Origin: an uncultured Anaerolineales bacterium
Lineage (GTDB): Bacteria > Chloroflexota > Anaerolineae > Anaerolineales > UBA11858
Assembly: GCA_964406305.1 (NCBI GenBank)
Contig: CAYORF010000002.1
Span: 130-64,129, forward strand
Direction: 5' to 3'
Length of the DNA: 64,000 bases
In this document: positions 1 to 64,000 of the stretch, in pieces
How the letters are laid out: each line of letters opens with the position of its first letter
How positions within the stretch are numbered: the stretch's first letter is position 1
Notes under the pieces: generated by a model
The model's input: the letters and a program-made list of their open reading frames with translations, nothing else
Database searches by the model: none
What the model was told of the DNA's origin: nothing
Translations under genes and position numbers: made by a program

Positions 1-38
1 TTAAAGATCAGAGACAATTTGATTCGAATCCATGACTG

Positions 39-103
39 TGGACGGTATTGGACTCGAACCAATGACCTTTGTGATGTCAACGCAACGCTCTAACCAGCTG
101 AGA
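39..103 (-). pseudogene. tRNA-Val(GAC)-like 3' fragment. D-arm, anticodon arm, variable loop, T-arm and 3' acceptor strand are present; the 5' acceptor strand is missing.
   Basis: The reverse complement reads tCTC-AGCTGGTTA-GAGC-g-TTGCG-TTGACAT-CACAA-AGGTC-ATTGG-TTCGAGT-CCAAT-ACCGTCC-A. No GGACGGT partner for the 3' acceptor strand lies upstream. The anticodon stem has one C-A mismatch. Confidence 0.55.
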
Positions 104-141
104 TGTCTCAAATACTATAATCAGCATGTTCAATAAATTTT

Positions 142-158
142 AAATAAATATTCCTACT
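142..158. repeat. 17-bp direct repeat AAATAAATATTCCTACT; left copy of the target-site duplication of IS copy 1
   Basis: The identical 17-mer recurs at 1556..1572, immediately outside the other IS end. Confidence 0.8.
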
Positions 159-1555
159 GTTAGGCAAAGATGAAAACTGGACACCTATAAAGTTCAAAAG
201 TGGACACTGAATCCCTGCAAAGGAAGGGAGGCAGAATGTACCATTTTACTGTTCCACCAGATACGGATATCCATGAGCTGCTTTGTTTCATTAGGCACGA
301 GATGGACACCTACATATTTAAGCAAAGGGACATTAGGAACCTCAATGATATGTTTGAATAGAGAAATCCGACGGTAACTATTGACCCGGCGTTTTTCTCT
401 AAGACAGAATACATCTTTCGGCGAAGTATAGGGCGGTGGTAAGGTTAGTTTGCGGAAGAGGCTGTTTCCGGATTTCTTAGCTTTTTCAAAACGAATCTGA
501 GGAATTTCACCAGTGGTTGAATGCACTTGGTGATTGTTGTAACGGTCAAGCTCAGCTTTCAAGACACTGCGGACTTCATTTAGCTTGGATAGTTTTTCAT
601 AAACACAAGTGCGGACGATGCGGTCCTGCAGCCAGCGATAAGGTCTTTCAACTTTTCCTTTTGCCTGTGGGGAAAGAGCATAGCTGACATCCACACCCAG
701 AATGCGCATCATCTTGCGCCACTGAGTATCGACATCATCGGTCTCCAGCACATGTTTACGCCAGACACTGTCTCTGCCTTGAACGAAACGAAACACACGT
801 AGGGAATCAACATAGTACCGCAAGGGAAGACCGTAGCGCTGGCTCAAGGCCTGGATCGCCTGAATATGGGCCCAGGTGGTCTCCCTGGGAACGAAATCAG
901 CATACAGTAGCTTGCGGCTGAAGTCATCAATCGAAGTGATCAGAGTCCACTTCTCCTTCGCGAGAGGGGACCACTTATGTGTGGAAGCATCATGCTGGAT
1001 TAGCGCACCGATGGATGCTGTTAACACTTCCCGATCATGAGTTTTTCTCTTTTTTCGGGGTTTGTGGCAGTCAAGGTTTTTAGCCCGATTTATGATGGTC
1101 GTCACAGACACCTGAATACCTTTCTCTTTCAATCGATCTTTCATCGCTGAGTAGTTAAACCCCGAGATTGGCAGGTCAGGATCTTCAACAACGGCTTTCT
1201 CTTGAAGTAAAGCTTTCTCGATCTCTTTTTCTGCTCCTGGTGAGATCCTGGCGTGCGTTTTTCGTTGATAGGCAATTGTAAAATGATTTGGATTGCTTCG
1301 ATATTCTTTCAACAAGTCGAAGAAGCGTGACTTGCCAATCCCTATCATTTCTTGAAGATCAGCTCTGCCAACCCGTCCTTGACAATAACTCTGGAATAGA
1401 AGTTTGATTTGTTCATCTGTGAAACGTTTGTGGAGCTGTGACATGGGTTCCTCCAGTTTGTATTGGAGGAGAAATCGTATATTATCCCTTAGTTCCTGTC
1501 AAAACCAGGTGTCCACTTTCAAGCGTAAACTGTCCACTTTTGAAGTTTAAATAAC
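159..1555 (-). mobile_element. Complete insertion sequence (about 1.4 kb) with one rve/DDE transposase gene
   Basis: The ends are GTTA...TAAC. The terminal inverted repeats are imperfect and about 25 bp long. Each end also carries a second subterminal AAAGTGGACAC motif. The element is flanked by a 17-bp direct repeat. Confidence 0.85.
194..1444 (-). CDS. DDE transposase, retroviral-integrase (rve) type, with an N-terminal HTH
   Basis: 416-aa ORF. Candidate catalytic residues lie in IQHDAS, YYVDSLRVF and PQAKGKVERPYRWLQDR (the K-x-E-R signature of rve enzymes). Two paralogs lie at 34826..36076 and 36207..37457. Confidence 0.85.
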   Translation of the reverse strand: MSQLHKRFTDEQIKLLFQSYCQGRVGRADLQEMIGIGKSRFFDLLKEYRSNPNHFTIAYQRKTHARISPGAEKEIEKALLQEKAVVEDPDLPISGFNYSAMKDRLKEKGIQVSVTTIINRAKNLDCHKPRKKRKTHDREVLTASIGALIQHDASTHKWSPLAKEKWTLITSIDDFSRKLLYADFVPRETTWAHIQAIQALSQRYGLPLRYYVDSLRVFRFVQGRDSVWRKHVLETDDVDTQWRKMMRILGVDVSYALSPQAKGKVERPYRWLQDRIVRTCVYEKLSKLNEVRSVLKAELDRYNNHQVHSTTGEIPQIRFEKAKKSGNSLFRKLTLPPPYTSPKDVFCLREKRRVNSYRRISLFKHIIEVPNVPLLKYVGVHLVPNETKQLMDIRIWWNSKMVHSASLPLQGFSVHF

Positions 1556-1572
1556 AAATAAATATTCCTACT
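1556..1572. repeat. 17-bp direct repeat AAATAAATATTCCTACT; right copy of the target-site duplication
   Basis: Identical to 142..158. Its last T is the first T of the TTGACA -35 hexamer. Confidence 0.8.
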
Positions 1573-1600
1573 TGACAGATGTTGATTAAGTCCATATAAT
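1572..1600 (+). promoter_or_regulatory. Sigma-70 consensus promoter of the ilv-leu operon
   Basis: TTGACA (1572-1577), a 17-nt spacer, then TATAAT (1595-1600). Confidence 0.6.
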
Positions 1601-1650
1601 CCTGCCTAATATCTAAACATTAATTTTTTAAAAAGTTCCACAAAACAACA

Positions 1651-1773
1651 ATGATCAATACTGTATTGTCCTTCATCCTTATTCTAATTAGCCTTTTGGT
1701 TCTTATCCTGATTTTGGGGATTGCGAACCCCGTATCCGGTTGGGCATTTAGGAAGGTGAAGAACAAGAAGTAA
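1651..1773 (+). CDS. ilv-leu leader peptide (40 codons, Ile/Leu/Val rich)
   Basis: Encodes MINTVLSFILILISLLVLILILGIANPVSGWAFRKVKNKK. There are 7 Ile, 8 Leu and 4 Val; 16 of the 20 codons at residues 5-24 are I/L/V. A terminator follows. The ORF is below the size cutoff of the ORF track. Confidence 0.7.
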   Translation: MINTVLSFILILISLLVLILILGIANPVSGWAFRKVKNKK

Positions 1774-1802
1774 CAGAACACATTCCAAAGTTTTTTTGAA
1801 AA

Positions 1803-1834
1803 GTCGCCCATCCGGGCGGCTTTTTTTGTTTTAG
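1803..1834 (+). terminator. Intrinsic terminator (attenuator) directly upstream of the ilvD RBS
   Basis: Stem GTCGCCC / loop ATCC / stem GGGCGGC, followed by TTTTTTTGTTTT. The upstream segment CCGGTTGGGC (1736-1745) is 9/10 complementary to GCCCATCCGG (1806-1815), giving an alternative antiterminator. Confidence 0.75.
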
Positions 1835-1842
1835 GAGCAAAC

Positions 1843-3510
1843 ATGAGATCGGATGAAATCAAAAAAGGTTACGAACGTGCACCTCACCGCTCTTTATTGA
1901 GGGCGACCGGCAACGTCAGCGAGGAGGATTTTGGTAAACCTTTCATTGCTGTGGTCAATTCCTACGTCGATATCATCCCTGGTCATGCGCACTTGCAGGA
2001 ATTCGGAAAAGTGATCAAGGATGCTGTCCGGGCAGCAGGAGCTGTTCCTTTTGAGTTCAACACCATCGGTGTGGATGATGGAATTGCCATGGGGCACTAT
2101 GGTATGAAATTTAGCCTGCCTTCCCGTGAGCTGATCGCCGACAGTGTCGAAACCATGATCCAGGCCCATCAATTCGACGGCATGATCTGCATTCCTAATT
2201 GCGACAAGATCGTTCCGGGTATGGTTATGGCAGCGCTGAGAGTGGATGTCCCTGCGATCTTCATATCTGGTGGGCCAATGAAAGCAGGTATTATGCCTGA
2301 CGGAGAGATAGTAGATCTGGTATCGGTTTTCGAGGGAGTGGGTGCCTATCAGGCAGGGTACATCTCTGAAGATCAATTACAAACTCTGGAAAGATATGCC
2401 TGTCCCGGGTGTGGTTCCTGTTCAGGTTTATTTACCGCCAATTCCATGAATTGTCTCCTGGAGATTTTGGGCTTAGCCTTGCCATTCAATGGGACTGCCC
2501 TGGCTGGATCAATAGAGCGGGAAAAACTTGCTCTGGATGCCGCTGGGAGGATCATGGATCTGGTAAACCAGGACCTCACTCCCCGCAAGATAGTCACAAA
2601 AGACGCCATTGACGACGCATTTGCGCTTGATATGGCATTTGGCGGCAGCACAAATACCGTTCTGCATACGCTAGCCTTTGCATTCGAAGCTGGTATTGAC
2701 TATGACCTTAAACGCATTAATCAGATTGCCGGGGAAGTACCCCACCTTTGTAAGATCAGTCCATCAGGACCCTGGCATATGGAAGACCTTCACACCGCCG
2801 GAGGAGTCCCCGCCATCGTAAATGAACTTGCCAAAGGAGGGTTTCGTGTCCATCTGGACCGCCCAACGGTGGCCGGGACAACTCTAGGCAGTTCGATCAA
2901 TGACCAGACAATTTTGAATCCAGAAGTAATTCGGCCCCATACAAATCCACACAGCACTAAAGGCGGTCTGGCGATCCTGTTTGGAAATCTTGCGCCGGAT
3001 GGAAGTGTGGTCAAGTCCGGGGGTGTTGCTCCAGAAATGCGTCGCCATAAAGGACCTGCCCGAATTTATGAAAGTCAAGATGAAGCTATGCAAGGCATCC
3101 TTAACCACGAAGTGCAGCCAGGAGATGTGGTGGTCATTCGGTATGAAGGACCAAAAGGAGGTCCGGGAATGCAGGAAATGCTCTCACCTACCTCTGCAAT
3201 TGTCGGAATGGGCTTAGGAGAAAGCGTTGCTCTGATCACAGATGGCCGTTTTTCGGGTGGAACTCGGGGAGCTTGTATTGGTCATATCAGCCCGGAAGCA
3301 GCTGCCCGGGGTCCTATTGCTGCTCTCCAAAATGGAGATGAGATCCTAATCGACCTTGCCAGCAATACCCTGGAAGTGTCCCTGAGTGAGGAAGAGTTGA
3401 AAAACCGTATTAGTGCCTTACCCCAATATGCACCATCAACGGACAGTTCGTGGCTGCGTCGCTATTCACGGATGGTGACCAGTGCTAACCAGGGAGCAGT
3501 CTTAATTTAA
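1843..3510 (+). CDS. ilvD: Dihydroxy-acid dehydratase
   Basis: 555 aa. Contains [19 protein letters not shown] and CDKIVPGM motifs; full-length IlvD/Edd family. The SD AGGAG lies 5 nt upstream. Confidence 0.95.
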
Positions 3511-3553
3511 TCGTTTTTTAATTGATGTATTTTCCTGTCCAAAGGAGAGATTT

Positions 3554-5275
3554 ATGAAGGAATTATCCGGAGCAGAAATTTTATGGGAAAGCCTTGTCGC
3601 TGAAGGAGTGGAAGTTATATTTGGCTATCCAGGCGGCGCTATCATGCCGGTCTATGATGTGATGTTGAAATATCCGGTCCACCATGTGCTTACCCGCCAC
3701 GAGCAAGGTGCTGCTCATATGGCAGACGCCTATGCCAGAACATCAGATAAAGTTGGAGTAGCTTTGGCTACTTCAGGGCCAGGAGCCACCAACCTTGTCA
3801 CTGGGATTGCCACGGCAATGTTGGATTCTTCTCCGCTGATCTGCATAACCGGTCAGGTTCATAGCAATTTGCTGGGAAAAGATGCCTTTCAGGAAATTGA
3901 TGTAACGGGTATCACCTTACCGATCACAAAACATAATTTCCTGATCACCAGGGCTGATGAGGTTGCTGAGGTTGTGCATAAGGCCTTCCATATCGCCCGG
4001 AGTGGTCGGCCTGGCCCGGTCTTAATCGATTTTTGTAAAGATGCTCAAATTCAAATAGCTCAATATCATGAACCAGATCCATCACTGCCCATTTCTCTGC
4101 CCGGATACAGTTCCCCGGTCCATGCACCTGAGGATGATTTGAAAACCGCTGCTGAAATGATTGAAAAAGCTGAGCAGCCTGTTATCCTGGCCGGACAAGG
4201 GGTATTGATGTCAGACGGCATGGAAATGCTGGAATTCTTTGCCACCAAAACCCAGACACCCGTAGCCATGACATTGCTTGGATTAGGCGCCTTGCCCACC
4301 TCTCACCCCCTGTCTCTGGGGATGATGGGCATGCATGGAGAGGCTTATTGCAATCAGGCAATCCAGAATGCTGATTTGCTATTGGCATTTGGCATGCGAT
4401 TTGATGATAGGGTCACGGGAAATCTGCGCACTTACGCACCCCGGGCTAGAAAAATTCACCTGGATATAGATCCCACAGAAATCAATAAAAATATTGACAT
4501 AGATCTATCGTTGCTGGGAGATCTCAAAACAGTTCTCTCTGACCTGATACCCCTGGTAGATGAATACGATCATGATGCCTGGAAAATTCAGATCAACGGC
4601 TGGAAAAAAGAAACCCGGGAAAGGAGCATTCTTTCCTGGCAGGATGATGGAAAATTGAGGACAGCCCGGGTGATCCATGATCTATGGGAAATTACAGAAG
4701 GTGATGCTATCGTGGCAACTGGAGTAGGCCAGCATCAGATGTGGGCTGCCCAGTATTACACTTTTGAAAAACCATTCCGCCTGATCACATCCGGAGGAGC
4801 AGGGACAATGGGTTTTGGTCTCCCAGCCGCCCTGGGTGCCTGGTTCGCTCACCCTGAGGAGGAAATCTGGTTAATTGATGGGGACGGAGGTTTTCAGATG
4901 ACACAAAGTGAACTTTCCACGGCGGTTCAGGAAAATGCGAATATAAAAATAGCGATCATGAATAACGGTTTCTTGGGCATGGTACGGCAGTGGCAGGAAT
5001 TCTTCTTTGATAAACGCTACGCTTCTACCCCGATCACAGGACCAGACTTTGTGAAACTTGCAGACGCGCATGGAATACCCGCAAGGAGAATCCAGGATCC
5101 CGGAGAAGTATTCTCAGCCATAGAGTTCGCTCAGCAGACACCCGGCCCGGTCCTTTTGGACTTTATTGTAGAAAAAGAAGAATCCGTCTACCCAATGGTA
5201 CCAACGGGTGCCGCCCTAGATGAAATGATCAGACGTCCAATATTCAAAAAAGATTCAGCAGTGAAGTCCAAATAA
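3554..5275 (+). CDS. ilvB: Acetolactate synthase large subunit (ThDP-dependent)
   Basis: 573 aa. Contains GYPGGAIMPVYD and the ThDP motif GDGGFQMT...NNG. Followed by the small subunit gene. Confidence 0.95.
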   Translation: MKELSGAEILWESLVAEGVEVIFGYPGGAIMPVYDVMLKYPVHHVLTRHEQGAAHMADAYARTSDKVGVALATSGPGATNLVTGIATAMLDSSPLICITGQVHSNLLGKDAFQEIDVTGITLPITKHNFLITRADEVAEVVHKAFHIARSGRPGPVLIDFCKDAQIQIAQYHEPDPSLPISLPGYSSPVHAPEDDLKTAAEMIEKAEQPVILAGQGVLMSDGMEMLEFFATKTQTPVAMTLLGLGALPTSHPLSLGMMGMHGEAYCNQAIQNADLLLAFGMRFDDRVTGNLRTYAPRARKIHLDIDPTEINKNIDIDLSLLGDLKTVLSDLIPLVDEYDHDAWKIQINGWKKETRERSILSWQDDGKLRTARVIHDLWEITEGDAIVATGVGQHQMWAAQYYTFEKPFRLITSGGAGTMGFGLPAALGAWFAHPEEEIWLIDGDGGFQMTQSELSTAVQENANIKIAIMNNGFLGMVRQWQEFFFDKRYASTPITGPDFVKLADAHGIPARRIQDPGEVFSAIEFAQQTPGPVLLDFIVEKEESVYPMVPTGAALDEMIRRPIFKKDSAVKSK

Positions 5276-5317
5276 CGGCTTCCCGTTCACTGTGCCCGAA
5301 CCACCACAGGAGTATTT

Positions 5318-5848
5318 ATGCAGCAGATATTATTTGCCCTAGTAGAAAACAAACCGGGAGTCCTCAATAGAGTATCTTCCCTGTTTAGACGAAGAAAATT
5401 CAATATTGAATCGCTTAATGTTGGACGGACAGAAAAAACCGATATATCCCGAATGACAATTGTGCTCGAAAACGAGGCAGTAGATGCCCGAACAGTTGAG
5501 GCAAATCTCTACAAATTGGTCAATGTTATCGATGTCCAGGATCTGACCAATCAACCCGCTGTTGTGCGGGACCTGGCATTGATCAAGGTAAAGGCAACAC
5601 CAGAGACCCGAGGCGAAGTGGCCAGTCTGGCAGAGATCTTTCGCGCAAATATTGTCGATGTTGCGCCCGATTCAGTCGTCGTTGAGATCGCAGGCACTGA
5701 AGATAAGATTGAAAGCCTGGTAGAGCTGTTGCGGCCTATAGGTATAGAGGAATTGGTACGCACTGGTCAGGTCGCTATGATGAGAGGGGCATCAGATGGA
5801 AAAAGATACACGCCTGGCGCAAACGGAAAAACTAAAATCACTGCTTAA
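5318..5848 (+). CDS. ilvN: Acetolactate synthase small (regulatory, ACT) subunit
   Basis: 176 aa. The N-terminus VENKPGVLNRVSSLFRRRKFNIESL is typical of IlvN/IlvH. Confidence 0.93.
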   Translation: MQQILFALVENKPGVLNRVSSLFRRRKFNIESLNVGRTEKTDISRMTIVLENEAVDARTVEANLYKLVNVIDVQDLTNQPAVVRDLALIKVKATPETRGEVASLAEIFRANIVDVAPDSVVVEIAGTEDKIESLVELLRPIGIEELVRTGQVAMMRGASDGKRYTPGANGKTKITA

Positions 5849-5869
5849 TTGGAATTGGAAGGATTAAAT

Positions 5870-6883
5870 ATGGCCACAATATATTATGAAAAAGATGCAA
5901 ACCCCGAACTGATCAAGGACAAAAAAGTTGCTGTGATTGGATATGGTTCCCAGGGTCACGCTCACAGCCTGAACTTACATGACAGTGGAGTCGACGTCCG
6001 GGTCGGACTGCCAGAAGGCAGCCGTTCCAAATCCAAGGCTGAAGCCGCTGGCTTAAAGGTTGTCCCAATCGCAGAAGCTGCAAAATGGGCTGATACGATC
6101 ATGGTTCTTATTCCAGATACTTCCCAACCAAGCGTATATAAATCAGATATTGAGCCTCATTTGAGACCGGGCAAAACTTTGATGTTCGCCCATGGATTTA
6201 ATATTCGTTTCGGAACGATCAAACCTCCTGCTGATGTAGATGTCAGTATGGTAGCTCCAAAAGCGCCAGGACATAGAGTAAGGGAAGTCTTTCAGGAAGG
6301 TGGAGGAACACCCTCTCTGCTTGCAGTCCATCAGGATGCCAGTGGCGAAGCTTATCAAAATGCCATTGCCTATTCCTGGGGTATCGGAGCCACTCGGGCA
6401 GGTGTATTAAAGACAACCTTCGCAGAAGAAACAGAGACGGATTTATTTGGAGAACAGGCAGTTTTGTGTGGAGGAGTATCCGCCCTGGTCAAAAGTGGAT
6501 TTGAGACGTTGGTCGAAGCCGGGTACCAACCAGAAGTAGCCTATTTCGAATGTATGCATGAGTTAAAGCTGATTGTGGACCTGATGTACAGAGGTGGATT
6601 GAATTTTATGCGCTACTCTGTCTCGGATACTGCAGAACATGGTGATTATTATGCGGGTTCAAAAGTGATCACAGATCAGACTCGGGAAAATATGCGTCAG
6701 CTGCTCAAGGATATACAGACCGGAACCTATGCAGAAGAATGGATCGAAGAAAACGAGAACGGCAGGCCCTGGTTCAACGAACAGCGAAAGAAAGATCAGG
6801 ACCATCCCATAGAGGTTGTCGGTAGAAAGCTGCGCAGCATGATGCCTTTCATCGACTCCGTAACAATAAAACCTGGTGATTAA
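5870..6883 (+). CDS. ilvC: Ketol-acid reductoisomerase (class I)
   Basis: Starts [10 protein letters not shown] and contains [14 protein letters not shown] trimmed the start from the TTG at 5849 to the ATG at 5870, which lies behind GGAAGGA. Confidence 0.93.
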
Positions 6884-6923
6884 GGATATACGCGTAAGAT
6901 AAGCAACAGTTACAGGAGAATTA

Positions 6924-8564
6924 ATGACTGATCAATATATCCGGTTCTTTGATACAACCTTACGGGATGGAGAACAATCCCCTGGTGCCTCACTGACTTC
7001 TGCAGAGAAGCTGGAAATTGCCCGTGCATTAGCCCGCCTGGGAGTGGATGTGATCGAAGCTGGTTTTCCAGCAGCTTCCCCCGATGATTTCCAGGGGGTT
7101 CAACGCATAGCTCAGGATGTCGGCATTTCGAAAGGTAATGAATATAAAACACCATCCATTTGCGGACTAGCCCGGGCATTAAAAAGTGATATCGATACAG
7201 CTTGGAAAGCAATTAAACCGGCTGCAAATCCACGGATCCATACCTTTCTCGCTACCTCTCCCGTTCATATGCAGTACAAACTGAGCCTGGAACCAGAGGA
7301 AGTTGTGATTCAGGTTAGCGAAATGGTTGCATATGCCCGATCCCTTTGTGATGATGTGGAATTTTCTCCTGAAGACGCCACCCGGTCTGATCCTGATTTT
7401 CTTTATCAAGTTTTGGAGGCAGCAATTCAAGCCGGTGCGACGACACTGAATATTCCTGATACTGTCGGTTATGCCATACCTGAGGAATTCAATAATCTTA
7501 TTGCCGGTATTATCGTCAATACCCCAGGTATTGATGAAGTAATTCTCTCTGTTCACTGCCATAATGATCTCGGATTAGCAACAGCAAATACCCTTGCTGG
7601 CATCCAAGCCGGTGCCAGACAGGTTGAAGTTACTATGAACGGTATTGGAGAGAGAGCAGGCAACACATCTCTGGAAGAAATTGCCATGGCATTACATACT
7701 CGTCGGGCAATGTATAACTTTGAAAACAGGATCGACCCTTCTCAGATCACACGGGTGAGCCGGATGGTCTCGAATTATACCGGAATCCCGATCCAACCTA
7801 ATAAAGCCATCGTTGGTGAAAATGCGTTTGCTCATGAAGCAGGAATCCATCAGGATGGCATGCTCAAGAATAAGAAAACTTACGAAATTATGTTGCCTGA
7901 AACCGTTGGCCTCCAGCGCTCTCGTCTGGTTTTGGGGAAACATTCTGGCCGGCATGCCCTGCAGATCCGCCTGGAAGAATTGGGATACAGCCTTGAGCAG
8001 GAAGAGTTATCCGACATCTTTAAAAGCTTCAAAGTACTGGCTGACAAGAAAAAAACCATCACTGATGCAGATCTTGAAGCGCTGGTTGAGGATCAGGTTT
8101 ACCGTGCTGAAGAGATCTTCAGCCTGGACGGTTTGCAGGTATCCTGTGGGACGATGGGACTTCCCACTGCAACTGTTCGTCTGTCTGACAGGGATGGCGA
8201 GATCCATATTCAAGCCTGTGTAGGAACTGGACCAGTCGATGCAGCCTTCAAAGCAGTAGATTTGATCGTTCAGGTCTCGAATACCTTGCTTGAATTCAGC
8301 ATCAATGCAGTCACTGAAGGCATAGACGCTATCGGTGAAGTAACCGTACGACTGGAACCCAAAAATGGTTCGATTCCAGAACGCACATCACCTCAAAGCG
8401 GCCTTACTCATAAAAGATCTTTCGGAGGATATGGAGCGGACACAGACATTATTGTCGCCTGCGTCAAAGCTTATCTTTCTGGCTTGAACAAATTGCTTAA
8501 TGCTCGTGAATATACTCAGGCATCGGAACTGGGAGTCAAAAGACCAGAAAAAATCAAACTATAA
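6924..8564 (+). CDS. leuA: 2-isopropylmalate synthase (long form with C-terminal regulatory domain)
   Basis: 546 aa. Contains [13 protein letters not shown] and [16 protein letters not shown]. Confidence 0.93.
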
Positions 8565-8621
8565 ACTCAGGCAGCAGCTATTATCAATAACCGGAATTAT
8601 TTTCCCTTAAGGAGGAAAGAA

Positions 8622-8831
8622 ATGACGAACCAAACATCAGATCGATCATCAAAATCATTCCCAGATCCTCAGGCATCTAAGCAAAAACGGAGTCCAATGG
8701 TTCAAAAACAGGATCGCGAGGTTAAGAAACAGGGAAAATACCATGTTCCAGAACGGATGGAAACCTTTCCCAAGACCAGAACCTTTCCGAAAAAATGGGA
8801 TTTCTCAAGTTTTTCAAAAGATTCAAAATGA
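8622..8831 (+). CDS. Hypothetical small basic protein (69 aa), translationally coupled to leuC
   Basis: The strongest SD in the region (AAGGAGG) lies 6 nt upstream of the ATG. The stop overlaps the leuC start (ATGA at 8828-8831). The protein is low complexity and rich in K/S/P/Q, with no family recognised. Confidence 0.45.
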   Translation: MTNQTSDRSSKSFPDPQASKQKRSPMVQKQDREVKKQGKYHVPERMETFPKTRTFPKKWDFSSFSKDSK

Positions 8832-10237
8832 ATTCTCCGAAGACGCTATTCGACAAAATCTGGGAAACTCATCTTGTATCTGAAGAAGACGGATCCCCTG
8901 CCGTCCTGTTTATAGATCTGCACTTAGTCCATGAAGTGACCTCTCCGCAGGCTTTTAACGGTTTGAGGGAAAAAGGATTGGGGGTTCGGTCGCCCAATCG
9001 AACACTGGCAACCATGGACCATTCGACTCCTACTATAGATCTGAAAAAGTCATCAGTAGACCAGTCTGGTCAGCTCCAAATTGAACAAATGGAAGCTAAC
9101 TGCCGGGAGTTTAGCATACCACTATACGATCTTGATCATTCCCAAAGGGGTATCGTTCATGTAATAGGTCCAGAATTGGGATTAACTCAGCCCGGGATGA
9201 CAATTGTCTGTGGTGACAGTCATACATCAACACATGGAGCGTTCGGTGCCCTTGCTTTTGGTATTGGGACCAGTGAAGTCGAACACGTATTGGCAACCCA
9301 GAGTTTACTGCAGGAACAGCCAAAAACCATGTTGGTCGAATTTACCGGTGAACTCCCCAGTGGAGTGACCTCTAAAGACCTGATCTTAGCCCTGATCAAG
9401 GAAATCGGAATTGGAGGCGGAGTTGGATTTGTGATTGAATACGGGGGAAATGTTGTTTGCTCCCTTAATATGGACGAACGAATGACCCTCTGTAATATGA
9501 GCATCGAAGCTGGTGCCCGGGCTGGTTTAATTGCTCCAGACGAGATTACCTTCACATATTTAAAAGAGAGGGCATTTGCGCCGAAGGACCTGGACTGGGA
9601 GAGATCCTTGAGTCGATGGCAATCATTGAAATCTGATCCAGGTGCAGTTTTTGATAAAAAGATCCAGATCGATATTGGCAACTTATCTCCTATGATCACC
9701 TATGGCACCAATCCTGAGATGGGCGCGCCAATTGACTCTGTAATCCCTGATCCTTCCGAAGAATCAGACCCTGTTCGGCAGGCTGCCCTAGAAAAAGCCC
9801 TTGATTATATGGGTCTCTCGCCTGGAGAACCTTTGGTCGGACAGAAAGTCGATGTGGTTTTCCTGGGCAGCTGCACCAACGGACGGATGAGTGACTTGCG
9901 GGCAGCAGCTTCAATTCTAAAGAATCAAAAGATTGCACCTGGAATAAAAATGCTTGTAGTTCCCGGATCAGAAAGTGTCCGGCGCCAGGCAGAACAAGAA
10001 GGCCTCAACAAGGTATTCCTTGACGCCGGGGCGGAATGGCGCTATTCAGGCTGTAGTATGTGTCTGGCAATGAATGGCGATCAATTATCTCCAGGCCAAT
10101 ATGCAGTCAGCACCAGCAATCGAAATTTTGAAGGACGGCAGGGACCAGGTGGACGGACATTTTTGGCCAGTCCGCTTACAGCTGCTGCATCGGCTTTAGC
10201 CGGCAGGATCGCTGATCCCCGGGATCATATTAATTAA
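8828..10237 (+). CDS. leuC: 3-isopropylmalate dehydratase large subunit
   Basis: The MNSPKTLFDKIWETHLV start matches the LeuC N-terminus. Aconitase-family Cys motifs are present (GDSHT, GSCTNGR, CSMCLAMN). Confidence 0.92.
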   Translation: MNSPKTLFDKIWETHLVSEEDGSPAVLFIDLHLVHEVTSPQAFNGLREKGLGVRSPNRTLATMDHSTPTIDLKKSSVDQSGQLQIEQMEANCREFSIPLYDLDHSQRGIVHVIGPELGLTQPGMTIVCGDSHTSTHGAFGALAFGIGTSEVEHVLATQSLLQEQPKTMLVEFTGELPSGVTSKDLILALIKEIGIGGGVGFVIEYGGNVVCSLNMDERMTLCNMSIEAGARAGLIAPDEITFTYLKERAFAPKDLDWERSLSRWQSLKSDPGAVFDKKIQIDIGNLSPMITYGTNPEMGAPIDSVIPDPSEESDPVRQAALEKALDYMGLSPGEPLVGQKVDVVFLGSCTNGRMSDLRAAASILKNQKIAPGIKMLVVPGSESVRRQAEQEGLNKVFLDAGAEWRYSGCSMCLAMNGDQLSPGQYAVSTSNRNFEGRQGPGGRTFLASPLTAAASALAGRIADPRDHIN

Positions 10238-10259
10238 AATCGATCAAAATAAGGACATT

Positions 10260-10895
10260 ATGCAACATATTCAAATCATCAAGTCAAAAATGATCCCACT
10301 ATTGCAGAATGATATTGATACAGATCAGATCATTCCCGCCAGGTATCTCAAGGTCATCGATAAAAATGGTTTGGCAGACGGGTTATTCTCTGGATGGAGA
10401 TATCTTGCTACTGGTGAGCAAAACACCGAATTTCCTCTCAATCAGCCAATATATAAAGGTGCAGAGGTGCTTCTGGCTGGTGATAATTTTGGCTGTGGAT
10501 CATCCCGTGAACACGCTCCCTGGGCCCTGCTTCAATGGGGAATTCGCGCAATAATCAGCACCTCATTCGCAGATATATTTCGCAATAATGCTTACAAAAA
10601 TGGCCTACTGCCCATCGAAGTTAATCCTGCCACCCATCAGCGGATCTCAAATGCAATTTCCACTGACCCAAACCTCCTGATGATCATTGATCTGCCCGCT
10701 CAGAAAATCAAGTTATCAGATGGATATTCAGATGAATTTGAGATCGATCCATTCAGTAAAAATTGCCTGGTCAATGGTATTGACCAGTTAGGATATTTGC
10801 TTCAGTTCTCAGATCAGATTGACAATTTTGAAAAAGAAATGGAGTCGGCGGGAATTTTCCGAATAACTACCACGGAAGAAATATCAGCTGGATAA
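10260..10895 (+). CDS. leuD: 3-isopropylmalate dehydratase small subunit
   Basis: 211 aa. Contains NFGCGSSREHAPWAL, the aconitase swivel-domain signature. Confidence 0.92.
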   Translation: MQHIQIIKSKMIPLLQNDIDTDQIIPARYLKVIDKNGLADGLFSGWRYLATGEQNTEFPLNQPIYKGAEVLLAGDNFGCGSSREHAPWALLQWGIRAIISTSFADIFRNNAYKNGLLPIEVNPATHQRISNAISTDPNLLMIIDLPAQKIKLSDGYSDEFEIDPFSKNCLVNGIDQLGYLLQFSDQIDNFEKEMESAGIFRITTTEEISAG

Positions 10896-10994
10896 GGTAG
10901 ATTATCAGGTAAATAATCGGCGAGAAAATAACTCCTAAAAGGTTGAATGATTAATGGTTAGAACTTTACAGGTTTTCAATGGAGAACATAAAGC

Positions 10995-12554
10995 ATGAGT
11001 GAAATATCTATTTACGACACAACATTGAGGGATGGCACCCAGAGCGAAGGGATATCCTTATCTGTCAACGATAAACTGAAGATAACTCGACGCCTCGATG
11101 AATTTGGCGTTCATTACATTGAAGGAGGTTGGCCCGGATCCAATCCCAAGGATGCTGAATTTTTTAATCGGGCCAAAACTCTATCATTCAAAAATGCCAA
11201 ACTGGCGGCTTTTGGATCCACGCGAAGAAAAAACACCGAACCTGATCGGGACCCGAATTTGATTGCTCTGCTGGACGCAGGTACCCCGGTCGTCACTTTG
11301 GTTGGCAAAAGTTGGGAACTTCATGTCAGGGACATACTCGAGACCAGCCTGGAAGAGAATTTGTTGATGATCGAAGAGAGTACAGTTTACTTGAAATCCA
11401 AAGGAAAGGAAGTCATTTATGATGCCGAACACTTTTTCGATGGTTATAAGACAGATCCCGAATATGCTGTTCAAACTTTGATCGCCGCCGATAAAGGTGG
11501 TGCCAATGTCCTGGTGCTTTGTGATACTAACGGGGGCTGTTTACCTTGGGAGATCGAGGAGATCATCACAGCTGTGGGGAAAATCACTGGTAAACCGCTG
11601 GGTATCCATACTCATGATGACGGTGGAAATAGTGTGGCGAATTCCCTTGCGGGAGTCCGTGGCGGCGCTGTACATGTCCAGGGCACGATCAACGGCTATG
11701 GTGAGCGGGTAGGAAATGCCAATTTGTGTTCAGTGATACCCAATCTTCAGATCAAGATGGGGTATTCATGCATTGATCCTGAAAATCTTGCCAGGCTAAC
11801 TGATCTCTCTCATTTTGTGGATGAAGTAGCCAATCAACCCCATGACTCTCGCCTTCCCTATGTTGGTAAAAAAGCATTCAGCCATAAAGGCGGCATCCAC
11901 GTTGCAGCGATTCTCAAGAATGAAGATTCCTATCAGCACATCAATCCTGACCTGGTAGGAAATCAACGCCAGACTTTGATCTCCGATCTTTCCGGGCGCG
12001 GGAATGTGATGGATAAAGCCCAACAGTTTGGGTTGGACGTGGATCATCAACAAGCCAAGGATATTGTCACCCAGATCAAAGACCTGGAGTCACAGGGGTT
12101 TACATTTGAAAGCGCTGAAGCTTCTGTGAACCTGATGGTGCGCAGGATGAAACCCGGCTATAAACGGCCCTTTGAACTAATTGATTTTATGACTGTGGTT
12201 GAACATCGCGAGGGACGAGGTGTTGTTTCCGAGGCGACTGTAAAGGTCCGGGTCGGCGATCAGATTTTCCATACAGCCGCTGATGGCAATGGTCCTGTAA
12301 ATGCCCTGGATGCTGCTTTACGAAAGGCATTGATAGATGTCTATCCCCAGTTAAAGAATATTAGATTGGATGATTATAAAGTGCGTATTCTCGATAGCGA
12401 TCAGGGAACCGCAGCGCATGTTCGGGTTTTGATTGACACCCAGAATGGAACAAGTCGCTGGAGCACAGTTGGCGCCAGTACAAATATCATTGATGCCAGT
12501 TGGCGAGCCCTGGTAGATAGCATGGAATATGCCCTGCTTGATGATCCTGAATAA
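10995..12554 (+). CDS. cimA: (R)-citramalate synthase-type LeuA paralog (threonine-independent isoleucine route)
   Basis: 519 aa. Contains IYDTTLRDGTQSEGISLSVNDKL and HTHDDGGNSVANSLAG, resembling the CimA group rather than the LeuA at 6924. No ilvA lies in the cluster. Confidence 0.75.
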   Translation: MSEISIYDTTLRDGTQSEGISLSVNDKLKITRRLDEFGVHYIEGGWPGSNPKDAEFFNRAKTLSFKNAKLAAFGSTRRKNTEPDRDPNLIALLDAGTPVVTLVGKSWELHVRDILETSLEENLLMIEESTVYLKSKGKEVIYDAEHFFDGYKTDPEYAVQTLIAADKGGANVLVLCDTNGGCLPWEIEEIITAVGKITGKPLGIHTHDDGGNSVANSLAGVRGGAVHVQGTINGYGERVGNANLCSVIPNLQIKMGYSCIDPENLARLTDLSHFVDEVANQPHDSRLPYVGKKAFSHKGGIHVAAILKNEDSYQHINPDLVGNQRQTLISDLSGRGNVMDKAQQFGLDVDHQQAKDIVTQIKDLESQGFTFESAEASVNLMVRRMKPGYKRPFELIDFMTVVEHREGRGVVSEATVKVRVGDQIFHTAADGNGPVNALDAALRKALIDVYPQLKNIRLDDYKVRILDSDQGTAAHVRVLIDTQNGTSRWSTVGASTNIIDASWRALVDSMEYALLDDPE

Positions 12555-12588
12555 AATGGAACAAATAATTTAGTTAAAGGAAGCATAA

Positions 12589-13677
12589 ATGATAACAAAT
12601 ATTGTGTGCCTTCCAGGAGATGGCATTGGCACCGAAGTAACTGCAGCCGCCCAAAAGATTCTGGAAGTAATTGGAGCGAAATACGGGTATTCATTCCAGC
12701 TGGAAGAACATTTGATAGGTGGAGCTGCTATTGATGATAGCGGCATTGCTTTACCAGAAAAAACCCTGGAAGCTTGTTTAAAATCAGATGCCGTTTTGCT
12801 AGGAGCGGTTGGTGGTCCAAAATGGGATGATCCTCTGGCAAAAGTACGTCCAGAACAAGGCCTGCTCGGGCTGCGAAAAGGATTGGGCTTATTTGCCAAT
12901 TTACGTCCTGTCCAGCCCCACCCCGATTTGTTAGATGCTTCTCCATTAAAAACTGAATACTTAGAAAATGTAGATTTATTGGTAGTGCGTGAGCTAACGG
13001 GCGGGATCTATTTTGGACGTCCCCAGGGACGAAATCAAACCGAGAACGGGGAACAGGCTGTTGATACCATGAGCTACACTACTGGTGAAGTTCAGCGGGT
13101 GGCTGAATTGGCCTTCCAGCTGGCTGGAAATCGCAAAAACAAAGTTACCTCCGTTGATAAAGCTAATGTTCTGGAAACCTCACGATTATGGCGGCAGGTG
13201 GTTGGCCAGGTGGCTGAATCATACCCTGAAGTGGTGTTGGAAAATATGCTGGTTGATTCAGCGGCCATGCATCTGATCTCCCGCCCATCATCTTTTGATG
13301 TGTTATTGACAACCAATATGTTTGGAGACATCCTGACCGATGAATCTTCAATCTTGGTTGGATCCATGGGAAATCTGCCCTCCGCCTCACTCGGAGAAGG
13401 TACTAACCAGCATGGAAAACAACGCGGGATGTATGAACCTATTCATGGTTCAGCTCCTGATATTGCTGGAAAAGGCATAGCCAACCCAATTGGTGCGATC
13501 CTCTCTGCTGCGCTGCTGCTCCGCTATTCACTTGGGCTTGAAGAAGCAGCCCAGGCAGTGGAAAACGCCGTTGATTCCACATTAAAAGCAGGTAATCGCA
13601 CGATTGACCTGGTTCCTGGAAATGAAAAATCCCTCAATACAGCGGAGATATTGGAAGTAATTATTAGTTATCTTTAA
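12589..13677 (+). CDS. leuB: 3-isopropylmalate dehydrogenase
   Basis: 362 aa. Contains [10 protein letters not shown] and [10 protein letters not shown] motifs. Confidence 0.93.
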
Positions 13678-13791
13678 CTAATAGATAAATTTACTGATTA
13701 TCTGATGGAGATCGTAATAGAGAAATTGATCCTTGTATTTCAATCAAAAGGGCGACCTTATGAAATCAATATTATTTTGGAGGACCATTAA

Positions 13792-14733
13792 ATGAGTTTC
13801 AGATCTGAATATGTCTGGCTAAACGGAAAACTTCTCCCTTACGATGATGCTTTGATCCATGTGAATACGAGTTCATTGCATTATGGGTACGGTGTTTTTG
13901 AGGGGATTCGTGCCTATCAAACAGACCAAGGACCTGCTGTATTTCGACTCAGAGATCATTTTGAACGATTCTTGAATTCAGCTCTTATTCTGGGTTTGCA
14001 GGACTCCCCGTACAGCGTCGAAGAATTAACCGAGGCAACCCACCAAGTTATCCGTGAGAATAAGTATCAAGCATGTTATATTCGGCCGTTATTATTCTTT
14101 GCAGAATCTCTTGATTTGAACTTAGATCATGCCACACCGCAGGTAAGCATTACAGCCTGGGAGTGGGGATCTTACCTTGGAGAAGGGAGTTTGGAAAAAG
14201 GTGTCCATATGGGTGTTTCCTCTTTAACAAGACATCACATGAATGTGAATTTCACCAAGGCAAAAATCACCGGGAATTATGCCAATTCGGTCATCGCCAA
14301 AACAGATGCTGTCAGAAATGGTTTTGATGAAGCGATTATGCTGGACCCGGAAGGACATGTTGCCGAATGCACAGGAGAGAATCTTTTCCTGGTTAAGAAA
14401 GGGGTCATATATACCCCCCCGAAGGCCGCGATCCTGGAAGGAATTACACGGGATTCGTTGATGATCTTGGCTGGGGACCTAGGTTACAAAGTGGTAGAGG
14501 AAACAATCTCCCGTGACCAACTATACATTGCGGACGAGGTATTTGCCTGTGGTACGGCTGCTGAACTTACACCTGTTACTAAAATTGATCATCGCATAAT
14601 TGGGCATGGAAAAATGGGCCCAGTGACAAACAAACTCCAAAAATTATTTTTTGAGACAGTTGGAGGAAAGGGAGAACGATCCGCAGAATGGCTGGATTAT
14701 GTGAAGTTAGCAACTCCTGAAGGAACCAAATGA
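13792..14733 (+). CDS. ilvE: Branched-chain amino-acid aminotransferase (fold type IV)
   Basis: 313 aa. Contains LHYGYGVFEGIRAY and GITRDS motifs. Confidence 0.92.
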   Translation: MSFRSEYVWLNGKLLPYDDALIHVNTSSLHYGYGVFEGIRAYQTDQGPAVFRLRDHFERFLNSALILGLQDSPYSVEELTEATHQVIRENKYQACYIRPLLFFAESLDLNLDHATPQVSITAWEWGSYLGEGSLEKGVHMGVSSLTRHHMNVNFTKAKITGNYANSVIAKTDAVRNGFDEAIMLDPEGHVAECTGENLFLVKKGVIYTPPKAAILEGITRDSLMILAGDLGYKVVEETISRDQLYIADEVFACGTAAELTPVTKIDHRIIGHGKMGPVTNKLQKLFFETVGGKGERSAEWLDYVKLATPEGTK

Positions 14734-15572
14734 CCAACTCCAGAGTGGCGTTCCAGGGAGAACCAGGGGCTTATAGTGAACTGGCTGCCATGGAATATTT
14801 TGGTGAGATGGCAAACAGCTTACCATTTGAGTCCTTTAGAGACGTCTTTGCTGCTGTCGAGACCGGAAAAGCCGAATATGGGATCCTGCCTATTGAGAAT
14901 TCACTCGCTGGCAGCATCCATCAGAATTATGATTTACTGCTGGAGAATGATCTTCTAATTATAGGAGAGTACCTTCTAAGGGTCTCACATTGCTTGTTGT
15001 CATTACCCGGAACGAAGTTGGAAGATATTGAACGGGTTCGATCCCATCCTCAGGCCTTGGCTCAATGTGCAAGCAATCTGAACCAGATGGCCGTTGATCC
15101 TGTGATCGCCAACGACACAGCCGGCAGTGCCCGCCTGTTAGCTGAAAACAAAGAAACCGGGACTGCTGTTCTGGCATCCCGACGAGCCGCTGAAGTATAT
15201 GGCCTGGAGATTTTGCGGGAAGATATGGAAGATAACAAGGAGAATTACACCCGGTTTGTGATTTTGGCTGGAATTGATTCAATTTTAAAAAGCGTTTTGC
15301 CCGGAGATGAATCCAAGACCTCGATTGTATTTAATTTAGACCATGAACCCGGGACGTTATACAAAGCGTTAAGTGTGTTTGCACTGGCTGAAATTGATCT
15401 CACAAAAATAGAATCCAGACCCATCGCAGGAAAACCCTGGCAGTATATGTTCTATATTGATTTTGCTGAGAAAGAAAATTCCCGGGTGGGAAAACAGGCA
15501 CTGGACAAGTTAAGTAAATTTACGCCTTTCTTGAAAGTATTGGGGTCATATCCCAGGCACCGGATTAAATGA
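14730..15572 (+). CDS. pheA: Prephenate dehydratase with C-terminal ACT domain
   Basis: 280 aa. Contains VAFQGEPGAYSE, TRF and ESRP motifs. The start overlaps the ilvE stop (ATGA). Confidence 0.9.
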   Translation: MTNSRVAFQGEPGAYSELAAMEYFGEMANSLPFESFRDVFAAVETGKAEYGILPIENSLAGSIHQNYDLLLENDLLIIGEYLLRVSHCLLSLPGTKLEDIERVRSHPQALAQCASNLNQMAVDPVIANDTAGSARLLAENKETGTAVLASRRAAEVYGLEILREDMEDNKENYTRFVILAGIDSILKSVLPGDESKTSIVFNLDHEPGTLYKALSVFALAEIDLTKIESRPIAGKPWQYMFYIDFAEKENSRVGKQALDKLSKFTPFLKVLGSYPRHRIK

Positions 15573-15598
15573 AGGTAGTTGACAAACGGATCCTGACC

Positions 15599-15627
15599 TT
15601 GACTTATATTAGGAAGGTCATTATAAT
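15599..15627 (+). promoter_or_regulatory. Sigma-70-like promoter of the aromatic operon
   Basis: TTGACT (15599-15604), a 17-nt spacer, then TATAAT (15622-15627). A second TTGACA lies at 15579-15584. Confidence 0.55.
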
Positions 15628-15639
15628 CCGTAAAATCTT

Positions 15640-15726
15640 ATGAACAGTAACCTGTGTCTTCGCTCCAAATATTATGCCTTCTATTTTACCGGCTATACAT
15701 ATCCGATAGCCGTTGGTAGGCATTAA
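15640..15726 (+). CDS. Aromatic-operon leader peptide (28 codons, Tyr/Phe rich)
   Basis: Encodes MNSNLCLRSKYYAFYFTGYTYPIAVGRH, with 5 Tyr and 2 Phe within codons 11-21. It starts about 12 nt after the -10 hexamer, so it is nearly leaderless. Confidence 0.7.
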   Translation: MNSNLCLRSKYYAFYFTGYTYPIAVGRH

Positions 15727-15756
15727 GCGTATTTGAGATCGAGACTCATTGTGTGC

Positions 15757-15793
15757 AGCGCGAAACCAACGGTTTCGCGTTTTTTGTTTTTTA
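15757..15793 (+). terminator. Intrinsic terminator (attenuator) upstream of aroH
   Basis: Perfect 9-bp stem CGCGAAACC / loop AAC / stem GGTTTCGCG, followed by TTTTTTGTTTTTT. CCGTTGG (15710-15716, at the 3' end of the leader ORF) is complementary to CCAACGG (15766-15772), which spans the terminator loop and 3' arm. Confidence 0.8.
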
Positions 15794-15810
15794 AGAGGAG
15801 AAATTAATTT

Positions 15811-16185
15811 ATGGCAATTAGAGGAATTAGGGCAGCAGTAGTAGTCGAAAAAGATCAGGCCAATGAAATAGTATCATCCACCAGGGAATTGCTTGAGGAG
15901 ATCCAGAAAGCTAATCCAACCCTGCAGGCGGAAAATATAGGCAGCGTGATCTTCACAACCACACCGGACCTCATATCAGCTTATCCAGCCAGAGCAGCCC
16001 GGGAGATCGGATGGGAGAATGTGCCCTTGCTCTGCTGTCAGGAAATACCTGTGCCAGAGAGTTTGCCCCTTTGTATCCGGATCTTGATCCACTGGAATAC
16101 TGAATTAGATCAGCAGGAGATTAATCATATCTATCTTGGACAGGCTGGAAAACTTCGGCCTGATCTGGCAGATAGAACCTTATAA
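15811..16185 (+). CDS. aroH: Chorismate mutase, AroH (monofunctional trimeric) type
   Basis: 124 aa. The start MAIRGIRAAVVVEKD and the LRPDL tail resemble Bacillus AroH. Confidence 0.85.
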   Translation: MAIRGIRAAVVVEKDQANEIVSSTRELLEEIQKANPTLQAENIGSVIFTTTPDLISAYPARAAREIGWENVPLLCCQEIPVPESLPLCIRILIHWNTELDQQEINHIYLGQAGKLRPDLADRTL

Positions 16186-16197
16186 GGAAAATTCATC

Positions 16198-17232
16198 ATG
16201 ATGGTAATAATGAATGCCAATGCAACAAAAACAGAAATTGATAATGTTGTTCAAAAAGTCGAAGAATATGAACTGAATCCCCATGTCATCATCGGCTCAG
16301 AACGGGTCGTCATTGCCGCCAGTGGAGATCCGAGAGAAGTTGATTACAGAATATTTAATGTTCTGCCGGGAGTGGAGCAAGTGATTACCATTTCCCCTCC
16401 CTATAAACTCGCCTCACGGGAGTTCCATCCAAACGATTCCGAAATCTCGATCCCGGGACTGGTAAAAGATCCCGGGGATATTTTGATCATTGCCGGCCCT
16501 TGTTCAGTGGAGAGCAGGACCCAACTCCTCGAAACAGCCCAGGCGGTTAAGGAAGCTGGCGCCCATATGCTCCGGGGTGGCGCATTTAAACCGCGAACTT
16601 CCCCCTACTCTTTCCAGGGATTGGGAGATGAAGGATTAAAGATATTGGCGGAAGCCCGCGAAATTACTGGGCTGCCCATCATCACAGAAGCCATGGCAAT
16701 CAAAGATATTGAAGTTATCTCTGAATATGGAGCTGTTATCCAGATCGGAGCAAGGAATATGCAGAATTATTCCTTATTGCGCTCAGCTGGAAAATGTCAG
16801 ATGCCTGTCCTGTTGAAGCGGGGTATGATGGCCACTATTGATGAATTATTATTATCTGCGGAATATATCCTGGCTCATGGCAATCCGGAAGTAATGATCT
16901 GTGAGCGCGGCATTCGAACCTTTGAACAAAGCACTCGCTACACTGCGGATATAAATGCGCTGCCTGTATTAAAATCAAAAACCCACTTACCGGTTTTATT
17001 TGATCCCAGTCACAGCACGGGGCATTGGGAATATGTCCTGCCTGTTGCTCTGGCCGGTATTGCTGCCGGCGCTGACGGCCTGATTGTCGAAGTGCATCCC
17101 CATCCAGAAAAAGCCCTCTCAGATGGGCAGCAATCGCTAAAACCAGAAAGATTCTATGACCTAGTATCCCAGGTAAATAAAATGGCCCAGATGATGAGAG
17201 AAGAACCCGTATTTGCTGGATCAGGGGTCTGA
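16198..17232 (+). CDS. aroG: DAHP synthase, type I-beta, with an N-terminal ferredoxin-like/ACT regulatory domain
   Basis: 344 aa. The C-terminal KDO8P/DAHP synthase core contains IAGPCSVES and DPSH. The roughly 70-aa N-terminal extension is MMVIMNANATKTEIDNVV... Confidence 0.88.
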   Translation: MMVIMNANATKTEIDNVVQKVEEYELNPHVIIGSERVVIAASGDPREVDYRIFNVLPGVEQVITISPPYKLASREFHPNDSEISIPGLVKDPGDILIIAGPCSVESRTQLLETAQAVKEAGAHMLRGGAFKPRTSPYSFQGLGDEGLKILAEAREITGLPIITEAMAIKDIEVISEYGAVIQIGARNMQNYSLLRSAGKCQMPVLLKRGMMATIDELLLSAEYILAHGNPEVMICERGIRTFEQSTRYTADINALPVLKSKTHLPVLFDPSHSTGHWEYVLPVALAGIAAGADGLIVEVHPHPEKALSDGQQSLKPERFYDLVSQVNKMAQMMREEPVFAGSGV

Positions 17233-17234
17233 TC

Positions 17235-18077
17235 GTGAAATCTCTCAGAGTATCAATTTTAGGAATGGGTTTGATGGGAGGATCCCTGGCCTGGGCATTA
17301 AAGGGCCAGGTCAACTCGCTGATGGCGGCAGATCCTGACAGTCATACCAGGGACCAGGTACGGTCGGCAGGACTTGTGGAATCCATTGTTGAAAATCCGG
17401 AAGAAATACTGCCCCTATCAGATGTTGTGATCCTGGCTGCTCCGGTAGGATCGATTCTGGAGCTAATACCCAAAATCCCTGATTGGCATCCCGGGCAGGC
17501 AATAGTTCTCGACCTTGGTTCTACGAAGGAACAAATATGCAAACAATTGGAAAAACTCCCTTCTCGGTTTGATGTTCTTGGCGGCCACCCCATCTGTGGG
17601 CAGGTCCAGGGAGGTTTCGAACATGCAAATCCAGACTTATTCAGGGATGCAATATTTGCATTTTCAGATCTATCAAACACGTCCGCCAGATGCAGAAGGT
17701 TTGGAGAAGATCTGGCAGCATCTATTGGCGCAATACCCTCCTGGATCGATCCCATTCAGCATGATTATATTTTGAGTGCAACCAGCCACCTGCCGTATAT
17801 ACTCGCGGCAGCACTATGCCTAAACACACCGGAAGGTTCAATCTTATACAGAGGTCCTGGTTTTGAAAGTAGCAGCAGATTAGCCAGTACAAATAGAAGG
17901 ATGATGTTTGATGTATTAAATTCAAATCGTCACAATATTCTGCAACAAATGGAACAATTTCAGCATATTTTGGAAGAATTCAAGGATCATCTTCAGCAGG
18001 AGAATAACCCGAAATTATTGGCCTTGATGGATCGGGCCGCCGCAATTCAGAAAGAAACCACTCGGGAGGTATTGTGA
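17235..18077 (+). CDS. tyrA: Prephenate (or arogenate) dehydrogenase
   Basis: 280 aa, GTG start. Contains the NAD-binding ILGMGLMGGSLA and the GGHPICG motif. Confidence 0.85.
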   Translation: MKSLRVSILGMGLMGGSLAWALKGQVNSLMAADPDSHTRDQVRSAGLVESIVENPEEILPLSDVVILAAPVGSILELIPKIPDWHPGQAIVLDLGSTKEQICKQLEKLPSRFDVLGGHPICGQVQGGFEHANPDLFRDAIFAFSDLSNTSARCRRFGEDLAASIGAIPSWIDPIQHDYILSATSHLPYILAAALCLNTPEGSILYRGPGFESSSRLASTNRRMMFDVLNSNRHNILQQMEQFQHILEEFKDHLQQENNPKLLALMDRAAAIQKETTREVL

Positions 18078-19249
18078 AAAGTCCTGGCTCCCAGCGATTA
18101 GAAAATCTTTCATCCAATTATTTTTCCACTCTGAATGAGAAAATTTCTGATTTGATGTCAAAAGGAAAAAGTGTAATCCGGCTGGATATAGGATCACCTG
18201 ATCTCTCGCCTCCGACGAATGTCATTGAGCAATTATCAATCACTGCAGAGCTGCCATCCAGTCATGGGTATCAAGCTCACAGGGGATCCTCATCGCTCCG
18301 GCAGGCCTGGGCAGACCATTACAGGAAGAAGCACGGGGTTGATCTTGATCCGGACAGCCAGATCTTGCCCTTGATCGGTTCAAAAGAAGGGATCTTTCAT
18401 CTGTCTTTGGCCCTGATTGACCCTGGAGACCAGGTGCTCATCCCCGATCCGGGATATCAAACCTACACTGCAGGAACTCGATTTGCTGGTGGAATTCCAC
18501 GATTTGTATCCTGTCTTTCTGGGGATGATTTTATTAACAGTTTAAGAAAAATACCAACCCAGGATCTTAATCGTACCAAGCTCATGTGGGTGAATTTTCC
18601 CCACAATCCTACAGGATCGACCATAAGTTTAGATCAGGCCCGCCAGCTGGTCGATTTTGCCCGGGAGCATGATATTCTACTATGTCATGACGCTGCCTAT
18701 TCCCAGGTCGTTTATGGAGAATATAAAGCTCCCAGCTTTTTGGAAGGGAATGTTCCGGGGGATAATATCATTGAGTTCAATTCATTATCCAAATCTCACA
18801 ATATGGCAGGTTGGAGATTAGGCATGATTGCGGGGGGCCAGGACATTCTACAAAAGCTGTTATTAGTCAAAACCCATGCAGATAGTGGTCATTTCCTGCC
18901 AATGATGGAAGCTGGCATACAAGCATTAAAAACAAACCAATCCTGGCTGGATACCAGAAACCTCATTTACCAATCAAGAAGGGATCTGGTTGTGGATGCT
19001 CTCTCTTCCCTGGATATGGATATGGAAAAGCCATCTGGCGCTATATATATCTGGTTTCCTGTACCGGGAAAATTGTCATCAGAAGAATTTACTTCTCTTA
19101 TGCTGGAGCGATACATGGTAGCACTAACGCCGGGAAATCTCTTTGGCTCCAGGGGAGAAGGATTTATTCGATTATCAATTACTGCACCTAAGGATCAGCT
19201 CCAGGAAGGACTAAATCAACTATCTAAAGGGATCCAATCAATACGTTAG
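18074..19249 (+). CDS. Class I PLP aminotransferase; probable aromatic/prephenate aminotransferase from context
   Basis: 391 aa. Contains NFPHNPTG and the SLSKSHNMAGWRLG PLP-lysine motif. GTGA overlap with tyrA. Confidence 0.75.
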   Translation: MKSPGSQRLENLSSNYFSTLNEKISDLMSKGKSVIRLDIGSPDLSPPTNVIEQLSITAELPSSHGYQAHRGSSSLRQAWADHYRKKHGVDLDPDSQILPLIGSKEGIFHLSLALIDPGDQVLIPDPGYQTYTAGTRFAGGIPRFVSCLSGDDFINSLRKIPTQDLNRTKLMWVNFPHNPTGSTISLDQARQLVDFAREHDILLCHDAAYSQVVYGEYKAPSFLEGNVPGDNIIEFNSLSKSHNMAGWRLGMIAGGQDILQKLLLVKTHADSGHFLPMMEAGIQALKTNQSWLDTRNLIYQSRRDLVVDALSSLDMDMEKPSGAIYIWFPVPGKLSSEEFTSLMLERYMVALTPGNLFGSRGEGFIRLSITAPKDQLQEGLNQLSKGIQSIR

Positions 19250-19337
19250 GATTGATTTTGGCTGTCTTGATATAGACGATGATTTATTAAACTAAAAAAG
19301 TAACTGAAGATTATCCAACGAAAGGGAAATAAGTATT

Positions 19338-20657
19338 ATGAAAATAGTTCGCAGTGGTCCACTGAGAGGAAACATAAAATTATCAGGAGATAAATCAATC
19401 TCTCACAGGGCTATATTGTTGGCAGCTATTGCAGAAGGAGAGAGCAGAATTCAGAACCTGCTGGTTGCCGGGGTGACAAAAAAAATGCTGACTGCCTTGA
19501 GCGAGCTCGGTGTGGAGTGGCGGTTGGACGGCAGCAACCTGATTGTGACCGGCAGAGGATTAAAGGGATTACAATCACCAGGAAAGTCTCTCGACTGCGG
19601 TAACTCAGCGACCACGATGAGGATGCTGGCAGGTGTCTGTTCTGCATCCGGGATCAATGTAAACCTGGATGGCTCTCCTGGTTTAAAAACCAGGCCCATG
19701 TCCAGGATTGTTAATCCCCTTGGAGAAATGGGTGTAATCATCCAGGCTCAGGAGCCAGGGAAAACAGCACCACTGCAGATTCAGGGCAGAAGGTCCGATC
19801 AATCCTTAATAGCGATTGATTATTCATCCCCAATTTCCAGTGCCCAGGTCAAATCCTGTCTATTACTGGCGGGTCTGGCTACGAATGGAGTTATCCATTA
19901 TAAAGAACCCCGTGCATCCCGTGATCATACCGAGCGGTTATTATCCAGACTGGGAGTAAATATCGATCGATCGGAAGCAAAGGATGGATCAGTTCAGATC
20001 ACCATGGATCCCCGGGGTTGTCTTCCCCTCCCACCTTTAATTACTACGATCCCTGGAGATATCTCATCAGCAGCTTTTCTGATCGTTGCAGCATTAATTA
20101 CACCTAATTCTGAGATCACCATCCAGGAAGTTGGTCTTAATCCCACTAGAACAGGCTTGTTGGAAGCGTTATTAATGATGGGCGCAGATCTCGAAATTAA
20201 TAATACAGGTGAGCTAAATAATGAACCAAGAGGTGATATCACAGTCCGACACAGCCACCTGCGGGGAATCCATCTCCCGGAATCGTTAGTGGTTAAAATG
20301 ATCGATGAAATCCCGATATTTACTGCAGCTGCAGCCTATGCAAATGGCAAGACCCTTGTCTCAGGTGCAGGTGAGCTGCGGGTAAAAGAAACAGATCGGA
20401 TTGCAGCCATACAAATGGAATTCAACAAATTAGGGGTAAACCTGAAGGAGAATAAAGATGGATTCTCACTGCAAGGTCATCCAACGCTTCAGGGAGGAAA
20501 AGTCCAATCCCATGGAGACCACCGTATGGCAATGTCCCTGGCAGTGGCTGGTCTGGGAGCTGAAAAATCTGTTGAAATTCAGAATGCGGAGATAACTGCC
20601 GAATCCTATCCCAACTTTGCATCTGACCTGCGGGACCTGGGAGCCCAAGTGGAGTGA
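19338..20657 (+). CDS. aroA: EPSP synthase (3-phosphoshikimate 1-carboxyvinyltransferase)
   Basis: 439 aa. Contains LSGDKSISHRAILLAA and DHRMAMS motifs. Confidence 0.93.
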   Translation: MKIVRSGPLRGNIKLSGDKSISHRAILLAAIAEGESRIQNLLVAGVTKKMLTALSELGVEWRLDGSNLIVTGRGLKGLQSPGKSLDCGNSATTMRMLAGVCSASGINVNLDGSPGLKTRPMSRIVNPLGEMGVIIQAQEPGKTAPLQIQGRRSDQSLIAIDYSSPISSAQVKSCLLLAGLATNGVIHYKEPRASRDHTERLLSRLGVNIDRSEAKDGSVQITMDPRGCLPLPPLITTIPGDISSAAFLIVAALITPNSEITIQEVGLNPTRTGLLEALLMMGADLEINNTGELNNEPRGDITVRHSHLRGIHLPESLVVKMIDEIPIFTAAAAYANGKTLVSGAGELRVKETDRIAAIQMEFNKLGVNLKENKDGFSLQGHPTLQGGKVQSHGDHRMAMSLAVAGLGAEKSVEIQNAEITAESYPNFASDLRDLGAQVE

Positions 20658-21538
20658 TGACAGAGAGAATGATACACCTGGGTCTAATAGGTTACCCGCT
20701 GGGGCATAGCTTCTCAAAAATCCTCCAGGAAGAAGCGTTTCGGAGCACAGGTATAAAAGGGAACTATCATTTGTGGGAGGTCCCTGCCACGCCTGTGGGC
20801 GATCTGGCTCTACAATCCAGATTGGAAGATGTCAGAACAGGCCAGATTATGGGGATAAATGTGACAATACCTCACAAAGAGCGCATTATTCCATTTTTGG
20901 ATGCTCTTACTCCTATCGCATCCGCAATTGGCGCGGTGAATACAATTTTCTGGGATTCCAAAGAAAAAAAACTTTATGGCCACAATACAGATGCACCTGC
21001 TTTCTGGGAAGATTTAAAGAAGCTGATCAACTCTAACCAGGTCCGAAAACAGGCCCTGGTCCTTGGCGCCGGTGGGGCAGCCAGGGCGGTCACATATCAA
21101 TTGCTAGCTAAACACTGGACGGTGTCTATTGCTGCCAGAAAGATAACCAGGGCCAAAGAACTTGCTCACTATTTTTTGAGTCCTGATGCCAAACTGAATT
21201 ATTTTGAACTTGGAAATGGATCGCAGGTCGACCTTGAGCCTTTTGGATTAATTGTCAATACAACCTCAGCAGGCATGGCACCGATGGTTGAAACTTCTCC
21301 CTGGCCTGATAATTGGAGATTTCCATCTGACGCTGTGGTTTATGACCTGGTATACAATCCCGCGGTTCCACAATTTATCAAACAGGCAAAGAGGGCTGGG
21401 TTAAAGACCAGGAACGGATTGGGTATGCTGGTCGAGCAAGCCGCTCTGGCTTTTGAGTGCTGGACAGCAGTAGTTGCACCGCGAGAGGAGATGCTGAAGG
21501 CCGTAACTGGCATCTACCAAAATCTACTCAGTGAATAA
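20654..21538 (+). CDS. aroE: Shikimate dehydrogenase
   Basis: 294 aa. Contains LIGYPLGHSFS, NVTIPHK and GAGGAARA motifs. Overlaps the aroA stop. Confidence 0.9.
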   Translation: MMTERMIHLGLIGYPLGHSFSKILQEEAFRSTGIKGNYHLWEVPATPVGDLALQSRLEDVRTGQIMGINVTIPHKERIIPFLDALTPIASAIGAVNTIFWDSKEKKLYGHNTDAPAFWEDLKKLINSNQVRKQALVLGAGGAARAVTYQLLAKHWTVSIAARKITRAKELAHYFLSPDAKLNYFELGNGSQVDLEPFGLIVNTTSAGMAPMVETSPWPDNWRFPSDAVVYDLVYNPAVPQFIKQAKRAGLKTRNGLGMLVEQAALAFECWTAVVAPREEMLKAVTGIYQNLLSE

Positions 21539-21592
21539 TCTCACGGGGTTGGTATTTCATTATATAGAAATGATCAAAAGGAAATCAAATCA

Positions 21593-22777
21593 ATGTCTAG
21601 ATTAAGATTCTTAACAAGTGGCGAATCTCACGGACCGGAACTTCTGGCAATCTTGGAAGGAATACCCGCAGGTTTATCCATCTCCGAAGATATCATCAAT
21701 CACCAGTTGGGCCGCCGGCAGCGTGGATCTGGTGCGGGCAACCGGATGAAAATTGAAAAGGACCAGGCAACCCTGGTCAGTGGTCTCATGGACGGAAAGA
21801 CGATTGGTTCTCCAATCGGGATCAGGATTACCAATCTAAACCATGAGGAATGGCGAGGAAAAGAAATTAGCCCTTTCACTATCCCCCGACCCGGACATGT
21901 CGATCTAACAGGCGCGCTGAAATACGGGTATCAGGATTTGCGTCCGTCTCTGGAACGGGCCTCTGCCCGCGAAACAGCCGCCAGGACAGCCGTGGGCACG
22001 ATCTGCAGGCACTTTCTCGAACAATTCTCAATTCAAGTTGGAGGTTGGGTATCTTCAATTGGACCTGTTGTGATGGAAAGCGTCCAAATTACAGGTGAAA
22101 CATTCCCGGATTTGGTCGAACGGGCAGAGGCTACAGGGACCCGTTGTCCTGATCCAGCCACAGCAAAACTAATGGACGCTGCTATTCGCGAGGTAAAGAA
22201 AGCGGGTGATACTCTCGGGGGAGTGATCGAAATCGCAGTTATGGGACTGCCACCCGGTTTAGGGTCATTTATGCATTGGGACAGGAAGCTGGATGCTCGT
22301 TTGGGTGCTGCGGTCCTGGGAATCCCGGCTATCAAAGGAATTGAAATTGGTAGAGCTTTTGAAAATACGAAAAAAAGAGGAACAGAAATCCAGGATCCAA
22401 TCCGATCCAGTGAAGGCAATATATATCGCCCTACCAACCGGGCTGGCGGATTGGAAGGAGGAGTCACTAATGGAAACCCGCTGATCATCCGGGCTGCGAT
22501 GAAACCGATTGCCACAACCATCACTCCCCAGCAGACTGTGGATCTGATAAACCAACAAGAATCTACATCCAAATATGAGCGGTCGGATTTCTGTCCAGTT
22601 CCCCGCGCTGTACCCATCATTGAAGCAGTGGTATCTTTTATATTGGCAGATGCTCTTATTGAAAAACTGGGTGGGGATTCTTTAGCTGAAATGCTTCCGA
22701 GGTTTAATAACCTGCCCAAATCCCGGTTTTCTGATCTCAATCTTGATAACGAAAAACATATCTGGTGGCCTGTATGA
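21593..22777 (+). CDS. aroC: Chorismate synthase
   Basis: 394 aa. Contains LTSGESHGPEL and RSDFCPVPRA motifs. Confidence 0.93.
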   Translation: MSRLRFLTSGESHGPELLAILEGIPAGLSISEDIINHQLGRRQRGSGAGNRMKIEKDQATLVSGLMDGKTIGSPIGIRITNLNHEEWRGKEISPFTIPRPGHVDLTGALKYGYQDLRPSLERASARETAARTAVGTICRHFLEQFSIQVGGWVSSIGPVVMESVQITGETFPDLVERAEATGTRCPDPATAKLMDAAIREVKKAGDTLGGVIEIAVMGLPPGLGSFMHWDRKLDARLGAAVLGIPAIKGIEIGRAFENTKKRGTEIQDPIRSSEGNIYRPTNRAGGLEGGVTNGNPLIIRAAMKPIATTITPQQTVDLINQQESTSKYERSDFCPVPRAVPIIEAVVSFILADALIEKLGGDSLAEMLPRFNNLPKSRFSDLNLDNEKHIWWPV

Positions 22778-24345
22778 ACAATGGGAAAATGATTTTCCTT
22801 TACGGTCCTCCTTTGTCAGGTAAATCAACAATTGGAGAAATGTTCGCCCGTCGGGTGGATCTGCCTTTTTACGATCTCGACAAACTGATCGAGTCCAGGA
22901 CAGTCATGACCATTCCAGAGATATTTTCTACTAAAGGTGAAGATTATTTTCGGGATTTGGAATGCAGCGTTCTGGAAGAGATATGCAATGACGAAACAGG
23001 TATTGTGGCACTGGGTGGGGGAGCGCTGATCAGGAGCAAAGCTCGGAAGCTTGTTGAGGATCGGGGAGAGGTAATCCTTTTGCAGGCCTCCTCTCAAGTT
23101 CTGATCTCCCGGATGAAAGGGGATCAAAACAAACGGCCTTTGCTGGGCGCTTCAACGGAGAAAGAAATAATTGATCTGCTCAACAAACGGGAAGAGCACT
23201 ATAACTCGTTTCCTGCTCAAATCCAAACAGACCAAGATACAGTGGACGATATCCTCTTTGAGCTGGAGGCCCTGCTGGGAGTATTTCTTGTTTCTGGAAT
23301 GGGTACCAGTTATCAGGTACAATTTTCCTCCGGTATTGTGAATGATTTGGGAAAGAAACTTCGGCTGCTGAAACGAGGTGGTCCAATCACAGTTGTATCA
23401 GACCAAAATGTCGCAGATCTTTATGCAGGAAGTGTTCTCGCCTCTCTGGATGAAGCCGGATATCAATCATCCTTGATCGTCTTTCCTCCTGGTGAAAACT
23501 CGAAAACAATGGATACAGTGCAGAACATATGGGATGGTTTCCTGAAAGCAAACGTCGATCGGGGAAGCACGGTGATCGCGCTTGGCGGCGGCGTTGTGGG
23601 AGATTTAACCGGATTTGCAGCCGCTACTTTTCATCGTGGAGTAGATTGGGTTAACATACCCACTTCATTGCTGGCGATGGTCGACGCAGGAATCGGGGGG
23701 AAAACCGGTGTGGATCTTCCTCAGGGGAAAAACCTTGTCGGTGCTTTTCACCCGCCCCGCCAGGTCTGGATTGATCCAGGCTTCTTACAATCTTTGCCAG
23801 AAATAGAACTGCAGAATGGGATGGCGGAGGTCATTAAACATGGTGTGATCTCGGACCCGGATTTATTTGCCCTGGCGTTGGAAGGCCGGAGTCCTTTTGA
23901 TCTTAATCGATCAGAAATTTTGAGGCGGGCGGTGGCAGTTAAGGTAGCAATCATCCAGAAAGATCCTTATGATCAAAACCTGCGACAGGTATTGAATTTC
24001 GGCCACACATTAGGGCACGCAGTGGAACTCGCCTCAGATTTCAAACTCAGCCATGGAGAATCAATTGCAATTGGGATGGTGGCGGAAACCCGAACCGCTG
24101 AAATTATGGGATTGACTGCGCCTGGATTGTTAGAAAAAATAATTAGCATTCTCAATGAATGGGATCTGCCAGTTGATCTTCCTTCTTTTCTCTCCCTGGA
24201 AAGAATTTGGGAATCAGTGAGAAGGGATAAGAAAAAATCAGCCGGCAGACTGCAATTTGCCCTTCCATTGAATATTGGTCAGGTCAAAGCCAAAATAGAA
24301 GTAGACGAAAAAACCTGGAAATCCGTATTAAGAATTAGGAAGTGA
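22774..24345 (+). CDS. aroKB: Bifunctional shikimate kinase / 3-dehydroquinate synthase fusion
   Basis: The N-terminal P-loop is LYGPPLSGKSTIG. The C-terminal DHQS region contains GGGVVGDLTGFAAA and HGESIAIG. I chose the start at the ATGA overlap with aroC; the track offers a GTG at 22765. Confidence 0.88.
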   Translation: MNNGKMIFLYGPPLSGKSTIGEMFARRVDLPFYDLDKLIESRTVMTIPEIFSTKGEDYFRDLECSVLEEICNDETGIVALGGGALIRSKARKLVEDRGEVILLQASSQVLISRMKGDQNKRPLLGASTEKEIIDLLNKREEHYNSFPAQIQTDQDTVDDILFELEALLGVFLVSGMGTSYQVQFSSGIVNDLGKKLRLLKRGGPITVVSDQNVADLYAGSVLASLDEAGYQSSLIVFPPGENSKTMDTVQNIWDGFLKANVDRGSTVIALGGGVVGDLTGFAAATFHRGVDWVNIPTSLLAMVDAGIGGKTGVDLPQGKNLVGAFHPPRQVWIDPGFLQSLPEIELQNGMAEVIKHGVISDPDLFALALEGRSPFDLNRSEILRRAVAVKVAIIQKDPYDQNLRQVLNFGHTLGHAVELASDFKLSHGESIAIGMVAETRTAEIMGLTAPGLLEKIISILNEWDLPVDLPSFLSLERIWESVRRDKKKSAGRLQFALPLNIGQVKAKIEVDEKTWKSVLRIRK

Positions 24346-24352
24346 GAGATTT

Positions 24353-24787
24353 ATGATCCAGATATTGGTCTTACATGGTCCGAATCTAAATTTACTTGGA
24401 AAACGCGAAACAAACCTATATGGTGAGAATGGATTGGAAAAACTGAACCAGGATCTCATAAGATATGGACAGGAAAAAGGAGCTCAGATCTCCACCAACC
24501 AGTCCAACATTGAGGGAGAGTTAATTAACTACCTCCATGATGCTGATAAGAAGTATCAAGGGGTTGTTTTTAATCCTGGAGGTTACACCCATACTTCAGT
24601 CGCACTTCATGATGCTGTAAAAGCAATTTCAATCCCTGTTGTAGAAGTGCATATCACAAATATTTTGGGACGGGAAGAATTCCGGCACATATCATTAATC
24701 GCACCTGTCTGCAAAGGAAGCATTTCCGGCTTTGGCGTGAAATCATATCTACTGGGAATTGATGCCCTGCTGCACGATCTGGAATAA
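24353..24787 (+). CDS. aroQ: 3-dehydroquinate dehydratase, type II
   Basis: 144 aa. Contains ILVLHGPNLNLLGKRE and NPGGYTHTSVALHDA. Confidence 0.93.
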   Translation: MIQILVLHGPNLNLLGKRETNLYGENGLEKLNQDLIRYGQEKGAQISTNQSNIEGELINYLHDADKKYQGVVFNPGGYTHTSVALHDAVKAISIPVVEVHITNILGREEFRHISLIAPVCKGSISGFGVKSYLLGIDALLHDLE

Positions 24788-24882
24788 AATCGGTCCTGGA
24801 AAAAATAATCCGATCTGTCCCGGGATTCCTGCTTTATACCGGGAAGATTTCTCACTGTTATTGAAGTGATTATTACCTGATA

Positions 24883-26205
24883 TCACGTCGCCTTATTAAT
24901 AACCTTATTAATAAGGTCCAGATCAGGCGGAAGCTCAACTGGTGAATTCTTATACCGGGATGTGACCTCTTTCAAACTATCCTCATGATAACCAATTTTG
25001 AATTCGGTAAATTTCAAACCATGTGCTGTAGATATCACAACAACCTGCTCATTTTCCTGGATATCCCCCCTTTTGATCATCTTCAATAATACCCCTAGCG
25101 CGACACCTGTTTGTGGACAAGTATACAGCCCGGTCGTGTCAGCAAGCGCAGCTGCGTTAGCCAGCTCATCTTCTGTTGCCTGATCCACAATGCCATCAAA
25201 AGACTTTAACACTTTCACCGCCCGTTCATAACTCACTGGATCCCCAATTTGGATCGCGGAAGCGGATGTAGGTTTGGCCTCCACCGGATGATAGTCCTTA
25301 AATTCTGTCTGATAGCTTAAGTAAAGTGGGTTTGCATTGGCTGCTTGAGCACATGCAATCCGGGGCAATTGGTCTACTAAACCTAAATCTTTCATCATGA
25401 CCAATCCCCGACCGAGGGCGCTCACATTCCCGAGATTTCCCGCAGGGATTATTATCCAATCGGGTAATTTCCAGTTAAATTGCTGGGCGATCTCTATTGC
25501 AATCGTCTTTTGCCCCTCAATGCGCAGTGAATTCATCGAATTCGCCAGGTAAATTGTAGGATCCTGGGTTAACTTTTCCACAATAGCCATACAGCCATCA
25601 AAATCTGTATCCAACGCAAGCACTAGGGCACCATTAGCAATCGGCTGCACCAACTGGGCCATCGATACTTTCCCTTTTGGCAACAGGATTACTGCAGGAA
25701 TTCCCGCCGCAGCAGCATATGCAGACAGGGCAGCGGAAGTATCTCCAGTGGAGGCACAAGCTACAGCTCGAATAGGTTGACCGTCGTTAATCATTTGATT
25801 GACAACCGAAACGAGTACAGTCATACCCAGATCCTTAAAGGATCCTGTATGACTGATGCCACATTGTTTTACCCATAAATCAGGTAAGCCAATGTTTTGA
25901 CCAAGCTTCTGGGCCTGAAAACAATTCGTATGGCCCTCATACAGGGAAATAATATTATCACTGTCGATTTGGGGACACACCCATTCCTTTTTCCCCCAAA
26001 CACCGCTCCCATAGGGCCATTGATTGGTGCGGGTTCGCTGGTCAAATAATTCCTTCCACTCCAAACCACTGCGATTCCCGAGTGCATCCAGGTCATGTTC
26101 GATATCCAGCAATCCACCACATTCCGGACAATGGTACATTACATCGTAAATTGAATACCTCTCACCACAGCCCCGGACACAAGTAAGCCAACTATCATAC
26201 TTCAT
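24883..26205 (-). CDS. thrC: Threonine synthase (long form with an N-terminal zinc-ribbon-like CxxC pairs)
   Basis: 440 aa. Contains the [13 protein letters not shown]-lysine motif. It is the last gene of the hom-lysC-asd-X-thrC unit. Confidence 0.92.
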
Positions 26206-26220
26206 AACTCTCTCCTCATC

Positions 26221-27402
26221 TCACTCACCAACAACATAGGTAATTGTCTTATGAAGGGGAAGGTGGTCCTGATCAGCCAAATCCTTCCCAGGGAAACATG
26301 CTTCGTCTGGTTTATCAGAGAGGCCAAAAAGCAAAGCACCGTTATTCTTCCAGCGCAGTGCCATCTCACAAACCTCATGGGTAATAACCAATTCATTATC
26401 CAATAATTCTGTGACGTTCTCCTGGTTTGCGGTGGTTCCCATCCTAGCTGTAGTGGTTAAGTATTCCTGGTAGCGGAAGGTTTTAAATGGTGTGGGATCG
26501 CCAGATTGAACAAGTGCATTGAAACTATCATGGACTTCCCTTAATGGCTGGGAAAGCCCCTCCAACTGGTCGTTAACCCGAGCAAGAAACTGATTAAAAG
26601 TTATGATTTCTTTTCTAGCCAGTAGATCCAGCAGTGAATCAAGTGTAAACAAATCGCTACCCAGGATTAAGCATGTGTACGCCAGATAATCCTGATTATC
26701 GGTTGTAAACGGATGGTATGCTTCTTGATTAAGAAGCTCATACGCCCGCTGGAATCCTTCCAGGTCAAATGCCTGTCCCAATAAATTTCCTACCGTTTGT
26801 TTGACAGCATTTACTCGGGCCTGGTTGATCACCTGGTCATTACGTCCCCTGGCCCCAAGAGCCGTCTTGTCCAGATCTACAATGACGGCTGTACCTTCTC
26901 CCATCAGAAAACCTTGGTTACGGCAATATACCTCAAAATCTTTCAGAGCTGACCATCGATTTGCCAGATAAAGAGTCTTGTTTGAATGACCGATCAAATC
27001 CACAGACGGAGGAAGCTGATTTTCCGCAGCAATAAATGCTAATCCCGGCCAATTCCCTGCATCACATATAGTTAAAAATGCATTACCGTCATTCAGCTGA
27101 GTATCCCCAAGATAAACTAGCTGTTGAATTGAGAAGTTTGGATTAACCAGATTGGCCGCTGCCCGCAACAGCTGAACAACAACTTCCGCGTAGGCAGGTT
27201 TTCCTTTTCGCGGGAACTTCCCGGTCGGAATATTCACTGAATTCCTGATCTTTTCGAATCTGGGCAATCTAGCGTCAACAGGATCCAGATTCCGATAGAC
27301 GATCATGTCCCCTAAGATTTCATGAAGTGAGGTACTTCCATATATTTTCATAATCAATCCAGTCAATTTGGTATTTCTGTTGTTATTGGATTCAGTTTTC
27401 AA
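26221..27402 (-). CDS. Hypothetical protein with HAD-superfamily-like motifs in the order III-IV-I-II
   Basis: 393 aa from a TTG start that overlaps the asd stop; an alternative ATG lies at 27351. It contains RKGKPAYAEVVVQLL (motif III-like), LVYLGDTQLND (IV-like), VIVDLDKTAL (I) and LLFGLSDKPD (II-like). It is separated from the thrC start by 15 nt that include a GAGGAGAG SD. Confidence 0.6.
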   Translation of the reverse strand: MKTESNNNRNTKLTGLIMKIYGSTSLHEILGDMIVYRNLDPVDARLPRFEKIRNSVNIPTGKFPRKGKPAYAEVVVQLLRAAANLVNPNFSIQQLVYLGDTQLNDGNAFLTICDAGNWPGLAFIAAENQLPPSVDLIGHSNKTLYLANRWSALKDFEVYCRNQGFLMGEGTAVIVDLDKTALGARGRNDQVINQARVNAVKQTVGNLLGQAFDLEGFQRAYELLNQEAYHPFTTDNQDYLAYTCLILGSDLFTLDSLLDLLARKEIITFNQFLARVNDQLEGLSQPLREVHDSFNALVQSGDPTPFKTFRYQEYLTTTARMGTTANQENVTELLDNELVITHEVCEMALRWKNNGALLFGLSDKPDEACFPGKDLADQDHLPLHKTITYVVGE

Positions 27403-28498
27403 TAATCGGCTGAAGATAGCCTTTTGCTTTCAGCAGCTCGGCACTCAGAATCGCACCACCAGCTGCTCCGCGGACGGTATTATGCGAAAGAGCCGAAAAT
27501 CTGATATCCAATAAAGGGCAATCACGCAAACGGCCAACCGAGATTGCCATTCCATTTCCCGCTTCTCTATCTTTAGCAGGTTGAGGCCGATCAACTTCGT
27601 TCCGAACCAAAATGGGAGGGTGCGGGGCAGAAGGCAAGTTCAATACCTGCGGCTCACCTTCAAACGAGGACCAGATATTTAGTATTTCTTCTAAAGCAGG
27701 TTGATCATCTCTGAATTTTAAACTGACGCTGGCCAAGTGACCATGTCTGACCGGTACCCGGTTGCAGGAAACTGAGAGAACCAGAGAATCAAGATCGACA
27801 AATTTGTCATTCTGGATTGTTCCCAGGATTTTTAAGGGTTCCCGCTCACTTTTTTCCTCTTCACCATTTATATAGGGAATGACATTATCAATCATTCCTA
27901 TCGCAGCCATACCCGGGTATCCCGCTCCCGATACTGCCTGAAGAGTGGTGACCAGTAAACTTTCTACTGGAAACCCGGCTGAAATTAAGGCGTAGACGGG
28001 AGGAATAAAACTTTGGATGCTGCAGTTCGGTTTAACAACGATAAAACCCTTTTCCCAACCTCGGTTTTGTCGTTGAGCAGGAATAATATCGAGGTGTTGC
28101 GGGTTGACTTCCGGAATTATCATTGGAACATCCGCACTAAACCGATGAGCCGAATTATTGGAAACAACCGGCATTTTTTCTGCGTACAGCTCTTCAAGTT
28201 TCCGGATTTTCTCTTTCTCCATATTGAAAGCAGAGAACACAAAATCACAGGCGTTGGAGGCATTCTCAACTTCCAGTACAGAATTGACCGTTATATTCTT
28301 AACTTGCTCAGGGATCTCACCCTCAACCAACCAGCGGCCTGCCACAGCCTTTTCATATTCCTTTCCTGCGGAATGCTGGGAAGCTGCAAGATAACAAACC
28401 TCGAACCAGGGATGATCATTTAATAATCGAATGAAATTTTGACCTACCATCCCTGTTGCCCCCAGAATACCGACCCGGAGTTTCATTTTCTTGTTCAT
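27392..28498 (-). CDS. asd: Aspartate-semialdehyde dehydrogenase
   Basis: 368 aa. Contains GILGATGMVGQ and KPNCSIQ (active-site Cys). Confidence 0.92.
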   Translation of the reverse strand: MNKKMKLRVGILGATGMVGQNFIRLLNDHPWFEVCYLAASQHSAGKEYEKAVAGRWLVEGEIPEQVKNITVNSVLEVENASNACDFVFSAFNMEKEKIRKLEELYAEKMPVVSNNSAHRFSADVPMIIPEVNPQHLDIIPAQRQNRGWEKGFIVVKPNCSIQSFIPPVYALISAGFPVESLLVTTLQAVSGAGYPGMAAIGMIDNVIPYINGEEEKSEREPLKILGTIQNDKFVDLDSLVLSVSCNRVPVRHGHLASVSLKFRDDQPALEEILNIWSSFEGEPQVLNLPSAPHPPILVRNEVDRPQPAKDREAGNGMAISVGRLRDCPLLDIRFSALSHNTVRGAAGGAILSAELLKAKGYLQPIIEN

Positions 28499-29935
28499 TT
28501 AGCCTGCCTTTCCGTTTATATATTCTCCAGCATCTTTAAGAATAGCTTTGTGGATCTGGCGCACAGCCTGCTCCCCATCTTTCGCCGCAATGGCCAATGA
28601 GATGCTGCACTCTGAAGAGCCTTGGGCAATTGCGATGACATTGATGTCTCCTGTCGCCAGTGCACCAAAAATTCGAGCTCCAACTCCTGGTGTATTACGA
28701 AGACCAGCTCCCACTGCAGTGACAATCACCACATTATCCTTGGACCAGATTCTTTCAATATCCTTCCTTTCCAATTCTCGGGCCATCTCTTCCTGCAAAG
28801 CATGGAGAACTGAGTCTACGTTTTCCATCGGTAGAAGAAAAGAGATCGATTGTTCGGAGGATGCCTGGGTGATCATTAACACACTGGCTCCCTGGCTAGC
28901 GACAGCAGCAAAGGTCCGGGCTGCAATCCCGGGTATACCCATCATGCCCCGGCCCTCCACATTGATCATACTTAAACCTTCGATAAGTGTGACCGCTTTT
29001 ACGGTATTCTTTGCCATTTTTGGATTATGGACGATTAAAGTTCCTGGATGGTCGGCATTAGTGGTGTTCTTGACTCGCAGCGGAATACCCTGCTCCACAA
29101 CCGGCTGGATGGTTCGGGGGTGAACCACCTTGGCGCCAAAGTAGGCCAATTCGCTCACCTCGTTATAGGACAACAACGGGAGGGATTTCGCCTCGGGAAC
29201 AATTCGCGGGTCTGAAGTCATGACCCCATCCACATCTGTCCAGATCCAAACCTCGTCGGCTTTCAGGCAAACTCCTAGAATTGAGGCGCTGAAATCGCTG
29301 CCTCCCCTTCCCAATGTTGTGGTTACCCCAGATTCAGTGGCTGCCATAAAACCTGTGACCACTGGTACCTGATCTTTTTCCAACAACGGGACCAACACAT
29401 TTCCGATATGCTTGCAAGTTAGATCCATTATCGGAACTGCATTCTGGAATTTATTGTCTGTAATGATCAATTCAGTGGAATCGACCGCTTGGCTAGATAT
29501 TCCAAGCTGACGAAGATAAGCTGCCATGATTCGGGCATTGATTCTCTCCCCAAAAGAGGAGATCGTATCAAGGGCCCGCGGGGTACATTCTCCCAGCACA
29601 TATATACTTTGACAGAAGGCAGCAAAATTATCAAGATATTGATTGACAGAAGCGCGTATTGAGGCTTGTTCCCCACTGGCATCCAAAAGGTCATTCAATA
29701 CAAGGTAGTGTTTGACCCTAAGCTGTTCTACAATACCTTGAAAGGTTTGGTCATCTCCCTGGGATGCTGTCAGGGCTCCATTGATCAATAAATCGGTTAC
29801 ACCGCTCATAGCTGAAACGACGACGGTCATACGGTCCCAATCTTTTTTTTGATCCAATACTATTGCGGCTGCTTGCCCATGAGCTTTAAGGCTGCCCACT
29901 GAAGTACCTCCGAATTTCATGACCAATGTGCTCAT
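28499..29935 (-). CDS. lysC: Aspartate kinase with tandem C-terminal ACT domains
   Basis: 478 aa. Starts LVMKFGGTSVGS and contains TLGRGGSD. Confidence 0.92.
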   Translation of the reverse strand: MSTLVMKFGGTSVGSLKAHGQAAAIVLDQKKDWDRMTVVVSAMSGVTDLLINGALTASQGDDQTFQGIVEQLRVKHYLVLNDLLDASGEQASIRASVNQYLDNFAAFCQSIYVLGECTPRALDTISSFGERINARIMAAYLRQLGISSQAVDSTELIITDNKFQNAVPIMDLTCKHIGNVLVPLLEKDQVPVVTGFMAATESGVTTTLGRGGSDFSASILGVCLKADEVWIWTDVDGVMTSDPRIVPEAKSLPLLSYNEVSELAYFGAKVVHPRTIQPVVEQGIPLRVKNTTNADHPGTLIVHNPKMAKNTVKAVTLIEGLSMINVEGRGMMGIPGIAARTFAAVASQGASVLMITQASSEQSISFLLPMENVDSVLHALQEEMARELERKDIERIWSKDNVVIVTAVGAGLRNTPGVGARIFGALATGDINVIAIAQGSSECSISLAIAAKDGEQAVRQIHKAILKDAGEYINGKAG

Positions 29936-29954
29936 TCTTTCCTCCTAACGAAGC

Positions 29955-31034
29955 TTAGCCCCTTTGATTTCTTTGGGCTAGTTTAATGACATCTCCCAGC
30001 ACTCCTGCTGCCGTTACTGCTGGACCCGCCCCGGGACCCGAAATAATTAGTGGGTTCTCAAAATACCGCTTTGTTTGTATTGAAATATAGTTTGCCGGAC
30101 CCTGCAGTGTGCCCAGTGAACTCGCTCGGTTAACGGATCTCAACCCGACATCTCCTTCGTCGGCACTGATCGTGGCAACATAACGAAGGGTTTTATTACT
30201 TGCCAGAGCTGATTCGAAACGGGATCTATATTCGTCATCTAGAGAGTGCATTTTTGATAGAAACGAATCCAGTGGTATATTGGCTAAATCTTCCGGATAG
30301 AGCGGATGAGTCTGAAGATCCTCTTCCGTCAGGGACCAACCAGCCGTGCGAGCTAATATAAGTGCCTTTCTGGCTACATCCTTACCACTTAAGTCAATCC
30401 GAGGATCTGGTTCAGCATAACCCATTTCACAAGCAGTTAATACAGCTTCTGAATAAGATACCTTTTGCTCCAGTTCGGTACACAGGTATCCCAATGTTCC
30501 GCTAAAACATCCTTCGAAGGCAGTGATCTGATCACCAGTATCCAGTAAATAGTTCAGGGTCTCGATCAGCGGCAATCCAGCACCCGCTGTGCACTCATAG
30601 CGGACATTGGGACTCTCATAGAAAACGCGAGCCTGCTGCCAGGGACCAGTTAATGGTATCTTGTTTGCCAGCACCACGCCGAATCCGTTTTCCAGGGTTT
30701 CCCTGAGAAAGGGTTCTGTATCTGAAGAAGCTGTTACATCGATAACAATCAACCCTTGCTGGGAAATCTCAGCCAAAGCTGGATGGGCGCTGAAGTTTTT
30801 TTGGGATGAGAGCTCTTTTCCCTTTAGCTCTTCATCGATGACTGACTGCAGCGTTCCCCAAGCTAAACCTTCGGGGTTCACCAGGGCACCGTTACTGTTC
30901 GCAATGACAATAGGCACAAGAGAAAAACCTGTCCGCTGGGTGATGGTTTGTCCGTATATCAGAATTTGGGAGATCAGTTCTTTTCCAACTGTCCCTGCTC
31001 CCAAACAAACCAGTGGGATCTTTTGTATCTTCAT
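29955..31034 (-). CDS. hom: Homoserine dehydrogenase
   Basis: The start was trimmed to MKIQKIPLVCLGAGTVGKE, behind the SD AGGAGA. The track ORF extends into the T-box leader. Confidence 0.88.
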   Translation of the reverse strand: MKIQKIPLVCLGAGTVGKELISQILIYGQTITQRTGFSLVPIVIANSNGALVNPEGLAWGTLQSVIDEELKGKELSSQKNFSAHPALAEISQQGLIVIDVTASSDTEPFLRETLENGFGVVLANKIPLTGPWQQARVFYESPNVRYECTAGAGLPLIETLNYLLDTGDQITAFEGCFSGTLGYLCTELEQKVSYSEAVLTACEMGYAEPDPRIDLSGKDVARKALILARTAGWSLTEEDLQTHPLYPEDLANIPLDSFLSKMHSLDDEYRSRFESALASNKTLRYVATISADEGDVGLRSVNRASSLGTLQGPANYISIQTKRYFENPLIISGPGAGPAVTAAGVLGDVIKLAQRNQRG

Positions 31035-31044
31035 ATGACCTCTC

Positions 31045-31320
31045 TTTCTCCTTAAACAAAAACCACGTCCAAAAGGGACGCGGCTCTTTTCGCGCGGTTC
31101 CACCCAACTTCAATGACGATCACTCGTCAGGCACTCTTTTAAGGATAACGGGTTGCCCCGGAGCCCCATACTCTCATTAACAATGATTTAGGGAACCCAC
31201 TCATGGATGGTTTTCACCTTTGCCTTCACTATAAGGGTTTTCAGCCGGTGACCCTCATTCTCTGGAGTTATCTCAAAGGATACTCGTTCCACTCAACGCT
31301 TTTTCATATTGTGATATTAG
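31045..31320 (-). promoter_or_regulatory. T-box riboswitch leader; probable Thr (ACC) specifier
   Basis: On the minus-strand RNA, Stem I is formed by GGAAC/GTTCC and CCUUUG/CAAAGG, with an AGUA element, an AGAGA box and the specifier-loop string UGAAAACCA. The T-box motif is UUGGGUGGAACCGCG (complement of 31091-31107). The terminator is CCGCGUCC-CUUUU-GGACGUGG followed by UUUUUGUUU. Confidence 0.8.
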
Positions 31321-31325
31321 CCGGA

Positions 31326-31353
31326 ATTATATCATTCTTCCAAAATTTCACAA
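31326..31353 (-). promoter_or_regulatory. Candidate promoter of the hom operon
   Basis: On the minus strand: TTGTGA, a 16-nt spacer, then TATAAT. Confidence 0.45.
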
Positions 31354-31491
31354 GTTACTTTATTTCAGGGCAATCTTGCCCCTAGATTCAGAAGGGGCTT
31401 TGGGATTCGGACCGATTAAAAAAACTCGCGATCAGACAGCAATTATATGGATCTAGAAATATGTTGAACTTAATACCCATGAATTTCTTTC

Positions 31492-31520
31492 TTGACATCC
31501 CCGATTTATCGAAGTAAAAT
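31492..31520 (+). promoter_or_regulatory. Sigma-70-like promoter of metA-metY
   Basis: TTGACA (31492-31497), a 17-nt spacer, then TAAAAT (31515-31520). It is followed by CCTGCCTAAT, as at the ilv promoter. Confidence 0.55.
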
Positions 31521-31526
31521 CCTGCC

Positions 31527-31669
31527 TAATGAATTTCATATCTAGATCACCTGAAACCAGAAATCACCTCGCGATCACACTGCCTATGGGGATGCCCAAG
31601 GCTCTCAATCGAGAGCCAATTTGGATTGGGTCTGGTTAATCGTTAAGATATATTATTTTAATTTAATTA
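31527..31669 (+). promoter_or_regulatory. Unclassified metA leader containing a possible leaderless 36-codon ORF (31529..31639)
   Basis: An ATG lies 8 nt after the -10 hexamer. There are three ATCAC(C/A) repeats (31546, 31563, 31574) and a hairpin GGCTCTC-AATC-GAGAGCC. I recognised no S-box or T-box motifs. Confidence 0.4.
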
Positions 31670-31703
31670 ATAACCGCCCAATTACAGGCGGTTATTTTTT
31701 TTT
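31670..31703 (+). terminator. Intrinsic terminator within the metA leader
   Basis: Stem ATAACCGCC / loop CAATTACA / stem GGCGGTTAT, followed by a run of 8 further T. It lies 65 nt upstream of the metA ATG. Confidence 0.75.
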
Positions 31704-31767
31704 AATCCAACAACAGATACTTTGTAACAACTCAAAAGATATCAGATATCACCCGAGGACCACCATT

Positions 31768-32688
31768 ATGCCAATCAAGATTCCAGACCGATTACCCGCA
31801 AAAGAAATTCTAATTAAAGAGAACATTTTTGTAATGGATGAAAACAGGGCTTTGAGTCAGGACATTCGCCCAATCAGGATAGCCATTCTGAATCTGATGC
31901 CAACAAAAATTACGACTGAAGCACAATTGTTTCGATTGATCGGTAATACACCACTGCAAGTCGAACCTGTGCTCGTCCGTATGAACTTACATGAAAGCAA
32001 GAACACTCCGAGAGAGCATATGCTCACATTCTATAAACCATTTGATGAGATCAGGGATGAAAAGTTCGATGGGCTGATCGTCACCGGGGCACCGGTAGAA
32101 CATCTCAAGTTTGAGGAAGTAGATTACTGGGAGGAATTGACAGAGATCTTCACCTGGGCCTTAAATAATGTTTTCGCCCATCTTTATATCTGCTGGGCAG
32201 CCCAGGCTGCTCTTTACCAGCAGTTTGGAATTCCCAAACACCCGCTGCCAGCCAAGAAATTCGGTGCATTTACACATAGGGTGACTAAACGTAATGTAAA
32301 GCTGTTACGAGGTTTTGATGATATCTTTTTTGCTCCGCATTCACGTCATACCGAAATTCGCCAGGAAGATATTGAAAAAGAACCGCGAGTAGAGGTTCTG
32401 GTAGATTCGTCGGAAGCGGGCATCTTAATCGCGGGAACAATCGATGAAAGACAGCTCTTTGTCACCGGTCATTATGAATACGATCCCCTCACATTAAAGG
32501 AAGAATATGATCGTGACGTTAAGGCCAATTTACCGATAACGGTTCCGGCTAACTATTTCCCTGGTAATGATCCCACCAAAGAACCTGTTGTTCGATGGCG
32601 CAGCCATGCAAACCTCCTATTCGCCAATTGGATTAACTACTATGTGTATCAGGAAACACCTTTTAACCTCGACCATCTACATCAATAA
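31768..32688 (+). CDS. metA: Homoserine O-acyltransferase (MetA family)
   Basis: The start was trimmed to [15 protein letters not shown]. Contains [11 protein letters not shown], typical of MetA. Confidence 0.9.
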
Positions 32689-34014
<1,326 letters not shown>

Positions 34015-34380
34015 ATCAATGACCCAACATGATCTTATCGGAATAATGATCCTCCGCTTAAGATTGTGATGGGTCTATGATAGTGGGCGGTATTAGACAG
34101 ATCTAGAACCGTTTTTGGACTTAGGCGCTCATTTTCCACCACAACTTTTTTCAATCAACTAACGGCTTGCGTTACTTGCCCTGGAGCGGGGAGTGTGAAG
34201 CTGTCCCCTGAGAAATTGGTTGAGGCGTGAAAATGCATGAATCCGACCCAGAATCCCCAGCGTCAGGTGCACGCTTTGTTGGCCTAAATCGCACACACCG
34301 AGAGATGATATTGTCGTTCCGTCTTACTGTATCTCCTCAGCCGGAAAGCATAATTCGACAGTGTTACTCTTGAGGTCGGA

Positions 34381-34661
34381 GAGATTGGCAGGTCAGGATC
34401 TTCAACAACGGCTTTCTCTTGAAGTAAAGCTTTCTCGATCTCTTTTTCTGCTCCTGGTGAGATCCTGGCGTGCGTTTTTCGTTGATAGGCAATTGTAAAA
34501 TGATTTGGATTGCTTCGATATTCTTTCAACAAGTCGAAGAAGCGTGACTTGCCAATCCCTATCATTTCTTGAAGATCAGCTCTGCCAACCCGTCCTTGAC
34601 AATAACTCTGGAATAGAAGTTTGATTTGTTCATCTGTGAAACGTTTGTGGAGCTGTGACAT
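34381..34661 (-). pseudogene. Transposase gene fragment (first 94 codons)
   Basis: The N-terminal 94 aa of track ORF 34284..34661 are identical to the 194..1444 transposase. The remaining 31 aa come from unrelated DNA. Confidence 0.85.
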
Positions 34662-34772
34662 GGGTTCCTCCAGTTTGTATTGGAGGAGAAATCGTATATT
34701 ATCCCTTAGTTCCTGTCAAAACCAGGTGTCCACTTTCAAGCGTAAACTGTCCACTTTTGAAGTTTAAATAAC
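34381..34772 (-). mobile_element. Truncated IS remnant (transposase-proximal 392 bp only)
   Basis: Read by eye, it is base-for-base identical to 1164..1555 of IS copy 1. Identity stops abruptly at 34381. Confidence 0.85.
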
Positions 34773-34773
34773 A

Positions 34774-34790
34774 AGTCCTAAAAGAGTGGT
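34774..34790. repeat. 17-bp repeat AGTCCTAAAAGAGTGGT, copy 1 of 3
   Basis: Lies between the truncated IS end (..AAATAACA) and the start of the next IS (GTTAGG..). Confidence 0.85.
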
Positions 34791-36154
34791 GTTAGGGAAA
34801 CTTGAAAAGTGAACACTTATAAACTTCAAAAGTGAACCCTAAAACCCATCAATGGCAGCAATACAGCGTGCACCATTTTTTCACTCCACCATATTCGAAT
34901 ATGCATCACCCGCTTAGCTGTGTCCGGAACCATGTGAACATCGACATATTCTCGTAGAGGCACTTTGGGTACTTCAATCTCATGATTGAATAGAGAAATT
35001 CTGCGGTATCCATTGATCATCCTTTGAGTGCGCAAGCAGAACACATCTAATGGCGAAGTGTAGGGCTTAGGAAGCGAGAACTTCCGGAAAAGACTGTTCC
35101 CAGATTTCAGAGCTCGTTCAAAACGAATGCTTGGGATTTCACGGGTAGTCGAATGGACCTGATGGTTGTTATAACGGTCGATCTCATCTCTCAAGACACC
35201 CCTACAATCCTCAAACTCAGATATCTCTTCATAAATACAAGTTCTCACCATGCGGTCCTGCAGCCAGCGGTAAGGTCTCTCGACCTTGCCTTTTGCTTGA
35301 GGGGAAAGAGCGTAGGAGACATCCACGTTTATCAGCCGCATCATCTTGCCCCACTGAGTATCCACGTCATCGGTTTCGAGAACATGTCTTCGCCAAAAGC
35401 TATCCCTTCCCTGAACGAAACGAAATACCCGCAAGGAGTCCACATAGTAACGCAAGGGCAATCCATAGGTCATGATCAAGGCCTGGGTAGACTGGATGTG
35501 AGTCCAGGTGGTCTCCGCAGGGAAAAAGTCAGCGAAAAGGATCTTACGACTGTAGTCATCGATGGAGGTAATCAAGGTCCACTTCTTTTTGGACAGGGGA
35601 GACCACATATGAAGGGAGGCGTCATGCTGTACCAATGCACCAATGGAAGCGGTCAATACCTCACGGTCATGAACCTTTCTTTTCCTGCGAGGTTTGTGGC
35701 AGTCCAGTTTCTTGGCCCGGTCAATGATGGTGGTGATGGACACTTCGATCCCTTCCTTATAAAGTCGATCTCTTAGTGCTGTGTAGTTATATCCAGAGAT
35801 CGGCAAATCTGGGTTTTCTATAATCTCTTTCTCCCGTAGTAATGCCTTCTCAACCTCGGATTCCACTTCAGCAGACAATTTGGCAGGAGATTTCCTCTGA
35901 TAAGCGATGGAGAAAGTCTCTGGCCCTTGCCGATAGGTTTTCAGCAAGGCGAAAAACCGTGTTTTACCGATACCCAGAATCTCCTGAATATCGGCTCTTC
36001 TTATCTTGCCCTGGCTATACCTTTGCAGTAATACCTTGATCTGTTCAATAGTGAAGCTCTTATGTAGCTGACCCATTGATTTCTCCTTTTTTCAAGGATA
36101 AATCTATCAGGGTTTGGTAGTAGTGTAGGTGTTCACTTTTCAACTTTATATAAC
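34791..36154 (-). mobile_element. Complete IS; the most diverged member of the same family
   Basis: The ends are GTTAGGGAAAC...TTTATATAAC. Subterminal AAAGTGAAC(A/C) motifs are present. The same 17-mer flanks both sides. Confidence 0.85.
34826..36076 (-). CDS. DDE transposase (rve type), paralog
   Basis: 416 aa, colinear with the other two transposases. The HDAS, YYVDSLRVF and GKVERPYRWLQDR blocks are conserved. Confidence 0.85.
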   Translation of the reverse strand: MGQLHKSFTIEQIKVLLQRYSQGKIRRADIQEILGIGKTRFFALLKTYRQGPETFSIAYQRKSPAKLSAEVESEVEKALLREKEIIENPDLPISGYNYTALRDRLYKEGIEVSITTIIDRAKKLDCHKPRRKRKVHDREVLTASIGALVQHDASLHMWSPLSKKKWTLITSIDDYSRKILFADFFPAETTWTHIQSTQALIMTYGLPLRYYVDSLRVFRFVQGRDSFWRRHVLETDDVDTQWGKMMRLINVDVSYALSPQAKGKVERPYRWLQDRMVRTCIYEEISEFEDCRGVLRDEIDRYNNHQVHSTTREIPSIRFERALKSGNSLFRKFSLPKPYTSPLDVFCLRTQRMINGYRRISLFNHEIEVPKVPLREYVDVHMVPDTAKRVMHIRIWWSEKMVHAVLLPLMGFRVHF

Positions 36155-36171
36155 AGTCCTAAAAGAGTGGT
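36155..36171. repeat. 17-bp repeat AGTCCTAAAAGAGTGGT, copy 2 of 3
   Basis: Lies between the two complete IS elements. Confidence 0.85.
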
Positions 36172-37570
36172 GTTAGCAAAAGATGAAAAGTGGACACCTA
36201 TAAAGTTCAAAAGTGGACACTGAATCCCTGCAAAGGCAGGGAGACAGAATGAACCATCTTCTTGTTCCACCAGATGCGGATGTCCATAAGATCCTTCACT
36301 TCATCAGGCACCAGATGGATGTCAACAAGTTTCTGTAGAGGAACATTAGGGACTTCAATAACGTGTTTGAATAGAGAAATCCGACGGTATCTATTTACCC
36401 GGCGTTGCTCTCTAATACAAAAAACATCTTTCGGCGAAGTATAGGGCGGAGGTAGAGTTAGCTTGCGGAAGAGGCTGTTTCCCGATATCCTGGCTTTTTC
36501 AAACCGGACCTGGGGAATTTCACCGGTGGTTGAATGCACCTGGTGGTTGTTGTAACGGTCAAGTTCAGCTTTCAAAACACTGCGGACCTCATCTTTTTGG
36601 GATAGTTTTTCGTAAACGCATGTGCGGACGATACGATCCTGCAGCCAGCGATAGGGTCTCTCAACTTTGCCTTTTGCCTGCGGGGAAAGAGCATAACTGA
36701 CATCGACACCCAGCAGGCGCATCATCTTTCCCCATTGAGTATCAACATCGTCAGTTTCAAGCACATGTTTGCGCCAAACACTATCTCTACCCTGAACAAA
36801 ACGGAATACACGTAAAGAATCAACATAGTACCGCAAAGGAATCCCATATTGCTGGCACAGGGCCTGGGCCGCCCGAATATGGGCCCAGGTAGTCTCCCTG
36901 GAAACGAAGTCGGCATACAGGAGCTTGCGGCTGAAATCATCAATCGAAGTGATCAGGGTCCATTTCTCCTCCGCAAAGGGGGACCACTTATGTGTGGAAG
37001 CATCATGTTGGATTAGCGCACCTATGGATGAAGTTAGCACTTCCCGGTCATGAGCTTTTCTCTTTTTTCGCGGTTTATGACAATCAAGCTTTTTTGCCCG
37101 ATTGATGATGGTTGGTACAGAGACTTCGATACCGTTCTCTTTCAAGCGATCCTTCATCGCTGAGTAGTTGTATCCCGAGATTGGCAGGTCAGGATCTTCA
37201 ACAACGGCTTTCTCCTGAAGTAACGCTTTTTCTATCTCTGCTTCTGCTCCAGGTGAGATCCTGGCGTGTGTTTTCCGTTGATAGGCAATCGTGAAATGAT
37301 CTGGATCGTTTCGATATTCTTTCAGTAAAACGAAGAAGTGCGACTTGCCAATACCTATCATTTCTTGGAGATCAGTTCTGCTCATTTGTCCCTGGCGGTA
37401 ACTCTTGAATAAAAGCTTGATTTGTTCATCGGTGAAACGTTTGTGGAGCTGTGACATGGGTTCCTCCAGTTTCTATTGGAGGAGAAATCGTATATTATCC
37501 CTTCAAGCTTGTCAAAATCAGGTGTCCAGTTTTCAGGTTTAAACTGTCCACTTTTGAATTTTAAATAACA
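36172..37570 (-). mobile_element. Complete IS; close relative of IS copy 1
   Basis: The ends are GTTAGCAAAAG...TTTTAAATAACA, with the same subterminal TGGACA motifs as copy 1. Confidence 0.85.
36207..37457 (-). CDS. DDE transposase (rve type), paralog
   Basis: 416 aa. It is collinear with the 194..1444 protein and differs by scattered substitutions. Confidence 0.85.
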   Translation of the reverse strand: MSQLHKRFTDEQIKLLFKSYRQGQMSRTDLQEMIGIGKSHFFVLLKEYRNDPDHFTIAYQRKTHARISPGAEAEIEKALLQEKAVVEDPDLPISGYNYSAMKDRLKENGIEVSVPTIINRAKKLDCHKPRKKRKAHDREVLTSSIGALIQHDASTHKWSPFAEEKWTLITSIDDFSRKLLYADFVSRETTWAHIRAAQALCQQYGIPLRYYVDSLRVFRFVQGRDSVWRKHVLETDDVDTQWGKMMRLLGVDVSYALSPQAKGKVERPYRWLQDRIVRTCVYEKLSQKDEVRSVLKAELDRYNNHQVHSTTGEIPQVRFEKARISGNSLFRKLTLPPPYTSPKDVFCIREQRRVNRYRRISLFKHVIEVPNVPLQKLVDIHLVPDEVKDLMDIRIWWNKKMVHSVSLPLQGFSVHF

Positions 37571-37587
37571 AGTCCTAAAAGAGTGGT
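37571..37587. repeat. 17-bp repeat AGTCCTAAAAGAGTGGT, copy 3 of 3
   Basis: Its last T is the first T of TTGACA (37587-37592). Confidence 0.85.
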
Positions 37588-37615
37588 TGACAATTTTTAT
37601 TCTTTATGTTAACCT
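37587..37615 (+). promoter_or_regulatory. Candidate promoter of the arg/lys operon
   Basis: TTGACA, a 17-nt spacer, then TAACCT (a weak -10). Confidence 0.4.
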
Positions 37616-37657
37616 AAGATTTAAGTTTGGGAAGAAAAACCTAAATTTTATAAAAAT

Positions 37658-37747
37658 ATGGACTATCAAGTAAAAATTCACACCAATAATAAACCTCGTC
37701 GAAAGACCCTCCCTCCTTTACCTCTCATCCGGGTAGGTGTTTTTTAG
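37658..37747 (+). CDS. Possible leader peptide (29 codons) with a KPRRK core
   Basis: Encodes [29 protein letters not shown]. There is no SD. It lies between the candidate promoter and a strong terminator. Confidence 0.35.
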
Positions 37748-37767
37748 GCGTACGACAAAACGTTTTT

Positions 37768-37808
37768 AAAAAGCCAGTCTCCATCCGGAGACTGGCTTTT
37801 TTTTTATT
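37768..37808 (+). terminator. Strong intrinsic terminator upstream of argG
   Basis: Perfect 10-bp stem GCCAGTCTCC / loop ATCC / stem GGAGACTGGC, flanked by A5 and T9. Confidence 0.8.
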
Positions 37809-37875
37809 AAGTCGCAGGCATTGGATTTGTATCAATAATGCAAATCGCCGTGATATACAGAGGAGAAAAGTTATC

Positions 37876-39138
37876 ATGACAAAGAGTTTTGAAAAAGTAG
37901 TGCTAGCGTACTCAGGTGGTTTGGACACATCTGTTATCCTCCATTGGCTCAAGGAGAACTATGGTTGTGAGGTCATCACCTTTACCGCAGATCTAGGCCA
38001 GGGTGCTGAAGAGCTGGAAGGCCTGGAGGAAAAAGCCTTGGCCAGCGGAGCCAGCAAAGTGTACATTGTAGACTTGCGTGAGGAATTTCTCACAGATTAT
38101 GCGTTCCTCACTTTACAGGCAGGCGCTATTTATGAGCATCTTTACCTGCTGGGTACTTCTTTTGCGAGGCCTATTACTTCCCAGAAATTGGTTGAGATAG
38201 CTGAGCAGGAAAATGCAGGAGCTATCTCTCATGGCTGCACCGGTAAAGGCAATGATCAGGTGCGTTTCGAATTAACAGCCAAAGCCCTGAATCCTTACTT
38301 GGAAGTGATCGCTCCCTGGCGGGAGTGGGATATCCGATCCCGGGAAGATGCGCTGGAGTATGCTAACAACCATGGTATATCTGTAAGCCAATCCCCAGGG
38401 TCAATTTACAGTCGTGACCGCAACATATGGCATATGAGCCACGAGGGCGGAGGTTTAGAAGATCCCTGGAAGGAACCTGATCCAGACGTCTTCTGTCTCA
38501 CCACAGCTCCAGAGGATGCACCTGTTCAACCCCAATATGTGGAAATCTCTTTTGATCAAGGGAATCCTGTATCCGTTGATGGTAAGGCGCTGGGTCCTGT
38601 GGAGTTACTTTCCTCTCTCAACGAGATTGGTGGTGCCCACGGAGTGGGTCGGGTGGACTTGGTCGAGAATCGGCTGGTAGGTATGAAATCGCGTGGCATC
38701 TACGAGACCCCAGGCGGCACCATTCTTTATACAGCTCACCAAGGTTTGGAGAGCATCTGCCTGGACCGCGATACACTTCATGCGAAAGCGCGGGTTGCCC
38801 AACGGTTCGCCGAATTGACCTATGACGGCAAATGGTTTACCCCGTTACATGAGGCGTTGCGAGCCTTTGTCGCGAAAACACAAGAGCGAGTGACAGGTTC
38901 GGTAATTATGAAACTTTATAAGGGAAACTGCTTTGTGGTAGGCCGCAAATCTTCATTCAGTCTCTACCGAGAGGATTTTGCTACCTTTGGAAGCGAAGAA
39001 GTCTTTAACCAGAGCGACGCCGAAGGATTCATCAATCTCTTCGGACTGCCTATGAAGGTGAAAGCGTTAGTCGACAGGGAAAACGCTGATGAGGACCACC
39101 AACCAACGATGGATTACAGTAAGTTTAGTGGAGATTAA
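37876..39138 (+). CDS. argG: Argininosuccinate synthase
   Basis: 420 aa. Contains [13 protein letters not shown] and [14 protein letters not shown]. Confidence 0.94.
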
Positions 39139-39189
39139 GGGACTCAGATCAGGTCGATTAAATCTCAGGGTGAAAAGGAGTTACAACTG

Positions 39190-40563
39190 ATGGCATTATG
39201 GGGTGGAAGGTTTGAGAAAGAGATGGAACCAATCATGCGAAGATTTAATGATTCTTTCGCTTTCGATTACAGATTATACGCTGCGGATATTGATGGCAGC
39301 TTAGCCTACGCCAGCGCATTGTCAAGAGCAGGATTGATCACTGAGGAGGAACTGGACCTGCTTTGTGAGGGACTTGAACAAGTACGCGCGGAGTTTGATG
39401 ACGGCTCTTTCGAAGCCCGACCAGGTGATGAGGATATCCACACTGCTGTTGAACGGCGGTTGGTTGAATTGGTGGGGGAAGCGGCAGAAAAGATTCACAC
39501 TGGACGCTCCCGCAACGACCAGGTTGCCACCGATTTGAGGCTTTACCTGTTAGAAGAAATCTCATCTTTAAGTGAGTTGTTGGGGGCGCTGCAAGCGGCT
39601 TTGGCCGAGCAGGCCGAAACCCATCTAGACGTCTATATGCCTGGTTACACCCATTTGCAGCAGGCCCAACCAATACTCTTTAGTCATTGGGTGATGGCAT
39701 ACTTTTGGAAGTTTCAGCGTGATTATGAGCGGTTGACCGAGGTTACATCCCGTACAAACGTTTGTCCCTTGGGTGCCGGTGCCCTTGCTGGGAATCCTTT
39801 TGAAATTGACCGAATGGCGCTTGCCGAAACCCTCAACTTTGACTCCATTAGTGAAAATAGTCTTGACGCGGTGAGTGATCGGGACTTCGTGGTGGAATTC
39901 ATGTCCTGGGCCGTGCTCACTCAAATTCATTTAAGCGGATGGGCAGAGGAACTTATTATATGGGCTAGCTCTGAATTCGGTTTCCTGGAGATCGATGATG
40001 CCTATGCAACCGGTTCCAGTTTAATGCCGCAAAAGAAGAATCCTGATTCGTTGGAACTGATTCGAGGGAAAAGTGGACGAGTGGTCGGTCATCTTGTAGG
40101 TCTATTGACTACGCTTAAAGGCCTTCCCCTGGCTTATAACAAGGATTTGCAGGAAGATAAAGAAGCACTCTTTGATGTGATAGATACATTAAAGATCGAA
40201 CTTCCCATCGCCACCGGTATTATCTGCACCATGAAGATAAATGCCAAACGGATGGCAGCGATGTTGAATGAGGAAATGCTTGCCACTGACCTCGCCGACT
40301 ACCTGGTGCGTGAAGGTGTACCGTTTCGCAAAAGTCATCACTTAGTTGGCCAAGCTGTTCTTCGAGCAGAGGAACTGGGCGTTCCTTTAAATGAGCTTGA
40401 CTTGAGCGAATACCAGGCGATCCATTCCTCTTTCACCGAAAGTGTGTACGGGGTTTTTGATGTGCAACAGTCAGTCAGTGCAAGAGCTGTCGAAGGAGGA
40501 ACTGCTCCCCAGGCGGTTCGAAACCAGATTAAAACAGCAAAAGACATCATAAAACATTTATGA
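39190..40563 (+). CDS. argH: Argininosuccinate lyase
   Basis: 457 aa. Contains LWGGRFE and the [12 protein letters not shown] signature. Confidence 0.94.
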
Positions 40564-40579
40564 AAAGGAAATTTTGATT

Positions 40580-40744
40580 ATGACTATGTGTCCAGAATGC
40601 GCAGCGGAATTAGAATTAGCTCCCGATACAGTTGAGGCCGAGATCATTGTCTGTCCTGATTGCGGTGTGGAGCTGGAAGTGATCAGTCTTGATCCCATTG
40701 AACTAGATCTTGCTCCAGAAGTCGAAGAAGATTGGGGCGAATAG
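40580..40744 (+). CDS. lysW: LysW amino-group carrier protein (54 aa)
   Basis: Encodes [54 protein letters not shown]. It has two CxxC pairs and the acidic EDWGE C-terminus. It is not in the ORF track because it is under 60 aa. Confidence 0.88.
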
Positions 40745-40829
40745 GGTTCACTATGTCCATGATTTCCACGCCGGTGCTTCACCTTCAGTGGGGGAAATAT
40801 ATCCTTATGGAAAGAAAAGAGATGAATTG

Positions 40830-41765
40830 ATGAACGAAAATAAAAGGAGGCATACCCAGAATGGGGAAGTGAAAGTTGGAGTTTTATGTTCGCGAATTCG
40901 TGTTGAAGAGAAATTACTGATTCAAGCGCTGCAGGAACGAAATGTGTCTTTCCAGAGCATCGACTCGAGGGATTTCGCTTTAGCGTTGGGGCAGGGCGAG
41001 GATTCATACCCGGACCCGACAAAGAGTTTGGAAACGTTGCAGGAATGTGATGTCGTCCTCATTCGGTGTTTGAGTCATTCTCGGGCTTATTATCTCAGCC
41101 GCTGGCTAGAGGGAAGAGGGATACCGACAGTGAGTTCACATCAGGCAATTACTACCTGTGGAGATAAGATGCTCACCAGCACTGCTTTACGGGAGGCCGA
41201 TGTGCCCATTCCAAATACCCGGATAGCCTTTACCAGAGAGACGGCTTTGGAAGCGATTGAAGAAATGAATTACCCGGTAGTGCTAAAACCCCTTTTTGGA
41301 TCATGGGGTCGATTACTAGCCCGCATCAACGATCGCTGTGCTGCTGAAGCCGTCCTGGAGCACAAGACAAGGTTGGGAGATTATACCCATGGGGTTTTTT
41401 ACATCCAGGAGTATGTCGAGAAACCGGGCCGGGATATCCGCAGTTTCGTAGTTGGTGATCGAACCATTGCTGCCATTTATCGCCAATCATCGCATTGGAT
41501 TACTAACACCGCCAGGGGAGGTGAGGCTACCAAATGCCCAATTACCACAGAAGTAGATTCCCTCTCCCGGGCTGCAGCTCGCGCGGTAGGTGGCGGTGTG
41601 GTGGCTATCGATCTATTAGAGGATCCTGATGGGCGTTTGTTGGTCAACGAAGTCAACCACACGCCAGAATTTCGCAACAGCATTGACGCCACTGGTGTGG
41701 ATATCCCAGGGGAGATCATTGATCACGTTTTGGAGGTTGCTATGAAGGGTAAGTCGGGGTGTTGA
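40830..41765 (+). CDS. lysX: LysX-type ATP-grasp ligase (amino acid--LysW ligase), paralog 1
   Basis: RimK/LysX family. Contains [30 protein letters not shown] and [10 protein letters not shown] trimmed the start to the ATG at 40830 because the track ORF overlaps lysW. Confidence 0.85.
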
Positions 41766-42634
41766 AGAGGGAGAAAATTGTGGGTGTTTTCTGCTCACGG
41801 GTCCGAATGGAAGAGAAGAAACTATTCTCGGCATTTCGGGCACAAGGAATACCATTTGAGCGGGTTGACGTGCGTCGTCAGATATTTTCTTTGAACGGCA
41901 AGAATCCTACCGAGCGTTTCGATGTGGTATTGATCCGTTGTTTGAGCCACACACGATCCCTTTATGTGGCAAAAATGTTGGAGCATCATGGTATGAGAGT
42001 GGTAAATGGACATCAATGCATCGCAATCTGCGGTGATAAGGTGTTAACTACGATGGCATTGAGAGAAAACAAGATACCGACACCTCGCACCACGATGACC
42101 TTTTCGCTGGAAAGTTCATTGATGGCCATGGAGGCGATGGGATATCCCGTGGTAATCAAGCCAGCCGTGGGTTCGTGGGGAAGGCTGATGGCTAAAGTCA
42201 ACGATCGGGAATCTGCCGAGGCTGTGTTGGAACATAAGCTAGCGTTGGGTCACGACTTCCCTTATTACATTCAGGAATTCGTTGAGAAACCAGGACGTGA
42301 CATCCGCACACTCGTAGTTGGAGAGAAGACGGTCTATGCCGTATACCGCGAGTCCCAACATTGGATTACAAATACCGCTCGGGGTGGAGAGACCTCCTTG
42401 TGCCCTGTCACTCCCGAAATTGACCGGATTTCCCAGGCTGCGGCCCGGGCTGTGAAAGGCGAGATTGTTGCGGTGGATCTTTTGGAGAAAGCTGATGGTG
42501 AGCTGCTGGTCAATGAAGTTAACCATACCCCGGAGTTTCACGGAGCTAGTAAGGTCGCCGAAGGGGACATTGCCAGCACAATTATCAAGTACATAAAAGA
42601 AGTGAGAGAAATTGAAAGGGGTAGGACACTTTAG
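41759..42634 (+). CDS. LysX-type ATP-grasp ligase, paralog 2 (possible ArgX-like glutamate--LysW ligase)
   Basis: 291 aa. It shares the motif set of paralog 1 ([39 protein letters not shown]). GTG start overlapping the stop of paralog 1. Confidence 0.8.
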
Positions 42635-42655
42635 AAAATATAAGGACTTATTGAC

Positions 42656-43693
42656 ATGATTCAAACTGCTATCGTTGGTGCATCAGGTTATGCAGGAGGA
42701 GAATTGCTTCGGTTGCTGCTTTCCCATCCTGAGATTGAAGTGACGCAGATCACATCAGAAAAGTATGCCAAACAATATGCCTATTTCGTCCATCCTAATC
42801 TTCGTAACCGCACCCAATTAAAGTTTCGAAAATTGGACGAACTTGAATCTGTTGACCTTCTGTTTTTGGCTTTGCCCCATGGCCATGCCATGAAACAGAT
42901 TGAGGTGTTCGCTGAGTTGGGGGAGCGAATTGTGGATTTGTCGGCTGATTTCCGATTAAGTGATCCGGCAAAATATCACCGTTGGTATGAAAAAGAACAT
43001 CTAGCTCCCCAATGGTTGGATCGATTTGTCTATGGCTTACCGGAGCTGCATCGAAAGGAACTAGTTAGCGCTAGATATGCTACTGGAACCGGCTGTAATG
43101 CCATTGTCACCACTTTGGCTCTCTGGCCATTATATAGGCGGGGCTTGGTCCGGGAGACAGTCGTAGAGGTCAAAGTGGGTTCGGCGGAGGGAGGCCATAA
43201 AGTCAACCCTGCTTCCCATCATCCGGAGCGGGCAGGGGTAGTCCGCTCCTACGCACCGGTAGGACATCGACATGTGGCTGAGTTGATCCAGGAGCTGGAC
43301 CTTGCTCCGGAGAAAAAGCGTCTCCATTTTTCAGTCACGTCGGTGGGTATTGTGCGAGGAGCATTGGCGACGTGTCATTGTCTGCTGGATGAGCCATTGG
43401 AGGAAAAAGACGCCTGGCGTTTCTACCGCGAAGATTATGGGGAAGAGCCATTTGTACGCCTTGCCCAGTCAAAGCGAGGCATTCACCGATTTCCGGAACC
43501 CAAAATCCTCTCCGGATCCAATTATTGTGACCTGGGCTTTGCTGCTGACCCAGCCAACAACCGTATGGTCGTCATCGCTGCAATTGATAATTTAATGAAA
43601 GGAGCGGCTGGCAATGCGGTGCAAACGATGAATTTGATGTGTGGATTCCCAGAAACTATGGGTTTGGAGTTCCCCGGCTTGCACCCTATCTAA
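42656..43693 (+). CDS. lysY: LysY/ArgC-type N-acyl-gamma-(amino)acyl-phosphate reductase
   Basis: 345 aa. Starts IVGASGYAGGELLRLL and contains GTGCNA (active-site Cys). Confidence 0.88.
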   Translation: MIQTAIVGASGYAGGELLRLLLSHPEIEVTQITSEKYAKQYAYFVHPNLRNRTQLKFRKLDELESVDLLFLALPHGHAMKQIEVFAELGERIVDLSADFRLSDPAKYHRWYEKEHLAPQWLDRFVYGLPELHRKELVSARYATGTGCNAIVTTLALWPLYRRGLVRETVVEVKVGSAEGGHKVNPASHHPERAGVVRSYAPVGHRHVAELIQELDLAPEKKRLHFSVTSVGIVRGALATCHCLLDEPLEEKDAWRFYREDYGEEPFVRLAQSKRGIHRFPEPKILSGSNYCDLGFAADPANNRMVVIAAIDNLMKGAAGNAVQTMNLMCGFPETMGLEFPGLHPI

Positions 43694-43874
43694 TGGCAAT
43701 GGACATTCACACCTTGCTCTTTGGTAGTTTGTGCCAACTTACAGGGATATCTTGCCCAACCCAAGGGCAGAGAGAAGTATAGCGAGAATATTGGGAGCGT
43801 TCCTGATACCGGGGGGGGCGTACAAATAAAAATAACCCAGTTAGGGATGCTAACTTTGAAGGGAGAAACAGGTA

Positions 43875-44690
43875 ATGATTGTAGTCAAAGCAGGTGGAAA
43901 TAGAGAGCTGGATATTTCGCCTATTTGTGATGATGTGGCTGAATTGATCCAAAAGGGAGAGCAGATTATTCTGGTCCATGGGGGTTCTGGTGAAACCAAC
44001 CGCATCTCCAAAAAATTGGGTAGCCCTCCTCGATTTGTGACCTCACCATCAGGGCATTCCAGCCGCTACACTGACCGGAAAACATGGGAGATTTATGCTA
44101 TGGTTGTAACCGGTCGGATTAACACACTGCTGGTTGAGCGACTGCAGCAATCAGGTGTCAATGCCCTTGGTCTTTCCGGTCTTGATGGTCGGCTTTTAGA
44201 AGGAAAACGCAAATCCTCTTTACGCATTATGGAGAATGGGAAGCCAAAGATGCTGCGAGGAGAGTACAGTGGAATCATTGAGAACGTTAATGTTAGTCTG
44301 CTTCAAATCTTGCTCGACGCCAACTATGTGCCTGTGGTAGCTCCGGTGGCTATCAGTTATCAGAATGAAGGATTGAACGTGGATGGAGATCGGGTGGCAG
44401 CTGCTATTGGTCGTGCCCTTGGGGCAGAACAAGTTATCATCCTTTCCAATGTTCCAGGTCTGTTGCGTGATGTTAATGATGAGGGATCACTGATTCCTTA
44501 TATCCCTGCCCGAGAAGCCAAGGATTATCTTAAGCATTATGCCAAGGGGCGCATGAAACGAAAAGTACTGGGAGCAATTGAAGCACTACAAGGCAGAGTA
44601 AGTCGGGTCATCATCGCAGATGGACGAGTGGAAGCTCCCATCCAACGGGCACTGGCTGGACATGGAACAGTATTTTCAAATGAGCACTAG
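43875..44690 (+). CDS. lysZ: LysZ/ArgB-type amino-acid kinase ([LysW]-aminoadipate/glutamate kinase)
   Basis: 271 aa. Starts MIVVKAGGN and contains ILVHGGS. Confidence 0.88.
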   Translation: MIVVKAGGNRELDISPICDDVAELIQKGEQIILVHGGSGETNRISKKLGSPPRFVTSPSGHSSRYTDRKTWEIYAMVVTGRINTLLVERLQQSGVNALGLSGLDGRLLEGKRKSSLRIMENGKPKMLRGEYSGIIENVNVSLLQILLDANYVPVVAPVAISYQNEGLNVDGDRVAAAIGRALGAEQVIILSNVPGLLRDVNDEGSLIPYIPAREAKDYLKHYAKGRMKRKVLGAIEALQGRVSRVIIADGRVEAPIQRALAGHGTVFSNEH

Positions 44691-44708
44691 CTCAGGTCAG
44701 GAAAACAT

Positions 44709-45872
44709 ATGTGTAAAGATAATATCCAAGAATTCAAAATCATCGAGTCGACCTTACGAGAAGGGGAGCAATTCGTTGGTGCAAATTTTACCACCGGGCA
44801 AAAGATGGAAATTGCTCAGGCCCTTGACGATTTTGGCGTGGAGTATCTGGAACTTACTTCACCCATGGTCTCCCCCCAAAGTTATGAAGATATCAAGCAA
44901 ATTGCAAGTATGGGGCTGAAGGCCAAGATCCTGACCCATATTCGCTGCAGTAAAAGCGACGCGGCTCGGGCATTGGAGCTGCCCTTGGATGGAGTAGATA
45001 TCGTGATCGGAACAAGTTCTATGCTGCGGAAAATTTCCCACGGCAAGGAGATCCCTCAAATCATTGCCTTGGCTGAGGAAGTCATAGCATATATCAAAGA
45101 ACAACGACCTGAGCTGGAGATTCGGTTTAGCACAGAGGATTCCTTTCGAAGCGAGTCGGAAGACCTCTGGGAGGTATATCAGGTGGTTGATAGTATGGGT
45201 ATTGACCGGGTAGGGATTGCCGACACAGTGGGAGTTGCTACGCCCTTTGACGTATACGAACTAGCTTCTAAAATAAAGGGTTTGGTAAATGCCGAGTTGG
45301 AATTTCATGGTCATAACGATTCTGGATGTGCCATCGCAAATAGCTATGCTGCCCTCCTAGCTGGTGTGACTTGCATCGATACCAGCGTGTTAGGGATTGG
45401 GGAGCGAAATGGAATCACACCCCTGGGTGGTTTCATCGCTCGTCTTTATGCCACCGATCCTGATTTCATCCGCAATAAGTATAACCTGAAGACCCTCACG
45501 CGAGTGGACAAATTGGTAGCCGAATTAGTGGGTGTTGACATTCCCTTCAACAACTTCATCACGGGAATCACGGCCTTCACCCACAAAGCCGGCATCCATG
45601 CCAAAGCTATCTTGAACGACCCCCGGACTTATGAAATCATTGACCCCAAAGATTTTGGTCTGAGTCGTTATATATCGGTTGCCCACCGTTTGACCGGTTG
45701 GCATGCCATCAAATTGCGAGCCGAGCAGTTGGGGATTGAAATGAATGAAGAGAAAATCAAACGAGTTACCAGCCATGTCAAGGTGCTTGCTGACGAGAAG
45801 CCATTATCACTGGATGACGTGGATGCTGTTCTCAAACGCTGGGGCAGTAATGGACAAGATTATATAGATTGA
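44709..45872 (+). CDS. hcs: Homocitrate synthase, LYS20/Thermus type
   Basis: 387 aa. Contains [12 protein letters not shown] and [17 protein letters not shown]. Confidence 0.85.
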
Positions 45873-45886
45873 AAAGGAAAGGACCT

Positions 45887-47083
45887 ATGAGCGAACAGAA
45901 ATCATCACAGACAATGGAAGCGTATCCGGAAGAAGGGATGAAATCGAAGATCAAGGGACCGGTGTACATCGATGATACTACCTTACGCGATGGGGAACAA
46001 ACCGCTGGTGTAGTTTTTGCTAATGAGGAAAAAATTCACATTGCCAAAATGTTATCCAGGATTGGGGTTCATCAAATTGAAGTTGGCATTCCAACTATGG
46101 GAGGCGATGAGAAAGAAGCCATCAAACAGATCGTGGATCTTGAACTCCCTACCAGTATTCTCGCTTGGAATCGGGCAGTGATCAGTGACATAAAGCATTC
46201 TCTCGATTGTGGTGTAGATGCTGTGGCTGTCTCTATTTCTGCCTCGGACATCCACATCGAAAACAAGTTGCGCCGGGACCGGCAGTGGGTCTTGGACTCC
46301 ATCCTGAGTGCTGTAGAATTCGCCAAAGACCATCAGCTTTATGTTTCTGTGAATGCTGAGGATGCCTCCCGCGCCGACCCTGAATTCCTGATTGAATTTG
46401 CCAATGCAGCCAAGCAGTCAGGGGCTGACCGGCTCCGTTACTGCGATACAGTCGGCATCCTTGATCCTCTGGAAACCTACAAACGAGTAAAAACCTTGAT
46501 CCAGGAAGTGGATCTGCCGATTGAAATGCACACACATAACGATTTCGGGATGGCCACAGCCAACGCGATTGCCGGACTTGAGGCTGGTGCGACCTATGTT
46601 AATACCACAGTAAATGGATTAGGTGAACGAGCGGGAAATGCCGCTTTGGAAGAATTGGTAATGGCACTTCAATATACTGTAGGAGTCGAGATGGATATCC
46701 AGACCTCGCTTTTCCGTGATCTTGGGGAATATGTCGCTTTGGCTTCAGGGCGTATGCTGCCAGCCTGGAAACCGATTGTGGGAAGCAACCTTTTCGTTTA
46801 CGAATCCGAAGGACGAGCTAGCGGTGTGATCCGCGACCCAACGACGTACGAGATCTTTTGGCCTGGCGAGGTGGGTTTGTTGCGCCGATTCAGTGTAGGA
46901 AAATACTCAGGTCCCAGCGTCATTCGCCGCAAGCTTCGGGAGCAGGGGTATCACCCCTCCAAAGAGGAAGTCCAGAAGCTGGTACCCATCATGCGGTCCC
47001 GCTCGATTGCCTTGAAACGGTCTTTATTTGACAATGAGGTGGTTGAAGTTTATTCAATGTTGAGAGAGAGGAGAGATGTATGA
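45887..47083 (+). CDS. NifV/AksA-like 2-oxoacid:acetyl-CoA condensing enzyme, paralog A
   Basis: Contains [14 protein letters not shown] and HTHNDFGMATANAIAGL. It lacks a LeuA-type C-terminal regulatory domain. I chose the ATG at 45887 behind AAAGGAAAGGA; the track offers a TTG at 45869. Confidence 0.8.
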   Translation: MSEQKSSQTMEAYPEEGMKSKIKGPVYIDDTTLRDGEQTAGVVFANEEKIHIAKMLSRIGVHQIEVGIPTMGGDEKEAIKQIVDLELPTSILAWNRAVISDIKHSLDCGVDAVAVSISASDIHIENKLRRDRQWVLDSILSAVEFAKDHQLYVSVNAEDASRADPEFLIEFANAAKQSGADRLRYCDTVGILDPLETYKRVKTLIQEVDLPIEMHTHNDFGMATANAIAGLEAGATYVNTTVNGLGERAGNAALEELVMALQYTVGVEMDIQTSLFRDLGEYVALASGRMLPAWKPIVGSNLFVYESEGRASGVIRDPTTYEIFWPGEVGLLRRFSVGKYSGPSVIRRKLREQGYHPSKEEVQKLVPIMRSRSIALKRSLFDNEVVEVYSMLRERRDV

Positions 47084-48243
47084 GCAGGTTATCGAACATT
47101 AGATTATTGGATACTACCCTGCGGGACGGAGAACAGGCGGTAGGTGTAATCTTTACTCCTCGAGAGAAAAGGCAAATTTCTTCCATACTGGCGGCCATTG
47201 GCATTCCTGCTGTTGAGGTTGGTTTCCCTGCCTTGGGACCTGAGGAAAAAGCCTGTATTCTTGCTGTTGTGGATGCTGGTATCATGACTAAAGATGGAAA
47301 TCCCTTGGAGGTCAGCGCCTTTGCAAGAGCAAGGCGGGAAGATGTGAAAGATGCAGCTGATTGTCACGTGGATAGTGTCATTATTTCCATTTCTACCTCT
47401 GATACTCATATTGAACGCAAGTTTCAGGCCGATCAAGCGTGGGTCTTAGAACAAGTGAAAGAGGCTGCAGAGGAAGCAGAAAAACACAATCTGGCCTTTA
47501 CTATAAGTGCTGAAGATGCCTCTCGAACTGAACTTAGCTTTTTAATTGAGTTTTTTCGTCTAGCTGAGGAAATCGGGGCTGTGAGGGTGCGCTACTGTGA
47601 CTCCCTGGGTGTTGAGGATCCTTACACCAGCTACCGGCGGATCAAATACATCCGGCAAGAAACTTCCCTTCCTATAGAAGTGCACATGCACAATGATTTT
47701 GGGATGGCCACGGCCAATGTCATGGCTGGGATACGGGCTGGGGCGAGTTCTGTGGTCGGTTCCATTGGAGGACTTGGGGAACGGACAGGTAATTCCCCGA
47801 TAGAAGAGGTAGTGATGGCTTTGAAGCATCTGTACGGAATGGATTTGGGCATTGACACCTCTCAATTCCGTGAAGTGGCTGAATATGTGGCTCAAGCGAG
47901 CCAGCGGGCTATCCCCATCTGGAAAGCCATTGTTGGGACTAATGTTTTTGCCCATGAGTCCGGGATTCACGCAGATGGCATCCTCAAGAACCCAGATAGT
48001 TATGAAGCCTTCAAGCCTGAAGAGGTAGGGTTAGAACGTCAAATTGTGATTGGCAAGCATTCTGGCACCCAGTCGCTGAAGCATAAATTCCTGGCCGGAT
48101 TTAGAATTGAACTGGATGATGAGACGGCCCAGGAATTGCTGGAAAAGGTGCGTTCCACAACCGTGGAGCTTAAGAGGCCGCTTTTCAATAAGGAATTGAT
48201 ACTGTTGTATGAAGACACAAATTCAAAGCCAAGTAAAGAGTGA
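47080..48243 (+). CDS. NifV/AksA-like 2-oxoacid:acetyl-CoA condensing enzyme, paralog B
   Basis: 387 aa. Contains [14 protein letters not shown] and HMHNDFGMATANVMAGI. ATGA overlap with paralog A. Confidence 0.8.
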   Translation: MSRLSNIRLLDTTLRDGEQAVGVIFTPREKRQISSILAAIGIPAVEVGFPALGPEEKACILAVVDAGIMTKDGNPLEVSAFARARREDVKDAADCHVDSVIISISTSDTHIERKFQADQAWVLEQVKEAAEEAEKHNLAFTISAEDASRTELSFLIEFFRLAEEIGAVRVRYCDSLGVEDPYTSYRRIKYIRQETSLPIEVHMHNDFGMATANVMAGIRAGASSVVGSIGGLGERTGNSPIEEVVMALKHLYGMDLGIDTSQFREVAEYVAQASQRAIPIWKAIVGTNVFAHESGIHADGILKNPDSYEAFKPEEVGLERQIVIGKHSGTQSLKHKFLAGFRIELDDETAQELLEKVRSTTVELKRPLFNKELILLYEDTNSKPSKE

Positions 48244-48266
48244 GGAATGACTTTAGGAGTAAAACA

Positions 48267-49511
48267 ATGGGACATACCTTGGCAGAAAAGATTATTGGAA
48301 ACAGGATTGGACGAGAAGTAAAGGTTGATGAGTTTGTGATAGCTCCGGTGGATGTACTCTTTGCTCATGAAGGGACGGGACCATTAGCATTGGACCAATT
48401 AGAAGTAATGGGGAAAGGGAAGATAGCCACCACTGGTCTTTTCTTTTCCGACCACGCAGCACCCCCACCTCGCAAAGAGCTGGCTGATGTTCAAAGACGA
48501 TTACGCTCCTTTGCTGAGGAGGTTGGGGCTGAGTTCCATCAGCCAGGAACGGGAATCTGCCACCAGCTGGTGGCAGAAGAATGGGCCATTCCAGGACAAA
48601 TCATAATTGGTGCTGATTCCCACACTTGTAGTGCTGGTGCGTTGGGCGCTTTCGGCACTGGTATGGGATCTACAGATGTTGCTATCGCTCTGGCTTTGGG
48701 TAAGATTTGGCTCCGGATTCCTGAGACCATCCGGGTTGAGATTCATGGGCAGCTGCCAAAAGGTGTTTACGCCAAAGATGTGATCTTGCATTTAATCGGG
48801 TACCTTGGAGCAGATGGAGCGATCTATAAAGCCCTGGAATACGGGGGTCCGACTGTGGATGCGATGAGCATCGAGGAACGGTTGACCCTGGCAAATATGG
48901 CTGTTGAGGCGGGGGCGAAAGCCGGCCTGTGCGCTGCCGACGAGACTACCCGGGAATATTTGGAAAAGCGAGGGCGCGTTCAAGATTACCAGGCGATTGA
49001 ACCGGACCCGGATGCTCATTACGAAAGAGTGGTCGAACTGGATGTCAGCCAGATCACCCCTCAGGTTGCTTTCCCCCACTTTGTGGATAATATTCACTCC
49101 ATCGAAGAGGTAGAGGAGATACCCCTTGACCAGGTGTTTATTGGCACCTGCACCAATGGGCGGTTATCTGATCTTCGGGTAGCAGCTCAGATATTGAAAG
49201 GGGAACAGATTGACCCTCGTCTGCGGCTGTTGGTGGGACCGGCTTCCCGCCAGGTATACAAGGATGCAATTAAAGAGGGGCTGATCGACATATTTATCGA
49301 TGCCGGAGGCACAATCCTTCCCCCGGGATGCGGGCCTTGTGTGGGCGTTCATCAAGGCGTACTGGCCGAGGGAGAACGCTGTCTTTCCACCCAGAATCGG
49401 AATTTCAAAGGGCGGATGGGCAATCCGGAGTCTGAGATCTATTTGGCTTCACCAGCAACGGCAGCTGCATCGGCGATCACGGGTATTATCACAGATCCAC
49501 GAACCTTGTAA
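48267..49511 (+). CDS. hacA: Homoaconitase / isopropylmalate-isomerase-type large subunit (short archaeal-like form)
   Basis: Starts MGHTLAEKII behind AGGAG. Contains GADSHT, GTCTNGR and CGPCVG cluster-ligand motifs. Confidence 0.85.
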   Translation: MGHTLAEKIIGNRIGREVKVDEFVIAPVDVLFAHEGTGPLALDQLEVMGKGKIATTGLFFSDHAAPPPRKELADVQRRLRSFAEEVGAEFHQPGTGICHQLVAEEWAIPGQIIIGADSHTCSAGALGAFGTGMGSTDVAIALALGKIWLRIPETIRVEIHGQLPKGVYAKDVILHLIGYLGADGAIYKALEYGGPTVDAMSIEERLTLANMAVEAGAKAGLCAADETTREYLEKRGRVQDYQAIEPDPDAHYERVVELDVSQITPQVAFPHFVDNIHSIEEVEEIPLDQVFIGTCTNGRLSDLRVAAQILKGEQIDPRLRLLVGPASRQVYKDAIKEGLIDIFIDAGGTILPPGCGPCVGVHQGVLAEGERCLSTQNRNFKGRMGNPESEIYLASPATAAASAITGIITDPRTL

Positions 49512-49538
49512 GGTAACAGGAAATCAGTGGAGGAAAAC

Positions 49539-50039
49539 ATGGAAAAAATCATTCAAGGTCCTATCTGGCGTTTTGGGGATGGGATCAGCACCGATCACAT
49601 CACACCAGGTAGGTATTACCACCTCCGGGGTGATCTCTCAGCTTTGGCTAAACATACTCTAGAAGATGAAAATCCGGACTTTGCTCAGAACGCCAAACCG
49701 GGTGACATCATAGCCGCCGGTAAGAACTTTGGACAAGGATCCTCCCGAGAACATGCCGCGTTGGTGCTCAAAGAGAGGGGTATTCTAGCTGTATTATCCC
49801 CTTCATTCGCCCGTATCTTTTATCGCAATGCTGTCAATGTGGGTGTCCTCCCCATCATCTGTGAGACAGAGGGCTTTCAGGATGGTGACGCAATCCGGAT
49901 TGATTTGGCAGAAGGTCAGGTTACAAATCTGACCCAGAACTTAGTACACCCATTTTCTCCACTTCCTCCTATCATGAGGGAGATCCTGGAGGATGGAGGC
50001 CTTGTCCCCCATGTGCTAGAACGAGGAGGGTTGGGATGA
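49539..50039 (+). CDS. hacB: Homoaconitase-type small subunit
   Basis: Contains NFGQGSSREHAALVL. The ATG at 49539 lies 5 nt after GGAGG. Confidence 0.85.
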   Translation: MEKIIQGPIWRFGDGISTDHITPGRYYHLRGDLSALAKHTLEDENPDFAQNAKPGDIIAAGKNFGQGSSREHAALVLKERGILAVLSPSFARIFYRNAVNVGVLPIICETEGFQDGDAIRIDLAEGQVTNLTQNLVHPFSPLPPIMREILEDGGLVPHVLERGGLG

Positions 50040-51043
50040 GTTCTCATGAAGTGGTGCTAATCCCCGGGGATGGCATCGGCCCAGAGGTAGCAAGCGCAGC
50101 GCAGGCTGTGATCGATGCCACCGGAGTCGATATCAGATGGCATACTTACCAGGCAGGCATCGCTTCCCTGGAGGAGGGAGACAGATCCTTACCTGAGGAG
50201 CTCCTGGAGGCTATCCGCCAATATGGCATCGCGCTGAAAGGGCCCCTCACTACCCCCGTTGGGGGCGGTTTTTCCAGCGTGAATGTGGCTCTCCGCCAGC
50301 GGTTGGGGCTATACGCTAATCTGCGCCCAGTGCGGACTATCCCGGGAGCCCCCAGCCGGTACCAGGACGTAGACCTGGTCATTATCCGGGAGAACACGGA
50401 AGGCCTCTATAGCGGCGATGAGCGCTGGGAAGACGACGATTCGGTAGTAGGGTTGAAAAGGGTCACACGGGAGGCCAGTCTCCGCATCGCCCGATTCGCC
50501 TTCAACTTTGCTTCCCAGCACGGTCGCGGAAAGGTCACCGCTACCCACAAGGCCAATATACTTAAGGAGTCCGATGGGCTTTTCCTGACCTGTGCCCGGG
50601 AGGTAGCCAAAGCCTATCCTCAGGTCCATTTTACGGATCGCATTATTGACGCACTGTGCATGGACCTGGTGATGGATCCCAACCAACATGATGTTTTATT
50701 ATGCCCCAATCTTTACGGAGACATCATTTCCGACTTAGCAGCAGGACTTGTGGGCGGGTTAGGCAATGTCCCTAGCGCCAACATCGGCCAAGATGCTGCT
50801 ATCTTTGAAGCTGTACATGGCTCCGCACCTGACATCGTTGGTAAAGGGATCGCCAATCCCACGGCACTAGTTTTGGCCGGGGTAATGATGCTCTCTCATT
50901 TAGGAGAGGATGAAGCAGCCGAGAAATTGTCAAAGAGCGTGCGAAACCTGTATGAGAGTGGTGGACCGCTAACCCCTGATTTAGGTGGGGAGGCTACAAC
51001 CGAGGACATGACGCGAGAGTTGGTATCGAACTTAAAACTATAG
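50036..51043 (+). CDS. Homoisocitrate / isocitrate-family beta-decarboxylating dehydrogenase
   Basis: 335 aa. Contains IPGDGIGPEV and NLYGDIISD. ATGA overlap with hacB. Confidence 0.85.
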   Translation: MSSHEVVLIPGDGIGPEVASAAQAVIDATGVDIRWHTYQAGIASLEEGDRSLPEELLEAIRQYGIALKGPLTTPVGGGFSSVNVALRQRLGLYANLRPVRTIPGAPSRYQDVDLVIIRENTEGLYSGDERWEDDDSVVGLKRVTREASLRIARFAFNFASQHGRGKVTATHKANILKESDGLFLTCAREVAKAYPQVHFTDRIIDALCMDLVMDPNQHDVLLCPNLYGDIISDLAAGLVGGLGNVPSANIGQDAAIFEAVHGSAPDIVGKGIANPTALVLAGVMMLSHLGEDEAAEKLSKSVRNLYESGGPLTPDLGGEATTEDMTRELVSNLKL

Positions 51044-51082
51044 AGAAAAGTAAGAAGGGATGAGTATAAAGGATCATTAAAT

Positions 51083-52858
51083 ATGGGAATACAACCAGAC
51101 GAGTTTAAGTTACTAGAAGATAAAGCCATCATTTATTCCACTGGCAGGATCTGTGAGACATCTGGTGAATTTCTCAGGAGTCAACCATTCAGAACCTTTC
51201 TGGAAACTGTTTTGGGGAATCTTACTGATAGAAATTCACGCCTGATAAACATTTTTAGCTCTCACCCCATTAATGAAAAGACCATCACACTCTTAATTGA
51301 TATCTTTTATTATCTGACCATATTAGACCAAAGTGTGATTCCTAATATCCTACCTGAGTCGGAAGTGTTTTTTAAAGATCCAAATCTTTTAACTGAATTT
51401 GTCGAATACTTGTATAACGCCTGGCGTGATTACGATCGGATACTCATCGTCTCCGGCTTTCAGGGAGAAGCGTTAGACGACAGGCCGTACCGGACGTTCA
51501 ACGAAACCGTGGAGAAGTTGATGCATTTAGTCAGGGGAACCTATCGAGACATTAAAGAAAACATCGATAGACAGCATCCTCGTATTTTTCGTCAGGCCAG
51601 GGCTGGGGTGAACATTGCCACTATTGTCTCGAAGAAAGCTTTCATGTCAGCATGGGTGGATGACTTTGGTCCTCCATACACAAAATTGCAGCCAATTCCC
51701 ATCATCCGGCATGTGCTGTTGTATCCCCCGCTGGTACTTAATCCACCCATGAACCGGCGAACTGGACAATTTCAGCGTGTGGACGAGAACCCCCTGGATC
51801 GAATAGAACTCAATCAGGGAGAGTGGATCTGCTATCCTGCAAAGGTTGGGGAGTTGCTGATTACGACCTATATCCATGAGAAATTTCTCGAATTAGGGCT
51901 TTCTCTATGCAACCTGTTTGAACTTGCCAGCGATGAGGATCTGGAAAAACAACCAGACGCTGTGTATTTGTTTGGCGTACCAGGGGACGTCCTAGATTGT
52001 TATGGATCGCTGCCCACGGTTTTCTATGATGACCAGGAGGGGGATATATTGGTGGGTGCTGTCCCCAACGAGGACCGTTTCGGTTATTTTGGGTATTTGA
52101 AGAAGATGATACTGACTTTACACAACATTAAGATGATGAAAAGAGGTCGCATGCCATTTCATGGAGCGATGGTCGAAATCATATTGAATGACAAGACCAA
52201 CACCATTGTCCTCGTCGGCGATAGTGGTGCAGGGAAATCTGAGACATTGGAGGCTTTCCGGGTGTTGTGTGAAGGTGAGCTCCAGGACATGGTCATCATT
52301 GCGGATGACATGGGTACGATCAATATCGAAAACGGAATAGCAAAGGGATATGGCACGGAGATTGGTGCCTTTATCCGTTTGGATGATTTGCAGCCAGGGT
52401 ACGAGTTTGGGCAGATGGGACGAGCTATATTTATGAGCCCAAACAAAACCAATGCCCGGCTATTGCTGCCAGTGGTCTCACATCTTGATGTAGTGCGAGG
52501 GAGCAAGATTGATATGATCTTCTACGCCAATAACTACCAGGAGGTGAATGAGGATTATCAGATCATCGAGCGCTTTAGCGACAGTGAGTCAGCCCTGGAG
52601 GTGTTCCGGGAAGGAATAGTAATGAGTAAGGGGACAACTACATCGGAGGGTATTACCAAGACCTATTTTGCAAATGTCTTCGGTCCTCCACAATACAAGG
52701 ACTTGCATGAGGAAATTGCCCAATCAACTTTCGAACACCTCTTTGATCAGGATGTTTTCTTGGGTCAAATCAGGACCCGGCTGGGGCTTCCAGGCTGGGA
52801 AATAAAGGGTCCGGAAGCTGCAGCCCGGGCGATGATTGAATTAATTACAGAAGCTTAG
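51083..52858 (+). CDS. Hypothetical 591-aa protein with a C-terminal HprK/PEPCK-like P-loop kinase region and an unrecognised N-terminal 350 aa
   Basis: Contains MPFHGAMVEIILNDKTNTIVLVGDSGAGKSETLEAF (P-loop at nt 52217-52243), followed by MVIIADDMGTI and GYGTEIGAFIRL. This string order resembles the HPr kinase/phosphorylase and ATP-PEPCK nucleotide-binding cores. Confidence 0.6.
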   Translation: MGIQPDEFKLLEDKAIIYSTGRICETSGEFLRSQPFRTFLETVLGNLTDRNSRLINIFSSHPINEKTITLLIDIFYYLTILDQSVIPNILPESEVFFKDPNLLTEFVEYLYNAWRDYDRILIVSGFQGEALDDRPYRTFNETVEKLMHLVRGTYRDIKENIDRQHPRIFRQARAGVNIATIVSKKAFMSAWVDDFGPPYTKLQPIPIIRHVLLYPPLVLNPPMNRRTGQFQRVDENPLDRIELNQGEWICYPAKVGELLITTYIHEKFLELGLSLCNLFELASDEDLEKQPDAVYLFGVPGDVLDCYGSLPTVFYDDQEGDILVGAVPNEDRFGYFGYLKKMILTLHNIKMMKRGRMPFHGAMVEIILNDKTNTIVLVGDSGAGKSETLEAFRVLCEGELQDMVIIADDMGTINIENGIAKGYGTEIGAFIRLDDLQPGYEFGQMGRAIFMSPNKTNARLLLPVVSHLDVVRGSKIDMIFYANNYQEVNEDYQIIERFSDSESALEVFREGIVMSKGTTTSEGITKTYFANVFGPPQYKDLHEEIAQSTFEHLFDQDVFLGQIRTRLGLPGWEIKGPEAAARAMIELITEA

Positions 52859-52944
52859 ATAATCCAGGAATGGCGGATGGTGCAAATTATCCAAGTAAGT
52901 GGATGGCAGACCGCCTTTCTCAAAGTCCACAGGTAGGAGAAAGT

Positions 52945-54141
52945 ATGGTAACAAAGCAAACGACGTCAGCGGAAGATTTGATTGCCCTGGAGGACCAGTA
53001 TTCGAGTGGGGTTGCTCCTAAACAACCCATCGTCCTGAGCCGGGGGGAGGGAGCCCGCCTCTGGGATGTGGAAGGGATCGAATATGTGGACTGCACCAGT
53101 GGTCACGGTGTAGCAAATGTGGGACATGCTAACCCTGTTATTATTGAGGCTATAACTCAGCAAGCAAGACAGTTGATTACTGCCCCGAATGATTTTTACA
53201 ATGACAAACGTGCCCAACTCTTATCAGAGTTGGTGCGCATCGCTCCGGATGGGTTAGAGCGCGCTTTCCTGTGCAACTCCGGGGCAGAAGCAGTAGAGGG
53301 AGCAATTAAATTCGCTCGGCTTGCCACCAGCAGGACCAAGATCATTTCCACCAAGCGAGGTTTTCATGGTCGGACATTGGGAGCACTATCCGCTACCTGG
53401 AATAAATCCTATCGGAAACCTTTTGAGCCGCTGGTATCCGGCTTTGAGTTTGTTCCTTATAATCAGCTGGAACAAATAAAGCGGGTGGTGGACGAAGAAA
53501 CAGCAGCTGTCATCATAGAGGTTGTCCAAGGGGAAGGTGGTGTTTTCCCAGCTAAAGTTGAGTTTTTATATGGCGTGCAAACCTTGTGCCGAGCCAATGG
53601 GGCACTGTTAATTCTTGATGAGGTACAAACCGGGTTCGGCCGGACAGGGAAGATGTTTGCTTGTGAACACTTTAATCTGGAGCCGGATTTGATGACTGTG
53701 GCGAAGGGTATAGCTGGTGGTGTGCCCATGGGTGCGGTGTTGATTGGTGCTCGGGTGGGGGATTTACCCAAAAAGATCCATGGTTCTACCTTTGGGGGTA
53801 ATGCGCTAGCGTGTGCAGCAGCCCTGGCAACGATCAATTTTATTGAGTCCGAGGATCTCCCCCAGCGGGCGGCCGAATTGGGAGAGCGGCTCATGGATGG
53901 ATTAAGAGCCATTGACTCTCCGGTTGTACGAGAAGTGCGGGGTTTAGGTTTGATGGTCGGTATGCAATTAAAGATGAGAGCCGGCAAATATTTAGCAAAA
54001 CTTGCAGAACCGATGGATGGATTGGGTGTGCTGGCCCTTTCAGCAGGTTCAACCGTGATGCGGTTCTTGCCCCCACTGGTGATCAGTGAGGATGATGTGG
54101 ATTTAGTTGTGAGCCGGGTGGAAGAAGTTTTTAAGGATTAG
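52945..54141 (+). CDS. lysJ: LysJ/ArgD-type class III aminotransferase
   Basis: Contains SGHGVANVGHANP, LILDEVQTGFGRTGK and TVAKGIAGG. I chose the start at the ATG behind AGGAGA; the track ORF starts at 52870. Confidence 0.88.
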   Translation: MVTKQTTSAEDLIALEDQYSSGVAPKQPIVLSRGEGARLWDVEGIEYVDCTSGHGVANVGHANPVIIEAITQQARQLITAPNDFYNDKRAQLLSELVRIAPDGLERAFLCNSGAEAVEGAIKFARLATSRTKIISTKRGFHGRTLGALSATWNKSYRKPFEPLVSGFEFVPYNQLEQIKRVVDEETAAVIIEVVQGEGGVFPAKVEFLYGVQTLCRANGALLILDEVQTGFGRTGKMFACEHFNLEPDLMTVAKGIAGGVPMGAVLIGARVGDLPKKIHGSTFGGNALACAAALATINFIESEDLPQRAAELGERLMDGLRAIDSPVVREVRGLGLMVGMQLKMRAGKYLAKLAEPMDGLGVLALSAGSTVMRFLPPLVISEDDVDLVVSRVEEVFKD

Positions 54142-54143
54142 AA

Positions 54144-55199
54144 ATGACAGCTGATGGAATTGCGTTTCTGGAAGAGTTGCTCCGTATACCCAGCCTTTCT
54201 GGCCAGGAAGATGCCTTTGCTGACTATCTCCTCCAGCAGATGAAGAGGTTTGGCTTTCGAGCGCACCGTGACCAGGTGGGAAATGTCATCGGAGAGGTAG
54301 GCAATCCACAAGCGAGTAAGACCCTTGCCCTGTTGGGTCATATGGATACAGTGCCCGGGGAGATCCATGTCCGCCGGGCAGAGGGATGCCTATACGGACG
54401 CGGTTCAGTGGATGCTAAAGGACCGCTGGCAGCATTTGTGCTGGCTGCAGCGCAGGTACAGTCTCAATTAGACGACACTCGCGTGTTGGTGATTGGCGCT
54501 GTAGAAGAGGAGGCTCATTCGCGGGGAGCGCACCACCTGACAGAGACTCTAAAACCGCCTGATGGTGTCATCATAGGTGAACCCAGTAGTTGGCAAAGCA
54601 TTACCTTGGGCTACAAAGGAACATTGAGTGTGAATTACCAACTGACCCAAGCAGCCGGACATTCTGCTGGTAATCAATCTCCGCCGGCAGAGGAGGCGGT
54701 TGCTTTCTGGAACCGATTGGTCGAGTATACCGCTGAATATAACCAAGACCGCCGACCACCGTGTTTTGACACACTTGATCACAACTTGCGCTCCTTTTGC
54801 ACCCAAAGCGATGGGTTGGAAGATAGCGCCCAGATGGAGATCGGACTCCGATTACCATTGGGTTTGAAAGAATCTTCCCTCAAGAAGGAAATTCGGGGAT
54901 GGAGTGATGGACCAAGAGTGACTTTTCCATACAGCGAACCTCCATTCCGGACAGAGAAGAATACGTCGGTCGTGAGAGCGCTGTTACGAGCCATCCGCTC
55001 CGCGGGAGGTCAGCCCCGGTTTAAACTAAAGACTGGAACCTCGGATATGAACGTGGTTGGTCCAGTCTGGGGTTGTCCTATTGCAGCTTATGGACCTGGT
55101 GACTCTAATCTTGATCATTCACCGGATGAGCACATCCGTATCAGTGAGTTCCAAAGAGGTGTCATGGTTCTTGCCAAAATGATAACCTATTGGCAGTAA
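54144..55199 (+). CDS. lysK: LysK/ArgE-type M20 deacylase ([LysW]-lysine/ornithine hydrolase)
   Basis: 351 aa. Contains LLGHMDTVPG and GRGSVDAKG motifs. Confidence 0.85.
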   Translation: MTADGIAFLEELLRIPSLSGQEDAFADYLLQQMKRFGFRAHRDQVGNVIGEVGNPQASKTLALLGHMDTVPGEIHVRRAEGCLYGRGSVDAKGPLAAFVLAAAQVQSQLDDTRVLVIGAVEEEAHSRGAHHLTETLKPPDGVIIGEPSSWQSITLGYKGTLSVNYQLTQAAGHSAGNQSPPAEEAVAFWNRLVEYTAEYNQDRRPPCFDTLDHNLRSFCTQSDGLEDSAQMEIGLRLPLGLKESSLKKEIRGWSDGPRVTFPYSEPPFRTEKNTSVVRALLRAIRSAGGQPRFKLKTGTSDMNVVGPVWGCPIAAYGPGDSNLDHSPDEHIRISEFQRGVMVLAKMITYWQ

Positions 55200-55398
55200 C
55201 CAATTATCGTTGAGATAAGAAAGATGAGACAAGAGAAGCTGAACGTAGAGGTCAATGGTATGTTGGATCAATCTGCTATACGTCTTAACCAAAGAGCTAG
55301 CATTCGGTGCATCTGCCGGAGTAAACTTGTGATTTCAGTACATTCGACAAAGCGGATTTGATGCCAATCTTTTATGCTCCTCCTTGAAATCAGCTAAC

Positions 55399-55427
55399 TT
55401 GACAGTTCCATTTCAATACGGTATAAA
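55399..55427 (+). promoter_or_regulatory. Sigma-70-like promoter of the trp operon
   Basis: TTGACA, a 17-nt spacer, then TATAAA. Confidence 0.55.
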
Positions 55428-55433
55428 GGTTAT

Positions 55434-55830
55434 CAACAGGTTATTAAAAATAAATCAACTGTGAAGAGGGAATAGTAAGCGGCGAAACGCTGGTTCAGAG
55501 AGCAAGGGGTTGGTGAAAACCTTGCCCAGACGCCACCGCTGAATGGACCTCAGAGTTGCAGGGCGAACAGGTTCCTAGAAGAAAATGACCAAAATAGCCC
55601 GAGCCGGGGTTGCTACCGTTACCAAAGCATTGGTTCCGTTGCGTGATAACTTTATTTCCGGTTGGAAATAAAAGAACCTATCATACTTCCGGATCAAGAA
55701 TAAGTGAGGCTGGTTTCTACATTTCCCGTTGTTTCACCAACGGGATCTTGTTGTTAACATCAAAGACAGCCTACACAGGGTGGCACCGCGGGAATCGCCT
55801 CTCGTCCCTGAGACTTGAGGCGATTTTAAT
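55434..55830 (+). promoter_or_regulatory. T-box riboswitch leader, Trp (UGG) specifier
   Basis: It has an AGAGA box (55496-55500) and a GGUGAAAA distal loop. The specifier string is GAA-UGG-A, with UGG at 55544-55546. The T-box motif is GGGUGGCACCGCGG (55778-55791). The terminator is AATCGCCTC...GAGGCGATT followed by TTAATTT (55793-55830). Confidence 0.85.
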
Positions 55831-55854
55831 TTAAACCTACTTTAGGAAAGAAAT

Positions 55855-57378
55855 ATGATGGTGCATTCTGTTTCAAAACCGAAGAATGATTTTAACCTTC
55901 TCCCTGTGACACGAGAAATCCCAGGTGATTTGGATTCACCTCTCTCAGTGTACCTTAAGCTGGTTGGGGATGGACCTTCCTTTTTACTGGAAAGTGTCAC
56001 CGGCGGAAACCATGTCGCACGTTACTCATTTATTGGGACTGCGTTGAACCATGCCTATGTAATCCGCGGTCAAACTTTAGAGCACCATACTCCCCAGGGT
56101 ATTGAGAGCATTCACACCAATAAAGAGGGGGATATCTTAGGTAGATTGAAAACAGAATTGGAAAAGTATAAGCAAAAGAATGTTCCCAACTTGCCCCGAT
56201 TTACTGGAGGGCTTGTGGGATATTTGGGATACGACTCAATCCGTTATTTTGAGCCCCGGGTTCAGCTTTCTCCACATCCTGAACTGCCTGATGGTATCTT
56301 CTTATTGGCCGACACGATAGTCGCCTACGATCATGCTTTTGGACGCTTGGTATTAATTACCAATGTCCCCTTTAATGGAGACCTGGAGCAGGCTACCACC
56401 CTAGCAAAAACACGTTTAGACCAGCTGGAAGCGCGTTTGAAAAAGCCTCTCTCTCTAAAATCCGAAATAGGCCCAGTCCACCAAACTACTGAACTGCGCT
56501 CTAACATGAGTGAGGATCAATTTTCTCAGATTGTGTTCCAAGCTAAAGACCATATTGTCGCCGGAGATATTTTTCAGGTCGTACTTGCCCAACGTTTAAG
56601 CAGAGAAACGACAGCATCTCCCATAAATATTTACCGTGCCCTTCGTCGCCTCAATCCTTCTCCATATATGTTCCATTTGAACTTTGGAAATTTGGTTTCT
56701 CAGGAAGACTCCTTCCACCTGATTGGTGCTTCGCCTGAAATGCACGCCCGTCTGGAGAGTCAGCTGGCAACCCTTCGGCCGATTGCAGGAACCCGGCCCA
56801 GAGGACAAACTTCCCAAGAGGATGAAACCCTGGCTGGCCAACTCCTTGCGGATCCCAAAGAACGCGCTGAGCATGTCATGCTGGTCGATCTCGGCCGTAA
56901 TGACCTGGGGCGTGTGTGTAACTATGGCACAGTGCAAGTCACCGAAAGGATGGCTATTGAGCGTTATTCTCATGTGATGCATATTGCCTCTCAGGTTGAA
57001 GGACACTTGCACTCATCGAAGGATGCTTTTGACTTGCTTAGGGCCACTTTCCCGGCCGGGACGGTCAGCGGAGCACCAAAAATTCGAGCTATGCAAATCA
57101 TTCATGCTTTAGAGCAGGAACCCCGCGGTCCGTATGCTGGGGTGGTGGGTTATTTCTCTTTCAATGGATCCCTTGACACCTGCATCACGATTCGGACCAT
57201 AGTAATGCAGGATCAGAAGGTAAACATCACCGCCGGAGCAGGGATCGTGGCTGATTCAGACCCAAAGAGAGAATATAAGGAAACGCTCAATAAGGCTCAA
57301 GCATTGGCAGTCGCTGTTGATAAGGCGGAAGAGTTGAGCGAGTTAGATGGTACTCAGAACACAAGGATAAACGGATGA
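55855..57378 (+). CDS. trpE: Anthranilate synthase component I
   Basis: 507 aa. Contains LLESV, FPAGTVSGAPK and GAGIVADSDP motifs. Confidence 0.94.
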   Translation: MMVHSVSKPKNDFNLLPVTREIPGDLDSPLSVYLKLVGDGPSFLLESVTGGNHVARYSFIGTALNHAYVIRGQTLEHHTPQGIESIHTNKEGDILGRLKTELEKYKQKNVPNLPRFTGGLVGYLGYDSIRYFEPRVQLSPHPELPDGIFLLADTIVAYDHAFGRLVLITNVPFNGDLEQATTLAKTRLDQLEARLKKPLSLKSEIGPVHQTTELRSNMSEDQFSQIVFQAKDHIVAGDIFQVVLAQRLSRETTASPINIYRALRRLNPSPYMFHLNFGNLVSQEDSFHLIGASPEMHARLESQLATLRPIAGTRPRGQTSQEDETLAGQLLADPKERAEHVMLVDLGRNDLGRVCNYGTVQVTERMAIERYSHVMHIASQVEGHLHSSKDAFDLLRATFPAGTVSGAPKIRAMQIIHALEQEPRGPYAGVVGYFSFNGSLDTCITIRTIVMQDQKVNITAGAGIVADSDPKREYKETLNKAQALAVAVDKAEELSELDGTQNTRING

Positions 57379-57956
57379 TCGCGGTTATTGATAATTATGA
57401 TTCATTTACCTATAACTTGGTTCAGTACATTGGAGAACTGGGAGAAGAAGTAGTTGTTTATCGGAACGACGCAGTTTCCATCCCAGTCTTAGAAAACCAA
57501 AAGCCTGGCGCAATTTTGATTTCTCCGGGTCCAGGAAGGCCCTCGGACGCTGGAATCTCTTCCGAGGTGATTCTTACTCTTGGGAGATACATTCCCCTCC
57601 TGGGAGTTTGTCTAGGACATCAATGTATCGCTGAAGCCTTTGGGGGGGTTGTGAAACGCGCCTCTACCCTGATGCATGGGAAAACATCAATGATTCATCA
57701 CAATTCCAGCCCCATCTTCCAGGATATTCCCACCCCTTTCGAAGCTACTCGCTATCATTCCTTGATTGTAGTACAGGAGGGTTTCCCTCCAGAATTAGAG
57801 GTCACTGCCACCACACAGAAGGGTGAAATTATGGCTCTTCATCACAGAGAATACCCCATATTTGGGGTGCAGTTTCATCCCGAATCTTTCCTCACCACTC
57901 ACGGGAAAAAGCTGCTGGAGAATTTTCTGACTATTAACGGGCAGGGAAATCAATGA
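57375..57956 (+). CDS. trpG: Anthranilate synthase component II (glutamine amidotransferase)
   Basis: 193 aa. Contains ISPGPGRP, GVCLGHQ and FHPES. Confidence 0.93.
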   Translation: MIAVIDNYDSFTYNLVQYIGELGEEVVVYRNDAVSIPVLENQKPGAILISPGPGRPSDAGISSEVILTLGRYIPLLGVCLGHQCIAEAFGGVVKRASTLMHGKTSMIHHNSSPIFQDIPTPFEATRYHSLIVVQEGFPPELEVTATTQKGEIMALHHREYPIFGVQFHPESFLTTHGKKLLENFLTINGQGNQ

Positions 57957-58150
57957 CAAACAAAAAGACATTAAAAGACTAGTATTTAGACTTCGATCCT
58001 CTCGATAACCTGGAGCGCTTCAAAAGAATCATTGGTCATTTCCGTCTTTTAACAGTCAAAAGAGATCAAATAGATATGACACCAAGACTAGATCAAACGA
58101 ACAGAAAAAGCTCAATATTCATTATCCGATGTATGTAAGAGGAGGTTCCC

Positions 58151-59176
58151 ATGCTTAAACCTTACATATCCAAAGTCCTTGGTTTCCAGGACTTGAGTGC
58201 AGAAGAAGCCGAATCTGCGATGGAAGTTATCATGACAGGACAAGCAACACCAGCCCAGATCGGTGGCTATCTGATCGCACTGCGTATGAAAGGAGAGACG
58301 GTCCCGGAAATTACTGGCAGTGCAAGAGCGATGCGGAAGGTAGTCAAACAAGTTCAAGTAAAAACCAACGGAAAAAAGCTAATCGATACTGCTGGTACGG
58401 GTGGTGATGGCGCCCACACTTTCAACATCTCAACTATAGCAGCCTTTGTCGTTGCTGGAGCGGACCGCAAAGTGGCCAAACATGGCAATCGCAGCATATC
58501 CTCTCGCTGCGGTAGCGCTGATGTCCTTGAGGAATTGGGTCTTAATCTCAGTTTATCACCAGAACAGGTCAGGACCTGCATTGAGAAAGTAGGTATAGGT
58601 TTTATGTTTGCACCGAACTTTCACCCTGCTATGAAACATGCCGTTGGGCCCCGAAGAGAATTGGGCCAACGAACCGTATTTAACGTCTTAGGACCTCTTA
58701 CCAATCCCGCAAACGCAGCCTATCAACTGGTGGGTGTTTTTGACCCTAAACTTACCCATCCCCTGGCAGAAGTTTTAGGAGAATTGGGAGGGAAAGCTGC
58801 TTTTGTGGTCCACAGCCACCACGGATATGATGAGCTCACAACTTGCGGGCCCAATCAGATCAGTCACCTAAAGGATGGGAAAGTCACTACCTTTGAACTT
58901 GATGCTAAAGACTTTGGGTTGCGGGAGTGTTCTCCACAAGAACTCCAAGGCGGTGATCCCCGAGAAAACGCTCAAATGCTGAGGGCGATATTATCGATAG
59001 AAGATGACAGCCCCCGCCAAGATGTCGTGCTCTTGAATGCAGCAGCAGCTTTGGCTGCAGAAAGCGGTGATCTCCATGAAGGACTCACTGAAGCGCGCCA
59101 GTCCCTGGTTAGTGGTGCTGCGCTAGAAAAACTCAACGCCCTAATCTCCACCAGCCAAAGCTTCCCAAGTGATTGA
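58151..59176 (+). CDS. trpD: Anthranilate phosphoribosyltransferase
   Basis: 341 aa. Contains DTAGTGGDGAHTFNIST and KHGNRS. Confidence 0.94.
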   Translation: MLKPYISKVLGFQDLSAEEAESAMEVIMTGQATPAQIGGYLIALRMKGETVPEITGSARAMRKVVKQVQVKTNGKKLIDTAGTGGDGAHTFNISTIAAFVVAGADRKVAKHGNRSISSRCGSADVLEELGLNLSLSPEQVRTCIEKVGIGFMFAPNFHPAMKHAVGPRRELGQRTVFNVLGPLTNPANAAYQLVGVFDPKLTHPLAEVLGELGGKAAFVVHSHHGYDELTTCGPNQISHLKDGKVTTFELDAKDFGLRECSPQELQGGDPRENAQMLRAILSIEDDSPRQDVVLLNAAAALAAESGDLHEGLTEARQSLVSGAALEKLNALISTSQSFPSD

Positions 59177-59218
59177 TGGTAAATGTTACTCCCACCTGCA
59201 AGGAAAATGGTATAGATC

Positions 59219-60034
59219 ATGAGCATCTTGGAAGAAATCTTTGCCCACAAACGTACTGAAGTCGAAGCCGCAAAACGGAAAGTATCGGAAGAAGCGCTAT
59301 ATCAACAAGCCCAAGAGATGACAGCACCGATAGATTTTTTAGCTGTTCTCCAAGGAGTGAGGTATTCCAGGGAAGTAGATGAGCGGAAGAGGTGTACTCC
59401 TCGACTGATTGCTGAAGTAAAACATCGTTCTCCCAGTAAAGGCGTTCTTCGCCAGCCCTTTGATCCCCTGCAATTCGCCCAAACCTATGCAGCCCACGGT
59501 GCTTCCGCAATCTCCGTTCTCACCGATGAAACCTATTTTGGCGGATCCCTTGGTATTCTGCAGCAAATTGCCAACTTAGATCTTGGTCTCCCTCTTCTGA
59601 GGAAGGATTTCGTCTTCGATCGTTACCAATTGCTTGAAGCCCGGGCTTTTGGGGCTAGCTCGGTGCTCTTGATTGTAGCTATGTTGAAACAAGAGCAATT
59701 AAACGATCTTATCAACGCTGCTGCTGATCTTGAGCTCACCGCCCTGGTGGAAGTCCACTCTCGGGAAGAGCTCCTGCAAGCCCTTGAAACAAAGGCAAGG
59801 TTGATTGGAATTAATAACCGTGATCTTCATACCTTCCAGGTCAATCTGGAAACAACTCTCCAGTTGATCCCCCTTCTTCCACCTGATATCTGTCTAGTCT
59901 CGGAAAGCGGTATTTATACACGCGAGGATGTGAAACTTCTGGCGGAGGTCGGGGTGGATGCTATTCTGGTTGGAGAGAGTCTCATCAGAGCAGAAAACGT
60001 AGCAGCTCAAGTAAAAGAGCTTACTCAAATATGA
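59219..60034 (+). CDS. trpC: Indole-3-glycerol-phosphate synthase
   Basis: 271 aa. Contains IAEVKHRSPSKG and LIGINNRDL. Confidence 0.93.
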   Translation: MSILEEIFAHKRTEVEAAKRKVSEEALYQQAQEMTAPIDFLAVLQGVRYSREVDERKRCTPRLIAEVKHRSPSKGVLRQPFDPLQFAQTYAAHGASAISVLTDETYFGGSLGILQQIANLDLGLPLLRKDFVFDRYQLLEARAFGASSVLLIVAMLKQEQLNDLINAAADLELTALVEVHSREELLQALETKARLIGINNRDLHTFQVNLETTLQLIPLLPPDICLVSESGIYTREDVKLLAEVGVDAILVGESLIRAENVAAQVKELTQI

Positions 60035-60068
60035 AAAATAATTAAGGCCGATGTAGAGGTCTCCTGTT

Positions 60069-60764
60069 ATGAAAGTGAAAATCTGTGGTATTACTTCCTT
60101 AGACGATGCGCTATATGCTTTTGATGCGGGGACTGATATGTTGGGTTATAACTTCTACCCTCCCAGCAAACGATACCTGGATCCCCTGGATTGTGAGATG
60201 ATTCAGGTGGAGTTGTCAAATCGGGGTCTGTCTATTAGGACAGTGGCGGTTTTTGTAAATGCGTCTTTCAAGACAATAGAGACAATTCTGGATGATTGCG
60301 GCCTCGATTTGGCTCAATTGCACGGGGATGAATCCCCCAAATTGCTGGAAATGCTCGGAGAACGGGCTTTCAAAGCCATCCGTCCTCATTCTATTGAGGA
60401 ATCCATCTTGCAGGCCAGGAGCTACCTTGTAAGAAAGACACCGCCTGATTTATTGGTAGATGCCTATCACCCAGACCAGTATGGAGGAACGGGACTCACT
60501 GGTGATTGGATGTTGGCCCGCGCACTTGCAGATGACTATTCTCTTTTACTGGCGGGTGGGCTCCATCCTGGAAATGTAGCTGCAGCTGTTAGGCAGGTAA
60601 ATCCTTGGGGAGTGGATGTGGCTTCAGGGGTAGAAAGAGAAGGGCAACCAGGGAAGAAAGACCCCCTCCGGATGCAACAATTTATTAATCAAACTCGAGC
60701 TGCTGCATTGCATGCAGGGGAACAAAAGCAAGAGAAGATTATCCAAGAAGGGGAAACCAGATGA
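60069..60764 (+). CDS. trpF: Phosphoribosylanthranilate isomerase
   Basis: 231 aa. Starts MKVKICGIT and contains LAQLHGDE. Confidence 0.9.
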
Positions 60765-61960
60765 AAAGGAATACCAAACTTCAATCTAAGTTTGGAAGCT
60801 ATGGAGGGCAATTTGTCCCTGAAATCTTAATGCCTGCCCTGATGGAATTGGAAGAGGTTTACCAGGAAGTAAAAGCAGACCAAGGGTTCCAGGAGAATTT
60901 GTCCCACTTGTTGTCAACCTACGTTGGACGCCCGACACCTTTGACATTTGCCTCACGGCTGACGGAGCGCTGTAAAGGCGCAAAAATCTACCTAAAACGA
61001 GAAGATTTAGCCCACTCCGGGGCCCACAAGATCAATAATGCCCTGGGGCAAGCGTTATTAGCTAAACGGATGGGCAGGCCCCGGGTAGTAGCTGAGACCG
61101 GAGCTGGTCAGCACGGGGTCGCTACGGCAACTGTGTGTGCCTTGTTAGGTTTAAAATGTGTGGTCTATATGGGAACGGAAGATATGGCCAGACAAGCACC
61201 CAATGTGACCCGCATGCGCTTGCTCGGAGCTGAGGTTCGTCCAGTTGATACTGGTTCAAGAACCCTCAAAGAGGCCATTAACGAAGCTATCCGCGATTGG
61301 GTTACCAATGTGGAAAACACTTATTACCTGCTTGGTTCGGCTCTTGGCCCTCATCCATACCCCACGATTGTGCGGGATTTTCAATCCATCATTGGACGTG
61401 AAACCCGTCACCAGATCATGGACTTAGAGGGGCGATTACCCGATATGATTATAGCCTGTGTCGGTGGGGGATCCAATGCCATTGGAATTTTCCATGAGTT
61501 TGTGCAAAACAATGAAATCGAATTGATTGGTGTTGAGGCTGGTGGGGAAGGAATTAGCGGGGGAAAACATGCTGCTCGTTTTGCCGACCCTGAGAGAGGG
61601 CGGACCGGGGTTTTACATGGTTGTTATACCTATGTCCTTCAAGACCCAGACGGCCAGATTGCAGCTACTCATAGTATCAGCGCAGGGATGGACTACCCGG
61701 CCGTTGGACCGGAGCATGCTTACCTTCGCGAACTGGAACGGGCCCGATATACCTATGCTACTGATCAGGAAACCCTGGATGCTTTTCAAACTTTGAGTAG
61801 GTTGGAGGGGATCCTCCCTGCTCTGGAGTCCGCTCACGCTGTTGCTGAAGCTATCAAACGGGCACCATCCATGTCACCCGAGGAGATCATCATCGTCAAT
61901 CTGTCTGGACGGGGTGATAAAGATTTGGATACTGTTGTTCAAGCCCTGGATCTAAACTAA
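60761..61960 (+). CDS. trpB: Tryptophan synthase beta chain
   Basis: 399 aa. Contains [20 protein letters not shown] and GGGSNAIG. Confidence 0.95.
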
Positions 61961-61996
61961 GGAAATAATTATTGTAGATATTACCCCGAACAACTT

Positions 61997-62791
61997 ATGA
62001 ACAAACCTATTGAAGCGATTTACAAAGCCTTTTCTCATGACCGTCCTATCCTGATGCCTTATTTCACCCTGGGCTATCCGGATTATGAGAGTTCGCTAAA
62101 TATCATCCAGGCTTGTGTGGAATCCGGGGCAGAGATGATGGAATTAGGTCTTCCATTCTCAGATCCCCTGGCAGATGGCCCCACTATTCAGCACAGCACC
62201 CAGGTAGCTCTTGAAAACGGCCTGACAACCAATTTGTGTTTTAAGGCAGTTGAAGAACTTCGCAACCGTGGGGTAGAGATCCCATTTATACTGATGGGGT
62301 ACTACAATCCTATCCTAGCCTACGGACTAGAACCATTTGTAGAAAAAGCTTGCTCGGTGGGTGCGAATGGATTTATCATCCCTGACCTTCCTCCCGAAGA
62401 AGGGGCAGAATTTGAACAGCTGTGCATTCAATATGGGATGGGATTGAGCTATCTTCTCTCTCCCAACAGCCCTGTGGAACGGACTCAATTATTGTTGGAA
62501 CGTTCTAGGGGTTTTGCCTATCTCGTTTCGGTGATTGGAGTTACAGGCGCAAGGAATGAAACCTCACCAACTCTGAAGGATTTTACGAATCGGGTCCGCC
62601 GCCTATCTCCCCCTGATATGCCCCTGGTAGTCGGATTTGGGATCTCCACCCCTGACCAGGTCCGTAGTATAAGCCAATTTGCAGACGGGATTATCGTCGG
62701 GTCCGCATTGATCAATGCTGTTGACCAATCAATTGATCCGGTAAAAAAAGCCTGTGATTTTGTAAGCGAACTTCACCAGGCCCTGGAATAA
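61997..62791 (+). CDS. trpA: Tryptophan synthase alpha chain
   Basis: 264 aa. Contains MPYFTLGYPD, ELGLPFSDPLADGPTIQ and GFGIS. Confidence 0.93.
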   Translation: MNKPIEAIYKAFSHDRPILMPYFTLGYPDYESSLNIIQACVESGAEMMELGLPFSDPLADGPTIQHSTQVALENGLTTNLCFKAVEELRNRGVEIPFILMGYYNPILAYGLEPFVEKACSVGANGFIIPDLPPEEGAEFEQLCIQYGMGLSYLLSPNSPVERTQLLLERSRGFAYLVSVIGVTGARNETSPTLKDFTNRVRRLSPPDMPLVVGFGISTPDQVRSISQFADGIIVGSALINAVDQSIDPVKKACDFVSELHQALE

Positions 62792-62810
62792 TCCGGAGAG
62801 ATTTTTATTA

Positions 62811-62832
62811 AGCTGACAGACACTTGTCAGCT
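62811..62832. terminator. Hairpin between the convergent trpA and the HAD-like gene; possible bidirectional terminator without a clear U-tract
   Basis: Perfect 8-bp stem AGCTGACA / loop GACACT / stem TGTCAGCT. Confidence 0.35.
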
Positions 62833-62908
62833 GCCCCAAACTTCTCAATAATGTGGACAATTGCAGAAAACCACTCTTTGGGCACAACTCCCGCAAACCG
62901 GGAATGAG

Positions 62909-64000
62909 TTAGGATTGTTTGATAAGGGTCTCCAGAGCTTGTCCTAAATCGGGATAAACTTGAGCTCCTACTCCGGAAAGGCTGGCCTGTTTTTGTCTGG
63001 AGGTTGTTATCCCAATGAGGCTAAGATTGACCTGGATGCTGTGATCACGCAAGAGTTCTTTTGCCGCCAGGGCGCTTCTTATCCCAGTCGTGGTGTCTTC
63101 AAAAACATACAATTTAGCCCCCTTGAACTCCTGCCATTCCTGATCGACCAGATTCTTGTGGGCCAGATTAGCTGCCGAGCTCAAGGCTTCCTTTTTTGAA
63201 ATCCCCCTGGCCTGTAGGAGAGCAGCTAAGGTATGAACAGGACTGGGTTTGAGAAAGTCATGGATGGATTGCCCCGATTGTGAACTCAGCCAGACCATAT
63301 CCCCCATTCCTATAACTGGGAAGTTATTAAAACCTGCTGCCTTTGCACCCAGCTCTGCTTCTGGAGTGCCAAAAAGACCATCTGGGGGTTGAGAAGGGCG
63401 ATTAGTAAAAATCATTCCTCGCTTGTTTTCTCCTAACCAACTATCGAGGATCTGGACCCGCCTGGCAGACAAAGTCGGACAATCAAAATGAGTGAGATAA
63501 CTCACACTGTCTAAGGTGGGTGGAAGTTGATAGCTGGATTGGAACTGCTTGCTTCCCAACACCAGTTCCTGGAATACCCTATGGGTAAGGGAACGTTGGT
63601 AGTTATGGGCCTGCCCTATAAGTTCATCCAGGATTTCCTGTTGGGACCCTGTTCTCCCTTTTTTTAACAAGGAAGCCGCCTTTTCAACCGGCGTGTAGCT
63701 GTCTTGAGAGAGAGGGTTCAATTCTTCCAGGAAGGTTTTCCAATCCGGGGTTTTTAATCCATTTGCTTGGGGAAGTCCTGGGGAAATACTTTCGGGAACT
63801 CCAGTAGCGGAGTCGTGCGCCCAGCTCTCTATCAGCATTAATCCCAGGCAAATGGCACAGGTATCCCACTCGCAGGTGATGCCTGTTGCTTCGAAAGCGT
63901 ATATGTCTTCCTGGCTGAGATGAGTCATATTAAATCCCATTGAATATCCAACCAAACGGATAGTTTCCTGAAGCGCTTTATGGTACCCTCGTGGTTCCAA
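62909..64000 (-). CDS. HAD-superfamily-like hydrolase with a very large cap; partial (the N-terminus lies beyond the window)
   Basis: Contains GMIFTNRPS (motif II-like), FLKPSPVHTLAALL (III-like) and YVFEDTTTGIRSA (IV-like). The ORF runs to the window edge. Confidence 0.5.
   Translation of the reverse strand: MEPRGYHKALQETIRLVGYSMGFNMTHLSQEDIYAFEATGITCEWDTCAICLGLMLIESWAHDSATGVPESISPGLPQANGLKTPDWKTFLEELNPLSQDSYTPVEKAASLLKKGRTGSQQEILDELIGQAHNYQRSLTHRVFQELVLGSKQFQSSYQLPPTLDSVSYLTHFDCPTLSARRVQILDSWLGENKRGMIFTNRPSQPPDGLFGTPEAELGAKAAGFNNFPVIGMGDMVWLSSQSGQSIHDFLKPSPVHTLAALLQARGISKKEALSSAANLAHKNLVDQEWQEFKGAKLYVFEDTTTGIRSALAAKELLRDHSIQVNLSLIGITTSRQKQASLSGVGAQVYPDLGQALETLIKQS

What the first reader, a model, noticed from the sequence alone, without database searches (positions are those of the whole stretch)
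34381..37592. Head-to-tail array of three related IS elements, each separated by the same 17-bp sequence and ending at a -35 hexamer
The order is: truncated IS, AGTCCTAAAAGAGTGGT, IS (diverged), AGTCCTAAAAGAGTGGT, IS (close to copy 1), AGTCCTAAAAGAGTGGT, TGACA. All transposase genes point the same way. Three different family members have apparently each inserted into, and regenerated, the same 17-bp target. This is the signature of site- or structure-specific targeting rather than random transposition. As at the ilv locus, the last repeat supplies the first T of a TTGACA. The 17-mers themselves differ between the two loci, so the common determinant may be the adjacent TTGACA or a promoter-associated DNA structure. 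With only two loci, this is only a suggestion.
Basis: partly seen in the sequence, partly recalled or inferred. Interest (0 to 1): 0.65.

Follow-up and report, generated by a model that had tools for sequence, protein, structure and literature searches.

The report
Insertion sequences that home to promoters
Three related jumping genes sit nose-to-tail because each landed at exactly the same spot, the upstream edge of a gene's promoter. The same precise promoter-homing shows up for this whole branch of insertion sequences across many bacterial phyla, and I found no published report of it.

Summary
AGTCCTAAAAGAGTGGT occurs three times (34774, 36155, 37571). It separates a truncated IS (E1), a roughly 70%-identical IS (E2) and an 86–88%-identical IS (E3), all with the transposase on the minus strand. 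They are IS1202-family elements of the long-duplication (ISTde1-like) kind. Their ends read TGT…ACA, so the true target duplication is 15–16 bp, and the whole TTGACA is the native -35 of the arg operon promoter. IS-free orthologous arg promoters have TTGACA-17-TAnnnT, and one metagenomic allele carries only E1.

In 50 independent insertions from Chloroflexota genomes, 37 have exact TTGACA and 8 have one mismatch abutting the duplication on the transposase-proximal side. None of 37 distal flanks do. A -10 follows 16–18 bp downstream.

Retyping a published supplementary table of curated IS1202-family insertions gives the same pattern for the ISTde1 (15–18 bp) and IS1202 (24–29 bp) subgroups. The -10 stays in register even where the -35 is poor. 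Two dedicated papers state that no target is known for these groups.

Because insertion leaves the promoter intact, repeated hits regenerate the same spacer and build arrays. Recognition through promoter-bound RNA polymerase is inferred, not shown.

The parts
34381..34773 (-). E1: truncated IS. It keeps the IRL end, the transposase promoter and the first 93 codons. It is the oldest member of the array.
   Evidence: 393/393 identical to window 1164-1556 of the ilv copy and 87.6% identical to E3. It is present alone next to the promoter in allele L206.
34774..34789 (.). Spacer 1: AGTCCTAAAAGAGTGG, a 16-bp copy of the target duplication
34790..36155 (-). E2: complete IS with TGTTAGGG...TATAACA ends. 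Transposase gene 34826-36076, 416 aa. Diverged family member.
   Evidence: About 70% nucleotide identity to E3 and the ilv copy. Protein 71% identical to the E3 transposase. NCBIfam ISNCY_2 hit, E=6e-43.
36156..36170 (.). Spacer 2: GTCCTAAAAGAGTGG. It is 15 bp, or 16 if A36155 is counted as target rather than as the E2 tip.
36171..37570 (-). E3: complete 1400-bp IS with TGTTAGCA...AATAACA ends. Transposase gene 36207-37457. Its own promoter is TTGACA-17-TACGAT, starting at 37515 on the minus strand. It is nearest the host promoter and is inferred to be the newest.
37571..37586 (.). Spacer 3: AGTCCTAAAAGAGTGG, the target-duplication copy that abuts the -35
37587..37592 (+). -35 hexamer TTGACA of the arg/lys operon promoter. 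This is the native positional determinant.
   Evidence: Conserved as TTGACA in the IS-free orthologous loci L217, L218 and L220.
37610..37615 (+). -10 hexamer TAACCT, 17 bp after the -35
   Evidence: The orthologues have TAGGCT, TAAGCT and TAAGAT at the same spacing.
37658..37806 (+). Leader peptide ORF ([29 protein letters not shown], 37658-37747) and intrinsic terminator (37772-37806) ahead of argG. This context shows the target is a working regulated promoter.
   Evidence: Sequence read. A comparable leader ORF and a closely similar terminator stem are present in L217, L218 and L220.
143..157 (.). Left (IRR-side) copy of the 15-bp duplication AATAAATATTCCTAC at the ilv locus
158..1556 (-). 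ilv copy: complete IS of the same species as E1. Transposase gene 194-1444.
1557..1577 (+). Right (IRL-side) copy of the duplication (1557-1571), abutting the TTGACA -35 (1572-1577) of the ilv operon promoter. TATAAT lies at 1595-1600.

Best explanation
E1, E2, E3 and the ilv copy are members of the IS1202 family, of the long-duplication (ISTde1-like) kind. They are about 1.4 kb long and encode one 416-aa DDE transposase. They have TGT...ACA tips and repeated subterminal AAAAGTG(G/A)AC motifs, and they make 15-16-bp target duplications.

These elements do not insert at random. The staggered cut next to the transposase-proximal end (IRL) falls exactly at the upstream edge of the -35 hexamer of a sigma-70-type promoter. 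The second cut falls 15-16 bp further upstream. The element always points away from the promoter.

The core promoter survives intact, so it remains a target. Each new arrival cuts the same phosphodiesters, duplicates the same 15-16 bp and pushes earlier arrivals upstream. This gives a head-to-tail array with identical spacers in which the newest element lies nearest the promoter. At the arg promoter the order was E1 first, then E2 and E3. E1 lost its distal part by deletion.

Shown here:
- family membership;
- the duplication length;
- the base-pair-precise association with -35/-10 promoters in many genomes;
- the native status of TTGACA;
- the existence of an E1-only allele.

Inferred: I put this at about 0.65-0.7. 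The order E2 before E3 is also inferred.
For: Family:
- NCBIfam transpos_ISNCY_2, E=1.6e-42.
- 26-28% identity over 87-94% of the protein to plasmid ISNCY transposases, including the ISKpn65 record MK552108.
- D152, D173-D174, D213, E266 and Q273 (E+7) are invariant in alignment A1. This matches the IS1202-family signature described.

Targeting in genomes:
- In 24 loci with clean ends, perfect or one-mismatch 14-16-bp duplications of unrelated sequence abut TGTCAA on the IRL side.
- Over 50 independent IRL flanks from species-representative genomes, 37 are exact and 8 have one mismatch. The distance to the tip is 15 (26 times) or 16 (15 times). The count is 0 of 37 for IRR flanks, p about 1e-101.
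- The logo shows no conservation inside the duplication, then TTGACA, and a TAnAnT at +23 to +28.
- A metagenome scan with an IR pattern gave 15 exact and 3 one-mismatch among 25 validated IRL ends. It also found a roughly 260-bp MITE with the same behaviour.
- Six targets are tRNA-gene promoters.

Native promoter: IS-free orthologous arg loci have TTGACA-17-TAnnnT followed by a leader and a terminator.

Serial insertion: allele L206 has E1 only. E1, E2 and E3 differ by 12-30% while the spacers are identical.

Generality and promoter-level recognition, from re-analysis of Supplementary Table 1 of doi 10.1101/2022.12.17.520857:
- ISTde1 sheet: 25 of 36 rows have TTG abutting the repeat, and 23 of 36 also have TAnnnT at a 16-18 bp spacer, p about 7e-48.
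- IS1202 sheet: 30 of 32 rows have a -10 in register, including where the -35 is TAGAAA, TTTCTA, AGGATT or TGTTTA.
Against: - No experiment has been done. Everything rests on surviving insertions in genomes and MAGs, so selection against intragenic insertions contributes to the picture.
- In the Chloroflexota set, the -10 enrichment over other intergenic TTGACA sites is modest: 30/45 against 19/44, p=0.03.
- There are exceptions without a hexamer: L014, L061, L033 at 1546 (inside another transposase gene), L111, L185 and L186. Curated rows such as ISVbsp4, ISGba2 and ISCade1 also lack it.
- Two or three sites may lie inside ORFs: L003 and L029.
- Three curated rows have the promoter on the side labelled IRR.
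- The AlphaFold model of the catalytic core was poor, so nothing structural supports an RNAP contact.
- Short-read contigs around these repeats include probable chimeras: L212 and L235.
Confidence: 0.9

Rival explanations
1. The transposase itself reads the DNA sequence TTGACA, for example with one of its N-terminal helix-turn-helix domains or because TGTCAA resembles an IS tip (TGTYA). RNA polymerase plays no part. The -10 and the downstream genes appear only because intragenic insertions are purged and most intergenic TTGACA sites are promoters.
For: - The hexamer match in the Chloroflexota family is stricter than a typical -35: 37 of 50 exact.
- 43% of other intergenic TTGACA sites in the same DNA also have a -10, so survivorship explains much of the 67%.
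- A few insertions look intragenic: L003 and L029.
- In the curated ISTde1 group, the IRR tip is itself TGTCAA.
- The IR inner motif CTTGAAAAGTG is one mismatch from CTTGACAA.
Against: - In the curated tables the -10 stays exactly 16-18 bp from the hexamer that abuts the repeat even when that hexamer is TTGCGC, TTGCCG, TTGATT, TAGAAA, TTTCTA or AGGATT. A protein that reads only the hexamer would not pick these.
- Mismatches cluster at hexamer positions 5-6, and TTG is the most conserved part. That is the -35 conservation profile, the opposite of IS tips, where TGT is conserved.
- Pfam finds no sigma-like domain.
Confidence: 0.2
2. The array arose by tandem duplication, unequal crossing-over or integration of a tandem or circular junction form. 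On this view the 17-mer is part of the element (a junction spacer) rather than duplicated target.
For: Circular forms with the flanking repeat between abutted ends have been reported for ISKpn21 in this family. The L235 contig shows that recombination or mis-assembly between copies does occur.
Against: - The three elements are 70-88% identical to each other while the spacers are 100% identical.
- The spacer sequence differs at every other locus and flanks both ends as a duplication.
- An allele with E1 alone exists.
- The same 16-mer is followed by native promoter DNA.
Confidence: 0.02
3. Insertion is essentially random or only regionally biased (AT-rich or destabilised upstream DNA, as for IS5). 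Selection then keeps only copies just upstream of promoters, because they are harmless or because the element's end benefits expression.
For: Upstream promoter regions are AT-rich and tolerated. The A/T-rich IRL tip replaces the distal UP-element position (inference).
Against: - Selection cannot give single-base precision. The duplication abuts the hexamer in 41 of 45 sites at a distance of 15 or 16, and always in one orientation.
- Many equally neutral intergenic positions are unused. In the window, 36 other TTGACA sites and all other intergenic DNA carry no copy.
Confidence: 0.03

Closest known systems
ISTde1 subgroup of the IS1202 family (ISTde1, ISCARN53/62/63, ISHahy13, ISPeth5 and others; Siguier et al. 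2022 preprint, Harmer et al. 2023)
   Same: About 1.3-1.5 kb long, with one transposase of about 400-450 aa. TGT tips, an inner conserved motif repeated subterminally, direct repeats of 15-18 bp, and the DDE signature with Q at E+7. Members have been reported from Chloroflexi. My re-analysis shows the curated members share the same position next to a -35.
   Different: - The inner IR motif here is AAAAGTG(G/A)AC, against (A/T)AATGTC(C/A) in the curated set.
- The NCBIfam score (146 bits) is below the family cut-off (250).
- No named close relative was found; the nearest matches are unnamed metagenomic proteins.
- The published descriptions state that no target is known for this subgroup.
ISAba32 / ISAjo2 subgroup of the IS1202 family (dif/pdif 'hunters')
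   Same: Same family. The IRL end always faces the determinant, and the duplication directly abuts it. Several identical or different members can pile up at one site. No accessory targeting genes are present.
   Different: The duplication is 5-6 bp and the determinant is the XerC arm of a XerCD site, not a promoter. Identity to the window's transposase is about 27%.
IS1202 subgroup (IS1202, ISSeq2 and others; 24-29-bp repeats)
   Same: In the curated table, the IRL-side flank ends in TTGACA-like hexamers with a -10 16-18 bp beyond. This includes three IS1202 copies in S. pneumoniae.
   Different: The duplication is about one helical turn longer. The hosts are Firmicutes and Tenericutes, and the transposase carries an extra insertion of about 30 aa.
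Tn7 (TnsB) at attTn7
   Same: The transposase is related (per Harmer et al.). It has TGT/ACA ends, several transposase sites per end, and inserts in a fixed orientation at a fixed distance from a protein-bound determinant in a harmless 'safe haven'.
   Different: There are no TnsA/C/D/E genes here. The determinant is generic (any strong promoter) rather than one locus. The arrays indicate there is no effective target immunity.
Ty3 (and Ty1, Dictyostelium TRE) retrotransposons targeting RNA polymerase III promoters
   Same: This is a functional analogy. Integration occurs at a fixed position just upstream of transcription units, including tRNA genes. It uses the transcription machinery as the landmark and leaves the gene intact.
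   Different: These are eukaryotic retroelements whose integrase is tethered by TFIIIB or Pol III. There is no homology with the system here, and tethering to bacterial RNAP is only inferred.

Membership tests
IS1202 family | Single DDE transposase of 400-500 aa with an N-terminal HTH, related to ISNCY/IS1202 group transposases | tested here: met
   416 aa. NCBIfam NF033594 transpos_ISNCY_2, E=1.6e-42 and 146 bits, below the 250-bit cut-off. tblastn gives 26-28% identity over 87-94% to annotated ISNCY transposases on plasmids. The AF2 model gives two N-terminal helical bundles and a C-terminal beta barrel.
IS1202 family | [quoted passage not shown] | tested here: met
   D152, D173, D174, D213, E266 and Q273 are invariant in the 28-sequence alignment A1. 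The signature is as described.
IS1202 family | Imperfect terminal inverted repeats of about 24-26 bp starting 5'-TGT, with a further transposase-site motif near each end | tested here: met
   IRL is TGTYATTTRAAMTTSAAAAGTGRAC and IRR is TGTTAGSAAAAGTTGAAAAGTGRAC. A second or third AAAAGTGRAC copy lies just inside each end.
ISTde1 subgroup | Target duplication of 15-17 bp | tested here: met
   14-16 bp, mostly 15 or 16, in 24 loci with both flanks.
ISTde1 subgroup | Subgroup-specific 5-10-aa insertion between the second D and E; clustering with ISTde1 in a transposase tree | not tested
ISAba32/ISAjo2 subgroup (dif hunters) | 5-6-bp duplication, with IRL 5 bp from the XerC arm of a dif-like site | tested here: not met
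   The duplications are 15-16 bp. The conserved flank is TTGACA followed by a -10, not a XerC/D site.
Promoter-targeting element (proposed behaviour) | Insertion point fixed relative to the -35 and -10 of a sigma-70-type promoter, independent of the duplicated sequence | tested here: met
   45 of 50 sites are within one mismatch of TTGACA at a distance of 15-16. The -10 is visible in the logo. The curated tables give 23/36 and 30/32. Native promoters are seen in IS-free orthologues.
Promoter-targeting element (proposed behaviour) | Recognition mediated by RNA polymerase holoenzyme bound at the promoter | not testable with these tools
   Indirect only. The -10 stays in register where the -35 is poor, and tRNA promoters are among the targets.

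The most novel reading that the evidence does not exclude
The two long-duplication branches of the IS1202 family (ISTde1-like with 15-18 bp, IS1202-like with 24-29 bp) may use promoter-bound RNA polymerase holoenzyme as their target selector. They would integrate at the upstream edge of the -35 with the second cut one and a half or two and a half helical turns further up. That would make them a bacterial counterpart of Ty3-type promoter-tethered integration. The 5/16/27-bp series of duplications would reflect one-turn steps along one face of the target DNA next to a bound host protein: XerC for one subgroup, RNAP for the others.
Probability: 0.55. Interest if true: 0.92.

Novelty: new variant of a known kind. 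Interest (0 to 1): 0.85.

Why it matters
Two dedicated studies of the IS1202 family found a target (XerCD/dif sites) for the short-duplication subgroup only. Both stated that no target could be found for the long-duplication subgroups. The evidence here indicates that those subgroups home, with base-pair precision and fixed orientation, to the upstream edge of promoters, in Chloroflexota and across many other phyla.

If confirmed, this would matter in several ways:
- It would be a case of a bacterial transposable element using promoters, probably through the transcription machinery, as its landing mark. I found no earlier report of this.
- It explains a harmless 'safe-haven' strategy.
- It explains the head-to-tail arrays and the abundance of this family in environmental genomes.
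- It gives a ready-made marker of active promoters in uncultivated bacteria.
- It suggests a compact one-protein system for placing DNA next to promoters.
- It makes the mechanism behind the unusual 16- and 27-bp duplications experimentally approachable.

Tried and rejected
- Pfam on the full transposases and on the N-terminal 142 aa gave only sub-threshold HTH-type hits and no sigma-like domain.
- A profile search against PDB sequences found nothing useful.
- AlphaFold2 with a 28-sequence, low-diversity alignment gave pLDDT 55, with the catalytic core unmodelled. No fold search was run.
- I looked for an empty ilv site through ilvD-encoding contigs, but all of them were occupied.
- Exact-protein look-ups of the E3, E2 and ilv transposases gave no new insertion sites, only the same two loci and probable assembly joins.
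- I tested whether targets lie inside ORFs. Most do not, and a few are ambiguous. The ORF-distance test is crude and was not used as evidence.
- IR mimicry (CTTGAAAAGTG against CTTGACAA, and the TGTCAA IRR tip) was considered as the recognition principle. I ranked it low because the conservation profile of the target follows the -35 (TTG most conserved, C preferred at position 5) and because -10 elements stay in register.
- The plasmid collection held only relatives at about 27% identity, so no named close relative could be given.
- Tandem duplication or a circle junction as the origin of the array was rejected, because the elements are diverged, the spacers are identical, and the L206 allele carries E1 alone.
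Full report
**1. Observation.**
The 17-mer AGTCCTAAAAGAGTGGT occurs exactly three times in the window, at 34774, 36155 and 37571. With up to three mismatches allowed, 0.15 occurrences are expected by chance. Between and before the copies lie three related elements whose 416-aa ORFs are all on the minus strand.
- E1 (34381-34773) is a fragment.
- E2 (34790-36155) is about 70% identical in DNA to E3.
- E3 (36171-37570) is complete.
- A fourth copy lies at 158-1556.

E1 is 393/393 identical to the corresponding part of that fourth copy and 87.6% identical to E3. TTGACA follows the last repeat at 37587. At the other locus the flanking repeat is a different sequence (AATAAATATTCCTAC), and it too is followed by TTGACA, then 17 bp, then TATAAT. 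The description is therefore correct.

**2. What the elements are.**
The transposases hit NCBIfam transpos_ISNCY_2 (E about 1e-42, below the curated cut-off), then IS481 and IS21 more weakly. tblastn against plasmids finds annotated ISNCY transposases at 26-28% identity over 87-94% of the length, including the ISKpn65 record.

In an alignment of 28 homologues, D152, D173, D174, D213, E266 and Q273 are invariant. This is the IS1202-family signature: two extra aspartates inside the DDE, and Q at E+7.

The ends are symmetric from the very tip. IRL reads TGTYATTT..AAAAGTGRAC and IRR reads TGTTAGS..AAAAGTGRAC, each with a further copy of the inner motif just inside. With TGT...ACA tips, the unit duplicated at each insertion is 15-16 bp. 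This is the range that defines the ISTde1 subgroup.

The 17-mer is thus a 16-bp duplication plus a T. That T is either the first base of the next element's TGT tip or the first base of TTGACA.

**3. Target choice in unrelated genomes.**
A peptide-pattern scan of one genome per species returned 80 loci, almost all from Chloroflexota MAGs.
- In 24 loci with both flanks, the elements are bounded by perfect or one-mismatch 14-16-bp duplications of unrelated sequence. The six bases just outside the duplication on the IRL side are TGTCAA (that is, TTGACA reading away from the element) in 20 loci. Three more have single-mismatch variants and one has two mismatches.
- Over 50 independent IRL flanks, 37 are exact and 8 have one mismatch. 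The hexamer-to-tip distance is 15 (26 times) or 16 (15 times).
- None of 37 IRR flanks has the hexamer there. The binomial p is about 1e-101.
- The position matrix shows no information inside the duplication, a C/G before the hexamer, an A after it, and TAnAnT at +23 to +28 without any realignment.
- TAnnnT at a spacer of 16-18 occurs in 30 of 45 targets. This compares with 15% of all other TTGACA sites and 43% of those outside long ORFs in the same DNA.
- A co-directional ORF usually starts within about 150 nt. In six loci the first gene is a tRNA whose 5' end lies about 35-40 nt past the hexamer.
- An independent scan of metagenome contigs with a degenerate IR pattern gave the same result for tblastn-validated IRL ends (15 exact and 3 one-mismatch of 25). 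True IRR ends showed nothing. A divergent subfamily with ..AAAAGTGCAC repeats and a 260-bp MITE (L088) behave alike.

**4. The hexamer is native and the array is serial.**
Contigs encoding argG proteins 80-87% identical to the window's carry no IS. They have ...T TTGACA-17-TAGGCT, TAAGCT or TAAGAT. A comparable leader ORF and a closely similar terminator stem follow, as in the window. The -35 therefore belongs to a conserved, regulated arg/lys operon promoter.

One contig from another sample (L206) has metX, metY, the same 366-bp spacer, the same truncated E1, one AGTCCTAAAAGAGTGG, and then TTGACA. E2 and E3 are absent, and the contig differs from the window by scattered SNPs.

E1's insertion and truncation therefore predate the split, and E2 and E3 are later additions between E1 and the hexamer. 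The spacer lengths (16, 15, 16) fit cuts anchored at the hexamer edge. E3's 16-bp duplication includes the last base of E2's tip. The elements are 12-30% diverged while the spacers are identical. This excludes in-place duplication.

**5. Generality and what is already published.**
Two papers define the IS1202 family. Both show that the 5-bp subgroup inserts 5 bp from XerC/D sites with IRL facing the site, sometimes several elements at one site. Both say that no target was found for the long-duplication groups. Neither text contains TTGACA or any mention of promoter targeting. Six further full-text searches found no report of it.

The preprint's Supplementary Table 1 lists left flank, repeat, IRL, IRR, repeat and right flank for curated elements.
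- ISTde1 sheet (36 rows with repeats of 15 bp or more; Acidobacteria, Synergistetes, Firmicutes, Proteobacteria, Atribacteria, Verrucomicrobia and others): TTG abuts the repeat in 25 rows. TTG plus TAnnnT at 16-18 occurs in 23, p about 7e-48. Three of the exceptions have the same promoter arrangement on the side labelled IRR.
- IS1202 sheet (repeats of 24-29 bp, including IS1202 itself three times in S. pneumoniae): 25 of 32 rows have TTG and 30 of 32 have a -10 in register.

Importantly, the -10 is in register even where the abutting hexamer is a poor -35. Examples are TTGCGC, TTGCCG and TTGATT followed by a perfect TATAAT, and also TAGAAA, TTTCTA, AGGATT and TGTTTA. Several of these targets are tRNA promoters.

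**6. Mechanism.**
Shown: the insertion point is fixed to the base pair, and the orientation is fixed, relative to a complete sigma-70-type promoter. The sequence that gets duplicated is irrelevant.

Inferred: the landmark is read through RNA polymerase holoenzyme sitting on the promoter rather than by the transposase reading DNA. I base this on three points.
- (a) The -10, 23 bp from the cut, is retained more consistently than the -35 consensus in the curated sets.
- (b) Mismatches in the hexamer follow the -35 conservation profile (TTG > ACA).
- (c) Strong promoters (tRNA genes, amino-acid operons with consensus -35) are prominent among the targets.

The sister subgroup's behaviour next to XerC-bound DNA suggests a family habit of integrating beside a DNA-bound host protein, with IRL proximal. 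The 5-6, 15-18 and 24-29 bp series differs by about one helical turn per step (my inference).

Direct readout of TTGACA plus purifying selection remains possible, at about 0.2. It is favoured by the very strict hexamer in the Chloroflexota family and by the modest excess of -10 elements over other intergenic TTGACA sites. Nothing structural could be learned, because the model was poor.

Because the core promoter is untouched, it stays a target. This explains arrays here, in L033 and in L190. It also suggests there is no Tn7-like target immunity.

**7. Caveats.**
- All data are surviving insertions, largely from MAGs.
- Exceptions exist (L014, L061, L111, L185, L186, and curated rows ISVbsp4, ISGba2 and ISCade1). 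A few sites may be intragenic (L003, L029).
- Contigs L212 and L235 show chimeric joins around these repeats.
- Subgroup placement by phylogeny and indel was not tested.
- My literature search covers open-access papers and preprints only.

**8. Verdict.**
The elements belong to a known family. Their target rule, integration at the upstream edge of the -35 of promoters, shared by both long-duplication subgroups, appears not to have been described. It is visible in published supplementary data. I rate it a new variant of a known kind, of high interest.

Noticed in passing
Supplementary Table 1 of doi 10.1101/2022.12.17.520857, IS1202 sheet: The IS1202 subgroup proper (24-29-bp repeats, Firmicutes/Tenericutes, including IS1202 in S. 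pneumoniae) also has its repeat abutting a -35 hexamer. A -10 lies in register in 30 of 32 rows.
   Followed up: partly
Same table, ISVbsp4 rows: The three Vibrio ISVbsp4 insertions lack an adjacent TTG. Two share TTTGGGGCAAAA and the third has AAAGGGGCAC, about 10-12 bp from the repeat. This possibly reflects a different target in this clade with roughly 500-aa transposases.
   Followed up: no
window 1651-1773 and 1801-1827: The ilv operon is preceded by a 40-aa leader peptide with 19 Ile/Leu/Val residues (MINTVLSFILILISLLVLILILGIANPVSGWAFRKVKNKK) and an intrinsic terminator. This looks like classical leader-peptide attenuation in an Anaerolineae genome.
   Followed up: no
window 37658-37806; L217, L218, L220: The arg/lys (argG-argH-lysW-lysX...) operon has a short leader peptide containing Arg/Lys codons (..KPRRK..) and a closely similar terminator stem. 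Both are present in orthologues with 80-87% identical argG.
   Followed up: partly
window 31492-31530 and 1595-1613: The unoccupied metX promoter (TTGACA-17-TAAAAT) and the ilv promoter share the 13-mer AATCCTGCCTAAT, starting inside the -10. This may be a shared regulatory or initial-transcribed element.
   Followed up: no
window 31071-31305 (-) and 55452-55812 (+): Two T-box leaders pass the Rfam gathering score. The second lies just downstream of an unoccupied TTGACA-17-TATAAA promoter at 55399.
   Followed up: no
L212 (JGI 3300025628 contig), upstream of ilvD: The contig joins the IS IRL, the arg-locus duplication and TTGACAATTTTTATTCTTT directly to the ilv -10 (CCATATAATCCTGCC). The junction lies in unique sequence, so this is not a simple repeat-mediated mis-assembly. 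It could be recombination, flank transduction or an artefact.
   Followed up: no
L235 (JGI 3300023298 contig): The contig reads: E2 IRR end, arg duplication, full-length E1/ilv-type IS, ilv duplication, ilv upstream flank. This is either an assembly join through the 393-bp identical segment or a real recombinant between the two loci.
   Followed up: no
L229 and L207, IRL region of E3: Some population variants of E3 carry an extra 22-bp copy of the subterminal repeat (..CTGAAAACTGGACAGTTTAAG..). The number of presumed transposase-binding sites in IRL is therefore polymorphic.
   Followed up: no
L088 5260-5519: A roughly 260-bp miniature element has this family's IRL and IRR and a 16-bp duplication abutting TGTCAA. 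Non-autonomous derivatives follow the same target rule.
   Followed up: partly
window 1-115 (- strand): There is a tRNA-like sequence (D-arm AGCTGGTTAGAGC, T-arm GGTTCGAGTCC, anticodon-loop TTGACAT) next to the IRR side of the ilv copy. ARAGORN does not call it, so it may be a degenerate or truncated tRNA-Val-like gene.
   Followed up: no
window 37515 (-), 34719 (-), 1502 (-): The elements' own transposase promoters are TTGACA-17-TACGAT, about 55 bp inside IRL. They are therefore potential targets themselves, yet no copy is inserted there. They also lie back-to-back with the host promoter, about 70 bp away.
   Followed up: no
L190 (metagenome contig), rc positions 277 and 1713: This is a tandem pair whose internal spacer (GTCTTTATTGTCTAG) differs from the promoter-proximal duplication (GTACAATGTAGTATAT). 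It suggests flank exchange by recombination between copies.
   Followed up: no

Follow-up and report, generated by a model that had tools for sequence, protein, structure and literature searches.

In Sulfolobus acidocaldarius and Sulfurisphaera tokodaii separate LysX and ArgX ligases have been described (Ouchi et al. 2013, summarised in PMC12998189; PDB 3VPB for the ArgX structure), and a two-ligase design for lysine plus arginine has been demonstrated experimentally in archaea only. Natrinema gari has an ArgW/ArgX arginine pathway alongside lysine synthesis by the DAP route (PMC10433800). The ligases differ in a signature at positions 182, 192, 203 and 258-259 (Thermus LysX numbering), which is F-I-T-NS in LysX, I-Y-V-GF in ArgX, and Y-I-T-NA in the bifunctional enzymes (PMC12998189). 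Mutations at 182, 258, and 259 move the Thermus and Sulfolobus LysX toward glutamate (PMC12998189, PMC10433800); in the Thermus enzyme F182I alone brings the glutamate activity up to the aminoadipate level, and glutamate is preferred most strongly when N258G/S259F is joined by I192Y and T203V (PMC12998189). The glutamate-specific haloarchaeal ArgX likewise lacks Asn258, and specificity is not always carried over by motif swaps (PMC10433800). As to the downstream enzymes, Thermus LysZ takes LysW-Glu derivatives at about 60% of its native activity, the LysY step on such derivatives is estimated at 10-20%, and LysJ and LysK accept arginine-pathway analogues (PMC12998189).

The locus described here lies in a window of 64,000 nucleotides (the whole stretch of DNA analysed) from an uncultured Anaerolineales bacterium. 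Its 16-gene operon quite probably encodes a LysW carrier pathway for both lysine and ornithine/arginine, with ligA serving aminoadipate and ligB glutamate. Such a dual role, proposed in the original prediction, is supported by gene absences, ligase motifs, phylogeny, and the exclusivity of the second ligase and ArgJ; all the computational checks suggested there favoured it. Its restriction to "a bacterium" understated the case, the arrangement being widespread in Anaerolineae and other phyla and not peculiar to the source genome.

Profile searches found argG-argH-lysW-ligA-ligB-lysY-lysZ complete and in one orientation (Table 1), including the tandem of LysX-type ATP-grasp ligases that had been predicted. 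As also foreseen, lysW begins exactly 16 nt past the argH stop; its product has a zinc ribbon CxxC...CxxC (CPEC...CPDC) and a C-terminal EDWGE, and the gene is present in a single copy in the genome (tblastn). lysJ and lysK do follow later in the operon, but well beyond the 37876-44690 segment in which it had been placed. Since three hcs paralogues, hacA, hacB, the homoisocitrate dehydrogenase gene, and a gene for a 591-aa protein lie between lysZ and lysJ, the operon, ending with the lysK stop, comprises 16 genes and 17.3 kb in total. hcs2 and hcs3 (46% identity) are also kept as a pair 3' of lysZ in other LysW clusters, while the 591-aa protein is confined to the genus of the source organism. 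The start of ligA is probably the GTG at 40869, with the in-frame ATG at 40830 as a possible alternative; for ligB the GTG at 41780, preceded by a Shine-Dalgarno sequence AGGGAG, appears more likely than that at 41759.

Table 1. Features of the LysW operon and its leader (positions in the window)
Feature	Position	Strand	Details
Candidate operon promoter (predicted from sequence)	37587-37615	+	TTGACA, 17-nt spacer, TGnTAACCT
Candidate leader ORF, 29 aa	37658-37747	+	Lys-Pro-Arg-Arg-Lys codons at 37691-37705
Intrinsic-terminator hairpin, candidate attenuator	37768-37810	+	15-bp stem, core CCAGTCTCC-ATCC-GGAGACTGG, then T9 run
argG, argininosuccinate synthase	37876-39138	+	NF001770, 609.6 bits (cut-off 334)
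argH, argininosuccinate lyase	39190-40563	+	TIGR00838, 621.5 bits (cut-off 279.5)
lysW, amino-group carrier protein, 54 aa	40580-40744	+	TIGR01206, 68 bits (cut-off 53)
ligA, LysX-type [LysW]-aminoadipate ligase (predicted)	40869-41765	+	TIGR02144, 336 bits (cut-off 276)
ligB, second ATP-grasp ligase, predicted glutamate-LysW ligase (ArgX-like)	41780-42634 (ORF opens 41759)	+	TIGR02144, 310 bits (cut-off 276)
lysY, [LysW]-aminoadipyl/glutamyl-phosphate reductase, ArgC family	42656-43693	+	TIGR01850, 361 bits
lysZ, [LysW]-aminoadipate/glutamate kinase, ArgB family	43875-44690	+	NF010659, 386 bits; NF010662, 210 bits (cut-off 194)
hcs1, LysS-type homocitrate synthase	44709-45872	+	TIGR02146, 462.5 bits (cut-off 413.6)
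hcs2, NifV-type homocitrate-synthase paralogue	45869-47083	+	
hcs3, NifV-type homocitrate-synthase paralogue	47080-48243	+	
hacA	48240-49511	+	
hacB	49527-50039	+	
Homoisocitrate dehydrogenase (HICDH)	50036-51043	+	
591-aa protein without assigned function	51083-52858	+	GESGAGKSET Walker A motif
lysJ, [LysW]-semialdehyde aminotransferase, ArgD family	52870-54141	+	TIGR00707, 437 bits (cut-off 410); NF042418, 492 bits
lysK, [LysW]-lysine/ornithine hydrolase	54144-55199	+	NF003367, 415 bits (cut-off 363)

The signature of LigA, F-I-T-NS, is an exact match to the published aminoadipate one, and the protein shares 55% identity with T. thermophilus LysX (3VPD; E = 1e-90). LigB, showing 49% identity to Thermus LysX and 33% to S. 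tokodaii ArgX, retains the catalytic Lys, GSWGR, and the D...E.N Mg-binding ligands, and its signature is L-V-T-GA with His at 257, departing from the LysX motif at 182, 258, and 259. This motif is a hybrid that resembles LysX in its T203 and in being aliphatic at 192, and as it is not the I-Y-V-GF of Sulfolobus ArgX, the glutamate specificity of LigB is a predicted one. When the upstream and downstream ligases of 27 tandem pairs, chosen solely by gene order, were compared, 9 of 277 positions told them apart; among the nine are three published specificity positions (182, 258, and 259), and most of the others flank these (hypergeometric p = 2e-4).

Judged by their sequences, LigA and LigB are old paralogues, a paralogy of this type being maintained in at least 11 families. 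Their placement as sister sequences was rejected (AU test, dlnL 64.5, p = 0.004), and with it a recent duplication, the origin that was to be checked according to the original prediction; each groups with its positional counterparts from other families. LigB falls within a clade of HGA-type ligases from other families (support 100/99), a widespread bacterial class without a characterised member, and a single HGA clade was not rejected by the tree test. Since this clade is separate from archaeal ArgX, whose reference sequences sit on long branches in the tree, LigB is not an archaeal ArgX orthologue.

The classical arginine genes reported as missing from the window were largely missing from the genome as well. 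Genome-wide searches found no ArgJ, and the ArgB and ArgC families are represented by LysZ and LysY only, carbamate kinase aside; tblastn found no LysY or LysZ paralogues in the genome, lysA and dapA are missing from it, and no ornithine aminotransferase scored above the cut-off there. These genes being absent, no other route to lysine or ornithine is visible, with the reservation that in a 208-contig metagenome-assembled genome (3.04 Mb, 96.6% complete) absences are no proof. argF, rightly said to lie outside the window, occurs in two copies on contigs C172 and C56, and no clear LysN (aminoadipate aminotransferase) was identified. A catabolic-type ornithine carbamoyltransferase (OTC) and an agmatinase are present. 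carB, coding for carbamoyl-phosphate synthase, was not found in it or in five relatives, and the carbamate kinase encoded on contig C7, or another source, would have to provide the carbamoyl phosphate.

Across 151 Anaerolineae genomes the second ligase and ArgJ/ArgB are mutually exclusive: ArgJ is present in none of the 24 two-ligase genomes and in 65 of the 82 with a single LysX, an association for which a Fisher p overstates independence, the relatives being kin. All the two-ligase genomes except G124 have at most one ArgB-family gene, and the two matches in G124 are read as fragments; two ArgB-family genes are found in 62 of the 65 single-LysX genomes with ArgJ. In the genus of the source organism, the sole single-LysX genome is the sole ArgJ carrier, and most members lack the whole LysW system, so auxotrophy is common in the lineage. 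Among 80 named loci, lone RNS-type (LysX-type) ligases never adjoin argGH (0/33), while lone His257/non-Asn258 ligases do so in 16 cases out of 25. In G015 and G048 the only ligase is of the LigB type, in an argGH-lysW-lig-lysYZJK arrangement; no homocitrate synthase at all was found in G015 (100% complete), and the search in G048 gave only LeuA-like matches of 26-31% identity.

It is conceivable, though unlikely, that LigB is bifunctional for glutamate and aminoadipate, like Thermococcus LysX, and that LigA is an added aminoadipate-specific enzyme shielding lysine synthesis from abundant glutamate; the pathway would still be dual. T203 is kept in LigB and Ala259 is as in the bifunctional Y-I-T-NA type (PMC12998189), and glutamate competition, argued to hamper bifunctional systems (PMC12998189), would select for an added LysX. 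Moreover, the lone ligase of G134 (motif VITSS), which groups with the HGA type, is accompanied in its cluster by hcs2/hcs3-hacAB-HICDH, without lysA or ArgJ, so that some HGA-group members may be bifunctional; that assembly, however, is just 88% complete, Asn258 of the LysX and bifunctional types is Gly in every HGA ligase, and the HGA-only genomes have no LysS-type homocitrate synthase.

It is much less probable that both enzymes are aminoadipate-loading LysX isozymes, redundant or differently regulated, in an organism without de novo ornithine synthesis, where argG and argH recycle imported citrulline or ornithine and stand in the operon incidentally. Both ligases exceed the LysX HMM cut-off and resemble Thermus LysX more closely than Sulfolobus ArgX, and the missing carB, the catabolic-type OTC and agmatinase, and the absence of arginine and lysine synthesis altogether from most congeners would agree with this. 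However, it leaves unexplained the exclusion between the second ligase and ArgJ/ArgB, the adjacency to argGH of HGA ligases and never of a lone LysX, the missing homocitrate synthase in HGA-only genomes, and paralogue differences located precisely at the substrate-specificity positions, and an old paralogy so broadly maintained argues against it.

The candidate promoter abuts the end of an upstream IS array, and the G172 and G194 leaders have kept its TTGACA and TATGTTA block. Short ORFs similar to the candidate leader ORF, with Arg and/or Lys codons, occupy the same relative place in the leaders of nine other genomes, and the codons match the operon content: RR in Arg-only operons, KKKCKKAK in one lysine-only operon, and KPRRK in the presumably dual operon described here. 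The terminator hairpin, 75 nt upstream of the argG ATG, shows two compensatory stem changes relative to G172, and its core motif is unique within the 3.04-Mb genome and confined in other genomes to lysW/argG leaders. This arrangement suggests that a leader-peptide attenuator reading Arg and Lys codons probably controls the operon. Least credible is the loading by LigB of another amino acid for a non-arginine product, be it ornithine for the cell wall only or a non-proteinogenic amino acid of the kind that Streptomyces makes by amino-group-carrier-protein pathways: carrier-protein ligases reportedly serve secondary metabolism in actinomycetes and the HGA motif resembles no characterised ligase, but there are no secondary-metabolite genes in or near the operon, the repeated tight linkage is to argG and argH, the leader peptides contain Arg codons, and cell-wall ornithine would involve the same chemistry as the dual pathway.

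In the dual lysine and arginine pathway favoured here, 2-oxoglutarate would be converted to 2-oxoadipate via hcs, hacAB, and HICDH, and then to alpha-aminoadipate by an aminotransferase. LigA (LysX type) would ligate aminoadipate to the Glu at the C terminus of LysW, and LigB (ArgX-like, of the bacterial 'H-G-A' class) glutamate to the same LysW. A single LysZ, LysY, LysJ, and LysK set, with a predicted dual specificity, would phosphorylate, reduce, transaminate, and release both cargoes, giving lysine and ornithine, the latter to be turned into arginine by OTC from argF located elsewhere and then by ArgG and ArgH from the operon head, all under the putative attenuator.

With the haloarchaeal ArgW/ArgX system of Natrinema gari, whose glutamate-specific ligase has Ala-Leu at 258-259 (PMC10433800), the operon shares a ligase without Asn258, but the window has an aminoadipate route too and no DAP pathway. 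Five related genomes (G036, G079, G009, G012, and G056), with a single non-Asn ligase adjoining argGH plus lysA, look like sharers of the haloarchaeal lifestyle of ArgX with DAP lysine. As in Thermococcus kodakarensis, with its bifunctional LysX/ArgX (PDB 5K2M; Yoshida et al. 2016), one LysW system is predicted to yield both lysine and ornithine, and LigB has Ala at 259. There, however, a single ligase (Y-I-T-NA) is present, as opposed to two here, and LigB lacks Asn258. The Thermus cluster is reportedly regulated by a lysine-codon leader peptide, matched by the leader of the present operon. LigA with its F-I-T-NS, the EDWGE tail of LysW, and the downstream enzymes are as in Thermus thermophilus (LysX 3VPD/1UC8), which, unlike the source organism, makes only lysine in this way and keeps ArgJ/ArgB/ArgC/ArgD (found as search controls), while the source genome lacks them and carries a second ligase. 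In common with Sulfolobus and Sulfurisphaera, there is one LysW, two paralogous ATP-grasp ligases, one LysZ/LysY/LysJ/LysK set, and no N-acetylglutamate pathway, and the ligase is predicted to decide between lysine and ornithine. The differences are that LigB has L-V-T-(H)GA instead of the I-Y-V-GF of their ArgX, that the host is a bacterium, and that argG, argH, and the genes for the aminoadipate-forming enzymes and the LysW system are fused in one operon.

The putative LysW operon, of 16 genes and 17.3 kb in size, is located on contig C2 of a metagenome-assembled genome (MAG) of an uncultured bacterium of the Anaerolineae, a class of Chloroflexota. The assembly comprises 3.04 Mb in 208 contigs (96.6% complete, 2.25% contaminated), and the closest named kin of both ligases of the operon come from MAGs labelled 'Anaerolineae bacterium' and from one Thermoflexales MAG. 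Nearly all genes in the 64 kb around the operon are amino-acid biosynthesis genes, arranged in the order leu/ilv-type genes, an aroK–aroB fusion, hom–ask–asd–thrC, metA–metY, the LysW operon, and trpEGDC. All the genes listed in the original prediction are present at the positions given for them: lysW, coding for a 54-aa protein with two CxxC pairs and an EDWGE end, starts 16 nt past argH and is followed by two LysX-family ATP-grasp genes, named here ligA and ligB, and then by lysY and lysZ. The predicted range holds for these genes but not for the end of the cluster, which runs on through three homocitrate synthase paralogues (hcs1, hcs2, and hcs3), hacA, hacB, the homoisocitrate dehydrogenase gene (HICDH), a gene for an unknown 591-aa protein, and lysJ to lysK. 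The genes overlap or are separated by less than 60 nt, except that lysW is followed by a gap of 85–125 nt and lysY by one of 181 nt. LysW matches TIGR01206 with 68 bits (cut-off 53.2) and PF21344 with 65 bits, contains a zinc ribbon (CPEC...CPDC) and ends with ...EVEEDWGE, the last Glu being the cargo-bearing residue of the family.

Positions of the features discussed (in the window unless another contig is named)
Feature	Position	Strand	Remarks
393-aa ORF	26221–27402	−	between thrC and asd
ISNCY-like element	34284–37592		two full copies and one partial, head to tail
Leader of the argG operon	37587–37810		promoter, short ORF, hairpin
Imperfect palindrome	37822–37842		3′ of the leader terminator, 5′ of the argG ribosome-binding site
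ligA	40869–41765	+	first LysX-family ligase
ligB	41780–42634	+	second LysX-family ligase; ORF opens at 41759
hcs2 and hcs3	45869–48243		after the LysS-type hcs1
591-aa protein gene	51083–52858		after HICDH
lysK	end 55199		last gene of the operon
T-box leader	55452–55812		5′ of trpE
Carbamate kinase locus (L010)	C7:47000–51000		contig C7

Several further genes of the region deserve a comment. hcs2 and hcs3 code for NifV-type homocitrate synthase paralogues, 46% identical to each other, which may form a heteromeric synthase or one of a second specificity; LysW clusters from several phyla keep such a pair 3′ of lysZ, and in some genomes (G055, G134) it stands in for the LysS type. The 591-aa protein has a GESGAGKSET Walker A motif and, in searches of PDB, Pfam, and NCBIfam, matches PEPCK_ATP and HprK_C below threshold only. 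Its homologues were found solely within the genus (7 of 24 other genomes), and in the five homologous loci looked at the gene adjoins hacB–HICDH or hcs3/lysJ; its AlphaFold model, built on a 6-sequence alignment, was unusable (mean pLDDT 37.7). The 393-aa ORF of the hom–ask–asd–X–thrC operon belongs to no Pfam or NCBIfam family and shows no resemblance to HomK (TIGR02535); no thrB was found above cut-off in the genome (28 bits at best), and this ORF is a candidate for the missing homoserine kinase.

The search of the whole genome for the classical N-acetylglutamate route, proposed along with the original prediction, revealed no ArgJ, absence from a MAG of this completeness being no proof, and no ArgB or ArgC besides LysZ and LysY. 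The only other match to the ArgB family is weak and represents a carbamate kinase, and no LysY or LysZ paralogues were detected by tblastn against the genome, nor were lysA and dapA found there. An alternative formation of ornithine, by an ornithine aminotransferase acting on glutamate semialdehyde, was rejected, as no protein in the genome scored above the family cut-off and the best match other than LysJ is encoded in a catabolic cluster, together with aldehyde:ferredoxin oxidoreductases, a catabolic-type ornithine carbamoyltransferase, and agmatinase. With no alternative routes visible, the operon is therefore, on the visible genes, the sole source of lysine and ornithine. ArgF, ArgG, and ArgH are all encoded in the genome, argF in two copies, one of the anabolic type on contig C172 and the other, of the catabolic type, on contig C56 beside the agmatinase and aldehyde:ferredoxin oxidoreductase genes. 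carB, coding for the large subunit of carbamoyl-phosphate synthase, was found neither here nor in five relatives, some of them 99–100% complete, and it is also missing from 75 other genomes of a 151-genome class sample (half), including 99–100% complete relatives with argF, argG, and argH. Apart from the carbamate kinase of contig C7, encoded beside two carbamoyltransferases and purine deaminases, no source of carbamoyl phosphate is visible. The operon itself contains the genes for aminoadipate supply (HCS, HacAB, and HICDH), while no LysN orthologue was identified.

Both ligases, named LysX in public annotation (NCBI, JGI), are full-length members of the LysX family, scoring 336 (LigA) and 310 bits (LigB) against TIGR02144 (cut-off 275.6) and matching PDB 3VPD with E = 1e-90 and 4e-76, respectively; the two share 54% identity. 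Both keep the (L/I)KP, GSWGRL, and (I/V)DLLE...NEVN motifs, comprising the catalytic Lys, the EDWGE-recognising GSWGR, and the Mg ligands, and neither is a dead paralogue. A five-residue signature of substrate specificity, in Thermus numbering, has been described as F182-I192-T203-N258-S259 for LysX, I-Y-V-GF for ArgX, and Y-I-T-NA for the bifunctional Thermococcus enzyme (Shi et al. 2025, PMC12998189), and HMMER alignments to PDB chains 3VPD, 3VPB, and 5K2M reproduced the LysX, ArgX, and bifunctional signatures. LigA, with F-I-T-NS, carries the signature of the aminoadipate-specific LysX and is, judging from its residues, a straightforward LysX. LigB, with L-V-T-GA, fits neither the LysX nor the Sulfolobales ArgX signature: it is ArgX-like at 182 (aliphatic) and 258 (Gly) but not at 192, 203, and 259, the first two of these being in a LysX-like state and 259 in a non-LysX one. 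It is therefore not filed in the Sulfolobus ArgX subtype and is proposed only to work like its members. In Thermus LysX the F182I substitution alone lifts the activity with glutamate to the level of that with aminoadipate, and the best glutamate enzyme derived from it combines N258G/S259F with I192Y and T203V (PMC12998189). An N-T to G-F swap moves the preference of Sulfolobus LysX to glutamate (Wu et al. 2023, PMC10433800), and A-L occupies the 258–259 site of haloarchaeal ArgX, which is specific for glutamate (PMC10433800).

The ligases were compared in a set of 86 sequences from 64 Anaerolineae genomes and about 100 from 80 named loci; the search patterns EVNHTPEF and YRxSxHWITN failed to split the ligase classes, and the 80 named loci were sorted afterwards by motif. 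In tandem pairs the upstream ligase always has F-I-T-(R/K)NS (the RNS type), as does every lone ligase of an ArgJ-bearing genome, and the downstream ligase always has [LM]-[VIM]-T-H-G-A, referred to below as HGA after His257-Gly258-Ala259. In a careful maximum-likelihood tree LigB falls into a clade with the HGA ligases of other families (support 100/99), and LigA groups with their upstream partners. A recent duplication of LysX is rejected by this tree, where forcing LigA and LigB to be sisters costs 64.5 log-likelihood units (p-AU = 0.004); in a quick tree the same arrangement fell short of formal rejection (p = 0.074). The data do not reject monophyly of the HGA ligases, and a tree constrained in this way scores above the free-search tree. 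The archaeal references, S. tokodaii ArgX and T. kodakarensis LysX, were placed inside the LysX clade, a long-branch placement which is not relied on. When 27 tandem pairs were grouped by gene order alone, 9 of the 277 aligned positions (34, 181, 182, 190, 257, 258, 259, 260, and 262) split the upstream from the downstream ligase; of the five published specificity positions three belong to this set, and the remaining members of the set mostly flank them (hypergeometric p = 2.3e-4), so the divergence of the paralogues is concentrated on the substrate pocket.

In the even sample of 151 Anaerolineae genomes, LysX above cut-off was found in 106 and two such ligases in 24 (one of them, G055, added from gene-order comparison). 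None of the 24 two-ligase genomes has ArgJ, and each has at most one ArgB-family gene, within the ligase cluster, except for G124 with two matches, read as fragments. Among genomes with a single LysX, ArgJ is present in 65 of 82, with two ArgB-family genes in 62 of these 65. The association of ligase number with ArgJ (Fisher p 4e-13) overstates the independence of the genomes, which are kin, but the pattern recurs in at least 11 families. In the genus of the window's genome, LysX occurs in only 5 of 31 species-level genomes, and the other 26 lack both LysX and ArgJ; in this mostly auxotrophic genus the lysine/arginine operon is thus an accessory trait. Four of the five LysX-bearing members have two ligases and no ArgJ, and G194, the fifth, combines a single ligase with the only ArgJ of the genus.

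The clusters are of three types. The tandem type has the order lysW–LysX–HGA–lysYZJK, with or without argGH. In the split type, hcs–hacAB–HICDH–lysW–LysX–lysK lies at one site and lysW–lysYZJK, with an HGA or an A-I-T-RS ligase after lysW, at another. The single-ligase type, argGH–lysW–ligase–lysYZJK, contains an HGA (G015, G048), F-I-T-TT (G009, G012, G056), or I-M-T-TM ligase (G036 and G079, members of the same order as the window's genome). G015, which is 100% complete, has no homocitrate synthase at all, and in G048 the homocitrate synthase matches are LeuA-like only (26–31% identity), so the HGA ligase cannot serve lysine synthesis from aminoadipate there. The TT and TM genomes have lysA and thus resemble haloarchaea, which combine the ArgW pathway with DAP lysine synthesis. 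The TT, TM, and RS ligases (loci L067, L068, L069, L070, L074, L048, L057, and L064), each the single or the second ligase of a genome lacking ArgJ and encoded in an argGH–lysW–lig–lysYZJK or lysW–lig–lysYZJK cluster, branch off within the LysX clade and seem to represent additional, independent departures from the LysX signature.

Among the named loci, a lone RNS-type ligase was never found within 3 kb of argGH (0 of 33), and a lone ligase with His257 and a residue other than Asn258 was found there in 16 of 25 cases. In MAGs labelled Dormibacterota, Actinomycetes, and Limnocylindrales, argHG adjoins an I-I-T-H-GF ligase, accompanied by an hcs–hac–lysW–LysX–lysKYZJ block, and MAGs labelled Caldisericota and Thermotogaceae contain argGH–lysW–HGA–lysY–LysX; this kind of arrangement thus extends beyond Anaerolineae.

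The operon is preceded by a leader of 290 nt, extending from the IS array to argG. The ISNCY-like array ends exactly at the TTGACA of the candidate promoter, which is followed by a 29-codon ORF with the KPRRK stretch and by a 15-bp terminator hairpin with T9, located 75 nt before argG. The core of this hairpin, CCAGNCYYC-N3-7-GRRGNCTGG, is present a single time in the genome, and within 1.5 Mb of related loci it is restricted to 5′ leaders of lysW or argG operons; it was found in nine other genomes, which represent at least five families of the class sample plus four named MAGs, with compensatory changes in the stem. Ten genomes share the conserved ORF, its codons, and the terminator. Each leader contains a short ORF with the UAG stop inside a conserved GGRUAGG, several have a recognisable AGGA-type ribosome-binding site, and in most of them GAGCCAG lies just 5′ of the UAG region and is repeated in the 5′ arm of the terminator, which is the layout of a classical 1:2/2:3/3:4 attenuator. 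The leader peptides have basic-residue codons at a fixed place, and their Arg/Lys content roughly tracks that of the operon: ERRP (L099), GRRPRK (L102), and IRRPSK (L104) in arginine-only loci, IRRRTK (L090) and KPRRK (this window) in dual ones, and RKKKCKKAK (G047) and KPRLK (G194, where the same leader lies directly 5′ of lysW) in lysine-only ones. The lysine cluster of Thermus is reportedly under the control of a lysine-codon leader peptide, a finding attributed to Tsubouchi et al. in 2005.

A T-box or a lysine riboswitch controlling the argG operon is unsupported, no Rfam family being matched in the argG leader here or in 12 related loci; the sole T-box of the region (RF00230, 97.9 bits), with its own terminator, opens the next unit, that of trpE. 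Full-length minimum-energy folds with a ribosome mask always kept the terminator, and this purely thermodynamic test lends the attenuator no support. In folds of truncated transcripts, imitating co-transcriptional folding, with the same kind of mask, the 5′ arm of the terminator paired with region 2 in five of the six canonical-form leaders, so folding supports the attenuator in part. The leader is thus regarded as a well-supported candidate for a leader-peptide attenuator, and its codon content hints weakly, though independently, at an operon that responds to arginine as well as to lysine. The sequence ATTTGTAT-caata-ATGCAAAT, an imperfect palindrome which is not conserved in genome G172, could be an operator.

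The absence of ArgJ, ArgB, and ArgC, the old paralogy of the ligases, their motifs, and their co-occurrence with the gene losses together favour the dual lysine and arginine pathway proposed originally. It would proceed from aminoadipate, supplied by the hcs/hac/HICDH branch and loaded onto LysW by LigA, and from glutamate, loaded by LigB; LysZ, LysY, LysJ, and LysK would handle both cargoes, and arginine would be completed by ArgF, ArgG, and ArgH, perhaps with carbamoyl phosphate from the carbamate kinase. The dual use of LysZ, LysY, LysJ, and LysK is made plausible by the Thermus enzymes, which can act on glutamate-derived substrates: LysZ retains ca. 60% of its native activity with them, the LysY step is estimated at 10–20%, and the arginine-pathway analogues are also substrates of LysJ and LysK (PMC12998189). 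On the sequence data, a dual pathway with LigB loading glutamate is considered likely. We lean, with much less assurance, towards a broader reading, in which the HGA ligases, with an aliphatic residue at 182, would form a distinct bacterial family of glutamate–LysW ligases, non-orthologous to archaeal ArgX and maybe basal in the LysX/ArgX tree. LysW-dependent ornithine synthesis would then be the normal arginine route, replacing ArgJ/ArgB/ArgC, in a large part of Anaerolineae and in several other phyla; the same end would have been reached at least twice more, via the LysX-derived TT/TM and RS ligases, and the operons would share a leader-peptide attenuator with Arg/Lys codons matching the product.

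In the current literature carrier-protein arginine synthesis is regarded as an archaeal trait. No paper was found on a bacterial ArgX or on the making of arginine via LysW in Chloroflexota; a preprint, with reference to MetaCyc, names the bacterial genera Thermobaculum and Deinococcus among the organisms with this variant pathway. As both ligases are named LysX in databases, automated reconstructions would score such organisms as arginine auxotrophs, and exactly this kind of gap was met in a study of Thermoflexus (PMC8129789). The laboratory that discovered LysW modelled bacteria in 2025 as lysine-only users which retained the N-acetyl route for arginine (PMC12998189), and a natural bacterial system with two ligases, no ArgJ/ArgB/ArgC, and a signature of its own would supply the missing state of that evolutionary model. 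The system of the window would work like the LysX/ArgX system of Sulfolobus, but LigB lacks the Sulfolobus ArgX signature and does not appear to be its orthologue; if the proposal is true, it represents a second independent solution to the discrimination between glutamate and aminoadipate, comparable with that of Sulfolobus ArgX.

Follow-up and report, generated by a model that had tools for sequence, protein, structure and literature searches.

A candidate distinct family of the PEPCK superfamily with a member inside an Anaerolineales LysW lysine operon

The window (the whole 64,000-nt stretch of DNA analysed) carries on its plus strand a gene for a 591-aa PEPCK-like protein, which lies within a cluster of LysW/aminoadipate lysine genes (Table 1). 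The reading frame described in the initial annotation is genuine and has an ATG start, and the peptide quoted there for residues 357–435 is found exactly so in the translation. The lysine operon around it also stands, as LysX, LysZ, the LysS-type homocitrate synthase and the [LysW]-lysine hydrolase all exceed their NCBIfam cut-offs, while LysW itself is seen as an ORF with the C-terminus ...EDWGE. The two tandem NifV-like synthases score 485 and 446 bits against NCBIfam TIGR02660, whose cut-off is 463. The 39-nt gap to the upstream IDH/HICDH-like gene agrees with the earlier description. The described gap of 86 nt to lysJ requires a lysJ start at 52945, an ATG preceded by GGAGAAAG; with the first ATG, at 52870, as the start it shrinks to 11 nt. 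In the NCBIfam search, the LysJ model match starts at residue 37 of the longer lysJ ORF. No terminator-like sites were found between the 591-aa ORF and either flanking gene.

Table 1. Genes of the lysine cluster in the window and active-site elements of the 591-aa PEPCK-like protein
Feature	Position	Strand	Basis and E. coli Pck equivalent
LysW	about 40580-40744	+	ORF ending ...EDWGE
LysX-like	40710-41765	+	NCBIfam search
LysX	41759-42634	+	above NCBIfam cut-off
LysY/ArgC-type reductase	42656-43693	+	NCBIfam search
LysZ, [LysW]-aminoadipate kinase	43875-44690	+	above NCBIfam cut-off
LysS-type homocitrate synthase	44709-45872	+	above NCBIfam cut-off
NifV-like (homo)citrate synthases, two in tandem	45869-47083, 47080-48243	+	NCBIfam TIGR02660
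HacA-like	48240-49511	+	NCBIfam search; in the block directly upstream of the PEPCK-like gene
HacAB small subunit	49527-50039	+	NCBIfam search
IDH/HICDH-like dehydrogenase	50036-51043	+	NCBIfam search; immediately 5' of the PEPCK-like gene
591-aa PEPCK-like protein	51083-52858	+	ATG start, ORF list; thousands of homologs; AlphaFold model; Foldseek
Residues 162-171, DRQHPRIFRQ	51566-51595	+	hhalign to TGRSPKDKY loop with R65; low-confidence region
Residues 335-341, YFGYLKK	52085-52105	+	hhalign; Y207-K213 (substrate-site Tyr, K212, Mn ligand K213)
H360	52160-52162	+	hhalign, conservation; Mn ligand H232
P-loop, residues 379-387, GDSGAGKSE	52217-52243	+	hhalign, Pfam/NCBIfam, conservation; G248-T256 including S250, K254, T255
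D408-D409, after hydrophobic strand	52304-52309	+	motif order, conservation; proposed D268/D269 (kinase-2; D269 Mn ligand)
Residues 426-432, EIGAFIR	52358-52378	+	motif comparison; E282-K288 (FEGGCYAK)
N457-A-R459	52451-52459	+	hhalign, at least 85% conserved; N331-T-R333 (R333 binds substrate and phosphate)
Lid-like loop, residues 513-529, VMSKGTTTSEGITKTYF	52619-52669	+	aligned to Pck mobile lid AKLAGTERGITEP (389-401)
LysJ-like aminotransferase	52870 or 52945 to 54141	+	downstream of the PEPCK-like gene
LysK, [LysW]-lysine hydrolase	54144-55199	+	above NCBIfam cut-off; downstream of the PEPCK-like gene

The initial annotation recognised an HprK/PEPCK-like P-loop core in the protein. This is right, and the likeness extends to the whole PEPCK two-domain fold and to residues of a small-molecule active site. 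The AlphaFold (AF2) model has a pLDDT of 81.6 and a pTM of 0.83, and it shows the N-terminal domain followed by the P-loop nucleotide domain that is typical of the PEPCK superfamily. The best 50 Foldseek matches listed from the PDB are all ATP- or GTP-PEPCKs, with E-values between 4e-14 and 2e-11 and TM-scores of only 0.40–0.52. They align over 358–531 columns. Because this exceeds the C-terminal part of about 260 residues, the match must include the N-domain, in which the model has about 90 additional helical residues. At the sequence level, the only specific matches in the Pfam and NCBIfam scans were PEPCK_ATP (PF01293; 18.3 bits, below the cut-off of 26.5) and PRK09344 (NF006821; 23.8 bits, below the cut-off of 369), both confined to residues 335–436. 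Hpr_kinase_C and Hpr_kinase_N gave no match in the Pfam scan even at E<=10. A profile of the family aligned to E. coli Pck by hhalign with a probability of 79%, E 1.6e-5 and 409 columns. Kinship with PEPCK is visible only by structure comparison and profile–profile alignment. Sequence searches of the PDB with the single sequence and with the family profile gave just chance P-loop matches to ABC transporters.

The closest structural matches are the ATP-PEPCKs (PckA, PF01293; E. coli, and Thermus thermophilus 2PC9/1J3B), with E-values of about 4e-14 and alignments of as many as 460 columns. They are of similar size (540 aa against 591 aa) and share with the protein the order and spacing YxGxxKK...H...GxSGxGK(S/T)...DD...ExG...(K/R)...NxR...lid loop. 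Identity to them is 13–17%, and the protein differs by the extra helical N-domain residues and by about nine additional residues separating the P-loop lysine from the DD pair. The GTP-PEPCKs (PckG/PCK1; M. tuberculosis 4WIE, C. glutamicum 2ZCI, rat/chicken) match over up to 531 columns at E about 1e-12 and have the same superfamily active-site layout, yet identity is 10–13%, the rmsd is 6–12 Å and there is no match at the sequence level.

Conservation of the active site was assessed in 69 diverse representatives of the family, which are 25–48% identical to the query. The initial annotation had found nothing recognisable outside the P-loop core. PEPCK elements do occur there, namely YxGxxKK at residues 335–341, NxR at 457–459 and a lid-like loop at 513–529, and the entire protein is PEPCK-folded. 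Among the 69 members, at least 95% keep Y335 and K340, and at least 85% keep K341. K341 and H360 stand 19 residues apart, as do K213 and H232 in E. coli Pck. The P-loop follows the kinase-1a pattern GxSGxGK(T/S) as G379-D-S-G-A-G-K385-S386, and IIADD occupies residues 405–409. D408-D409 were equated with D268/D269 from this motif because two hhalign runs differ slightly in register. The Mn2+ ligand equivalents K341, H360 and D409, the last assigned from the hhADD motif, are all kept in at least 85% of the 69 members. In the following segment, conservation reaches at least 95% for E426 and G428 and at least 85% for R432. The lid-like loop has a pLDDT below 50 yet is invariant in sequence, with V513–T519 and G523 unchanged among close relatives. 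As judged by alignment, the protein therefore keeps the residues with which PEPCK binds Mn2+ (K213, H232, D269), the phosphates of the Mg-nucleotide (P-loop K254/T255, K288) and oxaloacetate or PEP (Y207, R333).

Two further sites map less clearly. At residues 162–171 the family consensus is TGxHPRIYRQ, or TGxHPR(I/V)(Y/F)RQ when the alternatives are included. Residue 164, which aligns to the carboxylate-binding R65 of E. coli Pck (oxaloacetate/PEP) in a stretch where the alignment is of low confidence, is variable. All close relatives share H165 and P166, R170 is kept in at least 85% of the diverse representatives, and R167 nearby is conserved. Further conserved arginines in the N-domain are R119, R155 and R226. 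The adenine-pocket residues (R449, I452 and T455 in E. coli) are not identifiable, as the C-terminal alignment is weak there and the aligned basic position varies between R, K, Q, E and M among close relatives.

The initial annotation called the protein an orphan. Its relatives turn out to be numerous, since at least 6966 clusters (90% identity) match at E<=1e-3. The family has 537 representatives at 50% identity, and relatives are encoded in at least 583 stretches of species-representative genomes. It is spread over several hundred species of more than 10 mostly anaerobic phyla, with about 55% identity between phyla, and its hosts include Anaerolineae, Omnitrophota, Atribacterota, Planctomycetota, environmental Bacteroidales, Spirochaetota and Negativicutes. 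With thousands of members, the family is nonetheless without a Pfam or NCBIfam model of its own, and 10 distant members (25–30% identity) had no NCBIfam match. Pipeline labels are inconsistent (hypothetical, EcfA2 or PEPCK); the members from Atrimonas and Thermatribacter are named phosphoenolpyruvate carboxykinase in RefSeq. A literature search for the family, or for PEPCK in Atribacterota, Omnitrophota or Anaerolineae, returned nothing relevant and no experimental study. In one Omnitrophota locus, L048, the family member lies 7 kb from a gene for a canonical ATP-PEPCK with 66% identity to the E. coli enzyme, and this is the single data point for co-occurrence of the two. The best explanation of the profile and model evidence is that these proteins form a distinct uncharacterised family within the PEPCK superfamily, and the protein is predicted to be cytosolic.

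We then compared the genomic context of the gene across its relatives. The initial annotation took the position inside the operon as a sign of a functional link. Within one Anaerolineales clade the position is kept in 10 of 13 distinct loci, in three arrangements; beyond the clade, none of the loci, from more than 10 phyla, has lysine genes within 10 kb. An association with lysW/lysX-type genes across phyla is absent from the neighbourhoods surveyed. All 10 linked loci have NifV1-NifV2 upstream, 9 of them also have HacAB-IDH, and in every one the PEPCK-like gene is the last of the NifV-HacAB-IDH block. Six consist of NifV-NifV-HacAB-IDH and the PEPCK-like gene without LysW genes. LysW-pathway genes flank the gene only in the window and in three further distinct loci, L082 (with the near-identical contigs L083 and L084), L085 and L087, one of which has a different gene order. 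By Pfam labels, the gene order of the LysW-to-LysS block (40580–45872 in the window) recurs in L082 and L085. In L085 HacAB-IDH is missing and the gene sits between NifV2 and lysJ. Intergenic gaps are short, at 12–91 nt. The linkage is limited to relatives of at least 62% identity, and three close relatives at 67–69% identity (L001, L002 and L086) are without it. Sequence similarity does not separate the proteins encoded in lysine operons from the others, and the invariant residues are identical in both.

Elsewhere the gene is often on its own, apparently monocistronic in 38 of the 73 loci with both neighbours visible. No gene family recurred as an operon partner in more than two loci across phyla, either in all-against-all ORF clustering of 80 loci or among 60 close neighbours on the same strand scanned against Pfam. 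In a Planctomycetales MAG, the gene is followed by a gamma-carbonic-anhydrase-like gene and then an IDH-like gene. No riboswitch or leader RNA was detected 5' of the gene in 26 loci at Rfam gathering thresholds. An MpsC-like gene (PF10057/DUF2294) lies on the same strand just 5' of it in 7 loci from at least three lineages of the family. A reading of this neighbour as a link to inorganic-carbon uptake was dropped in the light of Fan et al. 2019 (PMC6689103), who show that MpsAB works without mpsC and that, outside staphylococci, the mpsC gene has no synteny with mpsAB.

Taking residues, fold and context together, we see an about even chance that the protein is a divergent enzyme of the PEPCK superfamily, whose most likely reaction is the interconversion of oxaloacetate and PEP, and which in the Anaerolineales clade was probably recruited to supply oxaloacetate to a 2-oxoacid module. 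A phosphoryl donor (ATP, GTP or PPi) would be held on the P-loop, a 2-oxo-acid or enolate would chelate the Mn2+ site, the lid would shut over the active site, and phosphoryl transfer would go together with decarboxylation or carboxylation, most likely as oxaloacetate + NTP <-> PEP + CO2 + NDP. In most other bacteria it would act as a stand-alone central-metabolism gene. The spread over at least 6966 clusters, the cross-phylum identity, the frequent monocistronic arrangement and the PEPCK names in RefSeq all fit a housekeeping enzyme. In the Anaerolineales clade, the gene probably joined a module of two NifV-like synthases, HacAB and an IDH-like dehydrogenase at its 3' end. There PEP carboxylation would yield oxaloacetate, which could pass via citrate, 2-oxoglutarate, homocitrate and 2-oxoadipate into LysW-dependent lysine synthesis. 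Homocitrate-synthase-like Re-citrate synthases have been reported in Anaerolineae and Dehalococcoides (PMC3971608). With these reports, the placement behind two NifV-like genes (mostly with HacAB and the IDH-like gene) and the IDH-like neighbour in Planctomycetales, the context fits oxaloacetate/2-oxoglutarate chemistry, from which we infer the oxaloacetate-supply role in the operon. Weighing against a PEPCK reaction are the failure of the curated models, the variable R65 position, the N-domain insertion, the low TM-scores and the ATP-PEPCK in L048, because of which the protein is not merely a PEPCK replacement.

The same observations leave a smaller, though still appreciable, chance that the PEPCK fold, with its Mn, P-loop and lid machinery, serves another 2-oxo-acid or enol substrate and perhaps another donor, for example in a pyruvate-kinase-like reaction or in carboxylating or decarboxylating phosphotransfer on oxalosuccinate or oxaloglutarate. 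Such a substrate could account for a canonical ATP-PEPCK beside the gene in L048, for an R65-aligned position that is not conserved while R119, R155, R170 and R226 are, for the helical insertion of about 90 residues with its moderate TM-scores, and for the constant pairing with two NifV-like synthases in the Anaerolineales clade. The P-loop GDSGAGKSE is moreover of the type found in HprK/P, an enzyme that accepts PPi. However, all confidently mapped PEPCK-specific residues are kept, including the Y207 equivalent and the lid, which points to CO2/enolate chemistry and not to a generic kinase. Genes for 2-oxoacid elongation are missing from the neighbourhood of most family members, and a genome with two PEPCK isozymes is nothing unusual.

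We consider it equally doubtful that the operon position is without meaning, a housekeeping gene having landed once behind NifV-HacAB-IDH in an Anaerolineales ancestor and been carried along, with the LysW genes assembling around the block later in this genome. The restriction of the linkage to one clade, the unlinked close relatives, and the highly variable, often monocistronic contexts elsewhere all fit such a history. Yet the linkage has outlasted three rearrangements and persists in L085 after the loss of HacAB-IDH, the gaps are short, and an IDH-like neighbour occurs independently in the Planctomycetales locus.

HprK/P, a member of the PEPCK-like P-loop superfamily, has a signature nearly identical to the pattern of the protein (H-G, hydrophobic strand, GDSGxGKSE, hhADD, ExG). 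GxSGxGKSE followed by hhADD is a superfamily-wide feature and insufficient for HprK/P membership. HprK/P lacks the PEPCK-type N-domain, YxGxxKK, NxR and the lid, all four of which the protein has, and it is not among the best 50 Foldseek matches listed. The initial annotation proposed a lysine-specific extra kinase, a regulator of LysW or an enzyme for a missing step. A wider version of the idea has a kinase/phosphorylase whose target is LysW, an intermediate bound to LysW or some protein of the pathway (e.g. the IDH/HICDH-like enzyme, cf. AceK or HprK/P). This is unlikely, and in our estimate very much so: tight packing with no terminator on either side, LysW operons in L082, L085 and L087 too, an IDH-like gene adjoining in two phyla and a P-loop very near that of HprK/P speak for it, but a lysine-specific role does not fit because loci beyond the clade have no lysine genes within 10 kb, the constant partners are the NifV-like pair (without LysW genes in six clade loci), no Hpr_kinase model matches, the Mn ligands, Y207 equivalent and lid describe a small-molecule PEPCK site and not a protein kinase, and conservation is identical inside and outside lysine operons.

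For the PEPCK-superfamily reading, a bolder version can be put forward more tentatively, in which the family would be a fourth PEPCK-like class beside the ATP, GTP and PPi types, anaerobe-wide, with its own donor or 2-oxo-acid substrate, working beside canonical PEPCK and, in Anaerolineales, wired into a route from PEP to 2-oxoadipate for LysW lysine synthesis. PPi-PEPCK (Entamoeba, Propionibacterium, Actinomyces; about 1100–1200 aa) is a precedent for a highly divergent class that uses another phosphoryl donor and is missed by standard models. It is about double the length of the protein and does not appear in the 50 structural matches listed. If the family works on PEP and oxaloacetate, or uses the PEPCK fold with a new substrate or donor, the PEP–pyruvate–oxaloacetate node would be mis-stated in reconstructions of many uncultured anaerobes. 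The Anaerolineales operons also offer a concrete, testable link of the aminoadipate lysine pathway with anaplerosis and with synthases of the Re-citrate/homocitrate type.

In line with a suggestion in the initial annotation, we modelled the 591-aa PEPCK-like protein T with AlphaFold2 using 38 homologs, which gave a confident model (mean pLDDT 81.6, pTM 0.83). A Foldseek search of the PDB with this model returned PEP carboxykinases (PEPCKs), of both ATP and GTP types, as all of its best 50 matches, with E values from 4e-14 to 2e-11 over 358–531 aligned columns. This span exceeds what the C-terminal nucleotide domain could account for; the N-terminal domain is therefore PEPCK-like as well. The predicted structure thereby gives T a PEPCK-superfamily fold. 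A profile of 106 family members matched E. coli ATP-dependent PEPCK (Pck) with 79% probability (E 1.6e-5, 409 columns). The HMM searches, also proposed initially, matched residues 335–436 below threshold to Pfam PEPCK_ATP (18.3 bits, cut-off 26.5) and NCBIfam PRK09344 (23.8 bits, cut-off 369), the other Pfam and NCBIfam matches being generic P-loop noise; PDB sequence searches gave no informative match. The HprK/PEPCK-like core described earlier, from a peptide found unchanged in translated T, is borne out for the P-loop core, where the likeness to HprK/P holds. However, the Pfam scan found no Hpr_kinase_C or Hpr_kinase_N match, the YxGxxKK, NxR and lid features of T are PEPCK-specific, and the whole protein has the PEPCK fold.

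Numbering was confirmed on the real Pck sequence, and the counterparts of its active-site residues in T are listed in the table. They are kept in 69 representatives that are 25–48% identical to T, and the metal and phosphoryl-transfer site is intact. The lid segment (residues 513–529) is invariant among close relatives and is the least confident part of the AlphaFold2 model, as would be expected of a mobile active-site loop. Since T retains the lid and the equivalents of Y207 and R333, which serve enolate/CO2 chemistry rather than a generic kinase, it most likely interconverts oxaloacetate and PEP. The main rival reading keeps the PEPCK fold for T but gives it a different substrate or donor. 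Unlike canonical PEPCK, T has about 90 extra helical residues inserted in the N-domain, a longer segment joining the P-loop to the DD motif, and no identifiable counterpart of the adenine pocket; in a region of low-confidence alignment, the residue matched to substrate arginine R65 varies, with R167 and R170 conserved nearby. In addition, one Omnitrophota genome (L048) carries a canonical ATP-PEPCK gene (product 66% identical to Pck, range 57–67%) at a distance of 7 kb from T. This gene is split over several frames, probably by assembly errors, as neighbouring genes of this long-read MAG are fragmented too; T and a standard PEPCK can thus occur in one genome. This coexistence, the unconserved R65 position and the insertion in the N-domain speak for the rival reading.

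Genes of the LysW/aminoadipate operon were identified on both sides of T in the window, which bears out the operon setting first noted. The order is LysW, two LysX-like ATP-grasp genes, a LysY/ArgC-type reductase, LysZ, a LysS-type homocitrate synthase, two NifV-like homocitrate synthase paralogs (NifV1 and NifV2), HacA, the small subunit, an IDH/HICDH-like dehydrogenase, T, LysJ and LysK. T starts 39 nt past the dehydrogenase gene (end at 51043), as noted before, and the reported 86-nt gap to lysJ holds for the ATG at 52945, which is preceded by a Shine-Dalgarno sequence; with the first ATG (52870) it is 11 nt. No terminator-like site was found in the window between T and either neighbour.

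Of the 13 distinct loci from relatives at ≥62% identity, 10 place T after the same genes, arranged in one of three ways: the full LysW operon (window, L082, L087); LysW-LysX-LysX-LysY-LysZ-NifV1-NifV2-T-LysJ-LysK, without HacAB, the IDH-like gene and the LysS-type synthase (L085); and a self-contained block, NifV1-NifV2-HacA-HacB-IDH-T, that has no LysW gene nearer than 10 kb (L003–L006, L088, L089). The linkage is absent in three equally close relatives (L001, L002, L086). Both NifV-like synthases are present in all 10 linked loci, HacAB-IDH in nine and the LysW machinery in four; the constant partners of T are therefore the two synthases and HacAB-IDH. The six-gene block, preceded by an intergenic region of about 270–360 nt, resembles a 2-oxoacid-synthesis operon. 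The linkage could be neutral synteny, yet it survives three rearrangements, and an IDH-like neighbour of T occurs independently in Planctomycetales. In L082 and L087, unrelated genes lie between lysJ and lysK (table), so the LysW operon accepts insertions.

In the Anaerolineales operons, a T that interconverts oxaloacetate and PEP would work in the carboxylating direction and supply oxaloacetate. Since homocitrate-synthase-like Re-citrate synthases have been reported for Anaerolineae and Dehalococcoides (PMC3971608), one of the two NifV paralogs could produce citrate and its partner homocitrate, with HacAB and the IDH/HICDH-like dehydrogenase serving both rounds. The net route would lead from PEP to 2-oxoadipate and into the LysW steps, a hypothesis with modest support. 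The window pair possibly represents a Re-citrate synthase, a homocitrate synthase or a heteromer. Its members, about 45% identical to each other, stand in tandem with the LysS-type gene (462 bits, cut-off 414); the pair recurs in other Anaerolineales without a LysS-type gene and is the sole synthase of the LysW operon in L085. Counterparts of argG and argH, assigned only by synteny and similarity to L085, precede lysW, and two LysX-like genes come after it; this gene content points to one LysW-dependent system (LysX/ArgX) shared by lysine and arginine synthesis. The window is dense in amino-acid biosynthesis genes, including, as a second set, LeuA/LeuC/LeuD/LeuB-like genes paralogous to the HCS/Hac/IDH genes and a trpE-G-D-C-like cluster directly 3' of lysK.

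Table. Coordinates of genes and elements, and Pck residues with their counterparts in T
Feature	Sequence	Position	Strand	Remark
T	window	51083..52858	+	591 aa
lysW	window	about 40580-40744		C-terminal end ...EDWGE
argG-, argH-syntenic genes	window	37876-39138, 39190-40563
Three homocitrate-synthase-like genes	window	44709-48243
LeuA-, LeuC-, LeuD-, LeuB-like	window	6924-8564, 8795-10237, 10260-10895, 12589-13677
trp-like cluster	window	55855-60034 region
Six-gene block	L003	about 4.7-11.8 kb
Region with AICARFT/IMPCHase (purH-like) pieces	L082	13030-15146
Region with carbamoyl-phosphate-synthase large subunit	L087	11070-15903
ATP-PEPCK	L048	1805-3403	-
c-di-GMP-I riboswitch	L060	11883-11967		74 bits
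MpsC-like	L021	9429-9776
MpsC-like	L045	3828-4184
MpsC-like	L049	4337-4708
MpsC-like	L050	1822-2175
MpsC-like	L056	8162-8539
MpsC-like	L062	9306-9653
MpsC-like	L067	8235-8591
MpsC-like to IDH-like	L049	4337-8408	one strand
Y207	T	Y335		alignment
G209	T	G337		alignment
K212/K213	T	K340/K341		alignment
H232	T	H360		alignment; 19 residues from second Lys in both
G248-S250-K254-T255	T	G379-S381-K385-S386		alignment
D268/D269	T	D408/D409		motif-based
E282/G284/K288	T	E426/G428/R432		motif-based
N331/R333	T	N457/R459		alignment
Lid AKLAGTERGITEP	T	SKGTTTSEGITKT		alignment

T had been described as an orphan, which is refuted by at least 6966 clusters at 90% identity (8000 scored candidates) and at least 583 encoding stretches in a one-genome-per-species collection. 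Full-length matches at about 55% identity occur in Anaerolineae, Omnitrophota, KSB1, Atribacterota and Victivallales, and an exhaustive search of 50%-identity representatives gave 537 matches (142 at E≤1e-30), with full-length members down to 25–30% identity. The 80 best of the encoding stretches span more than ten phyla, with Chloroflexota, Omnitrophota, Bacteroidota, Planctomycetota, Spirochaetota, Actinomycetota, Atribacterota, Negativicutes (Pelosinus, Propionispora), Thermodesulfobacteriota and Neomarinimicrobiota among the groups. The distribution is broad and of a housekeeping type, and the linkage to the 2-oxoacid module is clade-restricted. Given this distribution and an active site of small-molecule type, a kinase directed at LysW or one with a regulatory role, as first proposed, is unlikely. 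None of the 90%-identity cluster matches listed carries a precomputed Pfam domain, and literature searches found no paper describing the family. Source names vary (hypothetical, 'EcfA2', 'phosphoenolpyruvate carboxykinase'), and RefSeq uses the last for members of Atrimonas thermophila and Thermatribacter velox. The family lies outside the curated PEPCK models yet clearly within the PEPCK superfamily, and some RefSeq records already name its members PEPCK; it does not make up a new category of system. T is a worthwhile biochemical target, and the 'orphan' and 'lysine kinase' readings are corrected.

ORFs were called and clustered in 80 T loci with flanks of up to 10 kb. Outside the small Anaerolineales group, no shared neighbour emerged beyond lineage-level synteny, such as a Bacteroidales block in which T is flanked by divergent genes. 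Of the 73 loci with both neighbours visible, 38 lack a neighbour on the T strand within 150 nt. Among 60 putative operon partners scanned against Pfam, no family recurred in more than two loci. Using tblastn with the window LysX, LysY, LysZ, LysJ, LysK, HCS, HacAB and IDH, matches were confined to the Anaerolineales group except for an IDH-like gene in one Planctomycetales locus; the association with lysine genes anticipated in the initial annotation holds in that group, with LysW genes in four of 10 linked loci, but not in the loci outside it. No riboswitch was found upstream of T in 26 loci; a c-di-GMP-I riboswitch in a Pelosinus MAG (L060), about 190 nt past the stop codon of T, presumably controls the next gene, not T. 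The sole neighbour recurring across phyla is a small MpsC-like (PF10057/DUF2294) gene of about 120–150 aa, immediately upstream on the same strand in seven loci from at least three T lineages (Spirochaetota/Leptospirales, Thermodesulfobacteriota, Planctomycetota). As published work shows that the MpsAB bicarbonate transporter does not include mpsC (PMC6689103), we draw no inference from the name. In a Planctomycetales MAG (L049), the MpsC-like gene and T are followed by genes for a gamma-carbonic-anhydrase/CcmM-like hexapeptide protein and an IDH-like protein.
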